Assembly: GCA_963741165.1 (NCBI GenBank)
Contig: CAVUHB010000004.1
Location: forward strand, 202,413-266,412
DNA length: 64,000 bases
Direction: 5' to 3'
Origin: Candidatus Acidiferrales bacterium
GTDB lineage: Bacteria; Acidobacteriota; Terriglobia; Acidiferrales; UBA7541
Below, piece after piece: positions 1-64,000 of the stretch; position 1 is the stretch's first letter, and every line of letters begins with the position of its first letter. The translations under genes were made by a program, and so were the position numbers. The notes beneath the pieces were generated by a model. The model did not search any database, had not been told where the DNA came from, and saw only the letters and a program-made list of their open reading frames with translations.

Positions 1-2
1 CA

Positions 3-2423
3 CCGCCGAGGCCCATTGACCAGAATGCGGAACTGTATCACCCCATGGAAGCGCCACCACCGCCCGTGGGCCAGCCGGGACTTCCTGATCCGTACGACAA
101 ATATCTTGAGACCGTGAAGGCCACGCGGAAATTTCTGGTGGAACAGGGAGCGGTCGCGATATTGCGGGATGCCGGCAAGCCGCACGCCTTGCTGAACATG
201 ACGGATGCAACGATCGAGCCGTTCACGCTCGGAACGATTCCATCGGCTTTTGTTACGGGCGAAGGATACCGATTGATTTACCGATTGCTGAAAAAAGGCC
301 GTGTGGAACTGGAGATCGAGATCAAGAATTCGGTCAGCGACAAACCGGTAACGGTGTACAACACCGTGGCGGATCTACCCGGCGAAGAAAAACCGGATGA
401 GATGGTGATTCTGGGTGCGCACCTGGATTCGTGGGACCTCGGAACAGGCACCACAGATAACGGCACGGGATCGATGGTGGTGCTCGAAGCGGCGCGAACA
501 CTTGCGAAGTTAAATCTGAGACCGAAACGGACGATTCGATTTGTATTGTTTACGGGTGAAGAGCAGGGGCTGGTTGGATCGAAAGAATACGTGAAGGCAC
601 ACCAGAAAGAGCTCGGTAAGATTTCGGGCGCGTTGATGCATGACAGCGGAACGGGAAGAGTGCTCGCGATCGGGCTGCATGACAATTATCAGGCGCGCGA
701 GACGGTGGACCAGGTCATTCAGCCACTGGGCGAATTGAAATTGCTCGAAACGACGATGGAAAGGGAGTACGGCACGGACAGTCTGTCGTTTGACGAAGTG
801 GGAGTGCCGGGATTCTGGTGCGCGCAGGATCTGGCGGAATATCCGAAGACGCACCACAGCCAGTCTGACACGTTTGACAAGGCGTGGAAGGATGATCTGC
901 TGCAAGGAGCGCAAGTGTTGGCAGCGTGGGCCTACAATACGGCGCAACTGCCGAGCTTGCTCCCTCGGCGGCCCCTGACACCGCCGGTTGCGGCTCTGCC
1001 GGGTACGGAGAAGACGGAGCCGGCAAAGGATCCGGTTGTCGAAGCGGACAAGAAACTGGTCGAACTGGTGAAGGCGGACAAGGAGCAGCTGAAAAACGAT
1101 CTGACCTATTTGACGACGCAGATTGGGCCGCGGCTGACAGGTTCACCGCAACTCGATCAGGCGAGCCACTGGACGGAGGATCAGTTCAAAGCGCTCGGCT
1201 TGGTAAATGTGCATCTGGAATCGTGGACCATTGCCAATGGATGGAAGCGCGGACCAGCGACCGGACGGGTGGTGTGGCCTGCCGTGCACGAGTTGACGCT
1301 GGCGACGGCGGGGTGGTCCGCGGCGACAAATGGAACGGTGAAGGGCGCCGTGATCGGAATCGACGCGGAGTCAATCGAAGAGCTCGCGAAATACAAAGGG
1401 AAGCTTGGCGGGAAAATCGTGCTGCTTGGCAGGCCAAAGGATCTCGAGCCGCCGATGAATCCGATGCTGACACCGTGGGTAGAGGGAACGATACCACTGA
1501 TGGTGCCGTCGGATAAAAAGCCACTGGATTTTACAGCGCTGCGAAAAATACGCATGGAAGCGATGCGGATGATGAATGAAGAGAAGGCGGCGGGACTGCT
1601 CGTTGGCTCGGAGAAAATGTACGGGCTACTGAACATGAGCACGTTCTCTCGCGACTACGGGTCTTCGGGAATTCCAACGGCGTTTTCCGCGCGGGAAGAT
1701 TATCTGCAACTGTGGCGAATGCTGGATGGTGGAACGCCACCGCAGGTGGAACTGAATCTGCAGGGGACCCTGACCGGAGCGCCGGTGACGGTGTACAACA
1801 CGGTGGCCGAAATTGCAGGAACGGAGAAGCCGGACGAGGTGGTAATCCTCGGAGCGCACCTGGATTCGTGGGACCTCGGAACGGGAGCGACAGACAACGG
1901 AACCGGATCGATGGCAGTGCTGGCCGCGGCGCGCGCACTCGAGAAGAGTGGATTGAAGCCGAAGAGAACGATTCGATTTGTGCTGTTTACGGGCGAAGAG
2001 CAGGGGCTGAACGGATCGAAAGAATATGTGAAGCAGCATCGCGACGAATTGCCGAAGATCTCTGGCGTCCTGGTACATGACACCGGCACGGGAAAAGTGC
2101 TGACCTTGGGATTGATGGGAAATTACAACGCGCGGGAGACGGTGGACCGCGTGGTGTATCCGCTGGCGGAATTGGTGGGGATCATGGAGCCATCGTTGCG
2201 CAGCGAAGGGGGATCGGACCACGTGCCGTTTGATGAAGCGGGCGTGCCTGGATTCTGGTGCGTGCAGGATAATGCGGATTACGAAAAGACGCATCATTCG
2301 CAAGCGGACACATTGGATCGTGTGAAATGGGATGAGTTGGCAGAGGGAGCGGAGGTGCTGGCGGTGTTTGGATATAACACCGCGCAATTGCCGGGGTTGC
2401 TTCCACGGAAGCCGGGGAAGTAG
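3..2423 (+). CDS. Tandem-duplicated M28 family (amino)peptidase; 5' end runs off the window
   Basis: The frame stays open from nt 3 to the first listed Met at 45, so the gene probably starts upstream of the window. Both halves carry the M28 metal-ligand blocks AHLDSWD, TDNGTGS, TGEEQG, HD(S/T)GTG and THHSQ. The second half also has a PA-like insert before the catalytic core. Confidence 0.85.
1785..2414 (+). repeat. Second copy of the intragenic M28 catalytic-core duplication (first copy 348..974)
   Basis: The 209 aa and 210 aa blocks VTVYNTVA...YNTAQLP(S/G)LLPR(R/K)P align end to end. The similarity is visible at DNA level, for example gcgcacctggattcgtgggacctcggaac in both copies. Confidence 0.85.
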
Positions 2424-2590
2424 AGAAGTCAAAAGCACTACTTGAAGAGTTGAAACTAGAACGTGGAAAGTTAACCGAAGAAAGTGCCGCACCCTCAGAA
2501 ACCGTGAGTGTGGCACCCGGGGGTGCAAGGCGTTATCGTGCAGACTTGTGGGTGAGGGCGGCCTTAAGCCACCCCAGCAAAGGACGAAGA

Positions 2591-3040
2591 ATGAGAGCGG
2601 TGGTGCAGCGCGTGAGTCGGGCCAAGGTTACGGTCGTTGGGCAGGTGAGCGGAGAGATTGGCGCGGGGTTGCTGGTGCTACTGGGGGTGGGGAAGGAAGA
2701 CAATTCGGCGACCGCGGCGGCGATGGCGGAGAAGGTAGCGAACCTGCGGATCTTTGAAGATGAGCAGGGAAAGATGAACCGGTCGCTGACCGATGTGAAC
2801 GGCGCCGCGCTGGTGGTTTCGCAATTCACGCTCTATGGAGACGCTCGAGGGCAGAGACGGCCGAGTTATCTGGCGGCGGCTCCGCCGGAGATGGCGAAGA
2901 AACTGTATGAAGAGTTTTGCGCGGCCCTGCTCGGACGGGGCATTTCGGTGGGAACGGGAATTTTCCAAGCGATGATGTCGGTGGAATTGGTGAATGAAGG
3001 GCCGGTGACGATCCTGCTTGATTCAGAAAAAACATTCTAA
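2591..3040 (+). CDS. dtd: D-aminoacyl-tRNA deacylase
   Basis: [13 protein letters not shown] start, with SQFTLYGD and [11 protein letters not shown] blocks typical of Dtd. The ATG at 2591 is preceded by AGGACGAAGA. The longer ORF from 2450 adds a non-conserved leader. Confidence 0.9.
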
Positions 3041-3746
3041 GACGGAATGGACCGTTAATCGCGCGGTTTGTGAACTGCAGCGCCGAGGGTTGAAGCGAAA
3101 CGTGGTGGGCATGGCGCGGTATGGGATTCGTGCGAAGCGGGCGTTTGGAGTTTCCAAACCACAGCAGGACGAGATTGCGCGAGAGATTGGAAAAAATCAT
3201 GAGCTGGGACTACAACTGTGGCGGACGGGAATACATGACGCGCGTATTCTGGGGATACTGATTTCGGATGCGGAAAAAGTGACACCGGCACAAATGGAGG
3301 GGTGGGTGCGGGATTTCGACAACTGGGATGTGTGCGACGGGGCCTGCTGTCATTTGTTCGTTGATGCCGGGCCGGCTTGGGAAAAGGCGTTTGCGTGGAG
3401 CGGGCGAAAGGGAGAATTTGAGAAGCGAGCAGGTTTTGCGCTGGCAGCGTACCTCGCACTACACGACAAAGCGGCACGAAATGCGGCGTTTGAAAAATTT
3501 CTCAAAGTGATCGAGCGAGAGGCTTGGGATGGAAGAAATTTTGTGAGGAAAGCGGTGAACTGGGCGCTTCGGAATATCGGGAAGCGCAATGTTCGGTTGA
3601 ATCGTGCGGCGATCAGGTGTGCGGGGCGGATTCGGCGGCAGAAGCATTCGGCGGCGAAATGGGTGGCGGCGAATGCTTTGCGGGAGTTGCAGAGTGATGC
3701 AGTACAGGGGCGATTGCGGCGAAAAAGTGCATGCGTGGTGGGGTGA
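3018..3746 (+). CDS. DNA alkylation repair protein (AlkC/AlkD-like HEAT-repeat family)
   Basis: GMARYGI..., [12 protein letters not shown] and [15 protein letters not shown] blocks are typical of the DNA_alkylation family. TTG start overlaps the dtd 3' end, so the start is uncertain. Confidence 0.7.
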
Positions 3747-4192
3747 TGGCTAGGAATAAGACAGTGAAGATCAGAGCAGCGCACGAGAGAGATGTGGCGA
3801 GGGTGGCGGTGCTCGCGGGACAGCTTGGTTATCCCACGACGGCGCGGAAGATGGCGGCGCGGCTGAAGCGGGTGCTCGAGGCGAAAGACGGTGCTTGTTT
3901 TGTTGCGGAGACGAAGGAAGAAGGTCTGATTGGATGGGTCCATGTCAGCGTGACGGCACTGCTCGAAGTGGAGCGGCGGGCCGAGGTGAATGGATTGGTG
4001 GTCGATCGGAAGGTGCGGAGCCGGGGAGCGGGGTCGGAATTGCTGGGTGCGGCGGAGAGGTGGGCTCGGATGAGGAAGTGCTGGGGCATGTCGGTACGAT
4101 CGAATGTGATTCGCGATAGGGCGCATGCGTTTTATGTCGGTCATGGCTATGAGCATTACAAGACGCAGAAGGCGTTCCGGAAAAAGATTTAG
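3746..4192 (+). CDS. GNAT family N-acetyltransferase
   Basis: The acetyl-CoA binding block is LVVDRKVRSRGAGSELL (Q/RxxGxG/A motif), with a C-terminal AHAFYVGHGY. The ATG overlaps the upstream stop (TGATG). Confidence 0.8.
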   Translation: MARNKTVKIRAAHERDVARVAVLAGQLGYPTTARKMAARLKRVLEAKDGACFVAETKEEGLIGWVHVSVTALLEVERRAEVNGLVVDRKVRSRGAGSELLGAAERWARMRKCWGMSVRSNVIRDRAHAFYVGHGYEHYKTQKAFRKKI

Positions 4193-4390
4193 GGGACGCG
4201 AAAATGCGCACAATCGAGGAAGCGCAAGGACTAAGTTCTCAGTTCTAAATCTACGGCCTACGGCCAAAGCGTATTGTTTGTTGCAATCCCGCACAGCTAA
4301 AAGCGAAGGGTGCACCACCCGGGAATACCAACACACAGGTAAATGGCAAACCAGTATGGGCTAACCTGACTGCCACGAGCCGGCCGGATC

Positions 4391-4413
4391 TATATATCGT
4401 GATACGATATATA
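4391..4413. promoter_or_regulatory. Perfect 9-bp inverted repeat, candidate MarR operator
   Basis: TATATATCG-TGATA-CGATATATA ends 3 nt before the MarR ATG at 4417. MarR-family dimers typically bind palindromes that overlap their own promoter or 5' region. Confidence 0.55.
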
Positions 4414-4416
4414 AAG

Positions 4417-4866
4417 ATGAAGACCAAGAGTAACGTTACAGAGGGAGAGTTTCGGGCGCTGGCTGAGCTGAGGGTTCAGATCAGACGATTCGTGCAGCAG
4501 GGCGATCGGGCGGCGCGGGAGGCAGGACTCGAGCCGCAGCAATACCTCTTGCTGCTGGCGATACGCGGGTTGCCGGAGGGGGAGGAAGCTACGATACGGG
4601 TGCTGGCGGAGCGCCTAGCGTTGCAACACCACAGCGCGGTGGAATTGGTGAATCGCACGGAGCAGCGCGGTTATGTGCGGAGATTGCGCAGCGAGAGCGA
4701 CCGGAGAAACGTGGTGGTGTACCTCGAACCGCGCGGCGAAAAACTGTTGGATGTGGTGGCAGCAGAACGAATCATCGAATTACGTTCCGAGGGGCGAGCG
4801 CTTCTAGAGGCAATCCGTTCGCTGCTGCAAAAGCCAAAACGAATCAACAAGAAGAAAGTTCACTGA
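4417..4866 (+). CDS. MarR family transcriptional regulator
   Basis: Winged-HTH core: LEPQQYLLLLAI, IRVLAERLALQHHSAVELVNRTEQRGYVRR, SDRRNVVVYLEPRGEKLL. Confidence 0.85.
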   Translation: MKTKSNVTEGEFRALAELRVQIRRFVQQGDRAAREAGLEPQQYLLLLAIRGLPEGEEATIRVLAERLALQHHSAVELVNRTEQRGYVRRLRSESDRRNVVVYLEPRGEKLLDVVAAERIIELRSEGRALLEAIRSLLQKPKRINKKKVH

Positions 4867-5028
4867 TGGCAGGACAAACCGATCAGGCGAAAAGTTTGTG
4901 AGGAGCGCGGTCCGCGTGGTGGAGGTCGTTTCTGACCGAGCACGAGGAACCGGTGTTTCTCGTGCTGACACGGATGATTCGGGCGCGAGTCTAGAAGTCA
5001 GTATCAGAGAAGCGGAAGGCGCGGAGGG

Positions 5029-6777
5029 CTAAAAAGCGCCCCCGCCCCCGCCGCCAAAGCCACCGCCCGATGAGCCGCCCCCTCCGCTGAATCCCGAGCC
5101 CCCGGAGCTGCGCGGTGCGGAACTCATGACACTGCCGACCTGGGAACTCATACTGCTGAGATTGCTCGCGAACATGGCTGGGTAAAAGGTAGTGCCATAG
5201 CCGCCCTGGTACCACTGAGGCGGCTGGGTATAAATATTCTGGAACGCATTGCTCCAGTTTTTCTCGACGCCGAGGGCCATCGCGAAGGGAAGAAACTTCT
5301 CGAACATTTCGGGGGTTTTGATCATGCGGTTGAAGCGGTCGGCTTCGACGTGGGCCAGAAAATCTTCAAAACCTAAAATACCTTCCAGTGCACGTGCGCC
5401 CGATTGTGTGCGAGCCGGCATAAACCAAGCAAAAACGAGGATGATTGCGCCGGAGAGAATACCCGCGATTACGAAGGGAAGCGGAGCCATACCCATTTTT
5501 GCGGCAACTGCCGTGCCGCCCCAGATGAGGATGATGCCAGTAATGATGCCGAGGAGAATGTAGTTGGAACGAACGCTGTCCGGGCGCCTCGAGTAATAGC
5601 CACTGCCGACGAGCGAGCCGAAGATGGAATTCTTGATGGGGGGAATGCTGGTGTAGAAGCGATTGTGAAGCTCGGAAAGAGCGACGACGTCGCCAGCATT
5701 GCCGATTGAGAAGATGCCATCGAGGAGTTGCTGCTCGTGGGGTTTGAGCGCGGCCCATTCGGCGCGCGCTTTCTTCAGATGAAAGACGTATTCGGTGGTG
5801 TGCGTGAGTCCCAGGAGATGATCCACCTTTTTTTCTTCGATGAGCAGATAGCCGCGGACCGCCAGATCGACGATGGAGGCGGTGATATCGCGCATGTCGA
5901 CGGAATTGTCAATCAGGGTACCGACTTCGCCGGGGGTGAGTTTGTCAGGCGGCTCGTACTGAGCGGCGATCGGTCGCAGGCGGGGATCGCGCCCCTTGGT
6001 CCACCAGAGACGGAACATTCCGAGGAAAGCGAAGACTGGAATGACGAGGGGCCAGTTGCTGCGCAGGTAACGCCAGAACGTGTCGAACGCGCTCGGTTCC
6101 TTGAAGACGCCTTTTTCGCAGGCGACCGCGACCGTGAGGCCTTCGTGCATGCCAAGAGGCCCGTTGGTGTTGACGTCGACACCCGTGCCATTGATTTCGG
6201 TGGTGGCGTCGCTGGCTCTCGAGCCATAAGAGCCGGTATAGGCTTTGGCGCGGAGATTGGAAATAGTGGAAGGGAAGACAATGTGAGCGCCCGCAGACTC
6301 GATGGGATCGTTCCACTCGTCGCCAGTAATGTTCCAGTAGAACTCGTCGTGATCGTCAAAGAAGCGGAGCGCGTCAGTAACGACGTACTCGATGGAAATC
6401 GTGCGGGTGGAATTATCGGCATCGGGAATGAAAATCTTGAGCTTGCGGTATTGGCGCTCACGACCGGACTCATATTTGAGGGGGCGGCCGTTTTCGTCGC
6501 GGATGGATTTAATGTCGAGAAAGAGACTGTAGTTCATCCCGCGTGGGCCGGCGTATTCCACGGGAATGTTGCGATAAATACCGTGCCAGGGACCACCAAT
6601 GAATTTACAGGTGATGTTTTCCGTGACATCGACCTTGCCGTCTGGGGTGATGACGATATCGGAATAAAATTTCTTGAACTCTTTGGATTTCTGTTGCGCG
6701 GAGGCAGGCGGAGAAAAAGAAACGAGCAACACGCTAGAGAGGATCAGCCAGCGAGTGAGTCGGGTAGGCGGAAGCAT
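5029..6777 (-). CDS. DUF2207 domain membrane protein
   Basis: Signal peptide (..SPPASAQQ), a large extracytoplasmic domain, three or more TM helices and a Gly-rich tail (SGGSGFSGGGGSSGGGFGGGGGGAF). It sits 20 nt downstream of lemA, the usual pairing. Confidence 0.75.
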   Translation of the reverse strand: MLPPTRLTRWLILSSVLLVSFSPPASAQQKSKEFKKFYSDIVITPDGKVDVTENITCKFIGGPWHGIYRNIPVEYAGPRGMNYSLFLDIKSIRDENGRPLKYESGRERQYRKLKIFIPDADNSTRTISIEYVVTDALRFFDDHDEFYWNITGDEWNDPIESAGAHIVFPSTISNLRAKAYTGSYGSRASDATTEINGTGVDVNTNGPLGMHEGLTVAVACEKGVFKEPSAFDTFWRYLRSNWPLVIPVFAFLGMFRLWWTKGRDPRLRPIAAQYEPPDKLTPGEVGTLIDNSVDMRDITASIVDLAVRGYLLIEEKKVDHLLGLTHTTEYVFHLKKARAEWAALKPHEQQLLDGIFSIGNAGDVVALSELHNRFYTSIPPIKNSIFGSLVGSGYYSRRPDSVRSNYILLGIITGIILIWGGTAVAAKMGMAPLPFVIAGILSGAIILVFAWFMPARTQSGARALEGILGFEDFLAHVEADRFNRMIKTPEMFEKFLPFAMALGVEKNWSNAFQNIYTQPPQWYQGGYGTTFYPAMFASNLSSMSSQVGSVMSSAPRSSGGSGFSGGGGSSGGGFGGGGGGAF

Positions 6778-6797
6778 GGTTAGGAGTGGACCTTCGG

Positions 6798-7373
6798 TCA
6801 GGTTGTCGGGGCAGCCGGATTGCCGAAGCTGACTTTGGGAGCTTCGCGTTCAGCGGCTGAACCAACTTCGAAAAATTCGCGTTGTTTGAATCCGAGCATT
6901 CCCGCAAAAATGTTGCTGGGGAACTGGAGAATCTTGGTGTTGAGATCGCGAACGACGGCGTTGTAATAACGGCGCGCGTTCTGGACCGTTTCTTCAATAC
7001 TGGACAGGGAATTCTGCAGGGAAGTGAAACCCTCGATGGCGCGAAGTTGCGGGTAAGCCTCGGATAGGGCGAAGAGGCTTTTGAGTGCGCCGGAGAGAAC
7101 GTTTTCGGCCTGCGCTTTGTCGGCAGGGCCGGTGGCGGACATGGCGCGATTGCGAGCGTTAATGACCGCTTCGAGAGTACCCTTTTCGTGCGCAGCGTAA
7201 CCTTTGACGGTTTCCACGAGATTGGGAATAAGGTCATAGCGACGTTTGAGTTGAACGTCGATGTCGGCCCAGGCGTTGTCGCATTGCACCTTGAGGCGAA
7301 CCAGACCGTTATACATGCCGATGACAAAAATGATGAGAAGGACGAGGACGCCGAGTACAACCCAGCCAATCAT
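6798..7373 (-). CDS. lemA: LemA family protein
   Basis: N-terminal TM followed by YNGLVRL, CDNAWADIDVQLKRRYDLIPNLVETVKGYAAHE, AYPQLRA and RRYYN blocks. The ATG is the third codon of the listed ORF. Confidence 0.9.
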   Translation of the reverse strand: MIGWVVLGVLVLLIIFVIGMYNGLVRLKVQCDNAWADIDVQLKRRYDLIPNLVETVKGYAAHEKGTLEAVINARNRAMSATGPADKAQAENVLSGALKSLFALSEAYPQLRAIEGFTSLQNSLSSIEETVQNARRYYNAVVRDLNTKILQFPSNIFAGMLGFKQREFFEVGSAAEREAPKVSFGNPAAPTT

Positions 7374-7755
7374 AGGCAACCTCTCGATGAGAGATAGTGG
7401 TGCAGACTGATGAAGTCACTATACGTTGCGGAAGATGGCCAGTAAAGAAGTGGTTGTCGTAAGGTCGAAGAGCGAGACAGGTAGGACGCAGGGGTAATGA
7501 GTAAAGGTCGATGCGTTTGAACGGAATCCTCAGGGGCCGAACTCCAATCCTGCCGGGGTTCCTGATGTCGGAGATAAAGCTCTGCCCCCAGCAACGGTAT
7601 CGAAGTGGAGGAGCGTGGGGGACGGTGCTCTGTCCTGCAATCGCAAATTGCAAAATACGGCGGAAAGTGATCCGCAGGTCTAGGGTGCTTCAAGAGAATC
7701 ATCGCGCCGGTGTATGGAATTGATGCTCACATCGTTGCGGTCGAAGCCAAAGCTG

Positions 7756-9106
7756 TCAGTCTCTCGCCGGAATGGAAGTACGGGTCTCGGGGAAGACGTG
7801 AAGGCCATGCCTCGGGCGCAGGGTGATCGAGGCAAGTGGGACCACATCGTAGCCGGGAATCAAGCGGAATCGGAATCGTTGAGCGATCGTTGCCAGCACC
7901 AGATTCGCTTCCATAAGAGCGAAGGTATTGCCGATGCACTGGCGGGGACCGTAACTGAAGGGAAAGTAGGTGAACCGCGGATTGCTTTTGAGCAGGTCCC
8001 CGAACTGCCAACGTTCGGGAATGAACTGCTCCGGGTTTTCGTACCAGCGCGCATCTCGATGCACGACCCATGAGGGTGCGGCGATTCCCGTGCCTTTAGG
8101 AACCGGCGTAGCCGCCAAGCTTGTGATCTTCGATGGCGAGCCTTGCGATTGCCCAAGCAGGCGGATAGAGCCGTAGCGATTCAGAGAGAATGCAACTGGT
8201 GTAGGTGAGTTTCGGGAGATCGTCCAGAGTGGGAGTTCGGCCGCTTAGAACTGCATCCAGTTCCGCGTGCAATTTCTGTTCGACGTCAGGGTTTTGAGCG
8301 AGCAGCCACCAGGTCCAGGAGAGAGAACTCGCAGTGGTTTCATGTCCAGCCAAAAACAGAGTCAGGGCTTCATCGCGAAGTTGTTGTGCCGTCATCCGGG
8401 AGCCATCTTCATCTTGCGCAAGAAGCAACAAGGAGAGCAGGTCGCCGGTGTCTTCCTTCGATTCACGTCGTTGTTGAATGATGCGGTCGATAATCTTGGT
8501 CAGTTGACGAACGGCTCGGTTTGCCTGGCGGTTCAGGCGCGTTGGCAGCCATTTCGGAGTCATAACCAGCCGGCGAAAGTCAGAAGTAAACTCGAGTAAG
8601 ACCTGAAGGTTTTCACCGACTTGCGGCGCATCCCGTTCGACATCCGCATGGAATAGAGTTTTTCCCACCACTTCTAGGGTAAGGCGCATCATTGCTTCAT
8701 GCAGATCCAGCGGCTCGCCGGGCTTCCAGGATTCTATCAAGTGATTGGTGCAGGCGGTCATCGTGGAGGCATAGTTGGCAATGCGAGAACGGTGAAAGGC
8801 AGGCTGCATCATCCGGCGTTGCCGCAACCAGAAGTCGCCTTCACTGGTGAGTAACCCATCGCCGAAAATGTGACGGTTTGCACGCAGCACACGGCCTTTG
8901 ATAAATTTCCTGGCATTGGTGACCAGTACGTCTTCAATGTGTTCGGGGTTAGTGATCAAGAACGTACGAATGTGGAAGAATCGCAGGCACACAATATCCC
9001 CGTATTCACGAGCGACCCGGGTCATGAAGGCCAGCGGATCACGGCGCATCGGACTCCGCAAGCCGTCAAAGAATCCTTCCTCGGGGCCGGGGGGATAACT
9101 CGACAT
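7756..9106 (-). pseudogene. Cytochrome P450 interrupted by a +1 frameshift (or assembly indel)
   Basis: ORF 8096..9106 covers the N-terminus through AGHETT (I-helix), ESLRLYPP (ExxR) and ..LGGY. ORF 7756..8118 continues with PVPKGT, the PERW-type block FIPERW and the heme loop FSYGPRQCIGNTFA. The switch lies at about 8101-8112. Confidence 0.85.
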
Positions 9107-9373
9107 GGGTGGATGCTATAGAGGAACAGGGCAAAACCCAAGTGGTATTACGTGCGGATGCAAGCCGGTCGGCGGGGAGATTTAAGGCCGGCAGAGTGGA
9201 GCGGTAGAGTGCAGAGTAGGATTTGACATGTCGACTTTATACTTTTAAGAATTCTTTGTGGGGCGGGCACGGGCGGTCGTTCGATTTGACCTTGAGGGCG
9301 GCTCGGCAAGGAAGAAGTGAACGCAGCGAGACCGATAGCATTCCTAGGAACCCGTGGCCAGAGGAAGAAAATA

Positions 9374-10948
9374 ATGTCCAGACGCTTGCTTCCGTTTTGC
9401 CTGATGGTGATGAGCGCAGTGGGGTTCGCGAATCTACCCGCTAGAGCACGTCCGCAGAGTGGTGCGGATGCGCAGGCGGCTGCCATGAAGGACTACAACG
9501 ATACGGTTAGTCAAGGCGACGTGTTGGTCGCCGCCGGGGATTACTTTGAGGCGGTGCGGCAGTACGAACGCGCGGGTCGCGTGGCCTACAACAACAAATT
9601 AACTGTGGACAAGGCCGCGTTCGAACGGAAACTGGCCACGGCACGTCAATTACGCGATGCGAAAAAGCCTGCTCTCGCTCCTTCCTCAGCACCTGGGCAG
9701 AGCGCAATTTCGTTTTTTGAACTGACCAAGCCTTTATCGAGTAGTGAGAGGGTCGTGACCAGCCGTACGGTTCCGCCGGACCACGGGTTCGGGCCTTCGG
9801 ATGAAGAATCGCGATGGGTGGTCACAAATCCGTTCTTGCCCGTCGACCGCAAGTTTTTCGAGAAGGTCTACACGATGGCTTGTTCACCGGACGGCAATCT
9901 CTATCTCGGCGCCGGCAGTTTGGTCTCGGCGGCCGAAACGGGGCGGCCGCCGATAGCAAACAAAAGCTACTATGCGGAAAACGGATTCGGCATCTGGCGT
10001 GTCGCTCCCACCGGCGCCACCACCGCCTTCAGCGTGCGACCGAGCTTCAACCTGCCCGGGTGGGACCGTGTGACCGCCCGATGCAACGTTCGCATGACCG
10101 ATGCCGCCATCAGTCCTGACCACTGGGGAGGGATGGCTGTCGATGAGGCCGGAAACGTGTTTGTCAGCGACTACGAGTTGCACCTGATTCTCAAGTTTAC
10201 GCCGAACGGAATGGTGGAACATGTGGCCGGTGGCGGCCCAGAGGCGTGTGCGTACGACCGCTGGAAAACTTTGCAGAAAGAAGGATATCTTGACGGTCCG
10301 GCTAGCCAGGCGCTGTTCAATCAGCCTACGGGATTGGCCTTTGACCATGCCGGAAATCTTTTCGTCGCCGACACCAAAAATTGTGCTCTGCGGCGCATCG
10401 ACAAGGGCGGAAATGTCACCACCGTTCGGAAAGGTTGCGCAGCAGACAGCCAGAAGTCGGGCGGTGAAAAACTGGTGATTCGTTACGAACTTCTGGCCGT
10501 CGATGGGGACGGTCATCCTGTGGTCGGCGGCGCACGCTTCTCCCAGATGGAGGAGTACGGCGACATTTTTCGCATTCTCACCGACGGCCGCTCCGAGCTG
10601 TTGTTGGCCGGTCGAAGGTTTCATCCGCAAAGCCGGCAGCAGGAGCTCGGCTACCTGAGCGGAATCGCCGTGTCACCCAGTGGTGCACTCCTTATCACCG
10701 ACAGCTTCCCAGAATCCAGTCGGGTGTATGAGGTCCGCGACGGCCGGTTGCTGACGTTTGCAGGGCTCGGAGGCGAAGACACGTCGGAAGGCAACGTCGA
10801 TGGCCCAGCCGCGAAGGCCCGCATCCGGCAACCGGGCGGAGTCTGTGCGGCACCCGACGGAACGGTCTTTGTGCGTCCGAACAGCGGAGGTAAGCCACTG
10901 AGGAAGATCGACGCGCAATCCCGCACGGTCAGCACCTGGGCGTATTGA
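9374..10948 (+). CDS. Secreted NHL-repeat / beta-propeller protein
   Basis: Signal peptide MSRRLLPFCLMVMSAVGFANLPARA. Repeated NHL-like units are present (GMAVDEAGNVFVSD, PTGLAFDHAGNLFVADT, LSGIAVSPSGALLITD, PGGVCAAPDGTVFV). Confidence 0.7.
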   Translation: MSRRLLPFCLMVMSAVGFANLPARARPQSGADAQAAAMKDYNDTVSQGDVLVAAGDYFEAVRQYERAGRVAYNNKLTVDKAAFERKLATARQLRDAKKPALAPSSAPGQSAISFFELTKPLSSSERVVTSRTVPPDHGFGPSDEESRWVVTNPFLPVDRKFFEKVYTMACSPDGNLYLGAGSLVSAAETGRPPIANKSYYAENGFGIWRVAPTGATTAFSVRPSFNLPGWDRVTARCNVRMTDAAISPDHWGGMAVDEAGNVFVSDYELHLILKFTPNGMVEHVAGGGPEACAYDRWKTLQKEGYLDGPASQALFNQPTGLAFDHAGNLFVADTKNCALRRIDKGGNVTTVRKGCAADSQKSGGEKLVIRYELLAVDGDGHPVVGGARFSQMEEYGDIFRILTDGRSELLLAGRRFHPQSRQQELGYLSGIAVSPSGALLITDSFPESSRVYEVRDGRLLTFAGLGGEDTSEGNVDGPAAKARIRQPGGVCAAPDGTVFVRPNSGGKPLRKIDAQSRTVSTWAY

Positions 10949-11683
10949 GTTCGCTTTCTGATCTGTTTTCATTTTCATACCGAATCCAATTCACACCGCG
11001 TCCTAGCGAAGAGCAGCGCAACTCGTCGACAAAGCGTCGTCCCCTAGCGGCATTGGTGACCTGCCTCTGTTTGCACGGATCGATCTCCCGAGGGAAGTGC
11101 CGGCGGTGAACTATAAGGAGTTGCGAGCACCATCTTCACCGGGGGATTCCGTCGCGACGCAAGAGGGCAAGAGTTTGCTCTGCAACAACGACAACTGGAG
11201 GGTGCTGAGGGAGAAAGGAAAATCCATAGCGACGCGCAGATGGCGCCAACGATGATTCGCATGCTTTTGGAATTACGGCTAGAGGAGAGAAGTTGCTTGA
11301 GAGTGCGGTCGCTCGATGGGTTGCCGGGTATTTTGCTGAAACGTTGAAGCGAGGCGATTCACTACGGAATAGAGGACCGTCCGTATGGGGCCTGAAGCAA
11401 GTAGATGAACGATTGCGCACTAGGTTTTGAGGCAGGAGGCGATGGTTCACGAGGGCAGTCCCAGTACTATCAAAACCTTGGAACTGCTTGAAAATGTACC
11501 CGATAAAGGAGAGAGATTACGACATTGTGATCATTAACCTGTTGACTTGTCCGAGCGTCACAGGCAGAATCACCGGAGTTCTGCAGCTATCACTTATGAA
11601 CGTCCCCTCAATGTGGCCTAAATCTCGGCCCCTAGAAATTGACTAAGACCAAAATGCAATCTATTAGCCCAGAGGAGTTTCTG

Positions 11684-14600
11684 ATGAAATTGATTCAATC
11701 GCGCATGCGCATTATTTTCTATCTCGCCGTCGTTGTGCTGGTACTGGGTGCTGCTGCAGACATCGCATTGGCACAGACCTTTTCGCCAAGCTCCCTGACT
11801 TTCGCAGTTCCCACGGGAACGCCGGGAGGTGTAAGTGCCCCTCAGCCGGTCACTCTCAGCATCACAGACGGTTCCGTGACTTTTGGCACTGCCAGCGCGA
11901 CACCGCCGTTCGCCGTAGTAGGCAGTTCCTGTGTGGGCACGATCACAGCGCCAGCACAGTGCCAAGTGAGCGTAACGCTGACAACAACGGCGACGACTCT
12001 GCAAATCGGAACGCTAACCATTCCTAATGGTGTTGAAAGTTCATTGACAGTACCCCTGAGCGGAGCGTACGGCTCGATCAAGCTGTTTGACGCAACAACG
12101 GTGCAGTCATCCTTCCAAGGTGCCGGTTTCAGTACACTGTACACGATTGGAAGCGCGAGTTTGAATCTGAGCTGTCCCGTGAATCCGACGGCGAAGCTAT
12201 CGAATAAGCCCGATGGAACAGGCAACGTGCTGGTCGACAATTACGTGGTGTTGGGGATTAATGGGACGCCGGTTGTGACCTCATTGAGTTCAAACGGTTT
12301 CTCAGCAGTCTATGACCAATTCGGGAATACGAGCATTTCCGCCGGGAAACGTCTGTCAAGGTAGCGATGCATCTCCTGATGGTTTTGGTGGTAACACCTA
12401 TCCGGAGTGCTTCAGCGCTTCCTACCGCTCGAACGTTACGAGCTATGGCGGGCAGAGCTCGGATTTATTTGTCAGCACGGCTGGAGTTCCGCCGCTTGAT
12501 ATCAGCACTTTTTTCAACCCGACGCAGACTACTGATGGACCGTTTCCCGTAACGGCCTCCATATCGATGATCGATGCAGGAGGGTTTATTGCGAGTTCGT
12601 CGCTTTTCCTGAACACCAGTTGCAGCCCCGCGGGAATCGTACCTGGCGGGAGTATTACGGGAAATCCCATAGTGCCGGATACGCCGCAGACGTTTGCGTT
12701 TGACAGCAACCCTGGAGAGAACATCTCGATCACAAGCACGAATACGGCAACTGGAACCGTACCCATCGTTACCGACATTGGCATTCTGCAGTCCGAATTC
12801 AATCAGCTGGTCACCGGAACGTCGGCTGCTCCCGCGGTATGCTTGCGGATGACTGGAGAAGTGGATCCGATTTCCGGGCAGACCTTGTGCAAAGGGTACC
12901 TGATCCAGTGCTACAACCCCGCCAACGGCACAACGACTGGCGATAATTGCGTTCCCACACCTAGCGCCGCAAGAACCTTGCTGGACCAGGCGCAGTTCAC
13001 CTCGCCCGATGCGCCAGCCCCGGCTTTTGCGAATCAGTCAGAGAATTATTTAGACCCTGCATCACACGTAAACGCCTGCAGGAACATCGGAACGAGTGTG
13101 ACTTGCGCGCCGGGAACGGGCCCGGGCATGTTGCTCGGCAGCGACAATTGGTTGACGAGTCCCTACAGTATCGTGAATTGCTCTCTGACAGGCACTTTGC
13201 TCGGAAGCCTTTGCCCACTGGACACCCTCACGCAGTTCAAAGGTGCGGCTGACCCACTTGCCGGCAGCACGACCAAAGGCAAGAACTCCTTATTCGTCCC
13301 CGTTGTGAATATGCCGCTGCCCTACACGGTGGCGAGCATTACGGGCCAGAGCAATGGCTGGGTCACGAGCGGGAACGTTAGCGCAACCTTCGTATCCAAC
13401 CCAGCGACCTACACGGCCTCGGCACCGGCGCCGAACGGTTTCACAGCCGCGCCGGCGTACAGCCTGACCTATGGACTCTCGCCAGCCAGTGCAGGGCTTC
13501 CCGACACCACCTTCCCGGTGCCCGGAGACGTAACCAACTACAACACGAACACGAACCCAGATCTCGTGTCGCCTATTTGCAGTTTGGGGGGTCTGTCTAA
13601 CACGCCACCCTCGTTTGCCTCGGGTGCCAGTTTCAGCAGCTTGAGCGAGGGTATTTACAAACTGCATTACTTCACAACCGACTGCGCGTTCACCGAAGAG
13701 TTGGTCTTCAATCCGCAAGGGTCACAACTGACGGATCCGACGGCAAACTGGGCAACTTTCGCCAATCTGAGTTTCGGCGTCGACACGACGGCCCCAACAT
13801 TTAATTGCGTCTCTCCAAGCACAAGCGTTTGGTATAACGTGGATCAGAGCGCACAGTGCACAGTGACGGACCAGAACTATCTGGCCGGAGCCACCGGTTC
13901 CGGTTTCTCACCGTTGCTCGCGAATAGCATCCAGGGAAGCCCAACGAAGGTAGTCAACGTTTCTACTACCGTGGTTAGCGGCGTCAATGCCGCGGCCCCG
14001 GCTGGTCCCGTACCAGCGTGCGATTTGGCCGGTAACTGCGTCCAGGTTTCCGCCGGTCCGTTCATGATCGACACGGTAAAACCGACGATCACCGGACCGA
14101 CGCTTACCCCAGCCGCCAGCGGCAATATCTATTACGTTGGGGGACCGGCTGTGACCGTCACCTATAGCTGCAACGATGGGGTGGGAGCCTCCGGCCTTGC
14201 GACCTGCACTGCACCGCTAATCAGTGGCAGCACAATTGACACGTCCGCTGCGGCCATTGGTCCACACACATTCACTGTAAATTCGACTGACAATGCCGGA
14301 AATGCATCCAGCGCATCGGTGAGCTATACCGTCGCGGCACAAGCGGCGGACCTGTGGCTGTTTGAGGTTCCAGTCGCGTCGGACAACATCAAGCGGGGCA
14401 CGACAGGGAATTTCTACGCGGGGGTAGTGAATCTTAGCTCCCCGACAGCGAACAATGTTGTGATCACCACACAATTCACAGTGCCAAGTGGCGTGCTGAA
14501 TACGAGTGTAGGCCTAACCGCTAGCTACGCGTTGGTCTCCTGCACCATTAGGGGATGCAACACGGTGCCTAATACAGGTGCAGCGTGCGCGGTGAGCGGC

Positions 14601-14801
14601 ACGACGATCACTTGCCCTGCGATCCAACTGGCAAGTACGGCGTCTACGGGTAAAGGAGTGGTGGTCAAGGTCAATATCCCGGTTTCCTCGACCGCAGTGG
14701 CGAACACGAAGTTCACTTCGCTAACGACGGTAAGGTCCGCGAATGATCCCAAATCCACAAATAATTCCTATCTCGAGACCTATACGGTCACTAGCAAGTA
14801 A
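11684..14801 (+). pseudogene. Large secreted Ig-like / adhesin-like protein, apparently split by a +1 frameshift at 12312-12364
   Basis: ORF 11639..12364 has a signal peptide (MKLIQSRMRIIFYLAVVVLVLGAAADIALA) and choice-of-anchor-D-like repeats. ORF 12312..14801 overlaps it in the +1 frame, has no signal peptide and continues the Thr/Ser/Gly-rich beta-domain composition. Two separate genes cannot be excluded. Confidence 0.55.
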
Positions 14802-14823
14802 GGCCGATTAAAGAGAAACAAAC

Positions 14824-14875
14824 GAACCCCGGTGATGCTACCGATTTGGGAGCATCACCGGGGTTCTGTTTTTGG
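14824..14875 (+). terminator. Rho-independent terminator
   Basis: Perfect 16-bp stem GAACCCCGGTGATGCT / AGCATCACCGGGGTTC with an 11-nt loop, followed by TGTTTTTGG. It begins 23 nt after the stop at 14801. Confidence 0.9.
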
Positions 14876-15220
14876 TGGGCGGTTGGGTCGAGGAATTCGG
14901 GAAGCGTCATCGAATAGAGAAGCCTTGCGCGGGGAGAGAGATGGACGAAAGCGATTGGACTACGGTTTGGCGTCACGGGATGGTTCGCGTCTTGCGTCGC
15001 GAACCGTGCCCAGGGGCCCCAGAGCCTGGAATCCGTCGTTGAGGGGGCCAGTCGATGAATGCAAGCGCACGGCCGCCGGGAGAAGCGAGTCAAAACACTG
15101 TTTCCCGCTTGATGCAGGCAAGAAGGCGGGCGGCTGATTTTTCGTGGAATCTATTTCCAATTGTGGGCTGAGAAGTTGCATGCCGGGGGCCATGCCCACA
15201 ACTCTCGGAAGGATGGGAGG

Positions 15221-18200
15221 TCAGGCCTTGGCCTGCCCGGCGGCTTGCGAGGCTTCCTCGTACAGAGACTTGAGATCCGAACGCTGTAGCAGTTTCTCCG
15301 CGCCCGATTCCTTCTTCAAATCATTCAACAAGTTTACGGACTGCTGAAAGTGCCCGGCGGCTTCCGAGGGGGATCCGGTAAGGCGCAGAATGTCACCGAG
15401 AAGGAATTGGATGCGGGCCTTCTCCAAACGAAGGCCAAGTTTTTCGCTGCTGGTCAAGGCAGTTTCGAGTTCCTGGCGGGCATGAGTGTAGTCTTTGGTC
15501 TTTATGAGCGCTTCGGCCAGGTCGACGGTACTTCGCGTGGAAAAATATTTCAGGTGCAATTTGTCCGCCTGCTGAATGGAAGCACGCAACTCCGGAATGG
15601 CGGCTTGTGGTCGACCCTCGGCTACGGCGAGCCTGGCAAGATTCATTTTGGTGATCAGAATCTTTTCACGATCTTTGGACTTAGACGCCGCCAGGGCAGC
15701 CTGTTCATACGCCGTTCGAGCCGCCTTAAAATCGCCGCGGTAGAAGGCCGCATCTCCCTGGGTATTGAGGAGAGCACTGTGAATGTTTTCATTCTTTAGT
15801 TCACTGGCAACGGAACCGGCTTCTTCGAGCAGCTTGCCGGACTCGTCTCCTCGACCGGCAAGTGCCAGGGTATCTCCGAGGCTATTCAAAGAGTCCGCCA
15901 GTTCGATACTTTTGTTGTTGATGGAGCGGAAACCGTTGACAGAGTCCTGCATCGCACTAACGGCCGCACCCAGACGACCCTCGTACATCAGGACCTTACC
16001 GATTGACCCGGACACGCTGGCGGCGCTCTTGGTGATGTTTGCCTTGTGGGAGATTTCAAGGGCCTTCATGAGATTTTTGAGTGCTTCATCGTAATCGCCC
16101 ATGGCCGTGTGCACATCACCGAGCGAGCTGAGAGTCTCGGCAAGGTAGGCCGGTTCGTTCAGCTTCTCCCGCAACTGGAGGGACTGTTGATAATAGATGA
16201 GCGAGTTGTCGGTATCATCCTTGAGGAAATAGACGTCCCCAATATTGCTCAGGCAGACAGCCTGATAACTAACGTCACCCGCGTCGCGCTGGATTTGCAG
16301 CGCATCCTTGTAGTCCTGAAGGGCTTTGTCGTAGTTCCCGCGAATCTGATAAAGCACCCCGCGGTTGACGAGCGTGTCGCCGTAATCCTTGGTGACGCCG
16401 ATCTCCTTGAGGATTTGCAGTGACTGGTTGTAGCTGGTCATGGCCGCTTCGGGCTTACCAATGGTGATCTGATTCTGAGCGAGTTCTGAAAGGCTCGCAG
16501 CCAGCAGTCTCTTCATACCCAGTTTCTGGGTAATTTCCATGGAATCCTCGAGACTCTTGATCGCTTCCTCGGGCCTGTTCATGAGGCGGTAGGAGATGCC
16601 GAGAGCCTGGAGGATTAAGGCCTTCTGCTCCGGATTGTTCACCTGTACGGCCAGGCTGAGGCCTTTATTGAGCGGTTCGAGAGCCGCTTGAGGATTGTCC
16701 TGCTGATACTCGACGCTTCCGATCTGCCAAAGGGCTTTGATGTTCTTCGGATCGGCTTTCAAGATTTTCGCAAATTGAGTGCGAGCCTTGTCGAAGTCGC
16801 CGTTGTCAGCGTAGAGGCTGCCGAGGGTGTATTCGACGTCAGAATTATCCGGGAAAATCTTGGCAAGATTCTCATAGGCCTGGATCGCCTTTGCAGAATC
16901 CTTCATCACGCGGGCGTGGGTGGCTTCGACCAGATACTTCTCGGCGGTGGGTAGAGACTGACCGAGGTCCATAGCCTTGCGAGAATTCTTCGCGGCTTCG
17001 GTGTCAAAGCCCAGAGTGAGATCGGTTTCGGCGAGGCGCGACCAAGCCAGCGCGAACTGCGGATCGTTGGTTACCGCCGACTGTAGCATCTTTACGGCGT
17101 CGAGATTCTTGCCCTCGCGAATCAACTCATTGGCCTGGGAGTAATCGCGCAATGCCGGAACGGACTTGGTTGAAGGCTGGAAGGAACTGGCCTTCAGTTC
17201 GTTGACCACATCGGCCGAAACGGCCAGGTTCTTCCTAATGAGCTCTGCGAGTTTTCCAACCGCAACGGAAATATCTTTTTCGTTGGTGGCTTCGATTTTC
17301 AGAGGAGAAATCTGATTTTTCTTAAGGTCGCGGAGCGTAGCGTCGATACGAATCTGGTCGCCAAATTTCGCATAGCGCCCCCACACCACCGTGTCCGCAT
17401 TGCCAAATTCAGCGATGCGGCGAAGTGTGTCGGGGTCCAGGTCCGAATTCTGAGGAATCCGGAGGTCCGCAAAAATTTGATGGATGCGGTCGGGAGGAAC
17501 GGTGCGCATGTGAACGGACTGGCCGACGTCGGTACTGAGCATTTCGGCCAGACTCGACCCCAGCCAATCCATAGAGGGATCGTTGTTGTCATTGTGAAAG
17601 GGCAAAATAGCTAGTGAAACCTGGGGCGCGACCGGACCTTTTAGCTCTGTAGCGGTGCCTGGACCCGATTTGCCCTTATAGAGGAAGCCGCCAGTAACGA
17701 GGACCAGGCCCAGGGCGCCCGCGGCAATCCATTTCCAGGGGATGGAGCGGCGACCAGCGATGACGACGCTTGGAGCGATCAGGGAGGCCGAAACCGGTCG
17801 TTTGCCTTCCCAGGCATCGAGATCGGCAATGATTTCCGAAGCCGACTGATAGCGGAGCGCAACGTCGCGCTCGAGGCACTTGGCCACGATGTCGCTGAGG
17901 GGTTTCGGAATGGATGGATCAAGATCGGTAAGGGGAAGCGCGCGGTCCTGGTTGCGCTTGAGCAAACTGGCCATGGCCGTTTCCGCTTTGTACGGCATGG
18001 TGTTGGAAAGCAGCTCGTAAAAAATGAGGCCGAGGGTGAACAGATCCGAGCGGGCATCAAGGGACTTGCCCATGGCCTGTTCCGGGGACATGTAATCGAT
18101 GGTCCCAAGGAGCATGCCGGTCTGGGTCATGCCATCGGATTCGAGAGAACGGGCCAGGCCAAAATCCATCACCAGGATCCGCCCGGACTTGTTGTCCTTC

Positions 18201-18925
18201 ATGATGTTCTGGGGTTTAAGGTCGCGATGGATGATGCCAGCCGAATGAGCGGCATCGAGAGCGAAACATACCTGACGAATGAGATCGACGGTCTGCTGGT
18301 GTGTGAATTTGCCGTGATCCATCTGCCAGCGGCGAAGGTCGGCGCCGTCCACAAATTCCATGGTGATAAATTTCACACCATCGGCTTCGGCAATGTCGTA
18401 GATGCGGATAACGTTTTTGTGTGTGACCTGGTGCGCGGTTTGCAGTTCCTGCTTAAAGCGCGCGAGGATGGCTGGATTTCTGGCGAGTTCTGGGCGAATT
18501 ACCTTCAGAGCCACAAAGCGGTCGATTTCAAGGTCGTGCGCCTTGAATACGGCGCCCATGCCCCCTTCGCCGAGCATATCCAGAAGCTCGTACCGCCCAC
18601 CGATGACGTCGCCGGGATTCAGCACTATTTCTGGGAACTGGGTGCCGGAGAAGGAGCCACTCGGAACACGCGTGCCGGCGAGACTTTCCGCAAGAGTGAG
18701 ATCCGGACTCGCGAGGTGTGGGACCGGGGATGCAGGCGTTTTCGCGGGAGGCCTGGTGGGGGGCTTGGTAGGAGGTTTCAGGGGAACATCGGAAATGGTT
18801 GCGCCGTCGGAAGGATCGAGCGGAGCCTGGCTCGGAGTGCTGTCCCCTTTCGCGGGCACACCAATCCCTTGCGGTCCTCCAGCGCCAGGGTGCTGCCGTC
18901 CAGGTTTTTTCTTAGGGTCTTCCAT
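15221..18925 (-). CDS. Ser/Thr protein kinase with TM segment and long TPR array
   Basis: Pro-rich N-terminus. Hanks kinase motifs GEGGMGAVFKA, HRDLKPQNIM, DFGLA and YMSPEQ. One TM helix (WIAAGALGLVLVTGGFLY), then about 700 aa of TPR-like repeats. Confidence 0.9.
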   Translation of the reverse strand: MEDPKKKPGRQHPGAGGPQGIGVPAKGDSTPSQAPLDPSDGATISDVPLKPPTKPPTRPPAKTPASPVPHLASPDLTLAESLAGTRVPSGSFSGTQFPEIVLNPGDVIGGRYELLDMLGEGGMGAVFKAHDLEIDRFVALKVIRPELARNPAILARFKQELQTAHQVTHKNVIRIYDIAEADGVKFITMEFVDGADLRRWQMDHGKFTHQQTVDLIRQVCFALDAAHSAGIIHRDLKPQNIMKDNKSGRILVMDFGLARSLESDGMTQTGMLLGTIDYMSPEQAMGKSLDARSDLFTLGLIFYELLSNTMPYKAETAMASLLKRNQDRALPLTDLDPSIPKPLSDIVAKCLERDVALRYQSASEIIADLDAWEGKRPVSASLIAPSVVIAGRRSIPWKWIAAGALGLVLVTGGFLYKGKSGPGTATELKGPVAPQVSLAILPFHNDNNDPSMDWLGSSLAEMLSTDVGQSVHMRTVPPDRIHQIFADLRIPQNSDLDPDTLRRIAEFGNADTVVWGRYAKFGDQIRIDATLRDLKKNQISPLKIEATNEKDISVAVGKLAELIRKNLAVSADVVNELKASSFQPSTKSVPALRDYSQANELIREGKNLDAVKMLQSAVTNDPQFALAWSRLAETDLTLGFDTEAAKNSRKAMDLGQSLPTAEKYLVEATHARVMKDSAKAIQAYENLAKIFPDNSDVEYTLGSLYADNGDFDKARTQFAKILKADPKNIKALWQIGSVEYQQDNPQAALEPLNKGLSLAVQVNNPEQKALILQALGISYRLMNRPEEAIKSLEDSMEITQKLGMKRLLAASLSELAQNQITIGKPEAAMTSYNQSLQILKEIGVTKDYGDTLVNRGVLYQIRGNYDKALQDYKDALQIQRDAGDVSYQAVCLSNIGDVYFLKDDTDNSLIYYQQSLQLREKLNEPAYLAETLSSLGDVHTAMGDYDEALKNLMKALEISHKANITKSAASVSGSIGKVLMYEGRLGAAVSAMQDSVNGFRSINNKSIELADSLNSLGDTLALAGRGDESGKLLEEAGSVASELKNENIHSALLNTQGDAAFYRGDFKAARTAYEQAALAASKSKDREKILITKMNLARLAVAEGRPQAAIPELRASIQQADKLHLKYFSTRSTVDLAEALIKTKDYTHARQELETALTSSEKLGLRLEKARIQFLLGDILRLTGSPSEAAGHFQQSVNLLNDLKKESGAEKLLQRSDLKSLYEEASQAAGQAKA

Positions 18926-19126
18926 CTAGCCTATTACGACCTCGAAACCAGCCTGTAGACAAACCTCCCCCCACCCCAAGGGAGCGAATTGCACAAGTAT
19001 ATCGATTTAGGAGGAAACGTGCAGAAGTTTAGGGGATGTTTCCTAGAACACATTTACACCATTGATAAACATGAGGGCCAGGGGGCTAGCGACTGAAATA
19101 CAGAGAAGGTTATCGAAAATCGTATA

Positions 19127-21094
19127 TTACTGTTTTACCATTATGGGCAGCTCCACAAAACTTTGCTCGCTTCTGGTGTGATACACGCGCTGCACGGCCT
19201 TCTTATACTCTTCTGGCTTGGCCCAGAAAATATTGGGGACAAACGTCTGCGGGTTGCGGTCATAGAGCGGAAACCAACTGGATTGTATCTGGACCATGAT
19301 GCGATGGCCGGGCAGAAAAACGTGATTGGCGTTGGGCAGGGCGAAGCGATACAGGAGAGGCTGGTCGCTTCGGAGGGGCTTCGGAGTTTCGACGCTTTCC
19401 CGATAACGCCCGCGGAAGATGTCGCCAGCAACCATAAGCTGATAGCCACCCATGGCGGCGTCCATGACGACTTCTTCAGGGTAGACGTCGATCAGTTTCA
19501 CAACCCAATCGGAATCGGTACCGGAGGTGGAGGCGACGAGATTGGCGATAGGCTGGCCGCTGATTTTTACGGGTTCGCTGAGCGGAGCGCTAAGGAAGCT
19601 CAAAACATCGGAGCGGCCGGAGGCCTCGCGTTGGTCGTCGACGAGCCAACGGGACCAGGTAGAGAAACTGCTGTCCATTGGATGAATGGGCCGCGCCCGA
19701 TAGGGAACGGGCTTCGCGGGATCGGAGATGTATTCCTCGAATTGCCCGTCGTTTGCTTTTGGCGCATCGAGACTGAGTATTAGACCGGCATGGAAATAGA
19801 GGGGAGTCGTTTTGACGGTGCAACCGGAACTGCAGCCTGCAGGCCAATCCGAAAGCTTGAGCCAGCGGTTGGTTCCGGTTTCATAGGCAGAGACAATCGG
19901 GAGGTCGGCTCGAGGGGCGGCCGACTTGAGATATTGCGCAAGGAACGGGCGAAGAATTTCCTGGCGAAAATAGAGGGCGGTGTCGGCGTGGAATTTGAGG
20001 GCGCCGAGCGAACTGGCGTCGCCAATCTCCTGGCCATGATGCCACGGGCCGAGAACCAGGAAAACTTTATCGTTCGCCGTGTCTCGAGGCTTGAGCGCTT
20101 TGTAGACAGCGGTGGCGCCGTAGATATCTTCCTGGTCCCACAGACTGTCGACGAGCAGGACCGGGACTTTCAGAGGCTCATTGGCCAAAATGCGATCCAT
20201 GGCTTGCACTTGCCACCAGGAATCGTAGGAGGGGTGCTCGGTAATCTTGCGCCAGAATCCGACCTGATCGAGACCGTGGAGTTTGCCGAGTTCTCCGGCA
20301 GAGCCTGCTTCAAGGAAATTGTCGTAGTCATCGAAGTGGCTGTACCACCAACTGGCGTCGTTTGAACGACTGGCTTCCTGCTCATAGATGTAGGGCATCA
20401 TCTGTTGACGAAACGCACCGTTATGAAACCAGTCGTCGCCCTTCCAGCCATCTACCATGGGATTCATAGGAACAGAAACCTTAAGCGCGGGATGGGGATG
20501 GACAAGCGCCATGAGCGGAAGAAAGCCGTCATAGGAGATGCCGATAATGCCGACGCGGCCATTGCCCTCGGGGATGTTTTTCACAAGCCAGTCGATGGTG
20601 TCGTAGGTGTCTGTGGAATGGTCGACAGGCGTCGGGTTCAAGGGGCCGTGGAGAGGGCGAGTCATGACGTAATCGCCTTCCGAGCCGTACTTGCCGCGAA
20701 CATCCTGGAACACGCGGATGTAGCCGTCTTCGACGATGAGTTCGACGGGACTGTCGCCATGCTCAAGCGAAATGCCATACCGGGGACTGGCAAAGTGGCC
20801 GAAGTTACCCGAAGCGTTGTAGGGGGTGCGCGTGAAGAGGATGCCGGCGTCCTTGGCGCCTTTGGGAATAATAATGACGGTGTGGAGTTTGACGCCATCG
20901 CGCATGGGGATCATCACGTCGCGCTTTTCATACTCGAAACCTGTGGTGGAGGGGACTAGATGAGTCGGCGTCTCGCTCGGAAAGTCGGGGTATTTCGGCG
21001 CGTCGGGAGTTTGCGCGCTTCCTGGGTGCGGAGTGCAGGAGGTAAGGAAGCAGCCAAGAACCAGGATCCTCTGGAAGGTATGGTTGAAAGTCAT
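19127..21094 (-). CDS. CocE/NonD family hydrolase (S15 X-Pro dipeptidyl-peptidase-like)
   Basis: Signal peptide after the ATG at 21094 (MTFNHTFQRILVLGCFLTSC). Nucleophile elbow GIIGISYDG. The C-terminal jelly-roll has the typical SSWFPLYDRNPQ block. Confidence 0.8.
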   Translation of the reverse strand: MTFNHTFQRILVLGCFLTSCTPHPGSAQTPDAPKYPDFPSETPTHLVPSTTGFEYEKRDVMIPMRDGVKLHTVIIIPKGAKDAGILFTRTPYNASGNFGHFASPRYGISLEHGDSPVELIVEDGYIRVFQDVRGKYGSEGDYVMTRPLHGPLNPTPVDHSTDTYDTIDWLVKNIPEGNGRVGIIGISYDGFLPLMALVHPHPALKVSVPMNPMVDGWKGDDWFHNGAFRQQMMPYIYEQEASRSNDASWWYSHFDDYDNFLEAGSAGELGKLHGLDQVGFWRKITEHPSYDSWWQVQAMDRILANEPLKVPVLLVDSLWDQEDIYGATAVYKALKPRDTANDKVFLVLGPWHHGQEIGDASSLGALKFHADTALYFRQEILRPFLAQYLKSAAPRADLPIVSAYETGTNRWLKLSDWPAGCSSGCTVKTTPLYFHAGLILSLDAPKANDGQFEEYISDPAKPVPYRARPIHPMDSSFSTWSRWLVDDQREASGRSDVLSFLSAPLSEPVKISGQPIANLVASTSGTDSDWVVKLIDVYPEEVVMDAAMGGYQLMVAGDIFRGRYRESVETPKPLRSDQPLLYRFALPNANHVFLPGHRIMVQIQSSWFPLYDRNPQTFVPNIFWAKPEEYKKAVQRVYHTRSEQSFVELPIMVKQ

Positions 21095-21250
21095 CAATAA
21101 TTCCTTTGCGCGAAAGAGCGCGGAGATTATATGACGCGCTGGGCGGGAGGCGCTAGCGGGGAGTCCGGAACGCACACGCAGTAGGAGCTCTCCCACTGAA
21201 CCCGAGAAGCACATTGCAATGTCGGGTCGGGGGAAGGCAAGCTGATACCT

Positions 21251-22150
21251 GTGCCGGAACTCCCCGATATCGCTGCCTACCTCAGCGCGCTCGGCGCGCG
21301 CATCCTTGGCGAGAGGCTCGAAACGGTGCGCCTTCGGACTCCGTTTCTACTGCGGACGGCAGATCCGCCCATTACGAGTGTGGAAGGGTTTGTGGTTTGC
21401 GAGTTACGGCGAATTGGAAAGCGGATTGCGATCGGCCTCGAAGGCGAACTTTGGATGGTGCTGCATCTGATGATCGCGGGGCGATTGCACTGGATGGAGC
21501 GCGGGGCAAAATTGGTCGGTAAGAATCAGCTGGCCGCGTTTGATTTCGCGAAGGGATCGCTCTTGCTTACCGAGGCGGGTACGAAGCATCGGGCTTCGTT
21601 GCATGTAGTCGCGGGCGAACAGGCCTTGCGCGCGATGGATCCGGGAGGGATTGACGTTTTCGAGTGCGACTTGGCGGAATTTCGCAGGGTGCTGGTCATG
21701 GAAAATCACACGCTAAAGAGGGCACTGACAGACCCTCGGTTGTTGAGTGGAATTGGGAACGCGTACTCGGATGAAATTCTTCATGCGGCGCAATTGTCCC
21801 CTATTACACAGACACAGACGTTGACGAACCAGGAATGGGAACGACTGTTTACCGCGACGCGCGAGACTGTGAAAATGTGGATGGCCCGGCTAGAGAAAGA
21901 GGCAGAGGCGGGATTCCCCGAGAAGGTGACGGCGTTTCGCAAGGGAATGGCGGTCCATGGGCGATTTGGCGAGCCTTGTCCGAGGTGCGGAGAAAAGGTG
22001 CAGCGGATCCGATATGCCGACAATGAGACAAATTATTGCGCGCGGTGCCAGACCGGGGGGAGGGTGCTGGCGGACCGGAGTCTGTCGAGACTGCTGAAGT
22101 CGGATTGGCCGCGAACACTCGAGGCGCTCGAGGCATTGAAGCGACGATAG
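21251..22150 (+). CDS. Fpg/Nei family DNA glycosylase
   Basis: N-terminal (M)PELPD catalytic Pro. H2TH block [21 protein letters not shown]-terminal zinc finger CPRCGEKV...YCARCQ. GTG start. Confidence 0.85.
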
Positions 22151-22259
22151 CGGGATATTGCTATAATCGGCGAAAGGCTCCATTGACTTGGGTTTGTGCG
22201 GTGTGTTACGGATATGTACGCAATTTTTTCAGGGAATTAGGGGCTGCTAACGGTCAGGA

Positions 22260-22751
22260 ATGACGCCAGACACCAAGCACCTGGAAGTCACCTTGGATAC
22301 CCACGTAGAGAGCGTAAATCTCGCCGAGGAGATGTGTCTGCGAGTGGCGGAAGCGTCGGGGTTTGGCGAGGATGAGTGTTACCGGATCGGGATGGCGGTA
22401 CGCGAAGGTGTGATTAACGCGTTCCACTACGGGAATCAGGAAAAACCAGAGAAAAAGATACATCTCGAGATTGAATTGAGCGCGGAACGCATGGTGATTC
22501 ATGTGATGGACGAGGGCAAAGGGTTTAAACTGCTAGACGTACCAGACCCGCTGGCGGAAGAGAATTTGTTGAGTACATCGGGACGCGGAATCTTTTTGAT
22601 GAAAGCGTTCATGGATGAATTTGATGTGGTAGCCGGGCGTACGGGCGGAGCGGAAATCATCATGGCAAAGAAACTGCCGCTGCCAGGATCGCCGGCAAGT
22701 AATGGATCGAGTTCCGCATCGCATCCGGGTGCGCCTCATCAGGAAGCATAG
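22260..22751 (+). CDS. Anti-sigma regulatory factor, RsbW/SpoIIAB-like Ser kinase (HATPase)
   Basis: N-box-like MAVREGVINAFHYGN and G-boxes MDEGKGF and SGRGIFLM. The small GHKL-only protein of 163 aa fits partner-switching kinases. Confidence 0.75.
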   Translation: MTPDTKHLEVTLDTHVESVNLAEEMCLRVAEASGFGEDECYRIGMAVREGVINAFHYGNQEKPEKKIHLEIELSAERMVIHVMDEGKGFKLLDVPDPLAEENLLSTSGRGIFLMKAFMDEFDVVAGRTGGAEIIMAKKLPLPGSPASNGSSSASHPGAPHQEA

Positions 22752-22760
22752 GAAAGACCA

Positions 22761-23108
22761 ATGTCAGCCTTGATCGCAACGACGCGTGAAGTAGGAACTA
22801 TTATTATGGTGGATCTCAGCGGGCGGATTGCGCTCGGAGAGGGCAGCGCACTTTTGCGGAAGACGATCCGCGATTTGCTCGAAGCCGGCAACACGCAGAT
22901 TCTTTTGAATTTGGGTGATATCAACTACATCGACAGCTCGGGAATCGGTGAGCTGGTAAGCGGATTTACGGCCGTGCGGAGCCGGCAGGGAGAATTGAAG
23001 CTGCTGAATTTGACGCGGAAGGTAAAGGATCTGCTGCAGATCACGAAATTGTTCACGGTGTTCGAGGTGTTTACCGACGAACACGAAGCCGTGCGGAGTT
23101 TTAAGTAG
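22761..23108 (+). CDS. STAS-domain anti-sigma-factor antagonist (RsbV/SpoIIAA-like)
   Basis: 115 aa protein. The phospho-acceptor block is INYIDSSGIGELV (DSSG), followed by ELKLLNL..V..LL.ITKL..VF. Confidence 0.85.
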   Translation: MSALIATTREVGTIIMVDLSGRIALGEGSALLRKTIRDLLEAGNTQILLNLGDINYIDSSGIGELVSGFTAVRSRQGELKLLNLTRKVKDLLQITKLFTVFEVFTDEHEAVRSFK

Positions 23109-23275
23109 GGGAGCCCGGTTGCCGCGATTGCGTTAGGGAGAGAACCCGCCGAAAATTCCCGAACCCCAGAAGCCGCACCTGGGACACCCGCCAGAAGAAC
23201 ACAAGAACTGACCCATTCCCGGATGTTCCTCGCGTACAATCCGAGCGTGCATTCAATTCCCTGGCGGAGCCTGCT

Positions 23276-24130
23276 TTGAAAAACAGCGCCATTCTGCTGG
23301 TGCAATGCCCAGACCGAAAAGGACTGGACGCAACCATTGCCGAGTTTATCTACCGGTATGACGGAAATATTCTGCATTTCGAGCAGCATCAGGCAGGGGA
23401 GGAACGCTATTACCTGGCGCGTGTGGAATGGGACCTCGAGGGATTCCGGCTGGAGCTGAAGGATTTTGCGGGGGCTTTCGGACCCATCGCGGAAAAGTTT
23501 GGAATGAACTGGCGGATGGCCATGGGGAATAACCGTCCGCGGGTGGCCATCTTTGTCTCCCGGTTCGATCATTGCCTGGTGGATCTGCTGTACCGGCAAC
23601 GGAACGGCGAGTTGTGCTGCGATTTTCCCCTGATGATCAGCAATCATCCGGATGCGAAAAGGCACGCGGATTTTTACGGTATCCCCTACCACCTGATTCC
23701 GGTCACCAAGGAGAGCAAGCCGGATGTGGAGCGGCAGGAACGCGAGTTGCTCGAAGCAAACAAAGTGGATTTGCTGGTGCTGGCGCGGTATATGCAGGTG
23801 TTGTCCAGGGAATTCATCGCCGACTACCCGCAGAGGATTATCAATATTCACCATTCCTTCTTGCCGGCTTTTATAGGAGCGAAGCCGCACCATCAGGCAT
23901 ACGATCGGGGAGTGAAGTTGATTGGAGCAACAGCACATTACGTGACCGAAGTGCTCGATGACGGGCCGATTATCGAGCAGGGAGTGGCGCGCATATCGCA
24001 CCGTGATGGATTGGACGATCTGGTCGAGAAGGGACGAGATCTCGAGAAAGTGGTGTTGTCACGGGCGGTGCGCTGGCATATCGAGAACCGCATCCTGTTG
24101 TATGACAACAAGACGGTGATATTCGAGTAG
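23276..24130 (+). CDS. purU: Formyltetrahydrofolate deformylase
   Basis: N-terminal ACT domain (ILLVQCPDRKGL) plus a formyltransferase core (INIHHSFLPAFIGAKPHHQAY, GATAHYVT..LDDGPII). TTG start. Confidence 0.9.
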   Translation: MKNSAILLVQCPDRKGLDATIAEFIYRYDGNILHFEQHQAGEERYYLARVEWDLEGFRLELKDFAGAFGPIAEKFGMNWRMAMGNNRPRVAIFVSRFDHCLVDLLYRQRNGELCCDFPLMISNHPDAKRHADFYGIPYHLIPVTKESKPDVERQERELLEANKVDLLVLARYMQVLSREFIADYPQRIINIHHSFLPAFIGAKPHHQAYDRGVKLIGATAHYVTEVLDDGPIIEQGVARISHRDGLDDLVEKGRDLEKVVLSRAVRWHIENRILLYDNKTVIFE

Positions 24131-24276
24131 CGCGGAATGAGTCGGTGAGCTCGGGTTCAGATCCTTCGACGGTGCCGCAAATTCATTGGCTCTGCTCTGG
24201 TGACATCCTGCCTGGTGACGGGGTCAAACGCGGTAGCAATGCAATGGGCGGACCCCGAGAGAAGGCGACCCTGCAA

Positions 24277-25380
24277 ATGGACATCGGAACACGGGTAGGG
24301 ACGGAATGGATTACCGAGCGTGCACGGGCGCTCGGATTTGATCTTTGTGGAGTGGTGTCGGCAGGAATCTTTCCCGAGCTCGAGCGATTTCCTGAGTGGA
24401 TTCGGCGAGGATTTCACGGGGAGATGAGCTATCTCGAGGACCCGCGGAGGCGCAATCCCTCGAGGGCGATGGAATCCCTGCGAAGTGTGATCGTCTGCGC
24501 GATGAACTACAACACGAACGACCCGTATTCGGTAGAAGCGGCGGGATCGGCGGCAGGCGGTGAACCACGCGGATGGATTTCACGATATGCGTGGGGAGAT
24601 GACTACCACGAGCTCCTGTGGAGCCGGCTAAACACGCTCGAAGGTGAATTGAAAGAAAAGTTTGGGGAGACGTTTGTAGCAAAGGCATATGCCGATACGG
24701 GTCCGGTGGCCGAGCGAGTGCTTGCGAAATATGCGGGACTTGGATGGTTAGGGAAAAATACACTACTGCTCAATGAAAAGTGGGGATCGTGGCTGTTTCT
24801 GGGAGTGATTCTGAGCTCACTCGAACTGAAGCCTTCACTCGTCGAAGCCGAGGTGGCGCCACCCGATTTATGCGGGAATTGCAGGCAGTGCCTGGATGCC
24901 TGCCCGACCGGAGCGCTGGTTGAACCGTACGTGATGGATGCGCGGCGGTGCATCTCTTATCTGACGATTGAACTTCGCGGAACGGTGCCGGAGGAATTTC
25001 GCGAGAAGATCGGCTGGCAAGTATATGGGTGCGATATTTGTCAGGACGTTTGTCCCTACAATCGGGAACGACCGGTGACGGCGTTACAGGAATTTCAGCC
25101 GAGAAGGTTCGATCGAGAGAACTCGTTGTTATTGCCAAAACTCGGATGGCTGGCTGGCCTCACCGAGGAAGAATCGCGCGTGGTGTTTCGCGGGAGCGCG
25201 ATGAAGAGGACGAAATGGAGAGGCTTAGTCAGAAATGCCTGCCTAGCGCTTGGAAACGCAAAGTTGCAAAGATCAAAACCGGAGCATCGTCTGGCCATCG
25301 CGGTGCTCGAACGACTGGCAGAATCCCCGGATCAGGTGATTGCGGTATCTGCCCAATGGGCCGTTCGGCGCATCAGATGA
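24277..25380 (+). CDS. queG: tRNA epoxyqueuosine(34) reductase
   Basis: Two ferredoxin-type clusters, CGNCRQCLDACP and CDICQDVCPYN. CISYLTIELRG block and a HEAT-like C-terminus. The start is uncertain (ATG at 24244 or 24277; the ORF opens at 24145). Confidence 0.85.
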   Translation: MDIGTRVGTEWITERARALGFDLCGVVSAGIFPELERFPEWIRRGFHGEMSYLEDPRRRNPSRAMESLRSVIVCAMNYNTNDPYSVEAAGSAAGGEPRGWISRYAWGDDYHELLWSRLNTLEGELKEKFGETFVAKAYADTGPVAERVLAKYAGLGWLGKNTLLLNEKWGSWLFLGVILSSLELKPSLVEAEVAPPDLCGNCRQCLDACPTGALVEPYVMDARRCISYLTIELRGTVPEEFREKIGWQVYGCDICQDVCPYNRERPVTALQEFQPRRFDRENSLLLPKLGWLAGLTEEESRVVFRGSAMKRTKWRGLVRNACLALGNAKLQRSKPEHRLAIAVLERLAESPDQVIAVSAQWAVRRIR

Positions 25381-25427
25381 GTCGAGGGAAGGTGGAGTCG
25401 TTGGGCCATCCCTGCAGGTGCAGTTAG

Positions 25428-25457
25428 TTGAGCGATTGCTGGTCGGGGCGGTATACT
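25428..25457 (+). promoter_or_regulatory. Candidate sigma-70-type promoter for the SOD gene
   Basis: TTGAGC, an 18-nt spacer, then TATACT, about 70 nt upstream of the ATG at 25529. This is pattern matching only. Confidence 0.3.
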
Positions 25458-25528
25458 CTGGCGTGTACTCGAATGGCTGATACCTAAGGGCAATACGAAC
25501 CGAAGAGTTCACCTAAGCAGAGGATTCC

Positions 25529-26278
25529 ATGGATCGACGAAAATTTCTCGTAAATGGTGGAGTTGTCGGTGCCGGCCTACTCGGTGTAAGAGCAGTCGCG
25601 CCGGGATTATTGCAAGCAGAAACCCGCCCGGAATCTGGAATCAAATCAAAATTGGAGGATACACACGTGGCATTTACAGTTCCCCCCTTGACGTACCCAT
25701 TTGACGCGCTCGAACCCTACATCGATGCGAAGACGATGGAGATCCATCACGACAAGCATCACGGTGCTTATGTGACGAACCTGAACAAGGCGCTCGAAGG
25801 TCATCCGGACCTGCAGTCGAAGTCGCTCGACGACCTGCTGAAGAACCTCGACGCCGTCCCGGAAACGATTCGGGGCGCGGTACGCAACAATGGTGGCGGT
25901 CATTGGAACCACTCGCTGTTCTGGCTGGAAATGAAAAAGGGTGGCGGAGGAGAGCCGAAGGGCGATCTAGCCGCGGCAATCAATTCGAGTTTCGGATCGG
26001 TTGCGGAGTTTAAGGCCAAGTTCAAGGCCGCGGGTTTGGGCCGATTTGGATCGGGCTGGGCATGGCTCCTCCTGAAAGACGGAAAACTGGTGATCGATTC
26101 GACAGCGAATCAGGACACCCCGTATCTGGCAGGGGGTAAGGCGGTGCTCGGCTTGGATGTGTGGGAGCATGCCTACTACCTCAAGTATCAAAACCTGAGA
26201 GCGGATTACATCGAAGCGTGGTGGAACGTCGTGAACTGGGATAAGGCAGCGGAGATGTACGACGCTGCCAAGAAGTAG
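25529..26278 (+). CDS. Fe/Mn superoxide dismutase with twin-arginine (Tat) leader
   Basis: Leader [19 protein letters not shown]...LLQA. The SOD core includes HHDKHH and the signature DVWEHAYYL. Confidence 0.9.
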
Positions 26279-26304
26279 TCCGATCGAGTAGACCTGAAAC
26301 GAAA

Positions 26305-26340
26305 GAACCCGGCTCGCAAAAGAGCCGGGTTCTTTTTATT
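26305..26340. terminator. Bidirectional rho-independent terminator between the SOD gene and the convergent LuxR gene
   Basis: GAACCCGGCTC-GCAAAA-GAGCCGGGTTC followed by TTTTTATTT. The A-rich 5' flank supplies a U-tract on the other strand. Confidence 0.85.
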
Positions 26341-26370
26341 TCAGGGAACGCTCCCAGACAACTTGCTCTA

Positions 26371-26997
26371 TCAAGCCATCATTCGAGCGTGAGCCAAAGG
26401 CAAGATTTTTCCAGAGTTCACGGGTCCGTGATAACTCTGGTTCTTAGCCACAAACGGCCTGAACTCGGCAGTTGCTGGAGGGGGAGCTGCGGGAGTCAAA
26501 GGTCTCATCGAGAGGCGTGAGGATTCGCGTAAGAGTTCCATACGGCTGCGAACTTTGAATTTGGAAAGCAGGGACGATACGTGAAACTTCACGGTTCGCT
26601 CGGAGAGATTTAACTGGGACGCTATTTCCTTGTTGGCCAGACTCCGAAGGACCCCATCAAGGACTTCTTCTTCGCGGCGCGTCAAGCGAACGGAACTCTT
26701 GGCTCCGTGGCCGGATTCGAGGATCTGCTGGGCTTTTTCGGCAAGTCCCGAGAGGCTGCTGGGGTCGGCGGGAACCATGATCAGGTAATCCGATGGCGAC
26801 TGGCCTCGCACCATGCAATGCATGGCAAGCAGGCCGGCGGCGTGATCTACGGGTAGTTCACCTTCGGGTCCCGCTTCGACATGGAAATGAGCGGTCCCCG
26901 TGGATTTTTCATAGAAGAGATAAACAGGTTTTGCAGAAGCTGCTTTGGAATGACCGATCGAATGCGTTGCTACTGTTCTGCTGCGGATGAACTTCAC
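26371..26997 (-). CDS. LuxR/FixJ-type HTH transcriptional regulator with uncharacterised N-terminal domain
   Basis: C-terminal LTRREEEVLDGVLRSLANKEIASQLNLSERTVKFHVSSLLSKFKV. No receiver Asp pocket was recognised in the N-terminal 110 aa. GTG start. Confidence 0.75.
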   Translation of the reverse strand: MKFIRSRTVATHSIGHSKAASAKPVYLFYEKSTGTAHFHVEAGPEGELPVDHAAGLLAMHCMVRGQSPSDYLIMVPADPSSLSGLAEKAQQILESGHGAKSSVRLTRREEEVLDGVLRSLANKEIASQLNLSERTVKFHVSSLLSKFKVRSRMELLRESSRLSMRPLTPAAPPPATAEFRPFVAKNQSYHGPVNSGKILPLAHARMMA

Positions 26998-27369
26998 GAT
27001 GTACTCCTCCGTAAGAGCCTCGCGGTGGGGGCGAAGCGCTCCTGTTGGTTTGGTCTCTCGTAGCCTCCTAAGAGATGGCCGGAAGTATCTAGCAAGCAGT
27101 GGGGGCCTGTTTTGAAGCAGGCCCCGCGTATCCCCAAAGAACCCTCAGAATCACCACCTAGGGATAAGCGAGAAGGAGTCCCCGTCTTATAGCTTGCGGA
27201 AGTTACACCTGACCACGCGTGACTGTGGCATCTCGGAGGCCGAAGTATCGATGTTTCTACAGTTTTTCTTTTCAAAGACTTAGGGTACGTCCGCGACCGA
27301 GTACTGGGAAGGGGGTAGGTAGAAAATGCTTGCCGGCCGAACTTTTTTCCTGATGCGGCAAACAAGTGG

Positions 27370-28564
27370 TCAGCGGCCCAGGATGTGAATCTGCTCTGTG
27401 GAAATCAGCTCGTAGGTGATGCCTCGCCAGGTCACACGACGACCTATGAGAGAAGCCACGAAATTGACGAGGTAGAGAAAAGGTACAACCAGGGTTAAAA
27501 CGATATAAATCCAGGATTGCGACATGATCTGCTTTCGTGCCGACGGAATCGCCTCGGTGACCGCGATCACACGAATCGCTCCGCGGATGGCGGCAAGAAG
27601 AAGTGGAAGAAACAGTAGCGTAACAATATGAAACGCCGGGCGTGAGGCGATCAGAAGGGTGAACCAGAGATAGCTGCCTAGCAGCAGCGTGGCGCAATAG
27701 AGGAAATGGGTCGCAAACGCTATCCCCCACATCTCTCGGCGATAGAGTTTGGTAATGCGAATCTGGCGATTGGTGAATTCAAGCAGGCCGCGGAAATCGG
27801 TCTGCACATAGGAGACGGTCAGACACTCCGGAAGAAATACGACGAAACGGCGGCCGCGTTCGATCATGGTGGTGAGGGAGTAATCGTCGCTGAAGGCATA
27901 TTGCCAGACCTCCATCATGCCGATCTCCTCGAAGATGGCGCGACGAATCGCGGTGCCACCACCCCAGCAGAAATTTCTTGTGTGGCCGCCAAGCATGGTG
28001 ACTACCGGCGCGTTCCACGCGGCGAGCAAAGCGGTCGGAAGATCATTTTGCGTGGGGATAAACCAACGCATGGTCGAGGTGGCACCAATGCGTGAATCCG
28101 AAAGAGGTGCGACAAGTTTGTGGAGCCAGGATTTACCGGGACGGCCATCGGAATCGGCGAAAACCAGAATCTCGAATTCAGGCGGCAATTGCTCGATGGC
28201 GGTGCGAAGATTGTTAACCTTTTCGCTGCAATTCGCAGGAGGTCCGGCGATGATGATGTGGGCTTTGACGCGCGAAGTGGCCACGACACGTTTCAGGATG
28301 CTGTGGGCGGGGTCGCTTTCGGAAGCCACATACAAAGAAGACTTCATAGTTCTGGTGATCGAATTCGCAGAGTGAAACAAGATTCCGCTCAAGGCCTGCT
28401 TCCATGCCACGGCAAGGGCAGAGCACGGCGGTTCGCGGTGCGTAAAATCCGGGATCGGTTTTGAGACGTTTCTGGACATAGGTCAGCCAGAGGATTGCCT
28501 GCCACAGCAGATAAGCGCCGGAAGCGATCTGCAGAATCGCCAGTACATCGAATAAAGATTCCAT
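27370..28564 (-). pseudogene. Family 2/21 glycosyltransferase (ceramide-glucosyltransferase / HpnI-like) interrupted by a +1 frameshift
   Basis: ORF 28214..28564 gives an N-terminal TM, VLCPCRG and FDHQNYEVFFV. ORF 27370..28479 continues with VASESDPA, FADSDG, FCWGGGTAIRR, FSDDYSL and RQIRIT, then C-terminal TM helices. The switch lies at about 28327-28340. Confidence 0.8.
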
Positions 28565-28661
28565 TGGAGAGAAGGATAGCAGAGGGAAGAGCTGTTCGAA
28601 GAGGGTTGTCGAGGGTTAGAATCCGAGCGGTAAACAGCAGGGGAGGGGAGAAAGGACGAAC

Positions 28662-29006
28662 ATGGCGAATCGAGTGGACTCTTCAATGGTCACGACCAGC
28701 AATGAGTTGATGGGATATCGCGTGGTGCGAAATCTCGGAGTCGTGCGCGGGATCACGGTGCGCTCGCGGAGCGTGCTCGGGAATCTGGCCGCCGCCATGC
28801 AGACAATTATCGGCGGGAACATCAGCGTGCTCACGGAGTTGTGCGAGAAAGCGCGTGGAGAGGCGTACGAACTGCTGCTCGAACATGCCGGAGAACATGG
28901 AGCGAATGCGATTCTAGCGATGCGGTATGACGCAAATGAAGTGATGCAAGGAGTGACGGAAGTGCTGGCGTATGGCACGGCAGTGCAAGTGGAGCGAATC
29001 AGCTAG
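28662..29006 (+). CDS. YbjQ family (UPF0145) protein
   Basis: 114 aa protein. GYRVVRNLGVVRGITVRSRS, GANAILAMRYD and VLAYGTAV are typical of the YbjQ_1 domain. Confidence 0.8.
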   Translation: MANRVDSSMVTTSNELMGYRVVRNLGVVRGITVRSRSVLGNLAAAMQTIIGGNISVLTELCEKARGEAYELLLEHAGEHGANAILAMRYDANEVMQGVTEVLAYGTAVQVERIS

Positions 29007-29061
29007 GCCGGGCGCGGCACTGTCGCACCTCGCTTGGGTACGATGATAGAATCGCGCCTCC

Positions 29062-31866
29062 ATGTTCTGTGCCTCCTGTGGATTTGAGATAACAACCAGT
29101 GCGCGGTTCTGCGCGCGCTGCGGCCAGGCGGTCGGCCAAGATAGGGACGCGACCGTGCTTGGTGAGGAAGAATTTCTTGAAGCGAACCCGGAGACGCTCG
29201 CGCCAGAGCCACCGGCAACGCCGCCGCAGCGTCCACCTAGCGCGACCGCACCTCCGAACCGGCCGCATTCAGCTCCTTCGACAAATCCGTTATTGATGAG
29301 CAGTGATCCGATTGGCGGCGGAAGATTCGCGCCGGGAACGCTCATCGCTGAGCGTTACCGGATTGTCGCGCTGCTTGGACGCGGAGGAATGGGCGAAGTC
29401 TACCGCGCAGAGGATCTGAAGTTGACGCAAGTTGTTGCCATTAAATTCCTGCCCACATCGTTTTCACAAGACGCGTCGGTGCTGGCGCGATTCCATGCGG
29501 AAGTCAGAGTGGCGCGGCAGGTTTCGCACCCAAACGTGTGCCGTGTGTTTGATATCGGGGACGCGGAGGGAATGCCGTTTTTGACCATGGAGTATGTGGA
29601 TGGGGAGGATCTCTCTTCGCTGGTTCGGCGGATCGGAAGACTTCCAGAGGACAAGGCGGCCGAGGTGTCACGGCAAATCTGCGCGGGACTGGCGGCGGCG
29701 CATGATCGTGGAATTGTGCACCGGGATCTGAAGCCCGCCAACGTCATGCTGGACGGTTCCGGGAAAGTACGGATAACGGATTTCGGACTCGCAGGAATTG
29801 CGGCAAATATTCAGGGAGCGGAAGTTCGCGCGGGAACCCCGGCCTACATGGCGCCCGAACAGTTGGCCGGCAGAGAAGTGACCATGAAGAGCGATATCTA
29901 TTCGCTCGGGCTGGTGATGTACGAGATTCTGACCGGGCGAAGAGCGTTTGAAGCCAACACACTGCCTGAATTGATCAAGGCGCGGGAGGAAGGGACGCTG
30001 ACAAATCCTTCCACACTGGTGAAAGATCTCGACCCGCTGACAGAACGGTTGATTTTGCGGTGCTTGGAGCGAGATCCAGCGAAGCGACCGAGCTCCGCGT
30101 TGCAGGTGGCGGCAGCACTGCCGGGCGGGGATCCCCTGGCGGCAGCGCTTGCGGCCGGAGAAACCCCATCCCCCGAAATGGTGGCGGCAGCGGGAGAAAC
30201 AGAAGGACTGAATCCGCGGCTGGGATCGCTCTATTTTGTTGCCGTGCTGGCGATGCTGGGATTGCTCGTGACGGTGAATCAGCGAGCAAAGCTGGTTTCC
30301 TATTTGCCGTTTGGCGATCCTCCGGAAGTGCTGGCTTCAAACGCCCGGGAAATGATCAAGCAATTTGGGTACGAAAAATCGCCGGCGGATACGGCATGGG
30401 GCTTCAAACTCGACAACGAGTACATTCGGCACATTCAGGAGACCGAGAAGACACCAACGCGGTGGAACGTGCTGCGCGAAGAGAATCCGCCCGCGATGAT
30501 TTTCTGGTACCGGCAGAGCCACGGGCCGCTCCTGTCCTACGCTCCCAACGACAACCTGGTGTTCGGGCGAGTGCAACCGGACCAGCCACGATTTGAGATG
30601 TCTGATTCGCGACGCGTATTGCTCAATCTGAGTGGCAAACTGATCGCTTTTGACGCATTACCACCGCAGGTGGATGAACCGAGGACAGAAGCACCGGTGG
30701 CACCGGATTGGTCGGTACTGTTTCAGGCCGCTGGACTGGATAGCGGGAAATTCAAGCCGGTCGCGCCGAGCTGGTATCCGCTGGCCTGGGGCGATACCAG
30801 GGCCGCCTGGGACGGCGCTTGGCCGGGGCATCCGGAGTCTCTGCTGCACGTGGAAGCGGCGGGATATCGCGGGAAAGCCATCTTTTTCCGGCTGATTTCG
30901 CCTTGGGATAGACCGGAGCGAATGGATTTTGGCCAGACACCGGGCGGGAATCGAATCCCGCAATTGTTCAGCCTCTCGCTGCTGATCTCGATACTTACCT
31001 TTGGGGTTTGGCTTTCGGTAAAGAATCTGAGATCCGGTCGGGGAGATTTGCGAGGTGCGGTCAGGTTGGCGATTCTTGTGTTGTGCATTGGACTCGCGAA
31101 CTGGTTGTTGCTGGCGCACCACGTTTCCGAAAGCAGAGAGATCGTGCTCCTGATGCTAGGAACCAGCGCGTCCCTTTTGTTCGCCTCATTCACCTGGCTG
31201 TTGTACGTGGCGCTGGAACCGTTTGTACGGAAGTACTGGCCGGACAGCATTATCTCCTGGACGAGGCTGCTCGATGGGCAATGGACGGATCCCGTGGTGG
31301 GACGGGATATTTTGCTCGGAACGTTGTTTGGAGTGGCGTCGGCGGTACTCGAACATCTGCAGCCGATTGTCGAGGCTGGACTGGGACGCGCGCCGATTCG
31401 CCCGATGGGATTGGCTACAACCTATGCGGTAGAAGGGTTACGCGGGACACTGGCAAGTGTTTTGTATCACGCGTCGCAGGCGCTGCCATCCACACTGATC
31501 TTATTTTTCCTGTTTTTTCCGTTGAAATTGCTGCTGAAGAAAAACTGGCTGGCGGCGCTGGTCATGTCGCTGCTCCTCTCGATCCCGAGCCTTGCGGCAC
31601 AGAATCCCTTGATCGATGCTGTGTTTACGGCGCCATTTTTCCTGGCCTATCTTTATATTCTCTATCGATTTGGGTTAGTGGCACTCACCTTCTTGTATTT
31701 CATCGATCTGCTTGCCGATGGGATGCCGATCGCCCTGCCCTTAAACGCTTGGTACACCGAAGGTGGGCTCGTTGCGGTTGTCGTGATTGTGGCGGTGGCC
31801 TTCTATGGATTCCATGTATCGCGGGCGGGGAAACCGATATTTGGTGAAGGGGAATTGCGAGTTTAG
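29062..31866 (+). CDS. Ser/Thr protein kinase with N-terminal zinc-ribbon and C-terminal polytopic membrane domain
   Basis: MFCASCGFEI..ARFCARCG zinc ribbon. Kinase motifs GRGGMGEVYRA, HRDLKPANVM, DFGLA and AYMAPEQ. One TM helix, a domain of about 230 aa, then seven or more hydrophobic helices to the C-terminus. Confidence 0.9.
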   Translation: MFCASCGFEITTSARFCARCGQAVGQDRDATVLGEEEFLEANPETLAPEPPATPPQRPPSATAPPNRPHSAPSTNPLLMSSDPIGGGRFAPGTLIAERYRIVALLGRGGMGEVYRAEDLKLTQVVAIKFLPTSFSQDASVLARFHAEVRVARQVSHPNVCRVFDIGDAEGMPFLTMEYVDGEDLSSLVRRIGRLPEDKAAEVSRQICAGLAAAHDRGIVHRDLKPANVMLDGSGKVRITDFGLAGIAANIQGAEVRAGTPAYMAPEQLAGREVTMKSDIYSLGLVMYEILTGRRAFEANTLPELIKAREEGTLTNPSTLVKDLDPLTERLILRCLERDPAKRPSSALQVAAALPGGDPLAAALAAGETPSPEMVAAAGETEGLNPRLGSLYFVAVLAMLGLLVTVNQRAKLVSYLPFGDPPEVLASNAREMIKQFGYEKSPADTAWGFKLDNEYIRHIQETEKTPTRWNVLREENPPAMIFWYRQSHGPLLSYAPNDNLVFGRVQPDQPRFEMSDSRRVLLNLSGKLIAFDALPPQVDEPRTEAPVAPDWSVLFQAAGLDSGKFKPVAPSWYPLAWGDTRAAWDGAWPGHPESLLHVEAAGYRGKAIFFRLISPWDRPERMDFGQTPGGNRIPQLFSLSLLISILTFGVWLSVKNLRSGRGDLRGAVRLAILVLCIGLANWLLLAHHVSESREIVLLMLGTSASLLFASFTWLLYVALEPFVRKYWPDSIISWTRLLDGQWTDPVVGRDILLGTLFGVASAVLEHLQPIVEAGLGRAPIRPMGLATTYAVEGLRGTLASVLYHASQALPSTLILFFLFFPLKLLLKKNWLAALVMSLLLSIPSLAAQNPLIDAVFTAPFFLAYLYILYRFGLVALTFLYFIDLLADGMPIALPLNAWYTEGGLVAVVVIVAVAFYGFHVSRAGKPIFGEGELRV

Positions 31867-32480
31867 CGTTGACGAGTAGTTCTGTCCTCCCTCGAGGAGT
31901 TCGAAAGCGCTTCGGTAATTCTGGCGGTGAGAAGTTCGAGATCGCTTAAGGCGTTGCTGGCAGCGACGCGAGCCTTTTCCATAAACGAAGAATCCAGAAC
32001 AAACGCAGAGCGGTCGACAAACGGGTGGTTGGCGACCTCGAAGGGTTTGCGTCGGCGCTGCGGGGAAGCGGCACGCGCGACGATTTCCTCATACATCTGC
32101 AAGTCGGATTGAAAATCCAGGGCCTCACCGGCATTCCATTTTTGCCCTCGGGTCAGGGCAGAGATGTATCTTTGCCGGAACAGCGTTGCGTCTCTGCGGG
32201 CGAGCGGCTTCGGGTTTGCGGCAAGAGAGTTTGCGGCACCTTTGGTAACGAGTTCCATTGCTTTTGCGGAGATGGCGAGAAGAGCTTCGCGATGGAGAAG
32301 GGTAAGCAGATCACGGTAAAGCGCGGCATGGACTTGCAGGCCGTAGCGACTATGTTGTTCGACATAGGAATCGACAAAGCGGGGGACGATCCGCTCGCGG
32401 GTTAGGGCTTCACTGAGATGCTGGGCGAGCGTGGTTCCGAGGTCGGCCGGCGACGGTTTCGTTTTTGCGGTCGTGGGCAT
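31863..32480 (-). CDS. Hypothetical protein (all-helical, no recognised domain)
   Basis: ORF with coding-like composition. The ATG at 32480 was chosen because the upstream extension is Cys/Phe-rich and looks non-coding. No motif was recognised. Confidence 0.5.
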   Translation of the reverse strand: MPTTAKTKPSPADLGTTLAQHLSEALTRERIVPRFVDSYVEQHSRYGLQVHAALYRDLLTLLHREALLAISAKAMELVTKGAANSLAANPKPLARRDATLFRQRYISALTRGQKWNAGEALDFQSDLQMYEEIVARAASPQRRRKPFEVANHPFVDRSAFVLDSSFMEKARVAASNALSDLELLTARITEALSNSSREDRTTRQR

Positions 32481-32663
32481 GGTGGAATTCACATAGTAAC
32501 AGCAGTTGGGGGAATGTGATTCTGTACCAAGGGGCAGGAACGGATGGAACAAGACAAGGTGATCGATCTTGAAATCGGCACTGCCGTAAAGGTAGCGCGC
32601 TCGCCAGAAAGTCACCGCTACACACGGGGCGCGAAGTTCACTTTCCACTCGAGTCGAGTGACA

Positions 32664-32700
32664 AGAAAAGGCCCGGCGAGCGATTCGCCAGGCCTTTTTT
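32664..32700 (-). terminator. Rho-independent terminator downstream of lon (bidirectional shape)
   Basis: GGCCCGGCGA-GCGAT-TCGCCAGGCC (10-bp stem, one mismatch). It is flanked by AGAAAA and TTTTTT, which gives a U-tract on either strand. It lies 34 nt after the lon stop. Confidence 0.8.
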
Positions 32701-32733
32701 GCCCTACGGAGGGCGCTATGACTGCCTCTCGAT

Positions 32734-35154
32734 TTAGTGCACCGCCCGGGGGCTGTCGCCGGTGGCGGATTGCTGCGGCTCGGGCTCCGGGACTACCGGA
32801 GCGATGGGCTCTTTTTCGAGAGCGTGCTCCAGGACCTCGTCGAGCGTGCGGACGTAGGTTATCTTCAGATCGCCCAGAATTTCCGGCGGAAGATCGGCCA
32901 CGGCGTTGGGCTCGTTGTCGGCAGGAAGAAGAACGTGGGTGATCCCGGCGCGCTTTGCACCGAGCACCTTTTCCTTCACGCCGCCGATGGGCAGCACGAC
33001 GCCAGAGAGCGTCATTTCACCGGTCATTGCCAGACGATTTTTCACCGGGCGATTGGTGAGCAAGCTGACCAGCGAGGTAACCATCGCCGCGCCTGCCGAC
33101 GGGCCGTCCTTCGGAACCGCGCCGGACGGGACGTGGATGTGAATGTCCAGCTTGCGGAAGAAGTCCGGATCGATGCCGTAGCGTTCGCCGTTGGCACGAG
33201 TCCAGGTGAGCGCAGCAGTCATGGACTCCTGCATGACTTCGCCCAAGTGTCCGGTCATGGTGAACTGCTTGCCGCCACGCATCCTGCTGGCTTCGATGAA
33301 AACGATGTCGCCGCCGACCGGGGTCCAGACCAGGCCGACCGCTACACCGGGCTTCTTGACGCGCTCTTCGACTTCCCGTTCGGTGCGGAATTTCGGCACC
33401 CCGAGGAATTCGCGAACCACTTCCGGCGTGACCACCATCTTTTCGGTCTTGCCTTCAGCGATTTTGCGCGCCTGTTTTCGGACCAGTGTGGCAATTTCGC
33501 GTTCTAGATTTCGCACGCCTGCTTCTCGCGTGTAACTGTGAATGATTTCGCGCAGCCCTTCTTCGGTGAATTCCAGCTGCTCGCCTTCCTTGATTCCGTG
33601 CTCAGAAGCCTGCTTGGGGATCAGGTATTTGCGCGCGATATGAATTTTCTCTTCACCGGTATAGCCGGGCAGCTCGATGATTTCCATGCGGTCAAGCAGC
33701 GGGCCCGGGATGGGATCCATCCAGTTGGCGGTAGCGATGAAAATGACCTTCGAGAGGTCAAAGGGCACGTCGAGATAATGATCGCGGAATGTGCTGTTTT
33801 GTTCCGGGTCGAGAACTTCCATCAATGCCGAGGATGGGTCGCCACGAAAATCGCGACCGAGCTTGTCGACTTCGTCAAGCATGCAGACGGGGTCGTTCGA
33901 TTCGGCGCGTTTCAGACCCTGAATGATTTGGCCAGGCAACGCACCGATATAGGTGCGGCGATGGCCGCGGATTTCGGCTTCATCGTGCATGCCGCCGAGA
34001 GCGATGCGCACGAACTTACGCCCGAGGGAGCGGGCGATCGATTTGCCGAGCGAAGTTTTACCCACGCCCGGAGGCCCCACGAAGCAAAGTATGGGACCCT
34101 TCATTTCCGGCTTGAGTTTCTTGACGGCCAGATAATCCAGGATGCGTTCTTTCACCTTCTGCAGATCGTAGTGATCTTCGTCCAGGATTTCATGCGCCTT
34201 GGTGATATCGATTTCCGCGCTACCGGAAGATTTGGACCACGGCAGCGAAGTCATCCATTCGAGATACGTGCGCGAAACCATGTACTCGGCTGAGGCGGGC
34301 GTCATCTTCGACAAGCGCTTCAGCTCGCGTTCGCACTCTTTCTTGGCTTCGACGGTCATGCCGGCTTCTTCGACTTTCTTGCGGAGTTCGTCGATTTCGG
34401 CACCAGCGTCGTCGATTTCACCCAATTCCTTTTGGATAGCCTTCATCTGCTCGCGCAGCAGGTATTCGCGCTGGTTCTGGCTGACCTGCTCCTGCACCTG
34501 CTCGTTGATCTTGCTGCGAAGCTCGAGTACTTCGAGTTCTTTGGAAAGCTCGCGAATGAGCATTTCCAAACGCTTGCGTACGCTCGAGGTTTCGATCAAT
34601 TCCTGGCGCAGCAGCGTCGAAAGACTGGGCAGCGTGCCGGCAATAAAGTCGGACAAGCGGCCGGGGTCGTCGATGTTCATGGCAACGTTTTGCAGATCGT
34701 CGGACAATTGCGGCGAGTGACTGACTACATCGCGGAACAGGTCTTGCGCGTTGCGCTCGAGTGCTTCGAGTTCATTGTCGTCGTCACCCAGAATGTCAGG
34801 TTCCGATTCAATCGCTGCGCGCAGGAACGGACGCAGGCTGAGCAGTTCGTTAATCCGGATGCGTTGCAGGCCTTCGAGAAAGACCACCACGTTGCCGTTC
34901 GGCATCTTTACCGTTTTGTGGACTTTCGCAAGCGTGCCCACCTTATGGAGATCGGCGGCGGCGGGATCCTCGATCCGGGGATCGAGCTGGGCCACAACCC
35001 CCAGCAACTTCTCATCGCCGGCAAGCGAGTTGACCAGAGCGAGAGAACTCTCTCGACCTACCGTCAGCGGCAGAACCGCTCCAGGAAACAGAACGGTGTC
35101 CCTGACCGGCAGGATCGCCAGTGTTTCCGGAACAATGTGTTTTTTATCAGCCAT
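32734..35154 (-). CDS. lon: ATP-dependent Lon protease
   Basis: LON N-domain (LAILPVRDTVLFPG), Walker A GPPGVGKTS, Walker B CMLDEVDK, and a protease domain with PKDGPSAG. Confidence 0.97.
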   Translation of the reverse strand: MADKKHIVPETLAILPVRDTVLFPGAVLPLTVGRESSLALVNSLAGDEKLLGVVAQLDPRIEDPAAADLHKVGTLAKVHKTVKMPNGNVVVFLEGLQRIRINELLSLRPFLRAAIESEPDILGDDDNELEALERNAQDLFRDVVSHSPQLSDDLQNVAMNIDDPGRLSDFIAGTLPSLSTLLRQELIETSSVRKRLEMLIRELSKELEVLELRSKINEQVQEQVSQNQREYLLREQMKAIQKELGEIDDAGAEIDELRKKVEEAGMTVEAKKECERELKRLSKMTPASAEYMVSRTYLEWMTSLPWSKSSGSAEIDITKAHEILDEDHYDLQKVKERILDYLAVKKLKPEMKGPILCFVGPPGVGKTSLGKSIARSLGRKFVRIALGGMHDEAEIRGHRRTYIGALPGQIIQGLKRAESNDPVCMLDEVDKLGRDFRGDPSSALMEVLDPEQNSTFRDHYLDVPFDLSKVIFIATANWMDPIPGPLLDRMEIIELPGYTGEEKIHIARKYLIPKQASEHGIKEGEQLEFTEEGLREIIHSYTREAGVRNLEREIATLVRKQARKIAEGKTEKMVVTPEVVREFLGVPKFRTEREVEERVKKPGVAVGLVWTPVGGDIVFIEASRMRGGKQFTMTGHLGEVMQESMTAALTWTRANGERYGIDPDFFRKLDIHIHVPSGAVPKDGPSAGAAMVTSLVSLLTNRPVKNRLAMTGEMTLSGVVLPIGGVKEKVLGAKRAGITHVLLPADNEPNAVADLPPEILGDLKITYVRTLDEVLEHALEKEPIAPVVPEPEPQQSATGDSPRAVH

Positions 35155-35387
35155 GTCGTAAACCCCCAAGCCAACCAAAAAGCGTCAGCGAGATGCCCGC
35201 CTTGGAACATTAGATGCAGGAGGTAGGGAAAGGGTGCTCACTTCTGCAACGGCTTGCTGCAATTAACTTTAGTCCATAACACTCACATTCTACCGTAATT
35301 GACCTGGTGGTGCAAATATGGCCGTACTTCATTTAAAATATAGAAAATAGCTGAGTACTGGGCGGATATTGGACGGCCCCAGCAGTG

Positions 35388-36725
35388 CTACCGGCCGCTG
35401 CTGTCCTCGGAATAGGTACGTTTCACGAGCGAAATCGCTTCATCCCGGGTATGGATCAGGCCTTCCAGCTGAGCGTCTTCGAGGGCGGTCAGGATACGCT
35501 GGAAACCCGGCCCTGGACTATAACCCATATCCTTTAGATCGTCCCCGGTCAATAGTCTAAGAGGGCGAACCTGTTCCGGAGGGGTATCGGCAAGGAGTTT
35601 CTGGACGGTCTCATAAGCGTCGAGCTTGCCGTGGCTGGCCCCGCAATCGAGGCGGTGCAGTTCGAGATGTTCCCTGAAGCGGGGCTGGCGGACGAAACGC
35701 TTGAGGGTGGATTGCCGCATGTTGGCGACATCCTTGAATTTCATGTGGTTGGCGACTAAGGCTTTCACCTGGTCGGTATCTTCATTCGAGAGATGCAGAC
35801 GTTTGCAGATGGCCCCGGCCATCGGGACGCCGACCTCGACATGACCGTCGAAGCGGATCCTGTCGCCGGTAGTAGCGGCCGAGCGAAAGGTCGGGGGCTT
35901 GCCCACGTCATGGAGGAGAACCCCCCAAGCAAGTGCCGGAGTCGCGTCGGCCGTCAGGCCTTCGAGCATCATGCGTGTGTGCATCCAGACGTCACCTTCG
36001 GGATGGTATTGCGGCGGCTGCTCGACACCCTTCATCGCGGAAACTTCCGGCAACAATTCCTTAAGCAGGCCGGACTGCTCGAGGAGCTCAAACCCGAGCC
36101 GGGCTCGGCCTTCGGTCAGGAGCTTGGTGAGCTCGTCGCGAATGCGTTCGGCCGAGACCGCGTGAATCTCGGTGGCATGAGCCTTTATCGCGGCAAACGT
36201 TTTTTCCTCGATAGGAAACCGGAAGCGCGCGGCGAAACGGATGGCGCGCAACATGCGGAGTTTGTCTTCGCGGAAACGGCGGCCGGGTTCCCCAATGGCG
36301 CGAAGGAGGCCATTTTGAAGATCGGCCCGACCACCCACGTAATCGAGGACCTCCTCGGTATCGTGACGCATGAGCAGCCCGTTGATCGTGAAGTCCCGGC
36401 GCGAAACGTCTTCCTCGGGAGTCTTTGCGTAAGCGATTTGATCGGGATGGCGACCGTCCGAGTAGCCAAGGTCGCAACGAAATGTGGCCACCTCGACCGT
36501 CGATTCCTCCTGCGGGACGAGCACAACGCCGAACTGAGCACCAATGCCGAGGCTACCGGGAAACAGTTGCATCACCAGTTCGGGCGTGGCATCGGTTGTG
36601 ACGTCATAGTCGGCAGGAGAGCGACCGAGCAAAAGGTCTCGCACACAGCCGCCTACCAGCAGAGCCTGGTAGCCGTGTCGGTTGAGGATTTCGCAAATCG
36701 AATTGGCGAGTTTTCTTCCTGTCAC
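35388..36725 (-). CDS. cca: CCA-adding tRNA nucleotidyltransferase with HD domain
   Basis: LLVGGCVRDLLLG, DYDVTT, RDFTINGL and the HD block VLLHDVGK. The GTG at 36725 gives a canonical N-terminus. The listed ORF extends to a TTG at 36818 and overlaps the upstream gene. Confidence 0.88.
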   Translation of the reverse strand: MTGRKLANSICEILNRHGYQALLVGGCVRDLLLGRSPADYDVTTDATPELVMQLFPGSLGIGAQFGVVLVPQEESTVEVATFRCDLGYSDGRHPDQIAYAKTPEEDVSRRDFTINGLLMRHDTEEVLDYVGGRADLQNGLLRAIGEPGRRFREDKLRMLRAIRFAARFRFPIEEKTFAAIKAHATEIHAVSAERIRDELTKLLTEGRARLGFELLEQSGLLKELLPEVSAMKGVEQPPQYHPEGDVWMHTRMMLEGLTADATPALAWGVLLHDVGKPPTFRSAATTGDRIRFDGHVEVGVPMAGAICKRLHLSNEDTDQVKALVANHMKFKDVANMRQSTLKRFVRQPRFREHLELHRLDCGASHGKLDAYETVQKLLADTPPEQVRPLRLLTGDDLKDMGYSPGPGFQRILTALEDAQLEGLIHTRDEAISLVKRTYSEDSSGR

Positions 36726-36793
36726 GATTTGATTATGCGACAGAATGTAGGTAAAGCGCTCTGAGAATTCAATTTCAGTTGCGAGGGGAAAAG

Positions 36794-37957
36794 TTAGTGG
36801 CAGCAGAGTACCAGGCAAGTGATGTCATCCGACTGCCGGGTGGCGCCGACGAAATCGTCGACCTGCTTCATAAGGAACTGGAGCGTTTCCTTGGCGGAAA
36901 GAGTCGGAAGTGCACGAACGACAGAAACCCAGCGCTCGTCGGAAAATTCCTGGAGGGATGAGTTGAAGGCTTCGACAACACCGTCGGTGAACAGGATGAG
37001 CGTGTCGCCTGGCGCTAGAAAGATTTCTCTGGAAACGAAAACTGCCTCGCGCGTGATTCCGAAGGGTACGCTTCCGGATTCAAGACGTTCGATCCCACCA
37101 TTCGCGCGACGAACGACCGGAGCGTTATGCCCTGCGTTTACGTAGGAGAAACGGCGCGTGACTGGCTCGAATTCGCCGATGACGGCGGTCGTGAAGCGTC
37201 GTCCGTCAAGGCTGTGCGCCGAGGCGTAGTGGTTCAATCGCTTGGCGAGTTCGGCGAGCGGAAAACCTTCGGAGGCGATGGTATGCAGGCTGGCCTGCAA
37301 GGTAGCCATCAGCAGCGCGGCAGGAACACTTTTGCCGGCAACATCGGCCATGACGAGCATGAGCTTTCCGCCCGCGGCCGCGTTATTGTCGGGATAAAAG
37401 GCGTCGTAGTAGTCGCCCGCGACCGAGTTTTGCGGCCGAGTGGAGAAAGCGACATCCGCGTCCTTGATCAGAGGAGGATCGGAGGGGACCAGCCAGGACT
37501 GTATTTCGCGTGCGATTTCAAGATCCCGCTTCATGATGACTTTGTCGGCCAGTTCCAGTGAGAGAAGGAGCAAAAAGAGGAGCGCAGCAAGAAATTCGAA
37601 GTTCAGCTCGAAGGAAGACCCGTCACTCGAGTGAACTTTGACGGAAGAGACAAACAGCAGGGCAATCGCGACAAGGAGAAGTACGCGGCGCGCCGGAGAA
37701 AGCTTGCCTAGCAGGGCCCAGAAGAATTGTTTGAGGATCGGGAAGGGGCGCTTCCAGCGGGGAAGCTTCGAGATCTGTTCCCAGTCGACATCTTTCCCGT
37801 AGAAACCATAACTCGACTGGGCATCGGCCGCGAATTGCGACCACAGGTCATCGATGGCGCGGCCTTCACTCACGCGTTGCCAGAAATCCCGGAGCGAGCC
37901 GCGGAGACCTCTGCCGGGAACCGGAGCCTGCGACGTCGGAGGGGCGGAGACACTCAT
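36794..37957 (-). CDS. PP2C-family (SpoIIE/RsbU-like) Ser/Thr phosphatase with two N-terminal TM helices
   Basis: GDYYDAF, MADVAGKSVPAALLM, YVNAGHN and ILFTDGVVEA blocks, with a DDITCLVL C-terminus. Confidence 0.85.
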   Translation of the reverse strand: MSVSAPPTSQAPVPGRGLRGSLRDFWQRVSEGRAIDDLWSQFAADAQSSYGFYGKDVDWEQISKLPRWKRPFPILKQFFWALLGKLSPARRVLLLVAIALLFVSSVKVHSSDGSSFELNFEFLAALLFLLLLSLELADKVIMKRDLEIAREIQSWLVPSDPPLIKDADVAFSTRPQNSVAGDYYDAFYPDNNAAAGGKLMLVMADVAGKSVPAALLMATLQASLHTIASEGFPLAELAKRLNHYASAHSLDGRRFTTAVIGEFEPVTRRFSYVNAGHNAPVVRRANGGIERLESGSVPFGITREAVFVSREIFLAPGDTLILFTDGVVEAFNSSLQEFSDERWVSVVRALPTLSAKETLQFLMKQVDDFVGATRQSDDITCLVLCCH

Positions 37958-37980
37958 GGTGGAAGTATACGGTAGATGGA

Positions 37981-39213
37981 TTAGCGCGGTTCGTCTTTTC
38001 GAACCGAGCCGCCGAACTGTACGCTTCCAAAACCGAATTTGTCGCGGAGCTTGTCGGTGGCCTGAGTTAATTTTTCCAACTTTTCGCGGCGTGATGGTTC
38101 GAGGAGATCGAGCTGCTCGGGACCGTGGGACAACGCGCTGAGAGCGACGCCCAGAAGGCGGACTTTCTGCCGGGGATCGCGATGCTCGCGGAACAATTGC
38201 AGAAAAACAGCGAAAATGTCGGCGTCGAGCCGAGCTGGCCCGGGCATGGTGTGCGAGCGAGTGTAGGTTTCAAAACCCGCATAACGAATGGTCAGCGTGA
38301 CGGTGCGCACGGCGAGGCCGGCTTCGCGCAGGCGCTTGCAGGCTTTTTGGGAGAGATGGCTGAGCAGCGATTCCATTTGCGGAACATCGGTAGTGTCTTC
38401 GGCGAAGGTGTGATTGTGCGAGATGGATTTCGGCGGCGCGTCGAGAAGGAATTCGTACGCATCGCCGCCGCGGGCTTTGCGGTAGAGGGCAGTTCCCCAC
38501 TGGCCAAATATTTTTTCGAGTTTTTCCTGCTGATGAGCGGCGAGCTGCTCGACGGTTTGAATGCCCAGGGCGACAAGGGCGCGTTCGGTGACCTCCCCAA
38601 TGCCGGGAATTTTGCGAACCGGCAGCGGCCGAAGAAAGCGCGCTTCCATGCCGGGAGCGACCCACACAAGTCCGCGCGGTTTTGCTTGATCGGAGCCGAC
38701 TTTGGCGACCAGACGCGTCGTCGCAAGGCCGCCCGAACAGGGAAGTCCGGTTGTTTGGGTGATCGTGCGCAAAAGCTTGTCGGCGGCGGCGAAGGGAGGG
38801 CCGTGAAGGCGCTCGGTGCCGGAGAGATCGAGATAGGCTTCATCGACGGAAACCATTTCGACAATGGGACTGAACTGGCCGAGGATGGTGGCGATGCGAT
38901 CGCTCCATTCAGAATACTTTTCATGATGGCCATCGAGGAAAACAGCGTGAGGGCAGAGCCTGGCAGCGGTGCGTAAGGGCATCGCGGAGTGGATGCCGAA
39001 TTTGCGGGCTTCATAACTCGCGGCCGAGACTACCCCACGCTGGTCCGGGCGGCCGCCAACTACGACTGGTTTGCCGCGAAGGTCGGGGCGATCCAGCAGT
39101 TCGACCGAGACAAAGAACGCGTCCATGTCCACGTGGAGTATGGTCGAGTGGAGCGGTAGGTCGCACTCGTCGAGGTGATCGTGTTTGGCGCGGAATCGGG
39201 CCAGGTCCGGCAT
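37981..39213 (-). CDS. dinB: DNA polymerase IV
   Basis: ILHVDMDAFFVSVE, SVDEAYLDLSG, IPGIGEVTE; a Y-family polymerase. Confidence 0.93.
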   Translation of the reverse strand: MPDLARFRAKHDHLDECDLPLHSTILHVDMDAFFVSVELLDRPDLRGKPVVVGGRPDQRGVVSAASYEARKFGIHSAMPLRTAARLCPHAVFLDGHHEKYSEWSDRIATILGQFSPIVEMVSVDEAYLDLSGTERLHGPPFAAADKLLRTITQTTGLPCSGGLATTRLVAKVGSDQAKPRGLVWVAPGMEARFLRPLPVRKIPGIGEVTERALVALGIQTVEQLAAHQQEKLEKIFGQWGTALYRKARGGDAYEFLLDAPPKSISHNHTFAEDTTDVPQMESLLSHLSQKACKRLREAGLAVRTVTLTIRYAGFETYTRSHTMPGPARLDADIFAVFLQLFREHRDPRQKVRLLGVALSALSHGPEQLDLLEPSRREKLEKLTQATDKLRDKFGFGSVQFGGSVRKDEPR

Positions 39214-39306
39214 GTGGGTAGACTACGACGTTCAAGCGTGAGGTTGAAGAGTAAAGATTAGGCCCAAGGGCAAAGTCCGGAGTCAGTGCGGCACTCGTCC
39301 TGGGAA

Positions 39307-40209
39307 CTACCGACGTTCGGCCGAAAGGACGCGGTCGATGCCGGAAAGGTCTTTGGTGACGCCGAGATTTGTCCAGGTGGAGCGGTCCAGGAGGGGTTGC
39401 ACAGCGGGGAGGCTGCTGTGGCCTAGCTCGAGGACGAGCAAACCCCCGGATTTTAGTTGCTGCGCGGACTCGAGAATCAAGTCGGCGTATAGTTCGTAGC
39501 CCTCGGGGCCGCCAAAAAGAGCTTGCCTGGGTTCGTACTCGCGGACTTCGATCGAGAGAGAATCCGATTCGTTCAAACCGACGTACGGGGGATTGCTGAC
39601 GATTAGTTCGAAGCGTTCGGAGGGCAAGGACTGCAGCAGATTCGAAGCTACGAACCGGATGCGACGGGCGAAGCCCAGACGCGCTGCGTTCTGTTTGGCG
39701 AGTGCGAGAGCTTTTACGGAAATATCTGTGGCAAAGACAGTTGCAGCAGGGAGTTCTTTCGCCAGGGCGACGGCGATGCATCCGCAGCCGGTGCCGATAT
39801 CGACTAGCGTCAGATTTTCGCCCGTGAGACGAGGATCACGACCGGCGCGGACTTCCCTTACGGCAAGGCGATCTAGGGCAACTTCGACCAGATGCTCGGT
39901 TTCCGGGCGGGGGATCAGGACATCGGGAGAAACCGTGAATTCGAGGCCCCAGAATTCCTGCTTGCCCACTAGATACTGCGTTGGTTCGCCGTTTGTGCGA
40001 CGGCGGATGAGCGTAAAAAAGCGTTCCACTTCCTCGGGCGGCAAAAGTTCTAGAGGATGCGAATAGATCCAGGTGCGATCGCGACCTGTCGCGTGGAGCA
40101 ACAGGAGTTCCGCCGCCAGCGTGTCGGAAGGCACGTGCGCGTCGCGGAGGAGCTCAATGCCACGCCGCAGAAGGCTGCGGACGGACTCGCCCGTGGAAGC
40201 GTCCGTCAT
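39307..40209 (-). CDS. prmC: Release-factor glutamine N5-methyltransferase
   Basis: PLELLPPEEV..FF, PTQYLVGKQEFWG, VDIGTGCGCIAV and IVSNPPYV (NPPY). The ATG overlaps the upstream stop (ATGA). Confidence 0.92.
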   Translation of the reverse strand: MTDASTGESVRSLLRRGIELLRDAHVPSDTLAAELLLLHATGRDRTWIYSHPLELLPPEEVERFFTLIRRRTNGEPTQYLVGKQEFWGLEFTVSPDVLIPRPETEHLVEVALDRLAVREVRAGRDPRLTGENLTLVDIGTGCGCIAVALAKELPAATVFATDISVKALALAKQNAARLGFARRIRFVASNLLQSLPSERFELIVSNPPYVGLNESDSLSIEVREYEPRQALFGGPEGYELYADLILESAQQLKSGGLLVLELGHSSLPAVQPLLDRSTWTNLGVTKDLSGIDRVLSAERR

Positions 40210-40757
40210 CCGAATAGATGTTCCTTCTGACGGCCGCTGGCTTCGACCGAGCCGTAGGCAATGCCATTTCCGGCAAACGCGTGACGCGCGACGGCTACCC
40301 CGCCGAGCGCGGATTCACCGATCGCAACACCACCCAGGGCACGCCAGCCAAGTGCTATGCCTCCGAGGGTAAAGAGGCCAATGGAAACGCCGCTGATCGC
40401 AACCGCGCCGATGGCGACTCCTCCGAATGCGAAAACGCCAACGGCGATTCCGCCGAAAGCGATAAGGCCGGTAGCGCGTCCGCCGATCGCAATAATTCCG
40501 TGAGCGGTGTAGCCGTAGGAGAGCAGCGGGAGGCCGGCGATCTGCGTAGATGAGTTGTAGAGGTAGTCCTTTGAGAGAGCGACGGCGGTCACGAAATGGG
40601 TGAGCGCGATGCAGGCGATCATGTAGACGATAAAGAAAGCCCAGAAGGGCATCATGACGCGACGCGTGCGTTCGGGGTCGGTGAGCGATTCACTGATGTT
40701 GCGCATCCAGGCTGGACCTGATTTGGAACCCGGGCGAATCAACATGGTTCCCTCCAT
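40206..40757 (-). CDS. Membrane protein with hydrophobic 5-residue (GxxAh) repeat array, function unknown
   Basis: One clear TM helix (PFWAFFIVYMIACIALTHFVTAVAL), then about 17 consecutive pentads (GGIAV GVFAF GGVAI GAVAI SGVSI GLFTL GGIAL GWRAL GGVAI GESAL GGVAV ...). It sits between prfA and prmC and is translationally coupled to prmC. Confidence 0.65.
   Translation of the reverse strand: MEGTMLIRPGSKSGPAWMRNISESLTDPERTRRVMMPFWAFFIVYMIACIALTHFVTAVALSKDYLYNSSTQIAGLPLLSYGYTAHGIIAIGGRATGLIAFGGIAVGVFAFGGVAIGAVAISGVSIGLFTLGGIALGWRALGGVAIGESALGGVAVARHAFAGNGIAYGSVEASGRQKEHLFG
40248..40502 (-). repeat. Coding 15/30-nt periodic repeat (pentapeptide-like GxxAh array)
   Basis: The periodicity is read directly from the translation of 40206..40757, aa 86-170. 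Confidence 0.7.
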
Positions 40758-40772
40758 TCTCGGATACCGACA

Positions 40773-41864
40773 TTATGCCTCGGAAAGCTCGGCTTTGAGT
40801 CGCGCCGCTTCGTAGTGGGTGACCGTGGCGTCGATTAGCGGAGCCATCTTGCCTTCCATCACCTCGCTTAGCTGGTGAATGGTCAGAGCAATGCGGTGAT
40901 CGGTGATGCGATTCTGCGGATAGTTGTAGGTGCGGATTTTTTCAGAGCGATCACCGGTCTTGATCTGGCCTTTGCGCTCCGCACTGAGCGCGGCCTGCTG
41001 CTTTTCGATTTCCATTTCATACAGTCGGGCGCGGAGTACGCGCATGGCCTTCGCACGATTCTTGATTTGCGATTTTTCGTCCTGCTGGGAGACAACCAGG
41101 CCGCTCGGAAGGTGGGTGATGCGCACGGCGGAGTAGGTGGTGTTGACCGACTGCCCCCCGGGACCGGAGGAACAAAAGGTGTCGACGCGGAGATCTTTGG
41201 CTTCGATCTTGATGTCGACTTCATCTGCTTCGGGGAGGACCGCCACGGTGGCTGCAGAGGTGTGGATGCGGCCCTGTGTTTCCGTGGCCGGCACACGTTG
41301 TACGCGATGGACGCCACTTTCATATTTCAGCTTGGAGTACACCTTGTTGCCCTGAATGGCGGCGATGACTTCCTTGAGGCCTCCGATAGAAGAGGGCGAA
41401 CTTTCCATGATTTCCACCTTCCAACCCTGCGATTCGGCATAGCGGTTGTACATGCGGAATAGGTCAGCGGCAAACAGGGCGGCTTCGTCGCCGCCCGTGC
41501 CGCCTCGGATTTCGACAATTACGTTCTTCTCGTCGTTGGGATCTTTGGGGAGCAGGAGCAGTTTCAGTTCGCGCTCGACTTGTTCTTTGCGCAGAAGGAG
41601 TTGCTTCTCCTCTTCCTGGGCCAGGTGCTTCATTTCCGGATCTTCGGCTTCGAGAACCATTTCGTGAGCCCCGGCGAGGTCTTTTTCAATCTGCTTGAAC
41701 TCGCGATGTTTCTCGACGATCTGCTGGAGGTCGGAGTGCTGCTTGGCGAGCTTCTGGAACTTTGCCGAGTCGGTAACGATTTCGGGCGTGGAGAGCTGCT
41801 CGGTCATCTCCTGATAACGGAGGTCCAGCTGGTCGAGCTTTTCGGTGAGAGTGAGGGCAGCCAT
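40773..41864 (-). CDS. prfA: Peptide chain release factor 1
   Basis: RF1-specific PAT tripeptide ([10 protein letters not shown]) and the GGQ motif ([11 protein letters not shown]). Confidence 0.97.
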
Positions 41865-42129
41865 GTTTGATCCTTCTTAGGTTAGTTATCCGTTTTACGG
41901 GAAGAGCAGACGCAACAAATCGTGTTATGTGTGGCTTTTTGAGGAAAAGGAAATCATGCCCCGGTGGTCGGGGCAACAATCGGGGCCGCTAATAGAAGGT
42001 GGCGTACATTGGAGTTTCTGGTATCTAGAATATCGCGGAAATGCCAGGGGTGCAATTGAGGTGGGAGGCGTTGCTGAGGGGCCGAGGGTGTACTAGGATG
42101 CAACGAAGCGGAGAGGGACGGGCCAGAAA

Positions 42130-43245
42130 ATGAGCGAGTGGACGAAAAACGCTTTGGATACCCCGGAAAAGATGGAAGGCGGAAGTTCTGCGGAAGCAGA
42201 TCTGGGATTTCTGTGGGACTTCTGGTATCCGGCAATCACGAGCGATGAGATTTATGGGCGCAACCTGGCTACGGCGACGCTGCTCGAGATTCCGCTGGTG
42301 ATCGGGCGGACACGCGGGGGGAAGTCGTTTGCGATGCGGGATGCCTGTCCACACCGGGGGATTCCGCTGTCGTATGGACATTTTGATGGGAGTAACGTGC
42401 AGTGCAGTTACCACGGTTGGGAGTTTGATGCCTCGAGCGGGCGATGCGTCGGGATTCCGTCGCTGACCAGTGCGGATAAAATGAAGGTGGAGCGCATCAG
42501 TGCTACGCATTTTCCATGCGAAGAACGGGACGGGTATGTGTGGGTGTACATGAATGTGCCGGGCACACCAGTGCCGGACTCGCTGCCCGCCGTGCCGGAG
42601 CTGCCGAAGTTCAGTACGCGATTTAAGATCACGCGGCTCGATTGCGACCTGCCCTCGCATGTCGATCAGGGGATCATCGGATTGATGGATCCGGCGCACG
42701 GACCGTTTGTCCACCAATCGTGGTTTTGGCGCAGCAAGAAGAGCATCCACGAGAAAGCCAAGCAGTTTGAGCCGATTCCGCATGGCTTCCGCATGAGCAA
42801 GCATTCACCTTCGACCAATAGTGCACCGTATCAATTGCTAAAGAAGATTACCGGGGAGCCGGTAACGACGACCATCGATTTTGTGCTACCCAATATGCGG
42901 TTCGAAGAGATTCACAGCGGGAAACTGTGGTTTTCGAGCCGCGCAACAGTAACTCCGGTGCGGCGGGATTTGTGCCGAATTGATTTTGTCGCCGCGTGGA
43001 ATCTGCCGCTGCCTGTATCCATTTTTCGCGCCTTTGCGAAAGTGTTTTTGCGACAGGATCAGGTGACGATGATTCAGCAGGCCGAAGGACTCAAGCATAA
43101 CCCGCGGCTGATGCTGATTGATGACGCGGACCGGCCGGCGAAGTGGTATTTCGCGTTGAAGCAGAATCTTCTCGTGTCGCGGCGTACCGGAGAACCGGCC
43201 GTGCATCCGATGGAGGGGACAGTCACTTTGCGCTGGAAGAGTTAA
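42130..43245 (+). CDS. Rieske [2Fe-2S] oxygenase (PaO/Tic55-like non-heme iron oxygenase)
   Basis: Rieske ligands CPHRG...CSYHGW. The downstream mononuclear-iron region includes DPAHGPFVH. Confidence 0.8.
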   Translation: MSEWTKNALDTPEKMEGGSSAEADLGFLWDFWYPAITSDEIYGRNLATATLLEIPLVIGRTRGGKSFAMRDACPHRGIPLSYGHFDGSNVQCSYHGWEFDASSGRCVGIPSLTSADKMKVERISATHFPCEERDGYVWVYMNVPGTPVPDSLPAVPELPKFSTRFKITRLDCDLPSHVDQGIIGLMDPAHGPFVHQSWFWRSKKSIHEKAKQFEPIPHGFRMSKHSPSTNSAPYQLLKKITGEPVTTTIDFVLPNMRFEEIHSGKLWFSSRATVTPVRRDLCRIDFVAAWNLPLPVSIFRAFAKVFLRQDQVTMIQQAEGLKHNPRLMLIDDADRPAKWYFALKQNLLVSRRTGEPAVHPMEGTVTLRWKS

Positions 43246-43280
43246 AGGGCCAGCGGCATGCGAGAAACAGAGGCACATCG

Positions 43281-44649
43281 ATGGTACAGCTGAGTCGAAC
43301 AAAGAGATGGGTAGCAGTCTTCCTACTTCTCGGTACGGAAGGGGTAGGGATCTCCCCTTCTCGGGCGGCCGAAAAACGGAATGCGCTGCAGCTGATTGAA
43401 CTGGCTAGGACCGATGGGCCGGGGCTGCCGGAAGCGATTGCGGCTAGCCTCGATACCAAGGCTTTAGCGGAAGGGAAGGCCTGGGCGGGGCATGGGCCGG
43501 ATTTTTTCTTTGCGACCGAGGCCGATTCTGAGCCGAGTCTATTTGTGGATGACGCGGTTACTCCGAAGATGAAACGCGTTGCCGGATCGAAACTCTGGTA
43601 CGGGATTGCGCGAATCGAGCCGGTGGGGAAAGCGCATGCGTTCTACTACCTGGTAGCGGGAAAGAAATTCGGAGGGAGCACGGACCTGCCCGCGTTTACA
43701 CCGGATTCCTACTCGCAGCCGGGAGTGCCGACAGGAACGCTTTCCGCAAAATTAACCCACATCAGCAAAATCTACGACGGGATGAAGAGCGAATACTGGA
43801 TCTACGTGCCGGCGCAATACGACGCAAAGACTCCAGCGGCGCTGATGGTCTTTCAGGATGGTGGCGGGTACATTCACCGCGACGGCGACAGGCTCGAACT
43901 GAATGTCATCGACAACCTGATTGCGCAGAAGAAAATTCCAGTGATGATCTGCGTGTTTATCAATCCGGGAGATATCAGCGACGCACCGGGCACCCCCACC
44001 TACAATTTTGTGAAGGCCTACGGGGAGAAGTGGAAGCGGGATCTGAAGGATTCGATGCGCAGCACGCTCTACGATACGGTTAGCGATCGATACGCGCGGT
44101 TTCTGCGGGAGGAAATTCTGACGGAGGTTTCATCGAACTACAACATTCGGCGAGACGCCTACAGCAGGGGGATTACCGGACTCTCTTCGGGCGGAATCTG
44201 CGCGTTCAATGCGGCCTGGCAGATGCCGGAGCAGTTCAGCCGGGTGATTTCCTGGATTGGCAGCTTTGAGTCGATTCAGTGGAAAGAAGATCCGGCGATT
44301 CCGGATGGTGGGCAGGATTTTCCGAACAAGGTTTTGCGGGAGCAGAAGCGAAACATTCGCGTATGGCTCGAGGACGGTTCCACGTGATCTGGAATTGCGG
44401 TATGGAAGCTGGCCGATGGCGAATATTCGGATGGCCAACGCGCTCAAGCAGAAGGGCTATGATTTCCATTTCAGTTTCGGGAAGGGCTCGCACAATACCG
44501 CGCATGGCGGGGCGGAATTCCCGGCGGAAATGACTTGGCTCTGGCGGGATTACGACCCCGGCAAGACCGAGCAGGCCTATCAGATGGAAGCACCCGAAGC
44601 GGCTAAGCCCTTGTTTCGCGTGGCGATTGTAAATCGGGATGCCGAATAG
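43281..44649 (+). pseudogene. Secreted esterase (enterochelin-esterase-like 'putative esterase' family) interrupted by a +1 frameshift
   Basis: ORF to 44387 gives a signal peptide, an N-terminal Ig-like part, the nucleophile elbow GLSSGG and ..IRVWLEDGST*. The +1 ORF (44257..44649) continues with DLELRYGSWPMAN..GYDFHFSFGKGSHN. The switch lies at about 44376-44388. Confidence 0.8.
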
Positions 44650-44686
44650 ATTTCCGGGCCCCCAGGAATTATTGGTGAGAAACGTT

Positions 44687-45346
44687 CTAGCGGAGTTTGG
44701 CTAAATCGAAACTGGTTTGTACTTCCTCCTCGTCCGTGGTGAAGACACTGACGTCGGTGTCATCGGAAGCGACACTCTGCGCATCGTATTCGAGGTACAC
44801 CCAGGCGCCGACCAGACCGCTGCTGCCAAAGGAGTCCGGGCCGCCGTAGTCCGCTTCTCCGTGAATCACGCGCGGTGCAATCCAATCAGCCTTCTGTTTG
44901 ATGCCGTAGCGAAAATCCTGCCAGAAATCTTCTGTTCGCAGCTTTAGCCCCTTTTTGCCCGCGACTTCGTTGGCAGAGTGTTCCGCGTCGATCGGGCCGT
45001 AGGAGGGTGTGAACTCGATATGGACGACCAGAAGGATCACGTCGCCGCGAGCCTTGTAGTCAAGCGCTGCTTGCTGGGCGCTGTAACCGGAGGTGGCCTG
45101 GCTCGAGATTTGGACGACTTGCGCAAGCGGGGTTAACAGGCGAATCTCTGAAATGTTCGGACCCTTCCTGGGGCGCGGCGGATGTTTTGTGTACGGGGTG
45201 AAAAAGGCGCGAGTCTTTTCGCCGTTGCGCTGGCCAAGAAAATAGGCTTCGCGCACGGCTGTGTCGGAGAGCTCACTGTCGTAGGCGAAAAGCGGACCGG
45301 TCGCGAGGCAAAAGCAGAGGAGCAGCGGAGGGAATCGACGCAGCAT
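44687..45346 (-). CDS. Secreted hypothetical protein
   Basis: Signal peptide MLRRFPPLLLCFCLATGPLFA. No domain was recognised. It starts 9 nt downstream of the ThyX-like gene on the same strand. Confidence 0.6.
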   Translation of the reverse strand: MLRRFPPLLLCFCLATGPLFAYDSELSDTAVREAYFLGQRNGEKTRAFFTPYTKHPPRPRKGPNISEIRLLTPLAQVVQISSQATSGYSAQQAALDYKARGDVILLVVHIEFTPSYGPIDAEHSANEVAGKKGLKLRTEDFWQDFRYGIKQKADWIAPRVIHGEADYGGPDSFGSSGLVGAWVYLEYDAQSVASDDTDVSVFTTDEEEVQTSFDLAKLR

Positions 45347-45354
45347 GGTAAACC

Positions 45355-46944
45355 TCAGATGCGGCGGGGCGTGTTCGGAAAATCCAGCCAGACTTTTACG
45401 CCGCAGAAGTGCGACCCTTCGGTGCAGATGGGGGTGGTGATTCCGGCGCGGATGTGACAGGGAGGGCCGATGAATTTCGCGAGTTGCGGATGAACTTTGC
45501 CTAGTTCGGCGAGTTCATCCATGGAGGACTGGTAGATTTCTTCCTGAGCGTTGAAACAGGTGCGCATGGTCCACTTGTGAAGAAGATGGAGAAGCGAGCC
45601 GGTCTCGACCAAACGAATGGATTTGGCATTCGGCAAGACGTACAGAGCAATCTCGGGCGGCACACCGCGATCGAGCAGCTGGTTTTTGGCGTGCCAGGCG
45701 TCCTGCATGGCCCGCTCGTAAAGGTCTCTGGCGCGAGGATTTTCTCCAAGGAGCATGGGCGTAATGAAGTCCGGTTCACGGGTATCGGCGAGGGTTAGCA
45801 ACGGACGCGAGCCGGGAACCATACGATGCCGCTGATCCTGGCTGTCGGCGGTGTGGCTGATCTTCTTGGCAAACGTGTAGTTGGCGTGCTGCAGGGCGCG
45901 CATCATCGGAGCGTGCACGCCGACATTTAGAGTTTCCAGGCGATAGAGATTGCGCGCGGGATTCAAAAGGCGATCGATGGCTTCGGCGTCCGAGCAGGCG
46001 GATTCCGGGAGACCGACAACCGCGCGATAGGATTCGGCGATCACGCGCGGGGCGTTCGGCGAATAATCGATGAGGCGTGCCGTCTTGCCCCCAAGACGGG
46101 CATCGAATTCAGCTGCGAATTCAGCGGCGTGAACCCGTTTTGGCGCGACATCTTTCCATTCCGGCAGCTCCTCGAGCGGAGTAGTGCCGAAGCGATCGAA
46201 GAATTGCGGATCGAGCTGGCGGACAAGCGCGACCATATCGCCGATGACCGCGCGAGCTTCGCTCGGCGTATCCGAGGCAGAACACATGCGCCAGAGACGG
46301 TGGAGGACGATGCCTGAAACGGTATGCACCATGGTGGTGAAGGCGGCAAGGGGCAAAACGTAGCGGGCAATTTCAATGGAACGTTTTTCGGAAGAGCGTT
46401 CGATCTTGACGATGCGCTTCGGATGGGACATTGGGCCGATGTGCCAGATGTCGTTCAAGATTTCGCGGGCGTCGGGAACCAGCAGCGCGGAAAGCTCACG
46501 GTAGTAGGCCCAAGCGCGGATGATAGCGGCTTCGTAGATGCGCCGCGAGCCCTGGTCAAAGAACAGCGAGCTCTGCGGGATGTATGCTTGCGCAGTAGTC
46601 AGACGCACGTAGCGTTGGCTCTGCTGTTCCGAATTGTAAAAAGGATGGGCGTGCAGAAAAGACCACACAAACTGCCGGCTTATATTTTCGAGGCCGAATT
46701 CAAAGTGCGCGTGCTGGTAGACGGTGTGATGGCCGCTGTAGAAGGTGCCGGCACCGATGTTGAGGCGTTGCTTATCGGTGATCTCATCGGGGTTGATGAG
46801 ATGGGTGGAATAGCAGGTACGCGCGGCAGCGATAGCGGAATCGAAGGGATGAGCGAACGCGTTTCGGAGAGTAACGCGCGGCGGCGCGGTCTCGACAGCG
46901 TCGGGAGCGGGAGAATCATCGAACATGGGTGACTGCGTAGCCAC
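45355..46944 (-). CDS. thyX: Two-domain FAD-dependent thymidylate synthase (ThyX-like pseudo-dimer)
   Basis: At 529 aa it is about twice the size of a ThyX monomer. The N-half has SRQF...SEQQSQRY (the S-x-RY part of the ThyX signature). The C-half has SQDQRHRM (the RHR part). The assignment is from motif recall only. Confidence 0.55.
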   Translation of the reverse strand: MATQSPMFDDSPAPDAVETAPPRVTLRNAFAHPFDSAIAAARTCYSTHLINPDEITDKQRLNIGAGTFYSGHHTVYQHAHFEFGLENISRQFVWSFLHAHPFYNSEQQSQRYVRLTTAQAYIPQSSLFFDQGSRRIYEAAIIRAWAYYRELSALLVPDAREILNDIWHIGPMSHPKRIVKIERSSEKRSIEIARYVLPLAAFTTMVHTVSGIVLHRLWRMCSASDTPSEARAVIGDMVALVRQLDPQFFDRFGTTPLEELPEWKDVAPKRVHAAEFAAEFDARLGGKTARLIDYSPNAPRVIAESYRAVVGLPESACSDAEAIDRLLNPARNLYRLETLNVGVHAPMMRALQHANYTFAKKISHTADSQDQRHRMVPGSRPLLTLADTREPDFITPMLLGENPRARDLYERAMQDAWHAKNQLLDRGVPPEIALYVLPNAKSIRLVETGSLLHLLHKWTMRTCFNAQEEIYQSSMDELAELGKVHPQLAKFIGPPCHIRAGITTPICTEGSHFCGVKVWLDFPNTPRRI

Positions 46945-46993
46945 GATGAGAGTTGATTCTACACGGAGTAGAAGAAGGCCACAAAAGGGTTCG

Positions 46994-47030
46994 TAAACAA
47001 AAAGAAAGGACCGGAATGATGCCGGTCCTT
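46994..47030 (-). terminator. Rho-independent terminator of rpmE
   Basis: The minus strand reads GGACCGG-CATCATT-CCGGTCC followed by TTTCTTTTTGTTT, 30 nt after the rpmE stop. Confidence 0.85.
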
Positions 47031-47058
47031 CGGTAAAGCGATGCGTTCGATAGGCTGC

Positions 47059-47289
47059 TTAGTTCGTCTTCGCTGTCGAAGCGGGAACGTTGGCATATTT
47101 CTTCTGGAAACGCTCGACGCGGCCCGCCGTGTCGACCAACTTCTGCTTTCCCGTGAAGAAGGGGTGGCAATCGGAGCAAATTTCAACACGGAGCATGTCG
47201 CCCTTGATGGTCGAGCGAGTCTGGAAGGTGTGTCCGCAAGCGCAGTGGACGGTTACCGCGTGATAATCGGGGTGGATACCGGTCTTCAT
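47059..47289 (-). CDS. rpmE: 50S ribosomal protein L31 (Zn-binding C+ form)
   Basis: [17 protein letters not shown]...[13 protein letters not shown]. Confidence 0.95.
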
Positions 47290-47525
47290 AATTCTCCCTT
47301 TGTCGTGTCCGGTCTGCGCGGCAAACAGCAGATAGAAGAGCACAGCCGCGTCGCTAGGTCACGAGACAATCGCTAATTATACGGGAATTTCGGCAAAACG
47401 CAAAATGCGGAACTTGGACGGAAGGATCAGTCTCTCTAAAGGCGGCTTCAGAAGGACCCGCCCATAGAATTCAATCCGGTTCGCTTTGTTTATCGTGCTA
47501 CGCGGGAATTGACCCACGACCGAAA

Positions 47526-48561
47526 TCAGGGTGTTGGGACGGCGGCGGTGGCTTCGTTCGAGTAGGAGCTTTCTGCGCCGGAGTGCGTGACGGCAGTAAC
47601 CGCATAGTAGTAGGTCGTGCCCGATTCGACGGTGGCGTCGTCGTAGTCTGTGGCGGAGACGAGCGCACCGGTGATGAGCTGAAACCCGCTGTTGGCGGAT
47701 TGCGACCGGTAGATGTGATAACCGGCGACAGGACTACTGCTGGCATTCCAGGAAAGATGAACCGTGTGCGAGACCGGCGTTGGTGTCGGGGTAGGTGTTG
47801 GAGATGTGGTGGAACTGGTGCCGTCACCCGCGAGTGTAACGACGGGCGGAGTGGCAAGATTCGCGCTAAGGATGGAAAGCTTGCCGGCGGCCGAACCCTT
47901 GGCGGTGGGGCGGAACCAAACCTGGAACGTCACGGATTGGTTGGGAGCCAGGCTGTATCCGGGAGAAAGATTGGTATAGCCAAACCCCGCACCTACCACG
48001 GTAATCCCGCTCAGTGTGATGTTGACATCGCCCGAGTTCTGCAACGTGACGTTCTTTGTAGTGGTCGATTGCACGGTAAGTGTGCCGAAATTTATCGATG
48101 CAGGGAGAAACCTGCGCTGCGGCAAGAACCTTTTCACCGCTCCCCGACAAGGACACGGATGCGACCGTATTCACTGCGTTCGAACTGATCTTGAGGGCGG
48201 CCGAAACGTTGCCGGCGAGCGAGGGTGTAAAGGATAGCGAGTAATCCAGGCTCATGTTTGGCAACACGACCCTCGGGATAGATGGGCCGGAGATGACAAA
48301 TTGTTTGTCATTGAGCGAGAGGCCGGTAATGCGCAGCGGGGTGCCACCGGAATTTGAAACATGAAGGGTCTGGGTAAGGGTCTGCCCAAGAACCACGGTC
48401 TTAAAATTGAAGACGGTGGAGGAAAGGGTCAGCACAGGTTGCAACTGGGAAGTGGGAGGCTGATAGGCAGCACAGCCTGAGAGCAGCAGGGAAGTCAAAA
48501 GGAAGCCGAGGAGGGCAGGGTGTCGTCGACCTGTAGAATGGCGCAGCCAAAATAGAATCAA
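47526..48561 (-). pseudogene. Surface lipoprotein (choice-of-anchor-D/ASH-like Ig domains + FN3) interrupted by a +1 frameshift
   Basis: ORF 47866..48561 gives the lipobox LLLSGC and the first Ig-like domain, ending ..SLSGSGEKVLAAAQVSP. The +1 ORF 47526..48137 continues with ASINFGTLTV.., a second domain, a (TP)n linker and an FN3-like end. The switch is at about 48098-48112. Confidence 0.8.
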
Positions 48562-48786
48562 AATTGCCCCCGTTCCGTTGATGTAGAAACTTACCCTCTA
48601 GAGAGAGGTAGAGGCAATTTGACCAAGGTACAGTTGAAGTACAGATGCGCTCCTGCACTTACCTGTACCGACGGACAGCTCGGAAGCTGGGGGAAATCAG
48701 GATTGGGGAATATTTGCTATAAAAATTCCCAAACGTGTGGCGAACGCGAAGGGGCTCTCGTAGGCGGACGGAGTTTTCGGAGCGGG

Positions 48787-50040
48787 TCAGGAGATGAAAT
48801 GACAACCAAAACGGAAGGAACCTTCTGAAGTGCGCCGTGTCCAAACCGGCTTCAGGTAAACCCGTACCGGGGGAAGGATGGGGACATGGAGAATTGCCAG
48901 GATGTTTTCAGGAAGCTCTTCCGGTTGCTCAAATTCGAGTGCAACGCCGCCAAAGCCCAGATCGAGCACACGAGCACGACGCTCACCCTGTTCGCCAATG
49001 ATGGCGTAGGCTTTCGTGCCGACCATCGAGACACGTTCTGCCTTTCGCTGCACGGAATAAGAAATGGACGGAGCGGGGGAGGCCATAGAACTAGCGAACG
49101 GATGAACAGCGGGTGGCGGGGCGGCCGGAGATTCTGTGGAACCGGCATCTAGAGTGCGACCGGAAGCAATCGAAACGGGTGCGGGAGAGGGGACCGATTC
49201 GGACTGGAAGGGAGAGCGGGGGGGCGCGGAATCGGCCGAGCGCACGTGATTGGTATGCTTCAGTCGATACAATCGTTCGTCAGCGACATGAATCAGCCGG
49301 TCGACTTGTTCCCCGTCTTGAGGAAAGTTGGCGACACCGTGGTCCATGGTGACGCTGATCGCAAGCTTCAGGGGGCGAAGCATTTCCGCGAAGACCGCCT
49401 CCACACGACGACTGAGAGCAAGGGCCTGATCGGGATCGGTCTGCGGTAGCAGAAGAGCGAACTCGTCGCCGCCAATCCGAAAAGCGGAGTCCGAGGTACG
49501 TAACGCTCGCTGGAAAGTACTCGCAGTTGCTTTGAGGACATCGTCTCCACGAGGATGGCCGTAGGTGTCGTTCACTTCCTTGAAACGATGCAAATCGAGC
49601 ATGACGATGCCAAATGGCAAGCCGTAGCGGCGCGCACGATTGAGTTCTTTTTCGAAATATTCGGCGAATAGGCGGCGATTGTACAGGCCCGTGAGCGGAT
49701 CGGTAGCGGCATTGCGCTGCAGTTTCTTGTACTCACCATATTCGAGAACAACAGGAACGCGAACCAGACCGGCGGTCGACAGCACATCCATCAGAACAGT
49801 TTTCAGTGAAATTACGCGGCCAAGCTGTCTAGTGAGCTCGAGTCGCTGCGAGAGCACCTCATTCCAGAGCTGAAGACAGTAAGACTCGCGCAGATCGAGT
49901 TGTGTAGTGGCACGGAAGTAGCGCTGGAGAAAGTGGCTCCGCGCAGGAATATCCATGCTTTCGAGCGTGTCGGCAAGCAGCTCGAGATAAGAGTCTTCAA
50001 TGGGCAAACGCGGGGCCGCTGGGCCGCCGGGGCTGGGCAT
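48787..50040 (-). CDS. Diguanylate cyclase (GGDEF, I-site intact) fused to a C-terminal PilZ domain
   Basis: DPLTGLYNRR, RIGGDEF with RTSD exactly 5 aa upstream (RxxD I-site). The C-terminal part has RKAER ... DLGFGG (PilZ RxxxR / DxSxxG-like). Confidence 0.88.
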   Translation of the reverse strand: MPSPGGPAAPRLPIEDSYLELLADTLESMDIPARSHFLQRYFRATTQLDLRESYCLQLWNEVLSQRLELTRQLGRVISLKTVLMDVLSTAGLVRVPVVLEYGEYKKLQRNAATDPLTGLYNRRLFAEYFEKELNRARRYGLPFGIVMLDLHRFKEVNDTYGHPRGDDVLKATASTFQRALRTSDSAFRIGGDEFALLLPQTDPDQALALSRRVEAVFAEMLRPLKLAISVTMDHGVANFPQDGEQVDRLIHVADERLYRLKHTNHVRSADSAPPRSPFQSESVPSPAPVSIASGRTLDAGSTESPAAPPPAVHPFASSMASPAPSISYSVQRKAERVSMVGTKAYAIIGEQGERRARVLDLGFGGVALEFEQPEELPENILAILHVPILPPVRVYLKPVWTRRTSEGSFRFGCHFIS

Positions 50041-50117
50041 AGCCTGGGTTTCCTAAAGTCTGCCTCTCCCCGCGGGGGCTGGGGCACGCACAGCAAACCT
50101 GTCTATCTAGAAAAGGG

Positions 50118-50134
50118 AGCAAGCCAGGTTCCAA
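50118..50134 (-). promoter_or_regulatory. Candidate sigma-54 (-24/-12) promoter of the GGDEF-PilZ gene
   Basis: The minus strand reads TTGGAAC-CTGGC-TTGCT (consensus TGGCAC-N5-TTGCW). The spacing is correct, and the -12 element lies about 78 nt upstream of the ATG at 50040. Confidence 0.6.
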
Positions 50135-50302
50135 TTCACGTTGTGCGAGCAACCTGCGACCTATAGAGGGAGGAGGCTCTGGGGACGGCGGTATCCTATT
50201 ACAAAAGGATGAGATATGCGAGTTTTAGATTCAGACGCGGGAGGTGGTGGCAACGGGAGAATGGCCACAGGCGTGTGGTCGGTCTACGGCCGGGATAGGG
50301 AA

Positions 50303-50620
50303 TTACTCAAGAGGGCGAAGGAATTCCAGGCCAAACAGACGGAGTTGTCCCATCATGTCTTGGCGTTTGACCCGGGCAACAATAGGGGGAGTCTCACTGG
50401 GGATGAGACTCGAGGAGGCTGGGGAGGGGGCTGGTATCGTGAGCTGGACGGTCTGTTCCAGGCGAAGGAGGTGGGAACAGGCTATGCAAGCACCCGTCGC
50501 GCTAATATTGATGGTCTTGCTAAGCTCGATAAACTCGGTACCATTCGCATCGGCAGCCCGGACGAAAACAGGGACCTGGATCCGGATTCTTGAGGAGCGG
50601 CGAGTTCCAGAGGTATCCAT
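50303..50620 (-). CDS. Stand-alone PilZ domain protein
   Basis: RRSSR then 26 aa then NISATG (RxxxR / (D/N)xSxxG). The ATG at 50620 is preceded by GAGGA. An alternative ATG lies at 50668. Confidence 0.8.
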   Translation of the reverse strand: MDTSGTRRSSRIRIQVPVFVRAADANGTEFIELSKTINISATGACIACSHLLRLEQTVQLTIPAPSPASSSLIPSETPPIVARVKRQDMMGQLRLFGLEFLRPLE

Positions 50621-50693
50621 TTGAGGATCCTCGTTAATCTTTTGGTCTAGACGGATGTGCATTGTCATAGTACTCAGGGTCTAGTACACCAGT

Positions 50694-50710
50694 AGCAGGT
50701 CGAGTGCCAG
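50694..50710 (-). promoter_or_regulatory. Candidate sigma-54 (-24/-12) promoter of the stand-alone PilZ gene
   Basis: The minus strand reads CTGGCAC-TCGAC-CTGCT. The -24 box is perfect, the spacing is correct and the -12 box has one mismatch. Confidence 0.6.
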
Positions 50711-50936
50711 TGCGGTGCGACAATCTCTCGACTAAAGCTTTTATTTTTAGTGCCATAGGAATTGTGACGAATGACCATCCGAAGCAATAGGCAACCAAAG
50801 GGAAGGTATTGTCTCCTGGAGTTCCCAAAATGTGCAAAGGAACGGATTTACCATTGACAGGCTGCGCCGGTGTCTGCAACGATGTGATCGCTTTCAGTAT
50901 GGGAAAATATTTACCACTTCAGAAGGAAAACCACGG

Positions 50937-52166
50937 ATGAGCAGCGCCCTTACAAATTCGGCGGGACGACTCGGTTCCGGCCACGAAGCGCTACCTTATG
51001 AACACGTGCGCGCACTGCTCGACACCTTTGACAAGGCCATGCTAGTGGTTGACCGGCAGGGACACGTCCTGCTCACAAATACCAGAGCCCGTAAGTGCCT
51101 CGAAGAACACCAAAAAAACGAACAAATTGCATTCAACCTGTTTACGGATCTGCTGAACGTGGACGCCCAGGAGATTCTGCATCGCATTGAACTCGGTGAA
51201 CATGAAATCGAATTGCAGGGCAACACGACGATCAAGCCATATCGTGCGCGAGTGAGATGGATGCCGGAATCGGATTGGCTGGCGATCGAGATTTCGAACG
51301 AGGAGCGAGGCGATCGCGAGAGCATCGAGCAGACGCAGATTACCGTTCAAGAATTATTGCAGGAGCGTGAGATTACCTACCGAAACTTGCTGGCTGCCTA
51401 TTTGAAGTTGCAGGAAGTAAACCGGCAAAAGACGGTGTTTCTGGCTTCGGCCGCGCATGAACTGAAAACGCCGCTCGCGGTGATCAAGGGCTATTACGAT
51501 TTGCTGCTGACAGGCTCGCTCGGAAGACTGACGGAAAAGCAGAAGGATATTCTCGAGGAATCGAAGGAGAGTTGCGAGCGGCTGGTTCGACTGGTATCCA
51601 TGTTCCTGAACTACTCGGCACTCGAGAGCGGGAAGCTGGTGCTGCAACTCCGGGAAAACGATCTAAGGGATTGTCTGGAAGAGATGTCCAGCCGGTGGTC
51701 AGAGGCTTTCCAGCGCAAAGGCGTAAAACTCGAATCGCACCTGGATCCCTCGATTCCCACGTTTCGATTTGATTATCAGAAAGTCCAGCAAGCGGCGGCA
51801 AATCTCCTGGACAACGCATTGAAACATACCCCCGCGGGCGGAAGCGTAACCTTGCGGGCGAAGCCGCATTTCTGGGAACGCCGAGTGGCGGAAGTCTCGC
51901 CGGTCGAGGAACGGAGGAGATTCCGGCTGCCACGGCCGAACAGCGTGGAAGTCAGCGTAACCGATTCAGGTTCGGGGATAGCACCTGAACATCATCAGGA
52001 GATTTTTGAAGATTTCGTGCGGGTGGATCGCAATACATCGGGGATGGGCCTGGGGCTAGCGATCGCGAAACGTCTCATCCAGGCACATCGGGGAAAAATC
52101 TGGGTAGAGAGCGAGCACCAACATGGCAGCACCTTCGCATTTTTGCTGCCCATGGATCAGCAGTAG
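50937..52166 (+). CDS. Soluble sensor histidine kinase (PAS-like N-terminus, HisKA, HATPase_c)
   Basis: H-box AAHELKTPLAVIKGY, N-box LLDNALKHTP, G1 DSGSGI, G2 GMGLGLAIAKRL. No TM segment. Confidence 0.88.
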   Translation: MSSALTNSAGRLGSGHEALPYEHVRALLDTFDKAMLVVDRQGHVLLTNTRARKCLEEHQKNEQIAFNLFTDLLNVDAQEILHRIELGEHEIELQGNTTIKPYRARVRWMPESDWLAIEISNEERGDRESIEQTQITVQELLQEREITYRNLLAAYLKLQEVNRQKTVFLASAAHELKTPLAVIKGYYDLLLTGSLGRLTEKQKDILEESKESCERLVRLVSMFLNYSALESGKLVLQLRENDLRDCLEEMSSRWSEAFQRKGVKLESHLDPSIPTFRFDYQKVQQAAANLLDNALKHTPAGGSVTLRAKPHFWERRVAEVSPVEERRRFRLPRPNSVEVSVTDSGSGIAPEHHQEIFEDFVRVDRNTSGMGLGLAIAKRLIQAHRGKIWVESEHQHGSTFAFLLPMDQQ

Positions 52167-52207
52167 TCGGGCGGTAAGCGGGACGAACGGCGAAAAGGGG
52201 AAAAGCT

Positions 52208-53674
52208 ATGGCAGTGAAAGAACGAATTTTGGTCGTGGATGACGAGCCGAGCATACGCAAATACCTGCAAACGCTGCTCGAGGTGGATGGATTTGAAGTG
52301 GAGACGGTGAGTAGCGGGAAAGAAGCGCTCAACCGCGTGAATAAGGGCGAACGCCCCGACTTTATCATCCTCGATGTGCTCATGCCCGAGATGGGCGGAC
52401 TCGAAACATTGCAGGAATTAATGCTCCTCGATCGCACCTTGAACGTGATCATGCTGTCTTGTTCCAATGAAGTAGGCACAGTCGTTGAGGCAATCCGGTT
52501 GGGCGCGCACGATTACCTGACCAAACCGTTTGAAAAGACGGAACTCGACGCGGCCATGCTGAAGTCCCGACAGAAGAAGCAGTTGACGCAGGAAAACCAG
52601 GTTCTCCGCGATTATTGCGACCAGGTAACCGAGGATCTGAGTTTTCTCGTGGCTAGCCCACAGATGGTCAGAATCCGGCAGCAGATCTTGCAGATTGCCC
52701 CCGTCGATGTTCCGGTATTTATCTGCGGCGAAAGCGGGGTCGGGAAAGAAGTGGTTTCGCGCATGATCCATCTGCGCTCGAAGCGTAGGAACCAGCCCTT
52801 TATTAAGGTTAATTGCGCAGCGCTTCCCGGGGAATTACTGGAATCCGAGTTGTTCGGGTTTGAACAAGGCGCTTTCACGGGGGCGGTCCGGGCAAAGCCC
52901 GGCAAATTCGAACTAGCCAACAAAGGCACAATTTTTCTGGACGAAATTGCCGAGATGTCCGTGCACTTGCAGGCGAAATTGTTGCACGTGCTGCAGGATC
53001 ATCAGTACTCGAGACTGGGTGGGCGACATCTGGTAGAAACCGATGTGCGCGTACTGGCGGCAACCAACGTGGATGTTCAGGAAGCGATGAAAGACGGACG
53101 ATTCCGCGAAGATCTTTATTACCGGTTGAATGTGCTTTCCATTAACGTTCCGCCGCTGCGGGAAAGAACATCGGAAATCCCCCTGCTGTTCAAGCATTTT
53201 CTCGAAAAGTACACCGAGAAATTCGGGAAGCCGCAGCAGAATCCTTCCAAGCATCTCTTGGACGCGGCGGTGAACTATCCCTGGCCCGGAAACCTGCGGG
53301 AACTGGAAAACTTCGTAAAGCGTTACGTTATTTTGGAAGATGACGAAGGAAGTTTGCGCGAGTTGGTGGAAATGTCGGCAACCCGGCAACGGACCTCCCC
53401 ACGCCAGGAAGCACAACAACCACCACGCGAACAGGGTCTAAAGGCTCTGGTACGCGGACTGAAAGACGAAGCAGAAATGGAAGCGATTGCAGATGCCCTG
53501 GAGAAAACCAGGTGGTGCCGCAAAGACGCCGCGAAGATGCTGGGCATCAGCTACAAAGCACTGCTCTATAAGATGAGGCAGTTCAATCTCGATACTCCCC
53601 GAGCGCGCCGAACCGCTGTGAAGGCGGAAGTACAGGAAGGCTCCTCGGTTGGCGTGGGGTTGAAAGGCGAGTAG
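52208..53674 (+). CDS. Sigma-54-dependent response regulator (REC - AAA+ - Fis-type HTH; NtrC/PrsR-like)
   Basis: REC with DFIILDVLMPEMGG. Walker A GESGVGKE, the GAFTGA loop, and a C-terminal HTH (AAKMLGISYKALLYKMRQ). Confidence 0.92.
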   Translation: MAVKERILVVDDEPSIRKYLQTLLEVDGFEVETVSSGKEALNRVNKGERPDFIILDVLMPEMGGLETLQELMLLDRTLNVIMLSCSNEVGTVVEAIRLGAHDYLTKPFEKTELDAAMLKSRQKKQLTQENQVLRDYCDQVTEDLSFLVASPQMVRIRQQILQIAPVDVPVFICGESGVGKEVVSRMIHLRSKRRNQPFIKVNCAALPGELLESELFGFEQGAFTGAVRAKPGKFELANKGTIFLDEIAEMSVHLQAKLLHVLQDHQYSRLGGRHLVETDVRVLAATNVDVQEAMKDGRFREDLYYRLNVLSINVPPLRERTSEIPLLFKHFLEKYTEKFGKPQQNPSKHLLDAAVNYPWPGNLRELENFVKRYVILEDDEGSLRELVEMSATRQRTSPRQEAQQPPREQGLKALVRGLKDEAEMEAIADALEKTRWCRKDAAKMLGISYKALLYKMRQFNLDTPRARRTAVKAEVQEGSSVGVGLKGE

Positions 53675-53970
53675 CTAGGTCTAGTACGAAGTCGTTTTGA
53701 TTGGGTACAAAAAGTCAAAACATAGCTTGCAGGAAAAATCTGGGCGCGATATGTTGCGCATCGAAACGCCAACAGTCAAGTCGACCCAGTGCTCAGGGTG
53801 CGATGTTCCGGGTCCTGCTGCTGTTGGCTCTGGCGACGCCCGTTGCCGTCCTACTAAAGCTTTGGGCAATGTAGAGAGCAAGTATACGAAGCCAGGCTGT
53901 AATTGTGCGCATTGCTGAACTGCAGTGAATCGCGCGAATGTGGTGCCGGGCACCATCGGTAAGACAAGAG

Positions 53971-54330
53971 ATGGAGTCGAGAATGAGCTTGATGACAGAA
54001 CGCCGTACCGCACGACGTTATGACCTAACCCTACCCGTTATGATCCGATTTGCTGCGCAGAGGATCGTCGGGCGCCAAGAAGGCAAGACCCGAGATATCT
54101 CGACGAGAGGACTGTTTTTTGTCATTGACCGCGACATGGAAGCGGGATCCGAACTGGACATCACCTTGACACTGCCGGCAGAAATCACCAACGGAACGGA
54201 TGTCTTTGTTCGAGCGCAAGGAAAGGTTGTCCGCGTGGAAAGACGCGTAGAGGAAGGCGAACCGAAGATGGGCGTAGCCGCAGTTATTGAACGCTATGAC
54301 ATTATTCGGGGTGAAACTGGCCGAACCTAG
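53971..54330 (+). CDS. Stand-alone PilZ domain protein
   Basis: RRTARR ... DISTRG (RxxxR / DxSxxG). The start is the ATG at 53971 or 53983. Confidence 0.8.
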   Translation: MESRMSLMTERRTARRYDLTLPVMIRFAAQRIVGRQEGKTRDISTRGLFFVIDRDMEAGSELDITLTLPAEITNGTDVFVRAQGKVVRVERRVEEGEPKMGVAAVIERYDIIRGETGRT

Positions 54331-54557
54331 CGTTAGCCGAACGGTAGCTTTGTCACTAGCCTCGATAGTATAAGAGAACAAACGTTCCTGCCTTACGACC
54401 TAAGATTTCCCTCTCCTGACCGAACAAGAATCCGGGGGACCAACCCCAGTCCCGGTACTCTGAATCCGCACTCTTTCACAAGTGATTGATAATAAAACAA
54501 TTAAATGGATGCCAAGGCTCGAGAACATGGCCCTCGAAGGAAGGCCTTTGGTCGTTG

Positions 54558-55646
54558 ATGTGCACCGTAGAGTTACTGAACCATATGCCCCAAGACCAGC
54601 CCAACAAGTCTTTGCATGGGGAACGGCTTAACCCCACGCCACCGCTCGAGATCCTTTTTGGCCATTCCCAGGCCATGGCGGAAGTGCGGGCACGGGCTGA
54701 AAAAATCTCGCCGACAAATATCCCTGTGTTGCTGTGTGGGGAAGGGGGAACCGGGAAAGAAGTACTTGCGCGGTGGATCCATACGAATTCGGAGTATCGG
54801 GGCGGAGAATTCATCAAGGTCAATTGCGCGGCGATTCCTGGACCGTTGCTTGAAAGCGAGCTGTTCGGCTACGAACAAGGTGCGTTCACAGGAGCGGTGC
54901 AATCGAAGCCCGGACGTGTGGAATTGGCGGACCGCGGAACGCTTTTTCTCGATGAAATTGCGGACCTCGACCATAATCTTCAGAGCAAGTTGCTGCATTT
55001 CCTGCAGGACGGTACGTTTTCAAGGATTGGAGACCAATCCGAGCGGAAAGTGGATGTACGCGTATTGTGCGCCACAAACAAGGACCTCGACCGAGAAATG
55101 GCCGCGGGCAGATTCCGGGAAGATCTGTTTTATCGCATTCACGTGTTTCGTTTGAAAATGCCCGCACTGCGGGAGAGGCGCCAGGATATTCCGGCCCTGG
55201 CAGAGTTTTTTCGCAAGCATCACGAAACCCAGTTTGGAATAAGGGCGGAACCGTTTTCACCGGAAATGCTCGAATATCTGCAGAATCTCAATTGGAACGG
55301 GAACATACGCGAACTGTCGAATGGGATCGCCCGATACGTTTTGATTGGACCAGAAGTCGATCTGGCCCAAGAGCAGCCAAGGCGGGCCGCGACGGGCAAG
55401 CTCAGAGCAGCAGACGCCCAGACTGTTCCTCTCAAACGAGTGGCACGAGAGGCCATCAAGGAGATGGAGCGCAGCGTGATCCTTGAGGCGTTGCGGGCAA
55501 ATCAGTGGAATCGACGCAAGACCGCGGCGACGCTCAAGATAAGCTATCGGGCATTGATTTATAAGATTCGAGAGGCGGGATTTGTATCGCACCGATCGAG
55601 AGACGGTGCGCCGAACGAGCCAACCGTAAAAATCGCTTCGCAATAG
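54558..55646 (+). CDS. Sigma-54 enhancer-binding protein lacking any N-terminal sensory/receiver domain (PspF/HrpS-like architecture)
   Basis: Only about 30 aa precede the AAA+ core. Walker A GEGGTGKE, GAFTGA, Walker B LFLDEI, and a C-terminal HTH (AATLKISYRALIYKIRE). The start is uncertain (54486-54558). Confidence 0.88.
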   Translation: MCTVELLNHMPQDQPNKSLHGERLNPTPPLEILFGHSQAMAEVRARAEKISPTNIPVLLCGEGGTGKEVLARWIHTNSEYRGGEFIKVNCAAIPGPLLESELFGYEQGAFTGAVQSKPGRVELADRGTLFLDEIADLDHNLQSKLLHFLQDGTFSRIGDQSERKVDVRVLCATNKDLDREMAAGRFREDLFYRIHVFRLKMPALRERRQDIPALAEFFRKHHETQFGIRAEPFSPEMLEYLQNLNWNGNIRELSNGIARYVLIGPEVDLAQEQPRRAATGKLRAADAQTVPLKRVAREAIKEMERSVILEALRANQWNRRKTAATLKISYRALIYKIREAGFVSHRSRDGAPNEPTVKIASQ

Positions 55647-55755
55647 GAAGCAAACCAGAATTTAAGAACGTCAAACGATTGCCAGTAGCTCTGTCGACAC
55701 CCTCCGAGACTTTTCTAAGTGTTGGAATTTTGTCGTGATCTTTTCGGCGGGAAAA

Positions 55756-56001
55756 TCAGTTTGATGGCGGCTTCAGTAACCGTTTGTCGCAGTTTTCCCT
55801 GTCATTCATCTTGCAGTCGGATTCACGGCAATCGAACTCGCAAATCGCCACATCCAGTGGAACCGGCTCGGCCACCTGCCTGCGAATCCAGACCCATAGC
55901 TTATGAAACGGTCCCTCTTTTCGTTCGATCTCGTTTGGCATGTTTTCCTGGACCCCGTCCGTTCGGCAGTCGGGGAACTCGATCGGCTCCGCATCCGTCA
56001 C
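55756..56001 (-). CDS. Possible small Cys-rich protein (hypothetical)
   Basis: An 81-codon ORF with a GTG start. Third-codon positions are GC-rich, like neighbouring genes, and the composition is acidic and protein-like. The cysteine pattern is CEFDCRESDCKMNDRENC. The overlapping plus-strand ORF is Arg/Ser/Pro-rich and looks like a shadow. No homology was assessed. Confidence 0.35.
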   Translation of the reverse strand: MTDAEPIEFPDCRTDGVQENMPNEIERKEGPFHKLWVWIRRQVAEPVPLDVAICEFDCRESDCKMNDRENCDKRLLKPPSN

Positions 56002-56272
56002 GATCCCTCGGAATTCTCGCGAGTATACAGCACGGGGCCAAGTGCGGCCGAGAAATTAGCGAAATTCCGAGCAATGCCCGTTCGTAGCCAGCTCTGCCTT
56101 CAAGGGCAAGAAAATAAAGCGGTTCCGAGAGGGACAGGACCCTAGCTATAAGTTCTGGTACTAATATGTTCCTGCTGGACAGGAAAGTCGGCTGTCCCTA
56201 ATTGGGTCATCCCACCAGTTATGGAACTCGCTCCCGACACCTACTCTCTCTCTTCAAGCGGAGGGAGAGCCA

Positions 56273-58879
56273 ATGCGCGGGCGCCGGGCAGTCAGAGCAG
56301 GGAGTGACGAAAAGCCAAATCAAGCAAGGCGCCAGAATCTTGAGAGATTATTTGTTATCGTCGTGGCGCTTCTGCCGATCCTTCTTACGAGCGGTTGCAC
56401 CGGCCTGGTTTCCGGAAAACCTCAGACACCTCCTGTTGCCGCCAATTTTTCGGTTTCGCCTTCCACCGTAAATTTCGGGAAAGTGCTTACCGGCCAGAAA
56501 AGTTCTCAAACAGTTACACTCCTGAACACGGGCAGTGCCGCGGTAACGATTCAGCAAGTCGTACCCTCAACACCACAATTTGGAATCAGCGGAATCGCCT
56601 TGCCGATGACGATGTCGCCGGGGCAAAGTGCCAAGTTTGCGGTGTGGTTGAACGGAACTGCATCCGGAAGTGTGACCGGAACGTTGACGGTACAGAGTGA
56701 CGCCGGGAGCACGCCGGTTGTAGTGAGTCTTAGTGGAACGGTGACGACCAGCAACCAGGCAAAAATCACATTGAGCCCGGCCACGATCAATTTTGGTTCG
56801 GTTTCGATAGGAACCAAGGGCAGCTCGAATCTGTCCATTGGGAACAGTGGTGCCGCAGACCTGGTAGTTTCTGTGATCGCAGTGAACGGGGCCGAGTTTG
56901 CCTTGAGCGGAATTGCGACACCGCGCACGATCAGCGCGGGACAGTCCGTACCTGCTACGGTGACCTTCACTCCGACGGCCGCAGGCTCCGCGAGCGGAAG
57001 CATCACGCTCACCAGCAATGACCCAAGCGATCCGGTGGTGACTGTCGCCTTGAACGCGTCTGGTTCCACGACGCAGCAGGGTGAGCTGACCGTAACTCCC
57101 ACCAGCCTCAGTTTTGGAAGCGTGGCCACGGGCAGCAACACGACGCAAACGATTGCCCTGACAAATTCCGGCAATGCTCCTGTGCACATCTCAAGCGTGG
57201 TGCTGGCCGGAAAGGAATTCAGCGTAACGGGGCTGACGACGCCGGCGACGTTGAGCCCTTCAGGGAGTGCAACGCTAAGCGTAAAATTTGCACCGACCAC
57301 AGCGGGCAGCGCGACAGGGACCATTAAAGTAAGCAGCGACGCGCCCGGTTCGCCAGTGACTATTAATTTGTCTGGAACCGGTACGCAGGCCGGACTGAGT
57401 GTCTCGCCATCGAGCTTCAATTTTGGAAGTGTCGTGGACGGGCAAACCAAATCCCAACTCTTCACCGCTACAAATACAGGTACGGCTACACTGACGATTG
57501 CCCAAGTAACGGTGTCTGGCGCCGGGTATAGCGCGAGCGGACTGAATACACCCGCTACGATTGCAGCAGGAAAAAGCGCTACGTTCAGCGTGTTGTTTGC
57601 ACCTACCACGGCGGGAGCTCTCTCTGGAAGCGTGGCAGTTTCAAGCAACGCTGCGAGTTCGCCAGCATCGGTCGCGCTCAGCGGCACGGGAGTGGCGGCC
57701 ACGGTCACGGTTTCGGCCACACCTTCCAGTCTGAATTTCGGAACTGTGAATGCAGGAAGTTCGAGCGCCAAGAGTGTGACCTTGGCGAATGGAGGCAACT
57801 CGAGCGTGACGATTTCACAGATCGTCGTGAGTGCCAAGGATGTGAAGGCTAGTGGAGTTACAACTCCTCTAACTCTCACGCCAGGTCAGACGGCAGCCCT
57901 GAGCCTGACGTTTGCTCCCACCGCTTCGGAAACGGTCACCGGGAATGTCACTGTGACCAGCACGCAGGGTTCGAGTGCAGTCGTGCCGGTAAATGGCACT
58001 GGCGTACAGGCCGGTCTGACGGTGACTCCGGCGAACGTCGGTTTTGGCAACGTAACGGTCGGCTCGCCGAACTCTCAGACCATTCAACTGAGTAATACGG
58101 GTTCGGGCGTGCTGACGATTACCCAACTGAGCGTGGCCGGCAGCGGATTCACTACCAGTTCCGTAAATCTACCGATCTCGTTGAATCCCGGCGCTACCAC
58201 GAATTTCAACGCGCAATTTGCACCACAAGGCGCAGGCGCTGCAAACGGGAGCATTTCCCTTGTGAGCAATTCCCCAAGCTCTCCGAACGCCATTTCGTTG
58301 AGCGGAACCGGAATCGCGGCCAGCCTGACGCTGTCGATGAGCCCGTCGAGCCTCGCCTTCGGCACAGTCAATACCGGAAGCAGTGCGCAGCAAACCATCA
58401 GCATCAACAATACCGGCAACTCCAGCGTGACGATTTCTCAGATTACCGTGAGTGGAGCGGGCTTCAGTCTGGGGGGAGCAGGCACTCCGGTAACTTTGAC
58501 GGCTTCGCAAAGTATGCAGGTCACGGTTCAGTTCAACCCGACGGTTGGGGGAACTGTGAATGGAACGGTAACGGTAACCAGCAATGCGAGCGGGTCGCCG
58601 GCGAGTGCGGCAATTTCCGGTACCGGTTCGACCGCCACGCAACACACGGTGGCGCTAAGCTGGAATGCCAGTACGTCCACGGTCACGGGTTATAACGTAT
58701 ATCGCAGCACGGTCAGCGGCAGTGGATACACCAAGATCAATAGTTCACCTGTAGCAAGCCTCGGCTACAGCGATGCCAATGTGCAAAGTGCGCAAACCTA
58801 CTATTACGTGACAACCGCAGTCGACGGCAGCGGTACGGAGAGCAGTTACTCGAACGAAGCTCAGGTGAATATTCCCTGA
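56273..58879 (+). CDS. Large surface lipoprotein: about 8 tandem choice-of-anchor-D/ASH-like Ig domains + C-terminal FN3
   Basis: Lipobox LLTSGC. Units of about 100 aa repeat (..FG.V..G....Q...L.N.G...L.I..V..SG..F..SG...P..L..G.S....V.F.P...G...G...V.S......V.LSGTG). The C-terminal block is HTVALSWNAS..GYNVYRS...YYYV.TAVD..G.ESSYSNE. Confidence 0.85.
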   Translation: MRGRRAVRAGSDEKPNQARRQNLERLFVIVVALLPILLTSGCTGLVSGKPQTPPVAANFSVSPSTVNFGKVLTGQKSSQTVTLLNTGSAAVTIQQVVPSTPQFGISGIALPMTMSPGQSAKFAVWLNGTASGSVTGTLTVQSDAGSTPVVVSLSGTVTTSNQAKITLSPATINFGSVSIGTKGSSNLSIGNSGAADLVVSVIAVNGAEFALSGIATPRTISAGQSVPATVTFTPTAAGSASGSITLTSNDPSDPVVTVALNASGSTTQQGELTVTPTSLSFGSVATGSNTTQTIALTNSGNAPVHISSVVLAGKEFSVTGLTTPATLSPSGSATLSVKFAPTTAGSATGTIKVSSDAPGSPVTINLSGTGTQAGLSVSPSSFNFGSVVDGQTKSQLFTATNTGTATLTIAQVTVSGAGYSASGLNTPATIAAGKSATFSVLFAPTTAGALSGSVAVSSNAASSPASVALSGTGVAATVTVSATPSSLNFGTVNAGSSSAKSVTLANGGNSSVTISQIVVSAKDVKASGVTTPLTLTPGQTAALSLTFAPTASETVTGNVTVTSTQGSSAVVPVNGTGVQAGLTVTPANVGFGNVTVGSPNSQTIQLSNTGSGVLTITQLSVAGSGFTTSSVNLPISLNPGATTNFNAQFAPQGAGAANGSISLVSNSPSSPNAISLSGTGIAASLTLSMSPSSLAFGTVNTGSSAQQTISINNTGNSSVTISQITVSGAGFSLGGAGTPVTLTASQSMQVTVQFNPTVGGTVNGTVTVTSNASGSPASAAISGTGSTATQHTVALSWNASTSTVTGYNVYRSTVSGSGYTKINSSPVASLGYSDANVQSAQTYYYVTTAVDGSGTESSYSNEAQVNIP

Positions 58880-58897
58880 GTTGGCCAGCTCCTTCCA

Positions 58898-59395
58898 TTA
58901 CAGCTTGGACGGGTGTCTCGAGGGTTCCTTTGCACCGGAGATGCCCCATTTCCATCTGGCATAAAACCACACCAGAGACTGAGCCAGGACAGCACCCACT
59001 GCGTCCACTGCAACATCGCGGGTTTTGGCTTCGCGAAGGGGCACAAAAGACTGATGCCATTCGTCAACTCCGGCATAGCTGACGGCGAGGAACAGGGTGG
59101 CAAGGGCCCAGTTGAAACGCCAGCCAGTGCGGTTCCCACGAATCCCGTGAAAAACAGTAATGCTGAAGATCCCGAATTCGGTGACATGCGCCATCTTGCG
59201 AATTCCTATGTGCATGGCATGGATCATCCGAGCCGTAGCGTGAGGGAACAGTCGATGAAGAATGGGATTGATAAACCGTCCGGTTTGTTCACTGCTGAAA
59301 TAGTGGGTGGAGAAGACAGCGATCAAGATCGCGACCAGGATGGCGGGGATCCAATAGAGGAAACGCGACACGGGCTTGGAAGGTTCGTGCGTCAA
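58898..59395 (-). CDS. VanZ family membrane protein
   Basis: Four TM helices with KMAHVTEFGI and DEWHQSFVP..R....DV..D..GA blocks. A non-ATG start overlaps the rfbD stop. Confidence 0.75.
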   Translation of the reverse strand: MTHEPSKPVSRFLYWIPAILVAILIAVFSTHYFSSEQTGRFINPILHRLFPHATARMIHAMHIGIRKMAHVTEFGIFSITVFHGIRGNRTGWRFNWALATLFLAVSYAGVDEWHQSFVPLREAKTRDVAVDAVGAVLAQSLVWFYARWKWGISGAKEPSRHPSKL

Positions 59396-60246
59396 ACGAG
59401 TTTGCCCAGTTCACGCAATTCCTCGAGGTAAGCCCCGGTAGCTTCCTTCCAGTCACGCAACTTGATCCCGTACCTGTCGAGGCTTGCGGATGAGAGTACG
59501 GAGTAGGCCGGGCGCTTTGCCGGGCGGCCGGCTTGTGCAGTGGTGATCGGCAGAACGCGTATCGGGCCACGATCGGCTTGCCGCAGGACCTCTTTCGCAA
59601 AATCGAACCAGGAACAGGAGCCGCTATTGGTGATATTCACAAAACCGCGCGCGTCTAGGTGTACCAGGTCACAAATAGCGCCCGCAAGATCGCGGGTATA
59701 GGTGGGCGAACCGAATTGGTCGGCGACAACTGTCAGCTCCGGCCGAGTCTCTGCGGCACGCAGAATTTTTTCAGGGAAGCTCGACCCTCGCGCTCCGAAC
59801 AGCCAGGAAGTGCGGGCGATGCACCAGGCTTGGTGATTCCCCTCGATGGCTCGTTCACCGGCGGCCTTTGACTGGCCGTAAACGTTTAGAGGAGCTACCG
59901 GGTGCTCTGTTTCGATGGGCTCGGTGGCTCGGCCGTCAAAGAGGTAATCGGTGCTGATGTAGAACAGTTTTGCAGCAAACTCTTTGGCAGCAAGTGCAAC
60001 ATTCCGTGAACCGTCCCCGTTGACAGAAAAAGCCAGCTCCGGATTTCGCTCGCTGCCATCCACATCCGTGTATGCGGCGGTAAGGATAATCCAGTCAGGC
60101 CGCGTGCGTGAAACCAGTTGACGGACCTGTTCGAGATTGCGGATGTCGGCATCGCTTGAGGTGGCTGGAATTATTTCGTCCCGTGTCCATACCCGGACGA
60201 GGTCTTGTCCGAGCATTCCGTTGGCACCAATAATCAGGATCCGCAT
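59392..60246 (-). CDS. rfbD: dTDP-4-dehydrorhamnose reductase
   Basis: MRILIIGANGMLG Rossmann start and YISTDYLFDG, typical of the RmlD family. Confidence 0.85.
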   Translation of the reverse strand: MRILIIGANGMLGQDLVRVWTRDEIIPATSSDADIRNLEQVRQLVSRTRPDWIILTAAYTDVDGSERNPELAFSVNGDGSRNVALAAKEFAAKLFYISTDYLFDGRATEPIETEHPVAPLNVYGQSKAAGERAIEGNHQAWCIARTSWLFGARGSSFPEKILRAAETRPELTVVADQFGSPTYTRDLAGAICDLVHLDARGFVNITNSGSCSWFDFAKEVLRQADRGPIRVLPITTAQAGRPAKRPAYSVLSSASLDRYGIKLRDWKEATGAYLEELRELGKLV

Positions 60247-60249
60247 GAG

Positions 60250-60861
60250 CTACTTGTGTTGCGTTTCCCAATCGTAGGCGATGGCAGGATCGTTGTAGGC
60301 GATGCGCAATTCGTCGGACGGATTGTAGTGACGGTCGGTGAAATAGAGGAGTTGGATTGGCTCGACCCCGAGCGCTTTATAGCCGTGGCCAACCCCCGGA
60401 GGAATCAGGATCTCCCAGGGACGAAAGCGGCCGACATAGATGGTGTTGATCTGGCCAAAGGTTTTTGAATGACGGCGAAGGTCGTACAGGAACACCTGAA
60501 CCATGCCGGAAACGGGTGCCCAGAGATCGGTCTGCTGAGAATGATAGTGAATCGCCTTGATGGTGCCCGGGTAGGTGAGGGTGAAGGAAACCTGGATCTG
60601 GCGCTCGCCCTGGGGAACCATCTGCGTGGCGAGCCCCTTGCCAAGTCTTGCAAGCTCCATGAAAAACCCCCGGTCGTCGGGATAGACCTGCAAGGGCTCG
60701 ATTTTCACGCCCTCGATGAGGTCCGGGGAGTCTGGCTTGGCGATGATCTTGCCGAGTGTTTTTTCGCTGCGGCGAAGGATGGCCATTTCGATGCCGTTGA
60801 TGGTGCCGAGCGGAACAATTGCTTCGCTGGTTTGCTGGGGTAACTGAACTTCGCTTGCCAT
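60250..60861 (-). CDS. rfbC: dTDP-4-dehydrorhamnose 3,5-epimerase-like cupin
   Basis: DDRGFF.E, IKAIHYH and PPGVGHGY blocks of RmlC-type epimerases. An alternative ATG lies at 60894. Confidence 0.75.
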   Translation of the reverse strand: MASEVQLPQQTSEAIVPLGTINGIEMAILRRSEKTLGKIIAKPDSPDLIEGVKIEPLQVYPDDRGFFMELARLGKGLATQMVPQGERQIQVSFTLTYPGTIKAIHYHSQQTDLWAPVSGMVQVFLYDLRRHSKTFGQINTIYVGRFRPWEILIPPGVGHGYKALGVEPIQLLYFTDRHYNPSDELRIAYNDPAIAYDWETQHK

Positions 60862-60920
60862 TTGCTTGCTTTCTCCTGAAAGACGAATAGTCATTTTTGG
60901 CGCTGGATAAACTCAAAAAA

Positions 60921-63239
60921 TTATGGGGAACTTTGTCCACCCAGGGCTTGTCTAGCCCGTTCTGCGTAAGGCGATTTGGGATCGGCAGAGATGATTTTAT
61001 CGAACTCGGCGCGGGCTTGCGCCGAATCATTCAGTTTTTGATAGGTCATTCCAAGGTGAAAGCGATAAGCCGGGTTGCCAGGAACTTTCTTGAGACTCTC
61101 TTCGAATAATGGAGCGGCCACAGAATAAGCGCCGTTGTTGTAGTAGGCCCAACCGAGTGTGTCGGCCACGTTCGGCAGCTCCGGCAGGCCTTTACGCGCA
61201 GTCTGGGCGAGTGTCAGCGCTACATTGACGCTGCCCCCATGTTCGAGCATCAGATAGGCGAGATTGTTTGAGGCCAGCGGATTTTCGGGTTGCATCGTGA
61301 GTACTTTTTGATAGATCGTTTGCGCCTGTTGCCAATTTCCCGTGGACTCATAAAGAACGCCAACGGACATGTAAAGCCGAACATCCTTCGGCGAGAGGGA
61401 GATGGCGCGATTATAACTCGCGATCGCCAACTCTTTCTGACCCGTCGCGGCTTGTAATTGTCCAAGCAGAGCGATGGCCGCCACGTTTTTGCCGTCCAGT
61501 GCAATGGCCCGGTTGAGCGAAGTTTCGGCCCGCTCGAGCTGGTTGGCGCGCAAGAAAAGCTCTGCCTCGAGTAAGTGAAGAGTCGAACTATCGGGATTCC
61601 TAGCTACCTGTTCCTGGATAAATTTCGACGCCTCTGCTGACTTGTTCTCCGCCACAAGCGATTGCATCAGTCCGCGGATCGATTCCGTGTAGTTTGGATC
61701 GTGAGCGAGCGATTGACGAAAGAATTTCTCCGCATCGGCTGGGCGCTTTTCAGCGAGACGGAGTTCGCCTAATTTTGCGTAAGGAGCCGGGCTGTCCGGG
61801 GCGAGTTGCTCTACACGCAGCAGGTCTGCTTCGGCGCCCAAAGCGTCACCCTGATTCATTCGGGCTGTGGCGTGGAACAGATAGGCGTCGATCGAGCTCG
61901 GAGAATACTTTTTCAGCTGGTTGCCGACATCTTCCAAAGAACGCCAATCGCCCCGCTCGGCAGACAATGCTCCAAGGGCGAGCCAGACCTGCAGCAGTCC
62001 CGGACGAAGCCGGGCGGCTTCGCGCCACGCGTTTTCTGCCTGCTGAAGATCACCTTTTTGCCGATAGGCCAAACCCAGTTGATAGTGGCCTAGGGCATTC
62101 TCGGGGGCATTCCTGCGGACGAGTTGGAGAGTCTGGATGCTCTGGTCGACCTGATTCTGCTGTAACTCGAGTTGGCCCCGGAGAATAAGCGCTTCGGTGT
62201 CCTGCGGGGATTTTTTTAGGATCTCGTCATTCCGCTTGGCCGCTTCGGTGAAATTGCGATTTGAGATCAACAATTGAACATAGGTCTTTTGAATTCCAAG
62301 ATCGTTCGGATGCTGGGCGGCAAGAGCAGCGAATTCAGCCAGGGCTTTCGCACTGTCTCCGCGCTCGAGGTAATAGTCGCCGAGAAGGCGCGAACCAACC
62401 GGGTCGTCCGGCAGTTGCTGCTTGGCATCGGTCAGTGTTTTTTCCGCGAGTTCGTTTTGTCCCTCGACGAGATACAAGCGTGAGAGTGAGGCGCGCGCCA
62501 GAGGATTTTTCGGAGCAAGAGCAATGGCCGCTTGATATTGTTTCTCGGCGTCCTGCCAGCGTTTTTGCTGTTGATAGAACCCGCCCAAAGTGAGCAGGGG
62601 TACGACTGACCCGGGATCTAGCGACTGCGCTTTTTTCAGGTTTGCTTCCGCATCAACTGCCGCGCCGGTTCTTGCCTGGAGAAGAGCGAGATTTAAGTAC
62701 GGAGTAGCGCGATCGGGCGCCATCTTGGTTGCGGCCGCTGCCGCTTCGAGCGCATCCTGCACGTTGCCTAACGCCAAATCTGTTTCCGACAAAAGAATCT
62801 CGGCTTGGGAGTTATTGGGATCTCCTTTGAGAACGAGGAGCGCCCGATCTTTTGCTTCTTGTTTCTTGCCGCCGGCAAGAAGGACTTTGCCGAGTTCGAG
62901 TTGGGCAGACCAATTGTCGGGTTGCAACTCGACGGTGCGCGTTAGCTCCCGGTACGCAGAGAGCCAACTCGCTTGTTTGAGGTAGCACTGCGCTGCCTTG
63001 TAGTGGGCGGCGGCAAATTGCGGATCGAGTTGCAGGGCGCGCCCATAGGAAATCAAAGCTTCCGCATACTTGCCCTTGTCGAAATCCGCATTGCCCTGCT
63101 CAAAGAATTTCTGCTTACGTACGTTGGGGTCGCGTGAACAGCCGGAAGCAAGAACGACTGCCAGGAAGCAAAGGGCCAGGCAGGCCTTTCCGACAAGTTG
63201 CACGCGTCGTAATCCCGGATTTTGAACTGAGAGGTTCAC
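60921..63239 (-). CDS. TPR-repeat lipoprotein (resembles the PEP-CTERM-system TPR lipoprotein PrsT)
   Basis: Lipobox VLASGC followed by about 20 TPR units along the full length. It is divergent from a PEP-CTERM-locus-type chain-length determinant. The PrsT assignment is an inference from architecture and context. Confidence 0.75.
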   Translation of the reverse strand: MNLSVQNPGLRRVQLVGKACLALCFLAVVLASGCSRDPNVRKQKFFEQGNADFDKGKYAEALISYGRALQLDPQFAAAHYKAAQCYLKQASWLSAYRELTRTVELQPDNWSAQLELGKVLLAGGKKQEAKDRALLVLKGDPNNSQAEILLSETDLALGNVQDALEAAAAATKMAPDRATPYLNLALLQARTGAAVDAEANLKKAQSLDPGSVVPLLTLGGFYQQQKRWQDAEKQYQAAIALAPKNPLARASLSRLYLVEGQNELAEKTLTDAKQQLPDDPVGSRLLGDYYLERGDSAKALAEFAALAAQHPNDLGIQKTYVQLLISNRNFTEAAKRNDEILKKSPQDTEALILRGQLELQQNQVDQSIQTLQLVRRNAPENALGHYQLGLAYRQKGDLQQAENAWREAARLRPGLLQVWLALGALSAERGDWRSLEDVGNQLKKYSPSSIDAYLFHATARMNQGDALGAEADLLRVEQLAPDSPAPYAKLGELRLAEKRPADAEKFFRQSLAHDPNYTESIRGLMQSLVAENKSAEASKFIQEQVARNPDSSTLHLLEAELFLRANQLERAETSLNRAIALDGKNVAAIALLGQLQAATGQKELAIASYNRAISLSPKDVRLYMSVGVLYESTGNWQQAQTIYQKVLTMQPENPLASNNLAYLMLEHGGSVNVALTLAQTARKGLPELPNVADTLGWAYYNNGAYSVAAPLFEESLKKVPGNPAYRFHLGMTYQKLNDSAQARAEFDKIISADPKSPYAERARQALGGQSSP

Positions 63240-63264
63240 ACTTCGCCCTTCGGTTTAAGTAAGG

Positions 63265-63281
63265 TGCAATTTTGCGCCCTG
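63265..63281 (-). promoter_or_regulatory. Weak sigma-54-like element upstream of the TPR lipoprotein gene
   Basis: The minus strand reads AGGGCG-CAAAA-TTGCA. The -12 box is perfect and the spacing is correct, but the -24 box is poor beyond GG. It is very close to the GTG at 63239. Confidence 0.25.
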
Positions 63282-63584
63282 ATTCGACACAAGCAAATAG
63301 ATATCTCTTCCATCGCTCTAACTGCGTGTGGATACAAAGGTTAGTACATTATAAGGGGAAGAAAGCCTCGCCGATTGCTGGGATTTGCTCGGCCACGAGC
63401 AAGCGCCCTACCCCTCGCCGAGAGAATAGCCGGGGCAATAATGGATAGAATACTTCCACTATCGCTGTACTATAGAGGACATGTCGCTTCGGGCACCAGT
63501 ACGCGGGAGTGCTAACGCATTCGTAAAATCATGATAATATGGGTGTTACTGGGCAATAGCGAAAGCCCGGATCGATCGGTGGCA

Positions 63585-63600
63585 TGGCAAGGCCCGTGCT
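63585..63600 (+). promoter_or_regulatory. Candidate sigma-54 (-24/-12) promoter of the EPS chain-length determinant gene
   Basis: TGGCAA-GGCCC-GTGCT with correct spacing. It lies about 110 nt upstream of the ATG at 63709, which has an AAGAGG Shine-Dalgarno sequence. Confidence 0.5.
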
Positions 63601-63708
63601 TTAACCTAGTAGGAACGGTTGCATACTGCCAGTTTGCGATTTCCTATTGGGCTAGAGTTCGAGCAGCACCCTGGAATTTGGTTAGAAAGCGCTAAGCAAA
63701 GAGGTTTC

Positions 63709-64000
63709 TATGGTTCGGAATGGCGAAATAAATGTGGCGGATGTGAAGCGGGTTCTGCGTCGCTATTGGTGGATTTTTCCCATCACGACAATTTTTCTCG
63801 GAATCGCCGGACTTGTCGCGTCACTGGTGCTGCCTAAAAAATATACCTCGCAAACACTGGTGCTGGTCGAACAGCCCACGGTTGGCCCCGAGTACGTGAA
63901 GCCGGTCATCACGGAAGATCTGAATCATCGGCTTGCCACAATGCAGGAACAGATCCTGAGCCGTACCCAACTGCAACTCATCATTGAAAAATTCGGACTG
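63709..64000 (+). CDS. Polysaccharide chain-length determinant (Wzz/GumC-like, PEP-CTERM-locus type); 3' end runs off the window
   Basis: My own translation is MVRNGEINVADVKRVLRRYWWIFPITTIFLGIAGLVASLVLPKKYTSQTLVLVEQP...LNHRLATMQEQILSRTQLQLIIEKFGL. This matches a typical Wzz N-terminus with a TM helix. The ORF is absent from the track because no stop falls within the window. Confidence 0.8.

Follow-up and report, generated by a model that had tools for sequence, protein, structure and literature searches.

A conserved set of five genes, found in uncultured soil Acidobacteriota, forms a cassette whose two-component sensor probably acts through sigma-54 promoters to induce a diguanylate cyclase and a small c-di-GMP receptor. 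The novelty lies in the arrangement; the parts themselves are already familiar, the type of system is not new, and the literature searched yielded no characterised counterpart. In the explanation that we favour, with moderate confidence, a histidine kinase (HK) signals to a REC-AAA+-HTH activator (RR-EBP), which would drive sigma-54 transcription of a PilZ receptor (PilZ2) and of a self-limiting cyclase fused to PilZ (DGC-PilZ); a second stand-alone PilZ (PilZ5) completes the five. The analysis is computational throughout, and the genomes compared are all uncultured MAGs. It followed a first-pass annotation of the window, i.e. the whole 64-kb stretch of DNA under study, which had described a self-contained loop of six genes, the sixth encoding a second, sensorless activator (EBP6). 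ORFs were found at all six positions, and Pfam confirmed the assigned domains, with the PilZ of the cyclase and the PAS of the kinase scoring under their cutoffs.

Conservation of the Cassette

Comparative analysis reveals that the conserved unit consists of five genes rather than six, with HK, RR-EBP and PilZ5 in that order on one arm, divergent from PilZ2 followed by DGC-PilZ on the other. By these comparisons the cassette belongs to Candidatus Acidoferrales and close relatives within the Acidobacteriota. For Candidatus Acidoferrales, 69 species-representative loci whose sequence extends 4.6 kb or more upstream of the cyclase were scored for all four other core genes, and the module is whole in 65; three of the exceptions have frameshift-fragmented genes and one is without PilZ5. 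The same genes recur, order and orientation unchanged, in two unrelated contexts (L087–L089 and L093) with entirely different flanks, where all five proteins are orthologous (42–79% identity; 42–51% for the cyclase). The expectation that the neighbourhood would be conserved in relatives is thus borne out for five genes, while the sensorless EBP proves dispensable.

The adjacency could also be explained by phylogenetic inertia, the genes being independent, kept together by close kinship, and preceded by fortuitous −24/−12 matches. The housekeeping genes rpmE, thyX, prfA and prmC are indeed just as syntenic across most Acidoferrales loci, and because of this the argument for a functional unit leans largely on the two distant contexts and on promoter co-occurrence. 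Against inertia, the five genes stay together between the unrelated flanks of those two contexts, and the immediate flanks of the module differ even among Acidoferrales loci.

The Kinase and Its Activator

The HK gene (50937–52166, plus strand) encodes DHp and CA domains (Pfam HisKA and HATPase_c) with the H-box SAAHELKTP, and its ATG at 50937 is conserved. It had been annotated as a soluble PAS-like kinase, which agrees with our reading: no long hydrophobic segment was seen by inspection, and a PAS-like sensor is matched weakly (19 bits against a cutoff of 22.6). The kinases of the distant modules are 62–65% identical, with a divergent sensor region. RR-EBP (52208–53674, plus strand) has the annotated architecture, comprising a REC domain with Asp55, Sigma54_activat with the GAFTGA motif, AAA_lid and HTH_8. 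It is the best conserved component (67–79% identity in the distant modules) and the sole EBP that accompanies the module in every context.

Two Conserved Sigma-54 Promoters

The near-consensus −24/−12 elements that had been noted ahead of the cyclase and PilZ2 genes were located on the minus strand at 50118–50133 for DGC-PilZ (TGGAAC-N5-TTGCT, TGGAACCTGGCTTGCT; predicted TSS near 50107) and at 50694–50709 for PilZ2 (TGGCAC-N5-CTGCT, TGGCACTCGACCTGCT), and both are found at a conserved position in all modules. They are the sole two matches with at most one mismatch in 64 kb, a number at chance level (2.23 expected) and so consistent with phylogenetic inertia; their placement and conservation, however, are not what chance would give. 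In about 75–80 species an element with invariant GG/GC lies ~75 nt before the cyclase ATG and ~71 nt before position 50620 of PilZ2, with exact spacing, a fixed distance to the start codon and a variable spacer sequence, set against a background of 1.5% (range 1.5–6%) for a match with at most two mismatches in a 120-nt stretch. Nearly all module loci have the pattern TGG-N9-TTGCT 68–85 nt ahead of the cyclase ATG, and homologues outside the module lack it. No conserved sigma-54 element was found before HK, PilZ5, EBP6 or the big and small ASH-repeat genes of the flank; for the big one, matches with at most two mismatches occur in 8 of 66 loci, at scattered positions.

Three homologues of the cyclase-PilZ protein (L086, L094 and L095; 35–37% identity) have no neighbouring kinase/EBP, and none has a sigma-54-like element, the best matches carrying at least four mismatches. 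Absence of the promoter coincides exactly with absence of the kinase/EBP pair, which constitutes a natural control. With this co-occurrence added to the fixed promoter positions, phylogenetic inertia is already disfavoured, and we regard it as extremely improbable. The proposed arm from HK through RR-EBP and sigma-54 to the cyclase and a PilZ receptor gains strong comparative support from its linkage in three unrelated contexts, the conserved promoters and their loss without the pair. We infer that RR-EBP activates both promoters; this assignment is made by parsimony only, because most Acidoferrales genomes have two EBPs in the vicinity.

Other non-coding elements are conserved around the promoters. 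In an alignment of 80 intergenic regions, the blocks CTCGCATATCT / TTTTGTAATAGGATA (50192–50222, minus strand) lie 60–115 nt upstream of the cyclase TSS and are a candidate site for the activator or a bending protein. Ahead of the PilZ2 −24 element, at a distance of 110–150 bp, lies a block of ~40 bp, CTGTCAATGGTAAATcCGTTCCTTTGCACATTTTGGGAA (50822–50860, minus strand); most of its columns reach 95% conservation or more across 75 loci, L093 has a recognisable version (GTGTCAATGGTAAATAAGTTCC), and the block is a candidate enhancer (UAS) for RR-EBP. The inverted repeat GTACT-N8-AGTAC (50670–50687) overlaps the TSS predicted for the PilZ2 promoter, is kept in 75 loci and, with arms lengthened to 8 bp, in L093, and may be an operator. 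The near-palindrome GGTAAATATTTTCC (50902–50915; consensus GGAAAATATTTTCC), 22–35 nt before the HK start, is a candidate operator or second enhancer. The cyclase leader contains the palindrome CCCCGCGGGG (50068–50077), which is unchanged in 16 of the 17 species aligned, the remaining one having an inserted G, and has the counterpart CCCCGCTGGGG in L093; no covariation was detected in the aligned species (z = −0.29), and the region has no Rfam match.

The Cyclase and the Stand-alone PilZ Proteins

DGC-PilZ (48787–50040, minus strand) is built from an N-terminal four-helix bundle, a GGDEF domain that contains an RxxD I-site and, joined to it by a disordered Pro/Ala/Ser linker, a PilZ β-barrel at the C-terminus. 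The annotated fusion of a cyclase with an intact I-site to PilZ could be read directly from the sequence as RTSD, five residues, GGDEF and then RKAER...DLGFGG; GGDEF scores 151 bits in Pfam and PilZ 21.4, slightly below the cutoff of 22.5. The AF2 model supports this layout, with helices at residues 14–89, GGDEF at pLDDT >90, a disordered linker at 279–332 and the barrel at 336–415 with pLDDT ~90, and the GGDEF fold (TM 0.84 to the T. maritima cyclase) is predicted to be of the normal active type.

The PilZ domain leaves room for the view that DGC-PilZ is mainly a receptor or scaffold, or that its PilZ is a non-binding interaction module, the cassette then reading c-di-GMP made elsewhere. Besides its score under the Pfam cutoff, this domain has DLGFGG in place of DxSxxG in the Acidoferrales clade and is modelled without the C-terminal helix that canonical PilZ domains have, and some stand-alone PilZ proteins with intact motifs, e.g. 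PlpA, fail to bind c-di-GMP (PMC8316039). All motifs are nevertheless invariant among the orthologues, the GGDEF, metal and substrate residues and the I-site being unchanged down to 32% identity; RxxxR is also invariant in the PilZ domain, the canonical DxSxxG is present in distant family members, and PilZ domains in fusion proteins reportedly retain binding (10.1101/814665). We judge the receptor, scaffold or non-binding reading to be very unlikely and treat DGC-PilZ as a probable active cyclase.

Both stand-alone PilZ genes of the annotation were verified. PilZ2 (50303–50668, minus strand; Pfam 37.3 bits) has the predicted binding motifs RRSSR...NISATG, and RxxxR and NxSxxG are kept in 70 orthologues. 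Its start had been placed at 50620, probably 14–16 codons too short: comparison of start codons across species shows a conserved in-frame start 11–16 codons before the equivalent position, where 16 species have no start codon at all, so that 50662 or 50668 is the most likely start. PilZ5 (53971–54330, plus strand; Pfam 44.2 bits), with a start at either 53971 or 53983, has the motifs RRTAR...DISTRG and 35 invariant positions across 16 orthologues, distant modules included. Its gene always directly follows that of RR-EBP, and no conserved promoter was found in the 105–651-nt spacer before it. The constant association of PilZ5 with the kinase/activator pair and its long invariant surfaces make it the best candidate for a feedback adaptor on the kinase or the REC domain.

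The Sensorless Activator and the Flanks

EBP6 (54558–55646, plus strand; Pfam Sigma54_activat, AAA_lid and HTH_8) matches its annotation as an AAA+-HTH activator with GAFTGA and no sensor domain, having only ~55 residues ahead of the AAA+ core. It is 44% identical to RR-EBP. It neighbours the module in 48 of 55 Acidoferrales loci, and its absence from the flank in the other seven and from both distant modules speaks against a six-gene self-contained loop. From these comparisons EBP6 is a lineage-specific accessory neighbour, frequent but dispensable, outside the conserved unit, as are the Ig-repeat surface-protein and rml genes.

A closed loop of all six genes would make EBP6 the c-di-GMP output, held inactive or active by PilZ5 in the manner of PspA-PspF or HrpV-HrpS and driving the flanking surface-protein and EPS genes. 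Sensorless EBPs are typically controlled in trans (PspF, HrpS), and EBP6, like PspF, has AAA+ and HTH domains only. EBP6 lies <400 bp from PilZ5 in 32 of the 48 loci, and a large ASH-repeat gene follows it in 23. A natural PilZ-EBP fusion, MXAN_2902 of Myxococcus xanthus, gives a Rosetta-stone hint that PilZ can be coupled functionally to a sigma-54 activator, although its PilZ is predicted not to bind c-di-GMP, whereas in the cassette PilZ is encoded separately and its binding motifs are intact (PMC8316039). On the other side, PilZ5 is kept in the distant modules and the seven loci where the flank has no EBP6, in some genomes the two are separated by additional genes or by as much as 3 kb, and the gene downstream of EBP6 differs between genomes. 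PspF is among the PDB matches of EBP6 (177 bits), but EBP6 is no nearer to it than to NtrC1, CapR, NifA or FleQ, and no PspA- or HrpV-like gene is adjacent. The comparison does not support the proposed output either, as the surface-protein and rml flanks vary between genomes and neither surface-protein gene has a conserved sigma-54 promoter; the "EPS genes" amount to rmlD, an rmlC-like gene and VanZ, and nothing beyond these three. An action of PilZ on the second EBP is possible, but the closed loop as a whole is unlikely.

EBP6 could alternatively share the work in Acidoferrales, RR-EBP serving one sigma-54 promoter and EBP6 the other, so that two signals would be integrated. Two promoters and two EBPs do lie inside 7 kb in most of these genomes, the conserved upstream blocks of the PilZ2 and cyclase promoters differ in sequence, and the two EBPs have HTH regions that are alike without being identical. 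The modules with RR-EBP alone (L087 and L093), however, keep both promoters at unchanged positions, as do the seven Acidoferrales loci where EBP6 is not a neighbour, which makes such a division quite unlikely.

The annotated absence of an EAL or HD-GYP phosphodiesterase was upheld: the Pfam scan gave no match among the six genes and 30 further large ORFs of the window, where the only HD domain is part of a CCA/poly(A) polymerase, and a six-frame motif scan found neither DDFGTG nor HHE..GYP signatures, and GGDEF once only. No phosphodiesterase or output gene is linked to the cassette, and the 64-kb window contains no rpoN.

A Model for the Cassette

In the five-gene explanation that we favour, HK, RR-EBP and PilZ5 would form the left arm, probably a single transcription unit with ordinary promoters, and PilZ2 and DGC-PilZ the divergent right arm, each with its own sigma-54 promoter. 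The PAS-like domain of the soluble kinase would sense a cytoplasmic signal, and the kinase would phosphorylate Asp55 of RR-EBP; the activator, bound at the conserved upstream blocks, would remodel the sigma-54 holoenzyme at both promoters, so that the PilZ2 receptor and the cyclase are co-induced. The RxxD I-site would self-limit the cyclase, whose own PilZ, on a flexible tether of 50–65 residues, could be a second autoregulatory or a partner-docking site. The c-di-GMP would load PilZ2 and the constitutively co-expressed PilZ5, PilZ2 carrying the output to targets encoded elsewhere and PilZ5 feeding back on the kinase or REC domain.

Comparison with Known Systems

For such feedback HapZ of Pseudomonas aeruginosa, which binds the SagS REC domain when c-di-GMP is high, shows a way for c-di-GMP to gate phosphotransfer, and as in the cassette a histidine kinase/REC pathway is functionally paired with a single-domain PilZ whose binding motifs are intact (10.1101/2020.02.11.943704). 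The tie of PilZ5 is genomic only, and the likeness is functional rather than drawn from sequence comparison; the partner of HapZ is a hybrid kinase, whereas PilZ5 would partner an activator of the NtrC type or else a soluble kinase, and the cassette additionally encodes a cyclase and a second PilZ. Another regulator, HinK, is also bound by a PilZ protein (PMC10912698).

AAA+ EBPs and c-di-GMP jointly control surface-related behaviour in FleQ, VpsR, Nla24/EpsI and BerB systems, as may the cassette (PMC12564702, PMC5552954, PMC8316039). These act downstream of c-di-GMP, on EPS or flagellar genes, and FleQ, VpsR and Nla24/EpsI bind it themselves; the cassette leaves reception to separate PilZ proteins, and its conserved EBP would sit upstream of the cyclase, with the cyclase and a PilZ receptor as its probable targets. 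The post-Walker-A motif of FleQ, which we take to be KExxxRN, includes an Asn that by inspection is missing from both EBPs of the cassette region.

Borrelia burgdorferi likewise has two-component control of c-di-GMP synthesis with a PilZ readout (Hk1-Rrp1-PlzA) and an NtrC-type activator with sigma-54 (Hk2-Rrp2-RpoN) in the same organism (PMC4013479, PMC3037356). Its control is post-translational because the cyclase is the response regulator itself, and the sigma-54 pathway is separate; in the cassette it is the sigma-54 activator that serves as response regulator, and the cyclase would be controlled transcriptionally.

The GGDEF-PilZ architecture, with cyclase and receptor on one polypeptide, has been on record since PilZ was first described (Amikam and Galperin 2006, as summarised in 10.1101/814665; also 10.1101/2020.02.11.943704), and no characterised fusion was found in the literature searched. 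The DGC-PilZ family differs from other such fusions in its conserved N-terminal four-helix bundle and long disordered tether, and in one subclade its gene is constantly linked to those for a kinase, an EBP and two PilZ proteins.

Domain content of the island

The six open reading frames that the first-pass annotation had read as a self-contained c-di-GMP/sigma-54 loop were all found where it had placed them, and Pfam confirmed the domain calls for every one of the proteins. [quoted passage not shown] The kinase HK (50937-52166, plus strand) contains HisKA and HATPase_c domains with a weak PAS match, and its stop codon is separated by 41 bp from the start of RR-EBP (52208-53674, plus strand), which is composed of REC (Response_reg, 105.7 bits), Sigma54_activat, AAA_lid and HTH_8. 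The sixth protein, EBP6 (54558-55646, plus strand), consists of Sigma54_activat, AAA_lid and HTH_8 without a sensor domain, having only about 55 residues ahead of its AAA+ core. Both enhancer-binding proteins (EBPs) exceed 220 bits for PF00158 and match AAA_lid_14 and HTH_8; a GAFTGA loop, Walker motifs (GESGVGKE and GEGGTGKE) and FLDEI can be read from their sequences, and the GAFTGA loop is kept in the EBP6 orthologues. The RxxD I-site and the two GAFTGA loops claimed earlier are thus legible directly in the translations, as are three RxxxR...(D/N)x(S/G)xxG motif pairs, one for each PilZ domain. Inspection of the RR-EBP receiver reveals the DD...D55...S/T...K pattern; with its phospho-acceptor Asp and adjacent kinase, RR-EBP is an NtrC-class response regulator.

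None of the six proteins reached an NCBIfam equivalog cutoff, and hence none belongs to a named orthologous family. RR-EBP scored 429 against a cutoff of 714 for AtoC and 375 against 503 for the PEP-CTERM regulator PrsR. Membership of a PEP-CTERM/PrsK-PrsR system was rejected on this shortfall against TIGR02915, and also because the C-terminal end of the neighbouring large ASH protein lacks a PEP-CTERM motif on inspection. The reported lack of EAL and HD-GYP phosphodiesterases in the window holds, both for Pfam searches of 30 further large open reading frames and for a six-frame motif scan, which returned no DDFGTG, no HHE..GYP signature and a single GGDEF. The sole HD match among the scanned reading frames is a CCA/poly(A) polymerase. 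The 64-kb window contains no rpoN.

Five genes form the conserved unit

The genomic context of DGC-PilZ was drawn from its relatives; the window cyclase and a 100%-identical copy (P0001) gave no exact-look-up record. The protein is highly conserved: more than 120 clusters align over its full length at no less than 71% identity. A scan of species-representative genomes yielded 80 loci with 61-84% cyclase identity, nearly all from metagenome-assembled genomes labelled Candidatus Acidoferrales/Acidoferrum or Acidobacteriota/Terriglobia, with around ten under unrelated names, and each locus was scored with the window's proteins. The arrangement in which HK, RR-EBP and PilZ5 run in one direction and PilZ2 and DGC-PilZ diverge from them is intact at 65 of the 69 loci with enough sequence, and three of the four exceptions are due to frameshift-fragmented genes. 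The housekeeping genes rpmE, thyX, prfA and prmC are likewise syntenic in these genomes, so conservation within the order is by itself no proof of function, and for this reason a representative library at 50% identity was searched.

In this library the architecture of four-helix bundle, GGDEF domain, variable linker and PilZ domain can be followed down to about 32% identity, the I-site and RxxxR remaining invariant, and the cluster records place the distant members too in Candidatus Acidoferrales or Acidobacteriota. Their gene contexts were decisive for defining what appears, from this comparison, to be the conserved unit. Four distant loci (L087-L089 and L093; 42-47% cyclase identity) carry the same five genes in identical order and orientation within flanks wholly different from those of the window, EBP6, the ASH genes and rpmE/thyX all being absent. 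One of these contexts comprises RDD, DUF1802, CBS, aldo-keto reductase and S8 peptidase genes, and the other an ABC-2 permease, glycosyltransferases and a Ser/Thr kinase. Compared with their counterparts in the window, the proteins of L087 and L093, respectively, are 67 and 79% identical for RR-EBP, 62 and 65% for HK (the sensor region not being alignable in L087), 56 and 61% for PilZ5, 46 and 46% for PilZ2, and 42 and 47% for DGC-PilZ. At three further loci (L086, L094 and L095; 35-37% identity) the cyclase-PilZ gene has no kinase, EBP or PilZ neighbours. The six-gene neighbourhood proposed at first stands for five of its genes and fails for EBP6.

EBP6 is found as a separate reading frame beyond PilZ5 at 48 of 55 loci, with gaps of 31 to 3066 bp. 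It is followed by the large ASH gene at 23 of those 48, and the small ASH gene follows the cyclase at roughly half of the loci. The flanking "surface proteins" of the first-pass annotation are repeat proteins of the ASH/DUF1573 Ig type, and the flanking "EPS genes" amount only to rmlD, an rmlC-like gene and VanZ; these flanking genes and EBP6, which had been suggested as a possible output of the circuit, lie outside the conserved unit. EBP6 is 44% identical to RR-EBP and about equally similar to many solved AAA+ activators (from 235 bits for NtrC1 down to 177 bits for PspF). It resembles the sensorless PspF and HrpS in having no N-terminal regulatory domain, and differs from them in that no PspA- or HrpV-like partner adjoins it; PilZ5 would be a candidate for that role, but its linkage to EBP6 is not conserved.

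Some observations on the surroundings of these loci may be added. In L094 (7954-15357) the 37%-identity cyclase-PilZ homologue sits in a different c-di-GMP cluster, together with another GGDEF protein, a stand-alone receiver and a 1286-residue GGDEF-AAA_16-HEAT protein, and the fusion has evidently come into use in more than one signalling context. A CBS-pair gene adjoins the module in two unrelated contexts, lying between PilZ5 and EBP6 in L002 (5151-5585) and convergent with the cyclase in L087 (8220-8660), a recurrence that may be coincidence or may mark a loosely associated accessory. In the window, the small ASH/Ig-like lipoprotein gene downstream of the cyclase (47526-48561, minus strand) is split into two overlapping reading frames by one frameshift near 48082-48143. 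Its orthologues in L001 and L002 are intact (320-337 residues), many similar splits occur in the sister loci L006 and L023, and the split marks a pseudogene or else an indel error of long-read sequencing.

Two conserved sigma-54-type promoter elements

The -24/-12 elements claimed ahead of DGC-PilZ and PilZ2 are both present (50118-50133 and 50694-50709, minus strand), on the criterion that GG and GC lie exactly 10 bp apart in TGGCAC-N5-TTGCW, on the same strand as the gene and upstream of it. They are the sole matches with at most one mismatch in the 64 kb, and since two such matches compare with 2.23 expected by chance, their significance rests on comparison between species. Some 75-80 related species have an exactly spaced element, its GG and GC invariant, 68-85 nt ahead of the cyclase ATG, and a second conserved element lies about 70 nt ahead of the PilZ2 start as originally annotated, the spacer bases of both varying freely; the chance background per 120-nt stretch of the window is 1.5% for at most two mismatches and 6% for at most three. 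No comparable conserved element precedes HK, PilZ5, EBP6 or either of the large and small ASH genes. The distant modules retain the elements ahead of both right-arm genes (PilZ2 and DGC-PilZ), but the stand-alone cyclase-PilZ homologues (L086, L094 and L095) have no sigma-54-like element, so that the promoters co-occur with RR-EBP, the only EBP that travels with the module. The two elements thus have the sequence characteristics of sigma-54-dependent promoters and are predicted to act as such, with transcription starting near 50107 for DGC-PilZ and near 50683 for PilZ2. A consensus scan for sigma-70 promoters and terminators found fewer sites than in shuffled sequence and was uninformative.

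Candidate operators in the leaders and upstream regions

The start at 50620 originally given to PilZ2 is probably internal, as 16 species have a non-start codon at that position. Most species have a conserved in-frame ATG or GTG 11-16 codons further upstream, and the N-terminal extension so defined (MxIRLDQ.. or MxxTGLLKDG..; 50620-50668, minus strand, in the window) is conserved as coding sequence. Together, the upstream start and the non-start codons suggest that PilZ2 probably begins at 50662 or 50668.

Between the cyclase promoter and its start codon lies an invariant palindromic CCCCGCGGGG (50068-50077), and between the PilZ2 promoter and start codon an inverted repeat, GTACT-N8-AGTAC (50670-50687); both have been kept in some 80 species and in the distant module L093. 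Further conserved non-coding sequence comprises a block of about 40 bp (50822-50860) situated 110-150 bp upstream of the PilZ2 -24 element, a 14-bp near-palindrome just ahead of the HK start (50902-50915), and two blocks (50192-50222) 60-115 nt upstream of the predicted cyclase transcription start. The distant modules keep the 'TGTCAATGGTAAAT' upstream block and both leader motifs. The spacer between RR-EBP and PilZ5 holds no conserved block.

A c-di-GMP riboswitch or other structured leader was considered and dropped: Rfam gave no match across the whole window at gathering thresholds, nor across the island at E up to 1, and neither RNAalifold nor single-sequence folding of the cyclase leader gave covarying pairs or excess stability, the folding z-score being -0.29. 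Given this lack of an RNA-structure signal, the conserved leader elements are read as DNA sites. With PilZ2 starting at 50662 or 50668 its leader is only about 15-20 nt long and the predicted transcription start falls within the GTACT repeat, which suggests a candidate operator rather than an RNA hairpin. Both this repeat and CCCCGCGGGG may be operators for a further regulator.

The cyclase and its PilZ proteins

The GGDEF domain of DGC-PilZ has five residues between RxxD and GGDEF (RTSD-SAFRI-GGDEF), an I-site that is invariant down to 32% identity, and Foldseek aligns the domain with that of Thermotoga maritima at a TM score of 0.84 and 42% identity. It has the sequence features of a diguanylate cyclase and is predicted to be one. 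The PilZ motifs of the fusion are RKAER and DLGFGG, the latter with Gly in place of Ser; they are invariant in this clade, and distant family members have DLSxGG, which conforms to the canonical DxSxxG. The AlphaFold2 model (mean pLDDT 78.7) has at its N terminus a four-helix bundle predicted with confidence (residues 14-89), followed by the GGDEF domain (pLDDT above 90), then by a disordered tether over 279-332 and a C-terminal beta-barrel (336-415, pLDDT about 90), after which the chain ends without the helix of a canonical PilZ domain. When the full-length model was searched with Foldseek, all matches were ordinary active GGDEF domains, and the four-helix bundle had none.

PilZ2 (RRSSR/NISATG) and PilZ5 (RRTAR/DISTRG) have motifs conserved across 60-70 orthologues and, on Pfam score and binding motifs, are predicted c-di-GMP receptors. 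BLASTP finds no similarity between the two, and neither has a sequence relative in the PDB; judged by sequence, they are not recent duplicates. Across 16 orthologues PilZ5 has 35 invariant positions, among them long stretches that have nothing to do with nucleotide binding, for instance LTLP, VRA.GKVVRVE and GVAAVIE.YDI. Stretches of this length are what a conserved protein partner would be expected to produce.

A proposed circuit

In the wiring that we propose as best supported, the soluble kinase would sense a cytoplasmic cue and phosphorylate RR-EBP, which would drive sigma-54 transcription of PilZ2 and DGC-PilZ. The cyclase, with its tethered PilZ domain, would be product-inhibited at the I-site, and c-di-GMP would load PilZ2 and PilZ5. 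The arm from kinase through activator and sigma-54 to the cyclase and PilZ genes, which the first-pass annotation had anticipated, is supported by linkage, promoter conservation and co-occurrence, from which we infer the kinase-to-promoter connection. The PilZ proteins may have partners within the circuit by analogy with HapZ-SagS, where a PilZ protein acts on a two-component system (10.1101/2020.02.11.943704), with the regulator HinK, which is bound by a PilZ protein (PMC10912698), and with the PilZ-EBP fusion MXAN_2902 (PMC8316039). The module is linked to neither an output gene nor a phosphodiesterase.

A further reading, which we consider rather unlikely, makes the cassette a closed feedback device, with sigma-54 transcription gated by the stand-alone PilZ proteins. 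In it PilZ5, which occurs wherever the kinase/activator pair does and has long invariant surfaces outside its nucleotide-binding motifs, would dock on the kinase or on the REC/AAA+ activator depending on c-di-GMP, and the products of the activator (the cyclase and PilZ2) would in this way tune or latch it. Were this so, the module would be the first PilZ-controlled enhancer-binding protein circuit, as well as a c-di-GMP pulse generator or bistable switch in compact and transferable form.

Relation to known systems

In FleQ the AAA+ residues that contact c-di-GMP lie in a KExxxRN motif after Walker A and in partner motifs. The two EBPs carry KEVVSRM and KEVLARW, with the Arg present and the Asn absent on inspection, and FleQ is one of many equally good PDB matches. 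In the FleQ, VpsR, Nla24 and BerB circuits the EBP acts downstream of c-di-GMP (PMC12564702, PMC5552954), and in Borrelia the coupling of a two-component system to a cyclase is post-translational (PMC4013479). In Vibrio alginolyticus, genes of c-di-GMP metabolism are reported to be under sigma-54 control (PMC11722192), and a 2025 cross-phylum survey of sigma-54 regulons mentions neither c-di-GMP genes nor Acidobacteriota. GGDEF-PilZ fusions have figured among the listed architectures since 2006 (10.1101/814665); the literature searched held no characterised member, and nothing on Acidobacteriota c-di-GMP signalling that relates to this cassette. As the known EBP/c-di-GMP circuits differ and no characterised GGDEF-PilZ protein was found, the cassette represents a new combination of known parts, in a phylum that has gone unstudied.

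Candidatus Acidoferrales are uncultured Acidobacteriota that abound in soil, and their regulatory biology has hardly been studied. The module offers a testable wiring in which a two-component sigma-54 activator would have a cyclase-PilZ fusion and a PilZ adaptor as conserved targets, with a third PilZ protein tied to the sensor arm. Such a wiring would document NtrC-type transcriptional control of c-di-GMP synthesis, as opposed to the usual post-translational control, and would give a first functional context to the long-known GGDEF-PilZ architecture. All of its parts belong to familiar families and current models of c-di-GMP or sigma-54 regulation are not overturned; the cassette is in principle unsurprising and linked to no known phenotype, and it is clearly defined, conserved in many species and readily tested. 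With five genes and compact promoters, it could be rebuilt in a sigma-54-proficient host, and the source organism would not have to be cultured.

Other genes in the window

Further signalling genes lie at 15221-18925, 22260-22751, 29062-31866 and 36794-37957; they encode two eukaryote-type Ser/Thr kinases (one with a long TPR array), a SpoIIE/PP2C phosphatase and an anti-sigma-like HATPase_c_2 protein, the last of which suggests a partner-switching module. Two adjacent reading frames of 241 and 829 residues (11639-14801, plus strand) have no Pfam match at E up to 1e-5. The cytochrome P450 reading frame (8096-9106, minus strand) covers only profile positions 19-355 of 462, and the gene may thus be truncated or frameshifted. 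The ThyX (Thy1-family) gene (45355-46944, minus strand), assigned through Pfam matches of its orthologues at L001, L002 and L004, encodes about 525 residues in this lineage, roughly twice the usual length, which suggests a duplicated or fused Thy1 domain.
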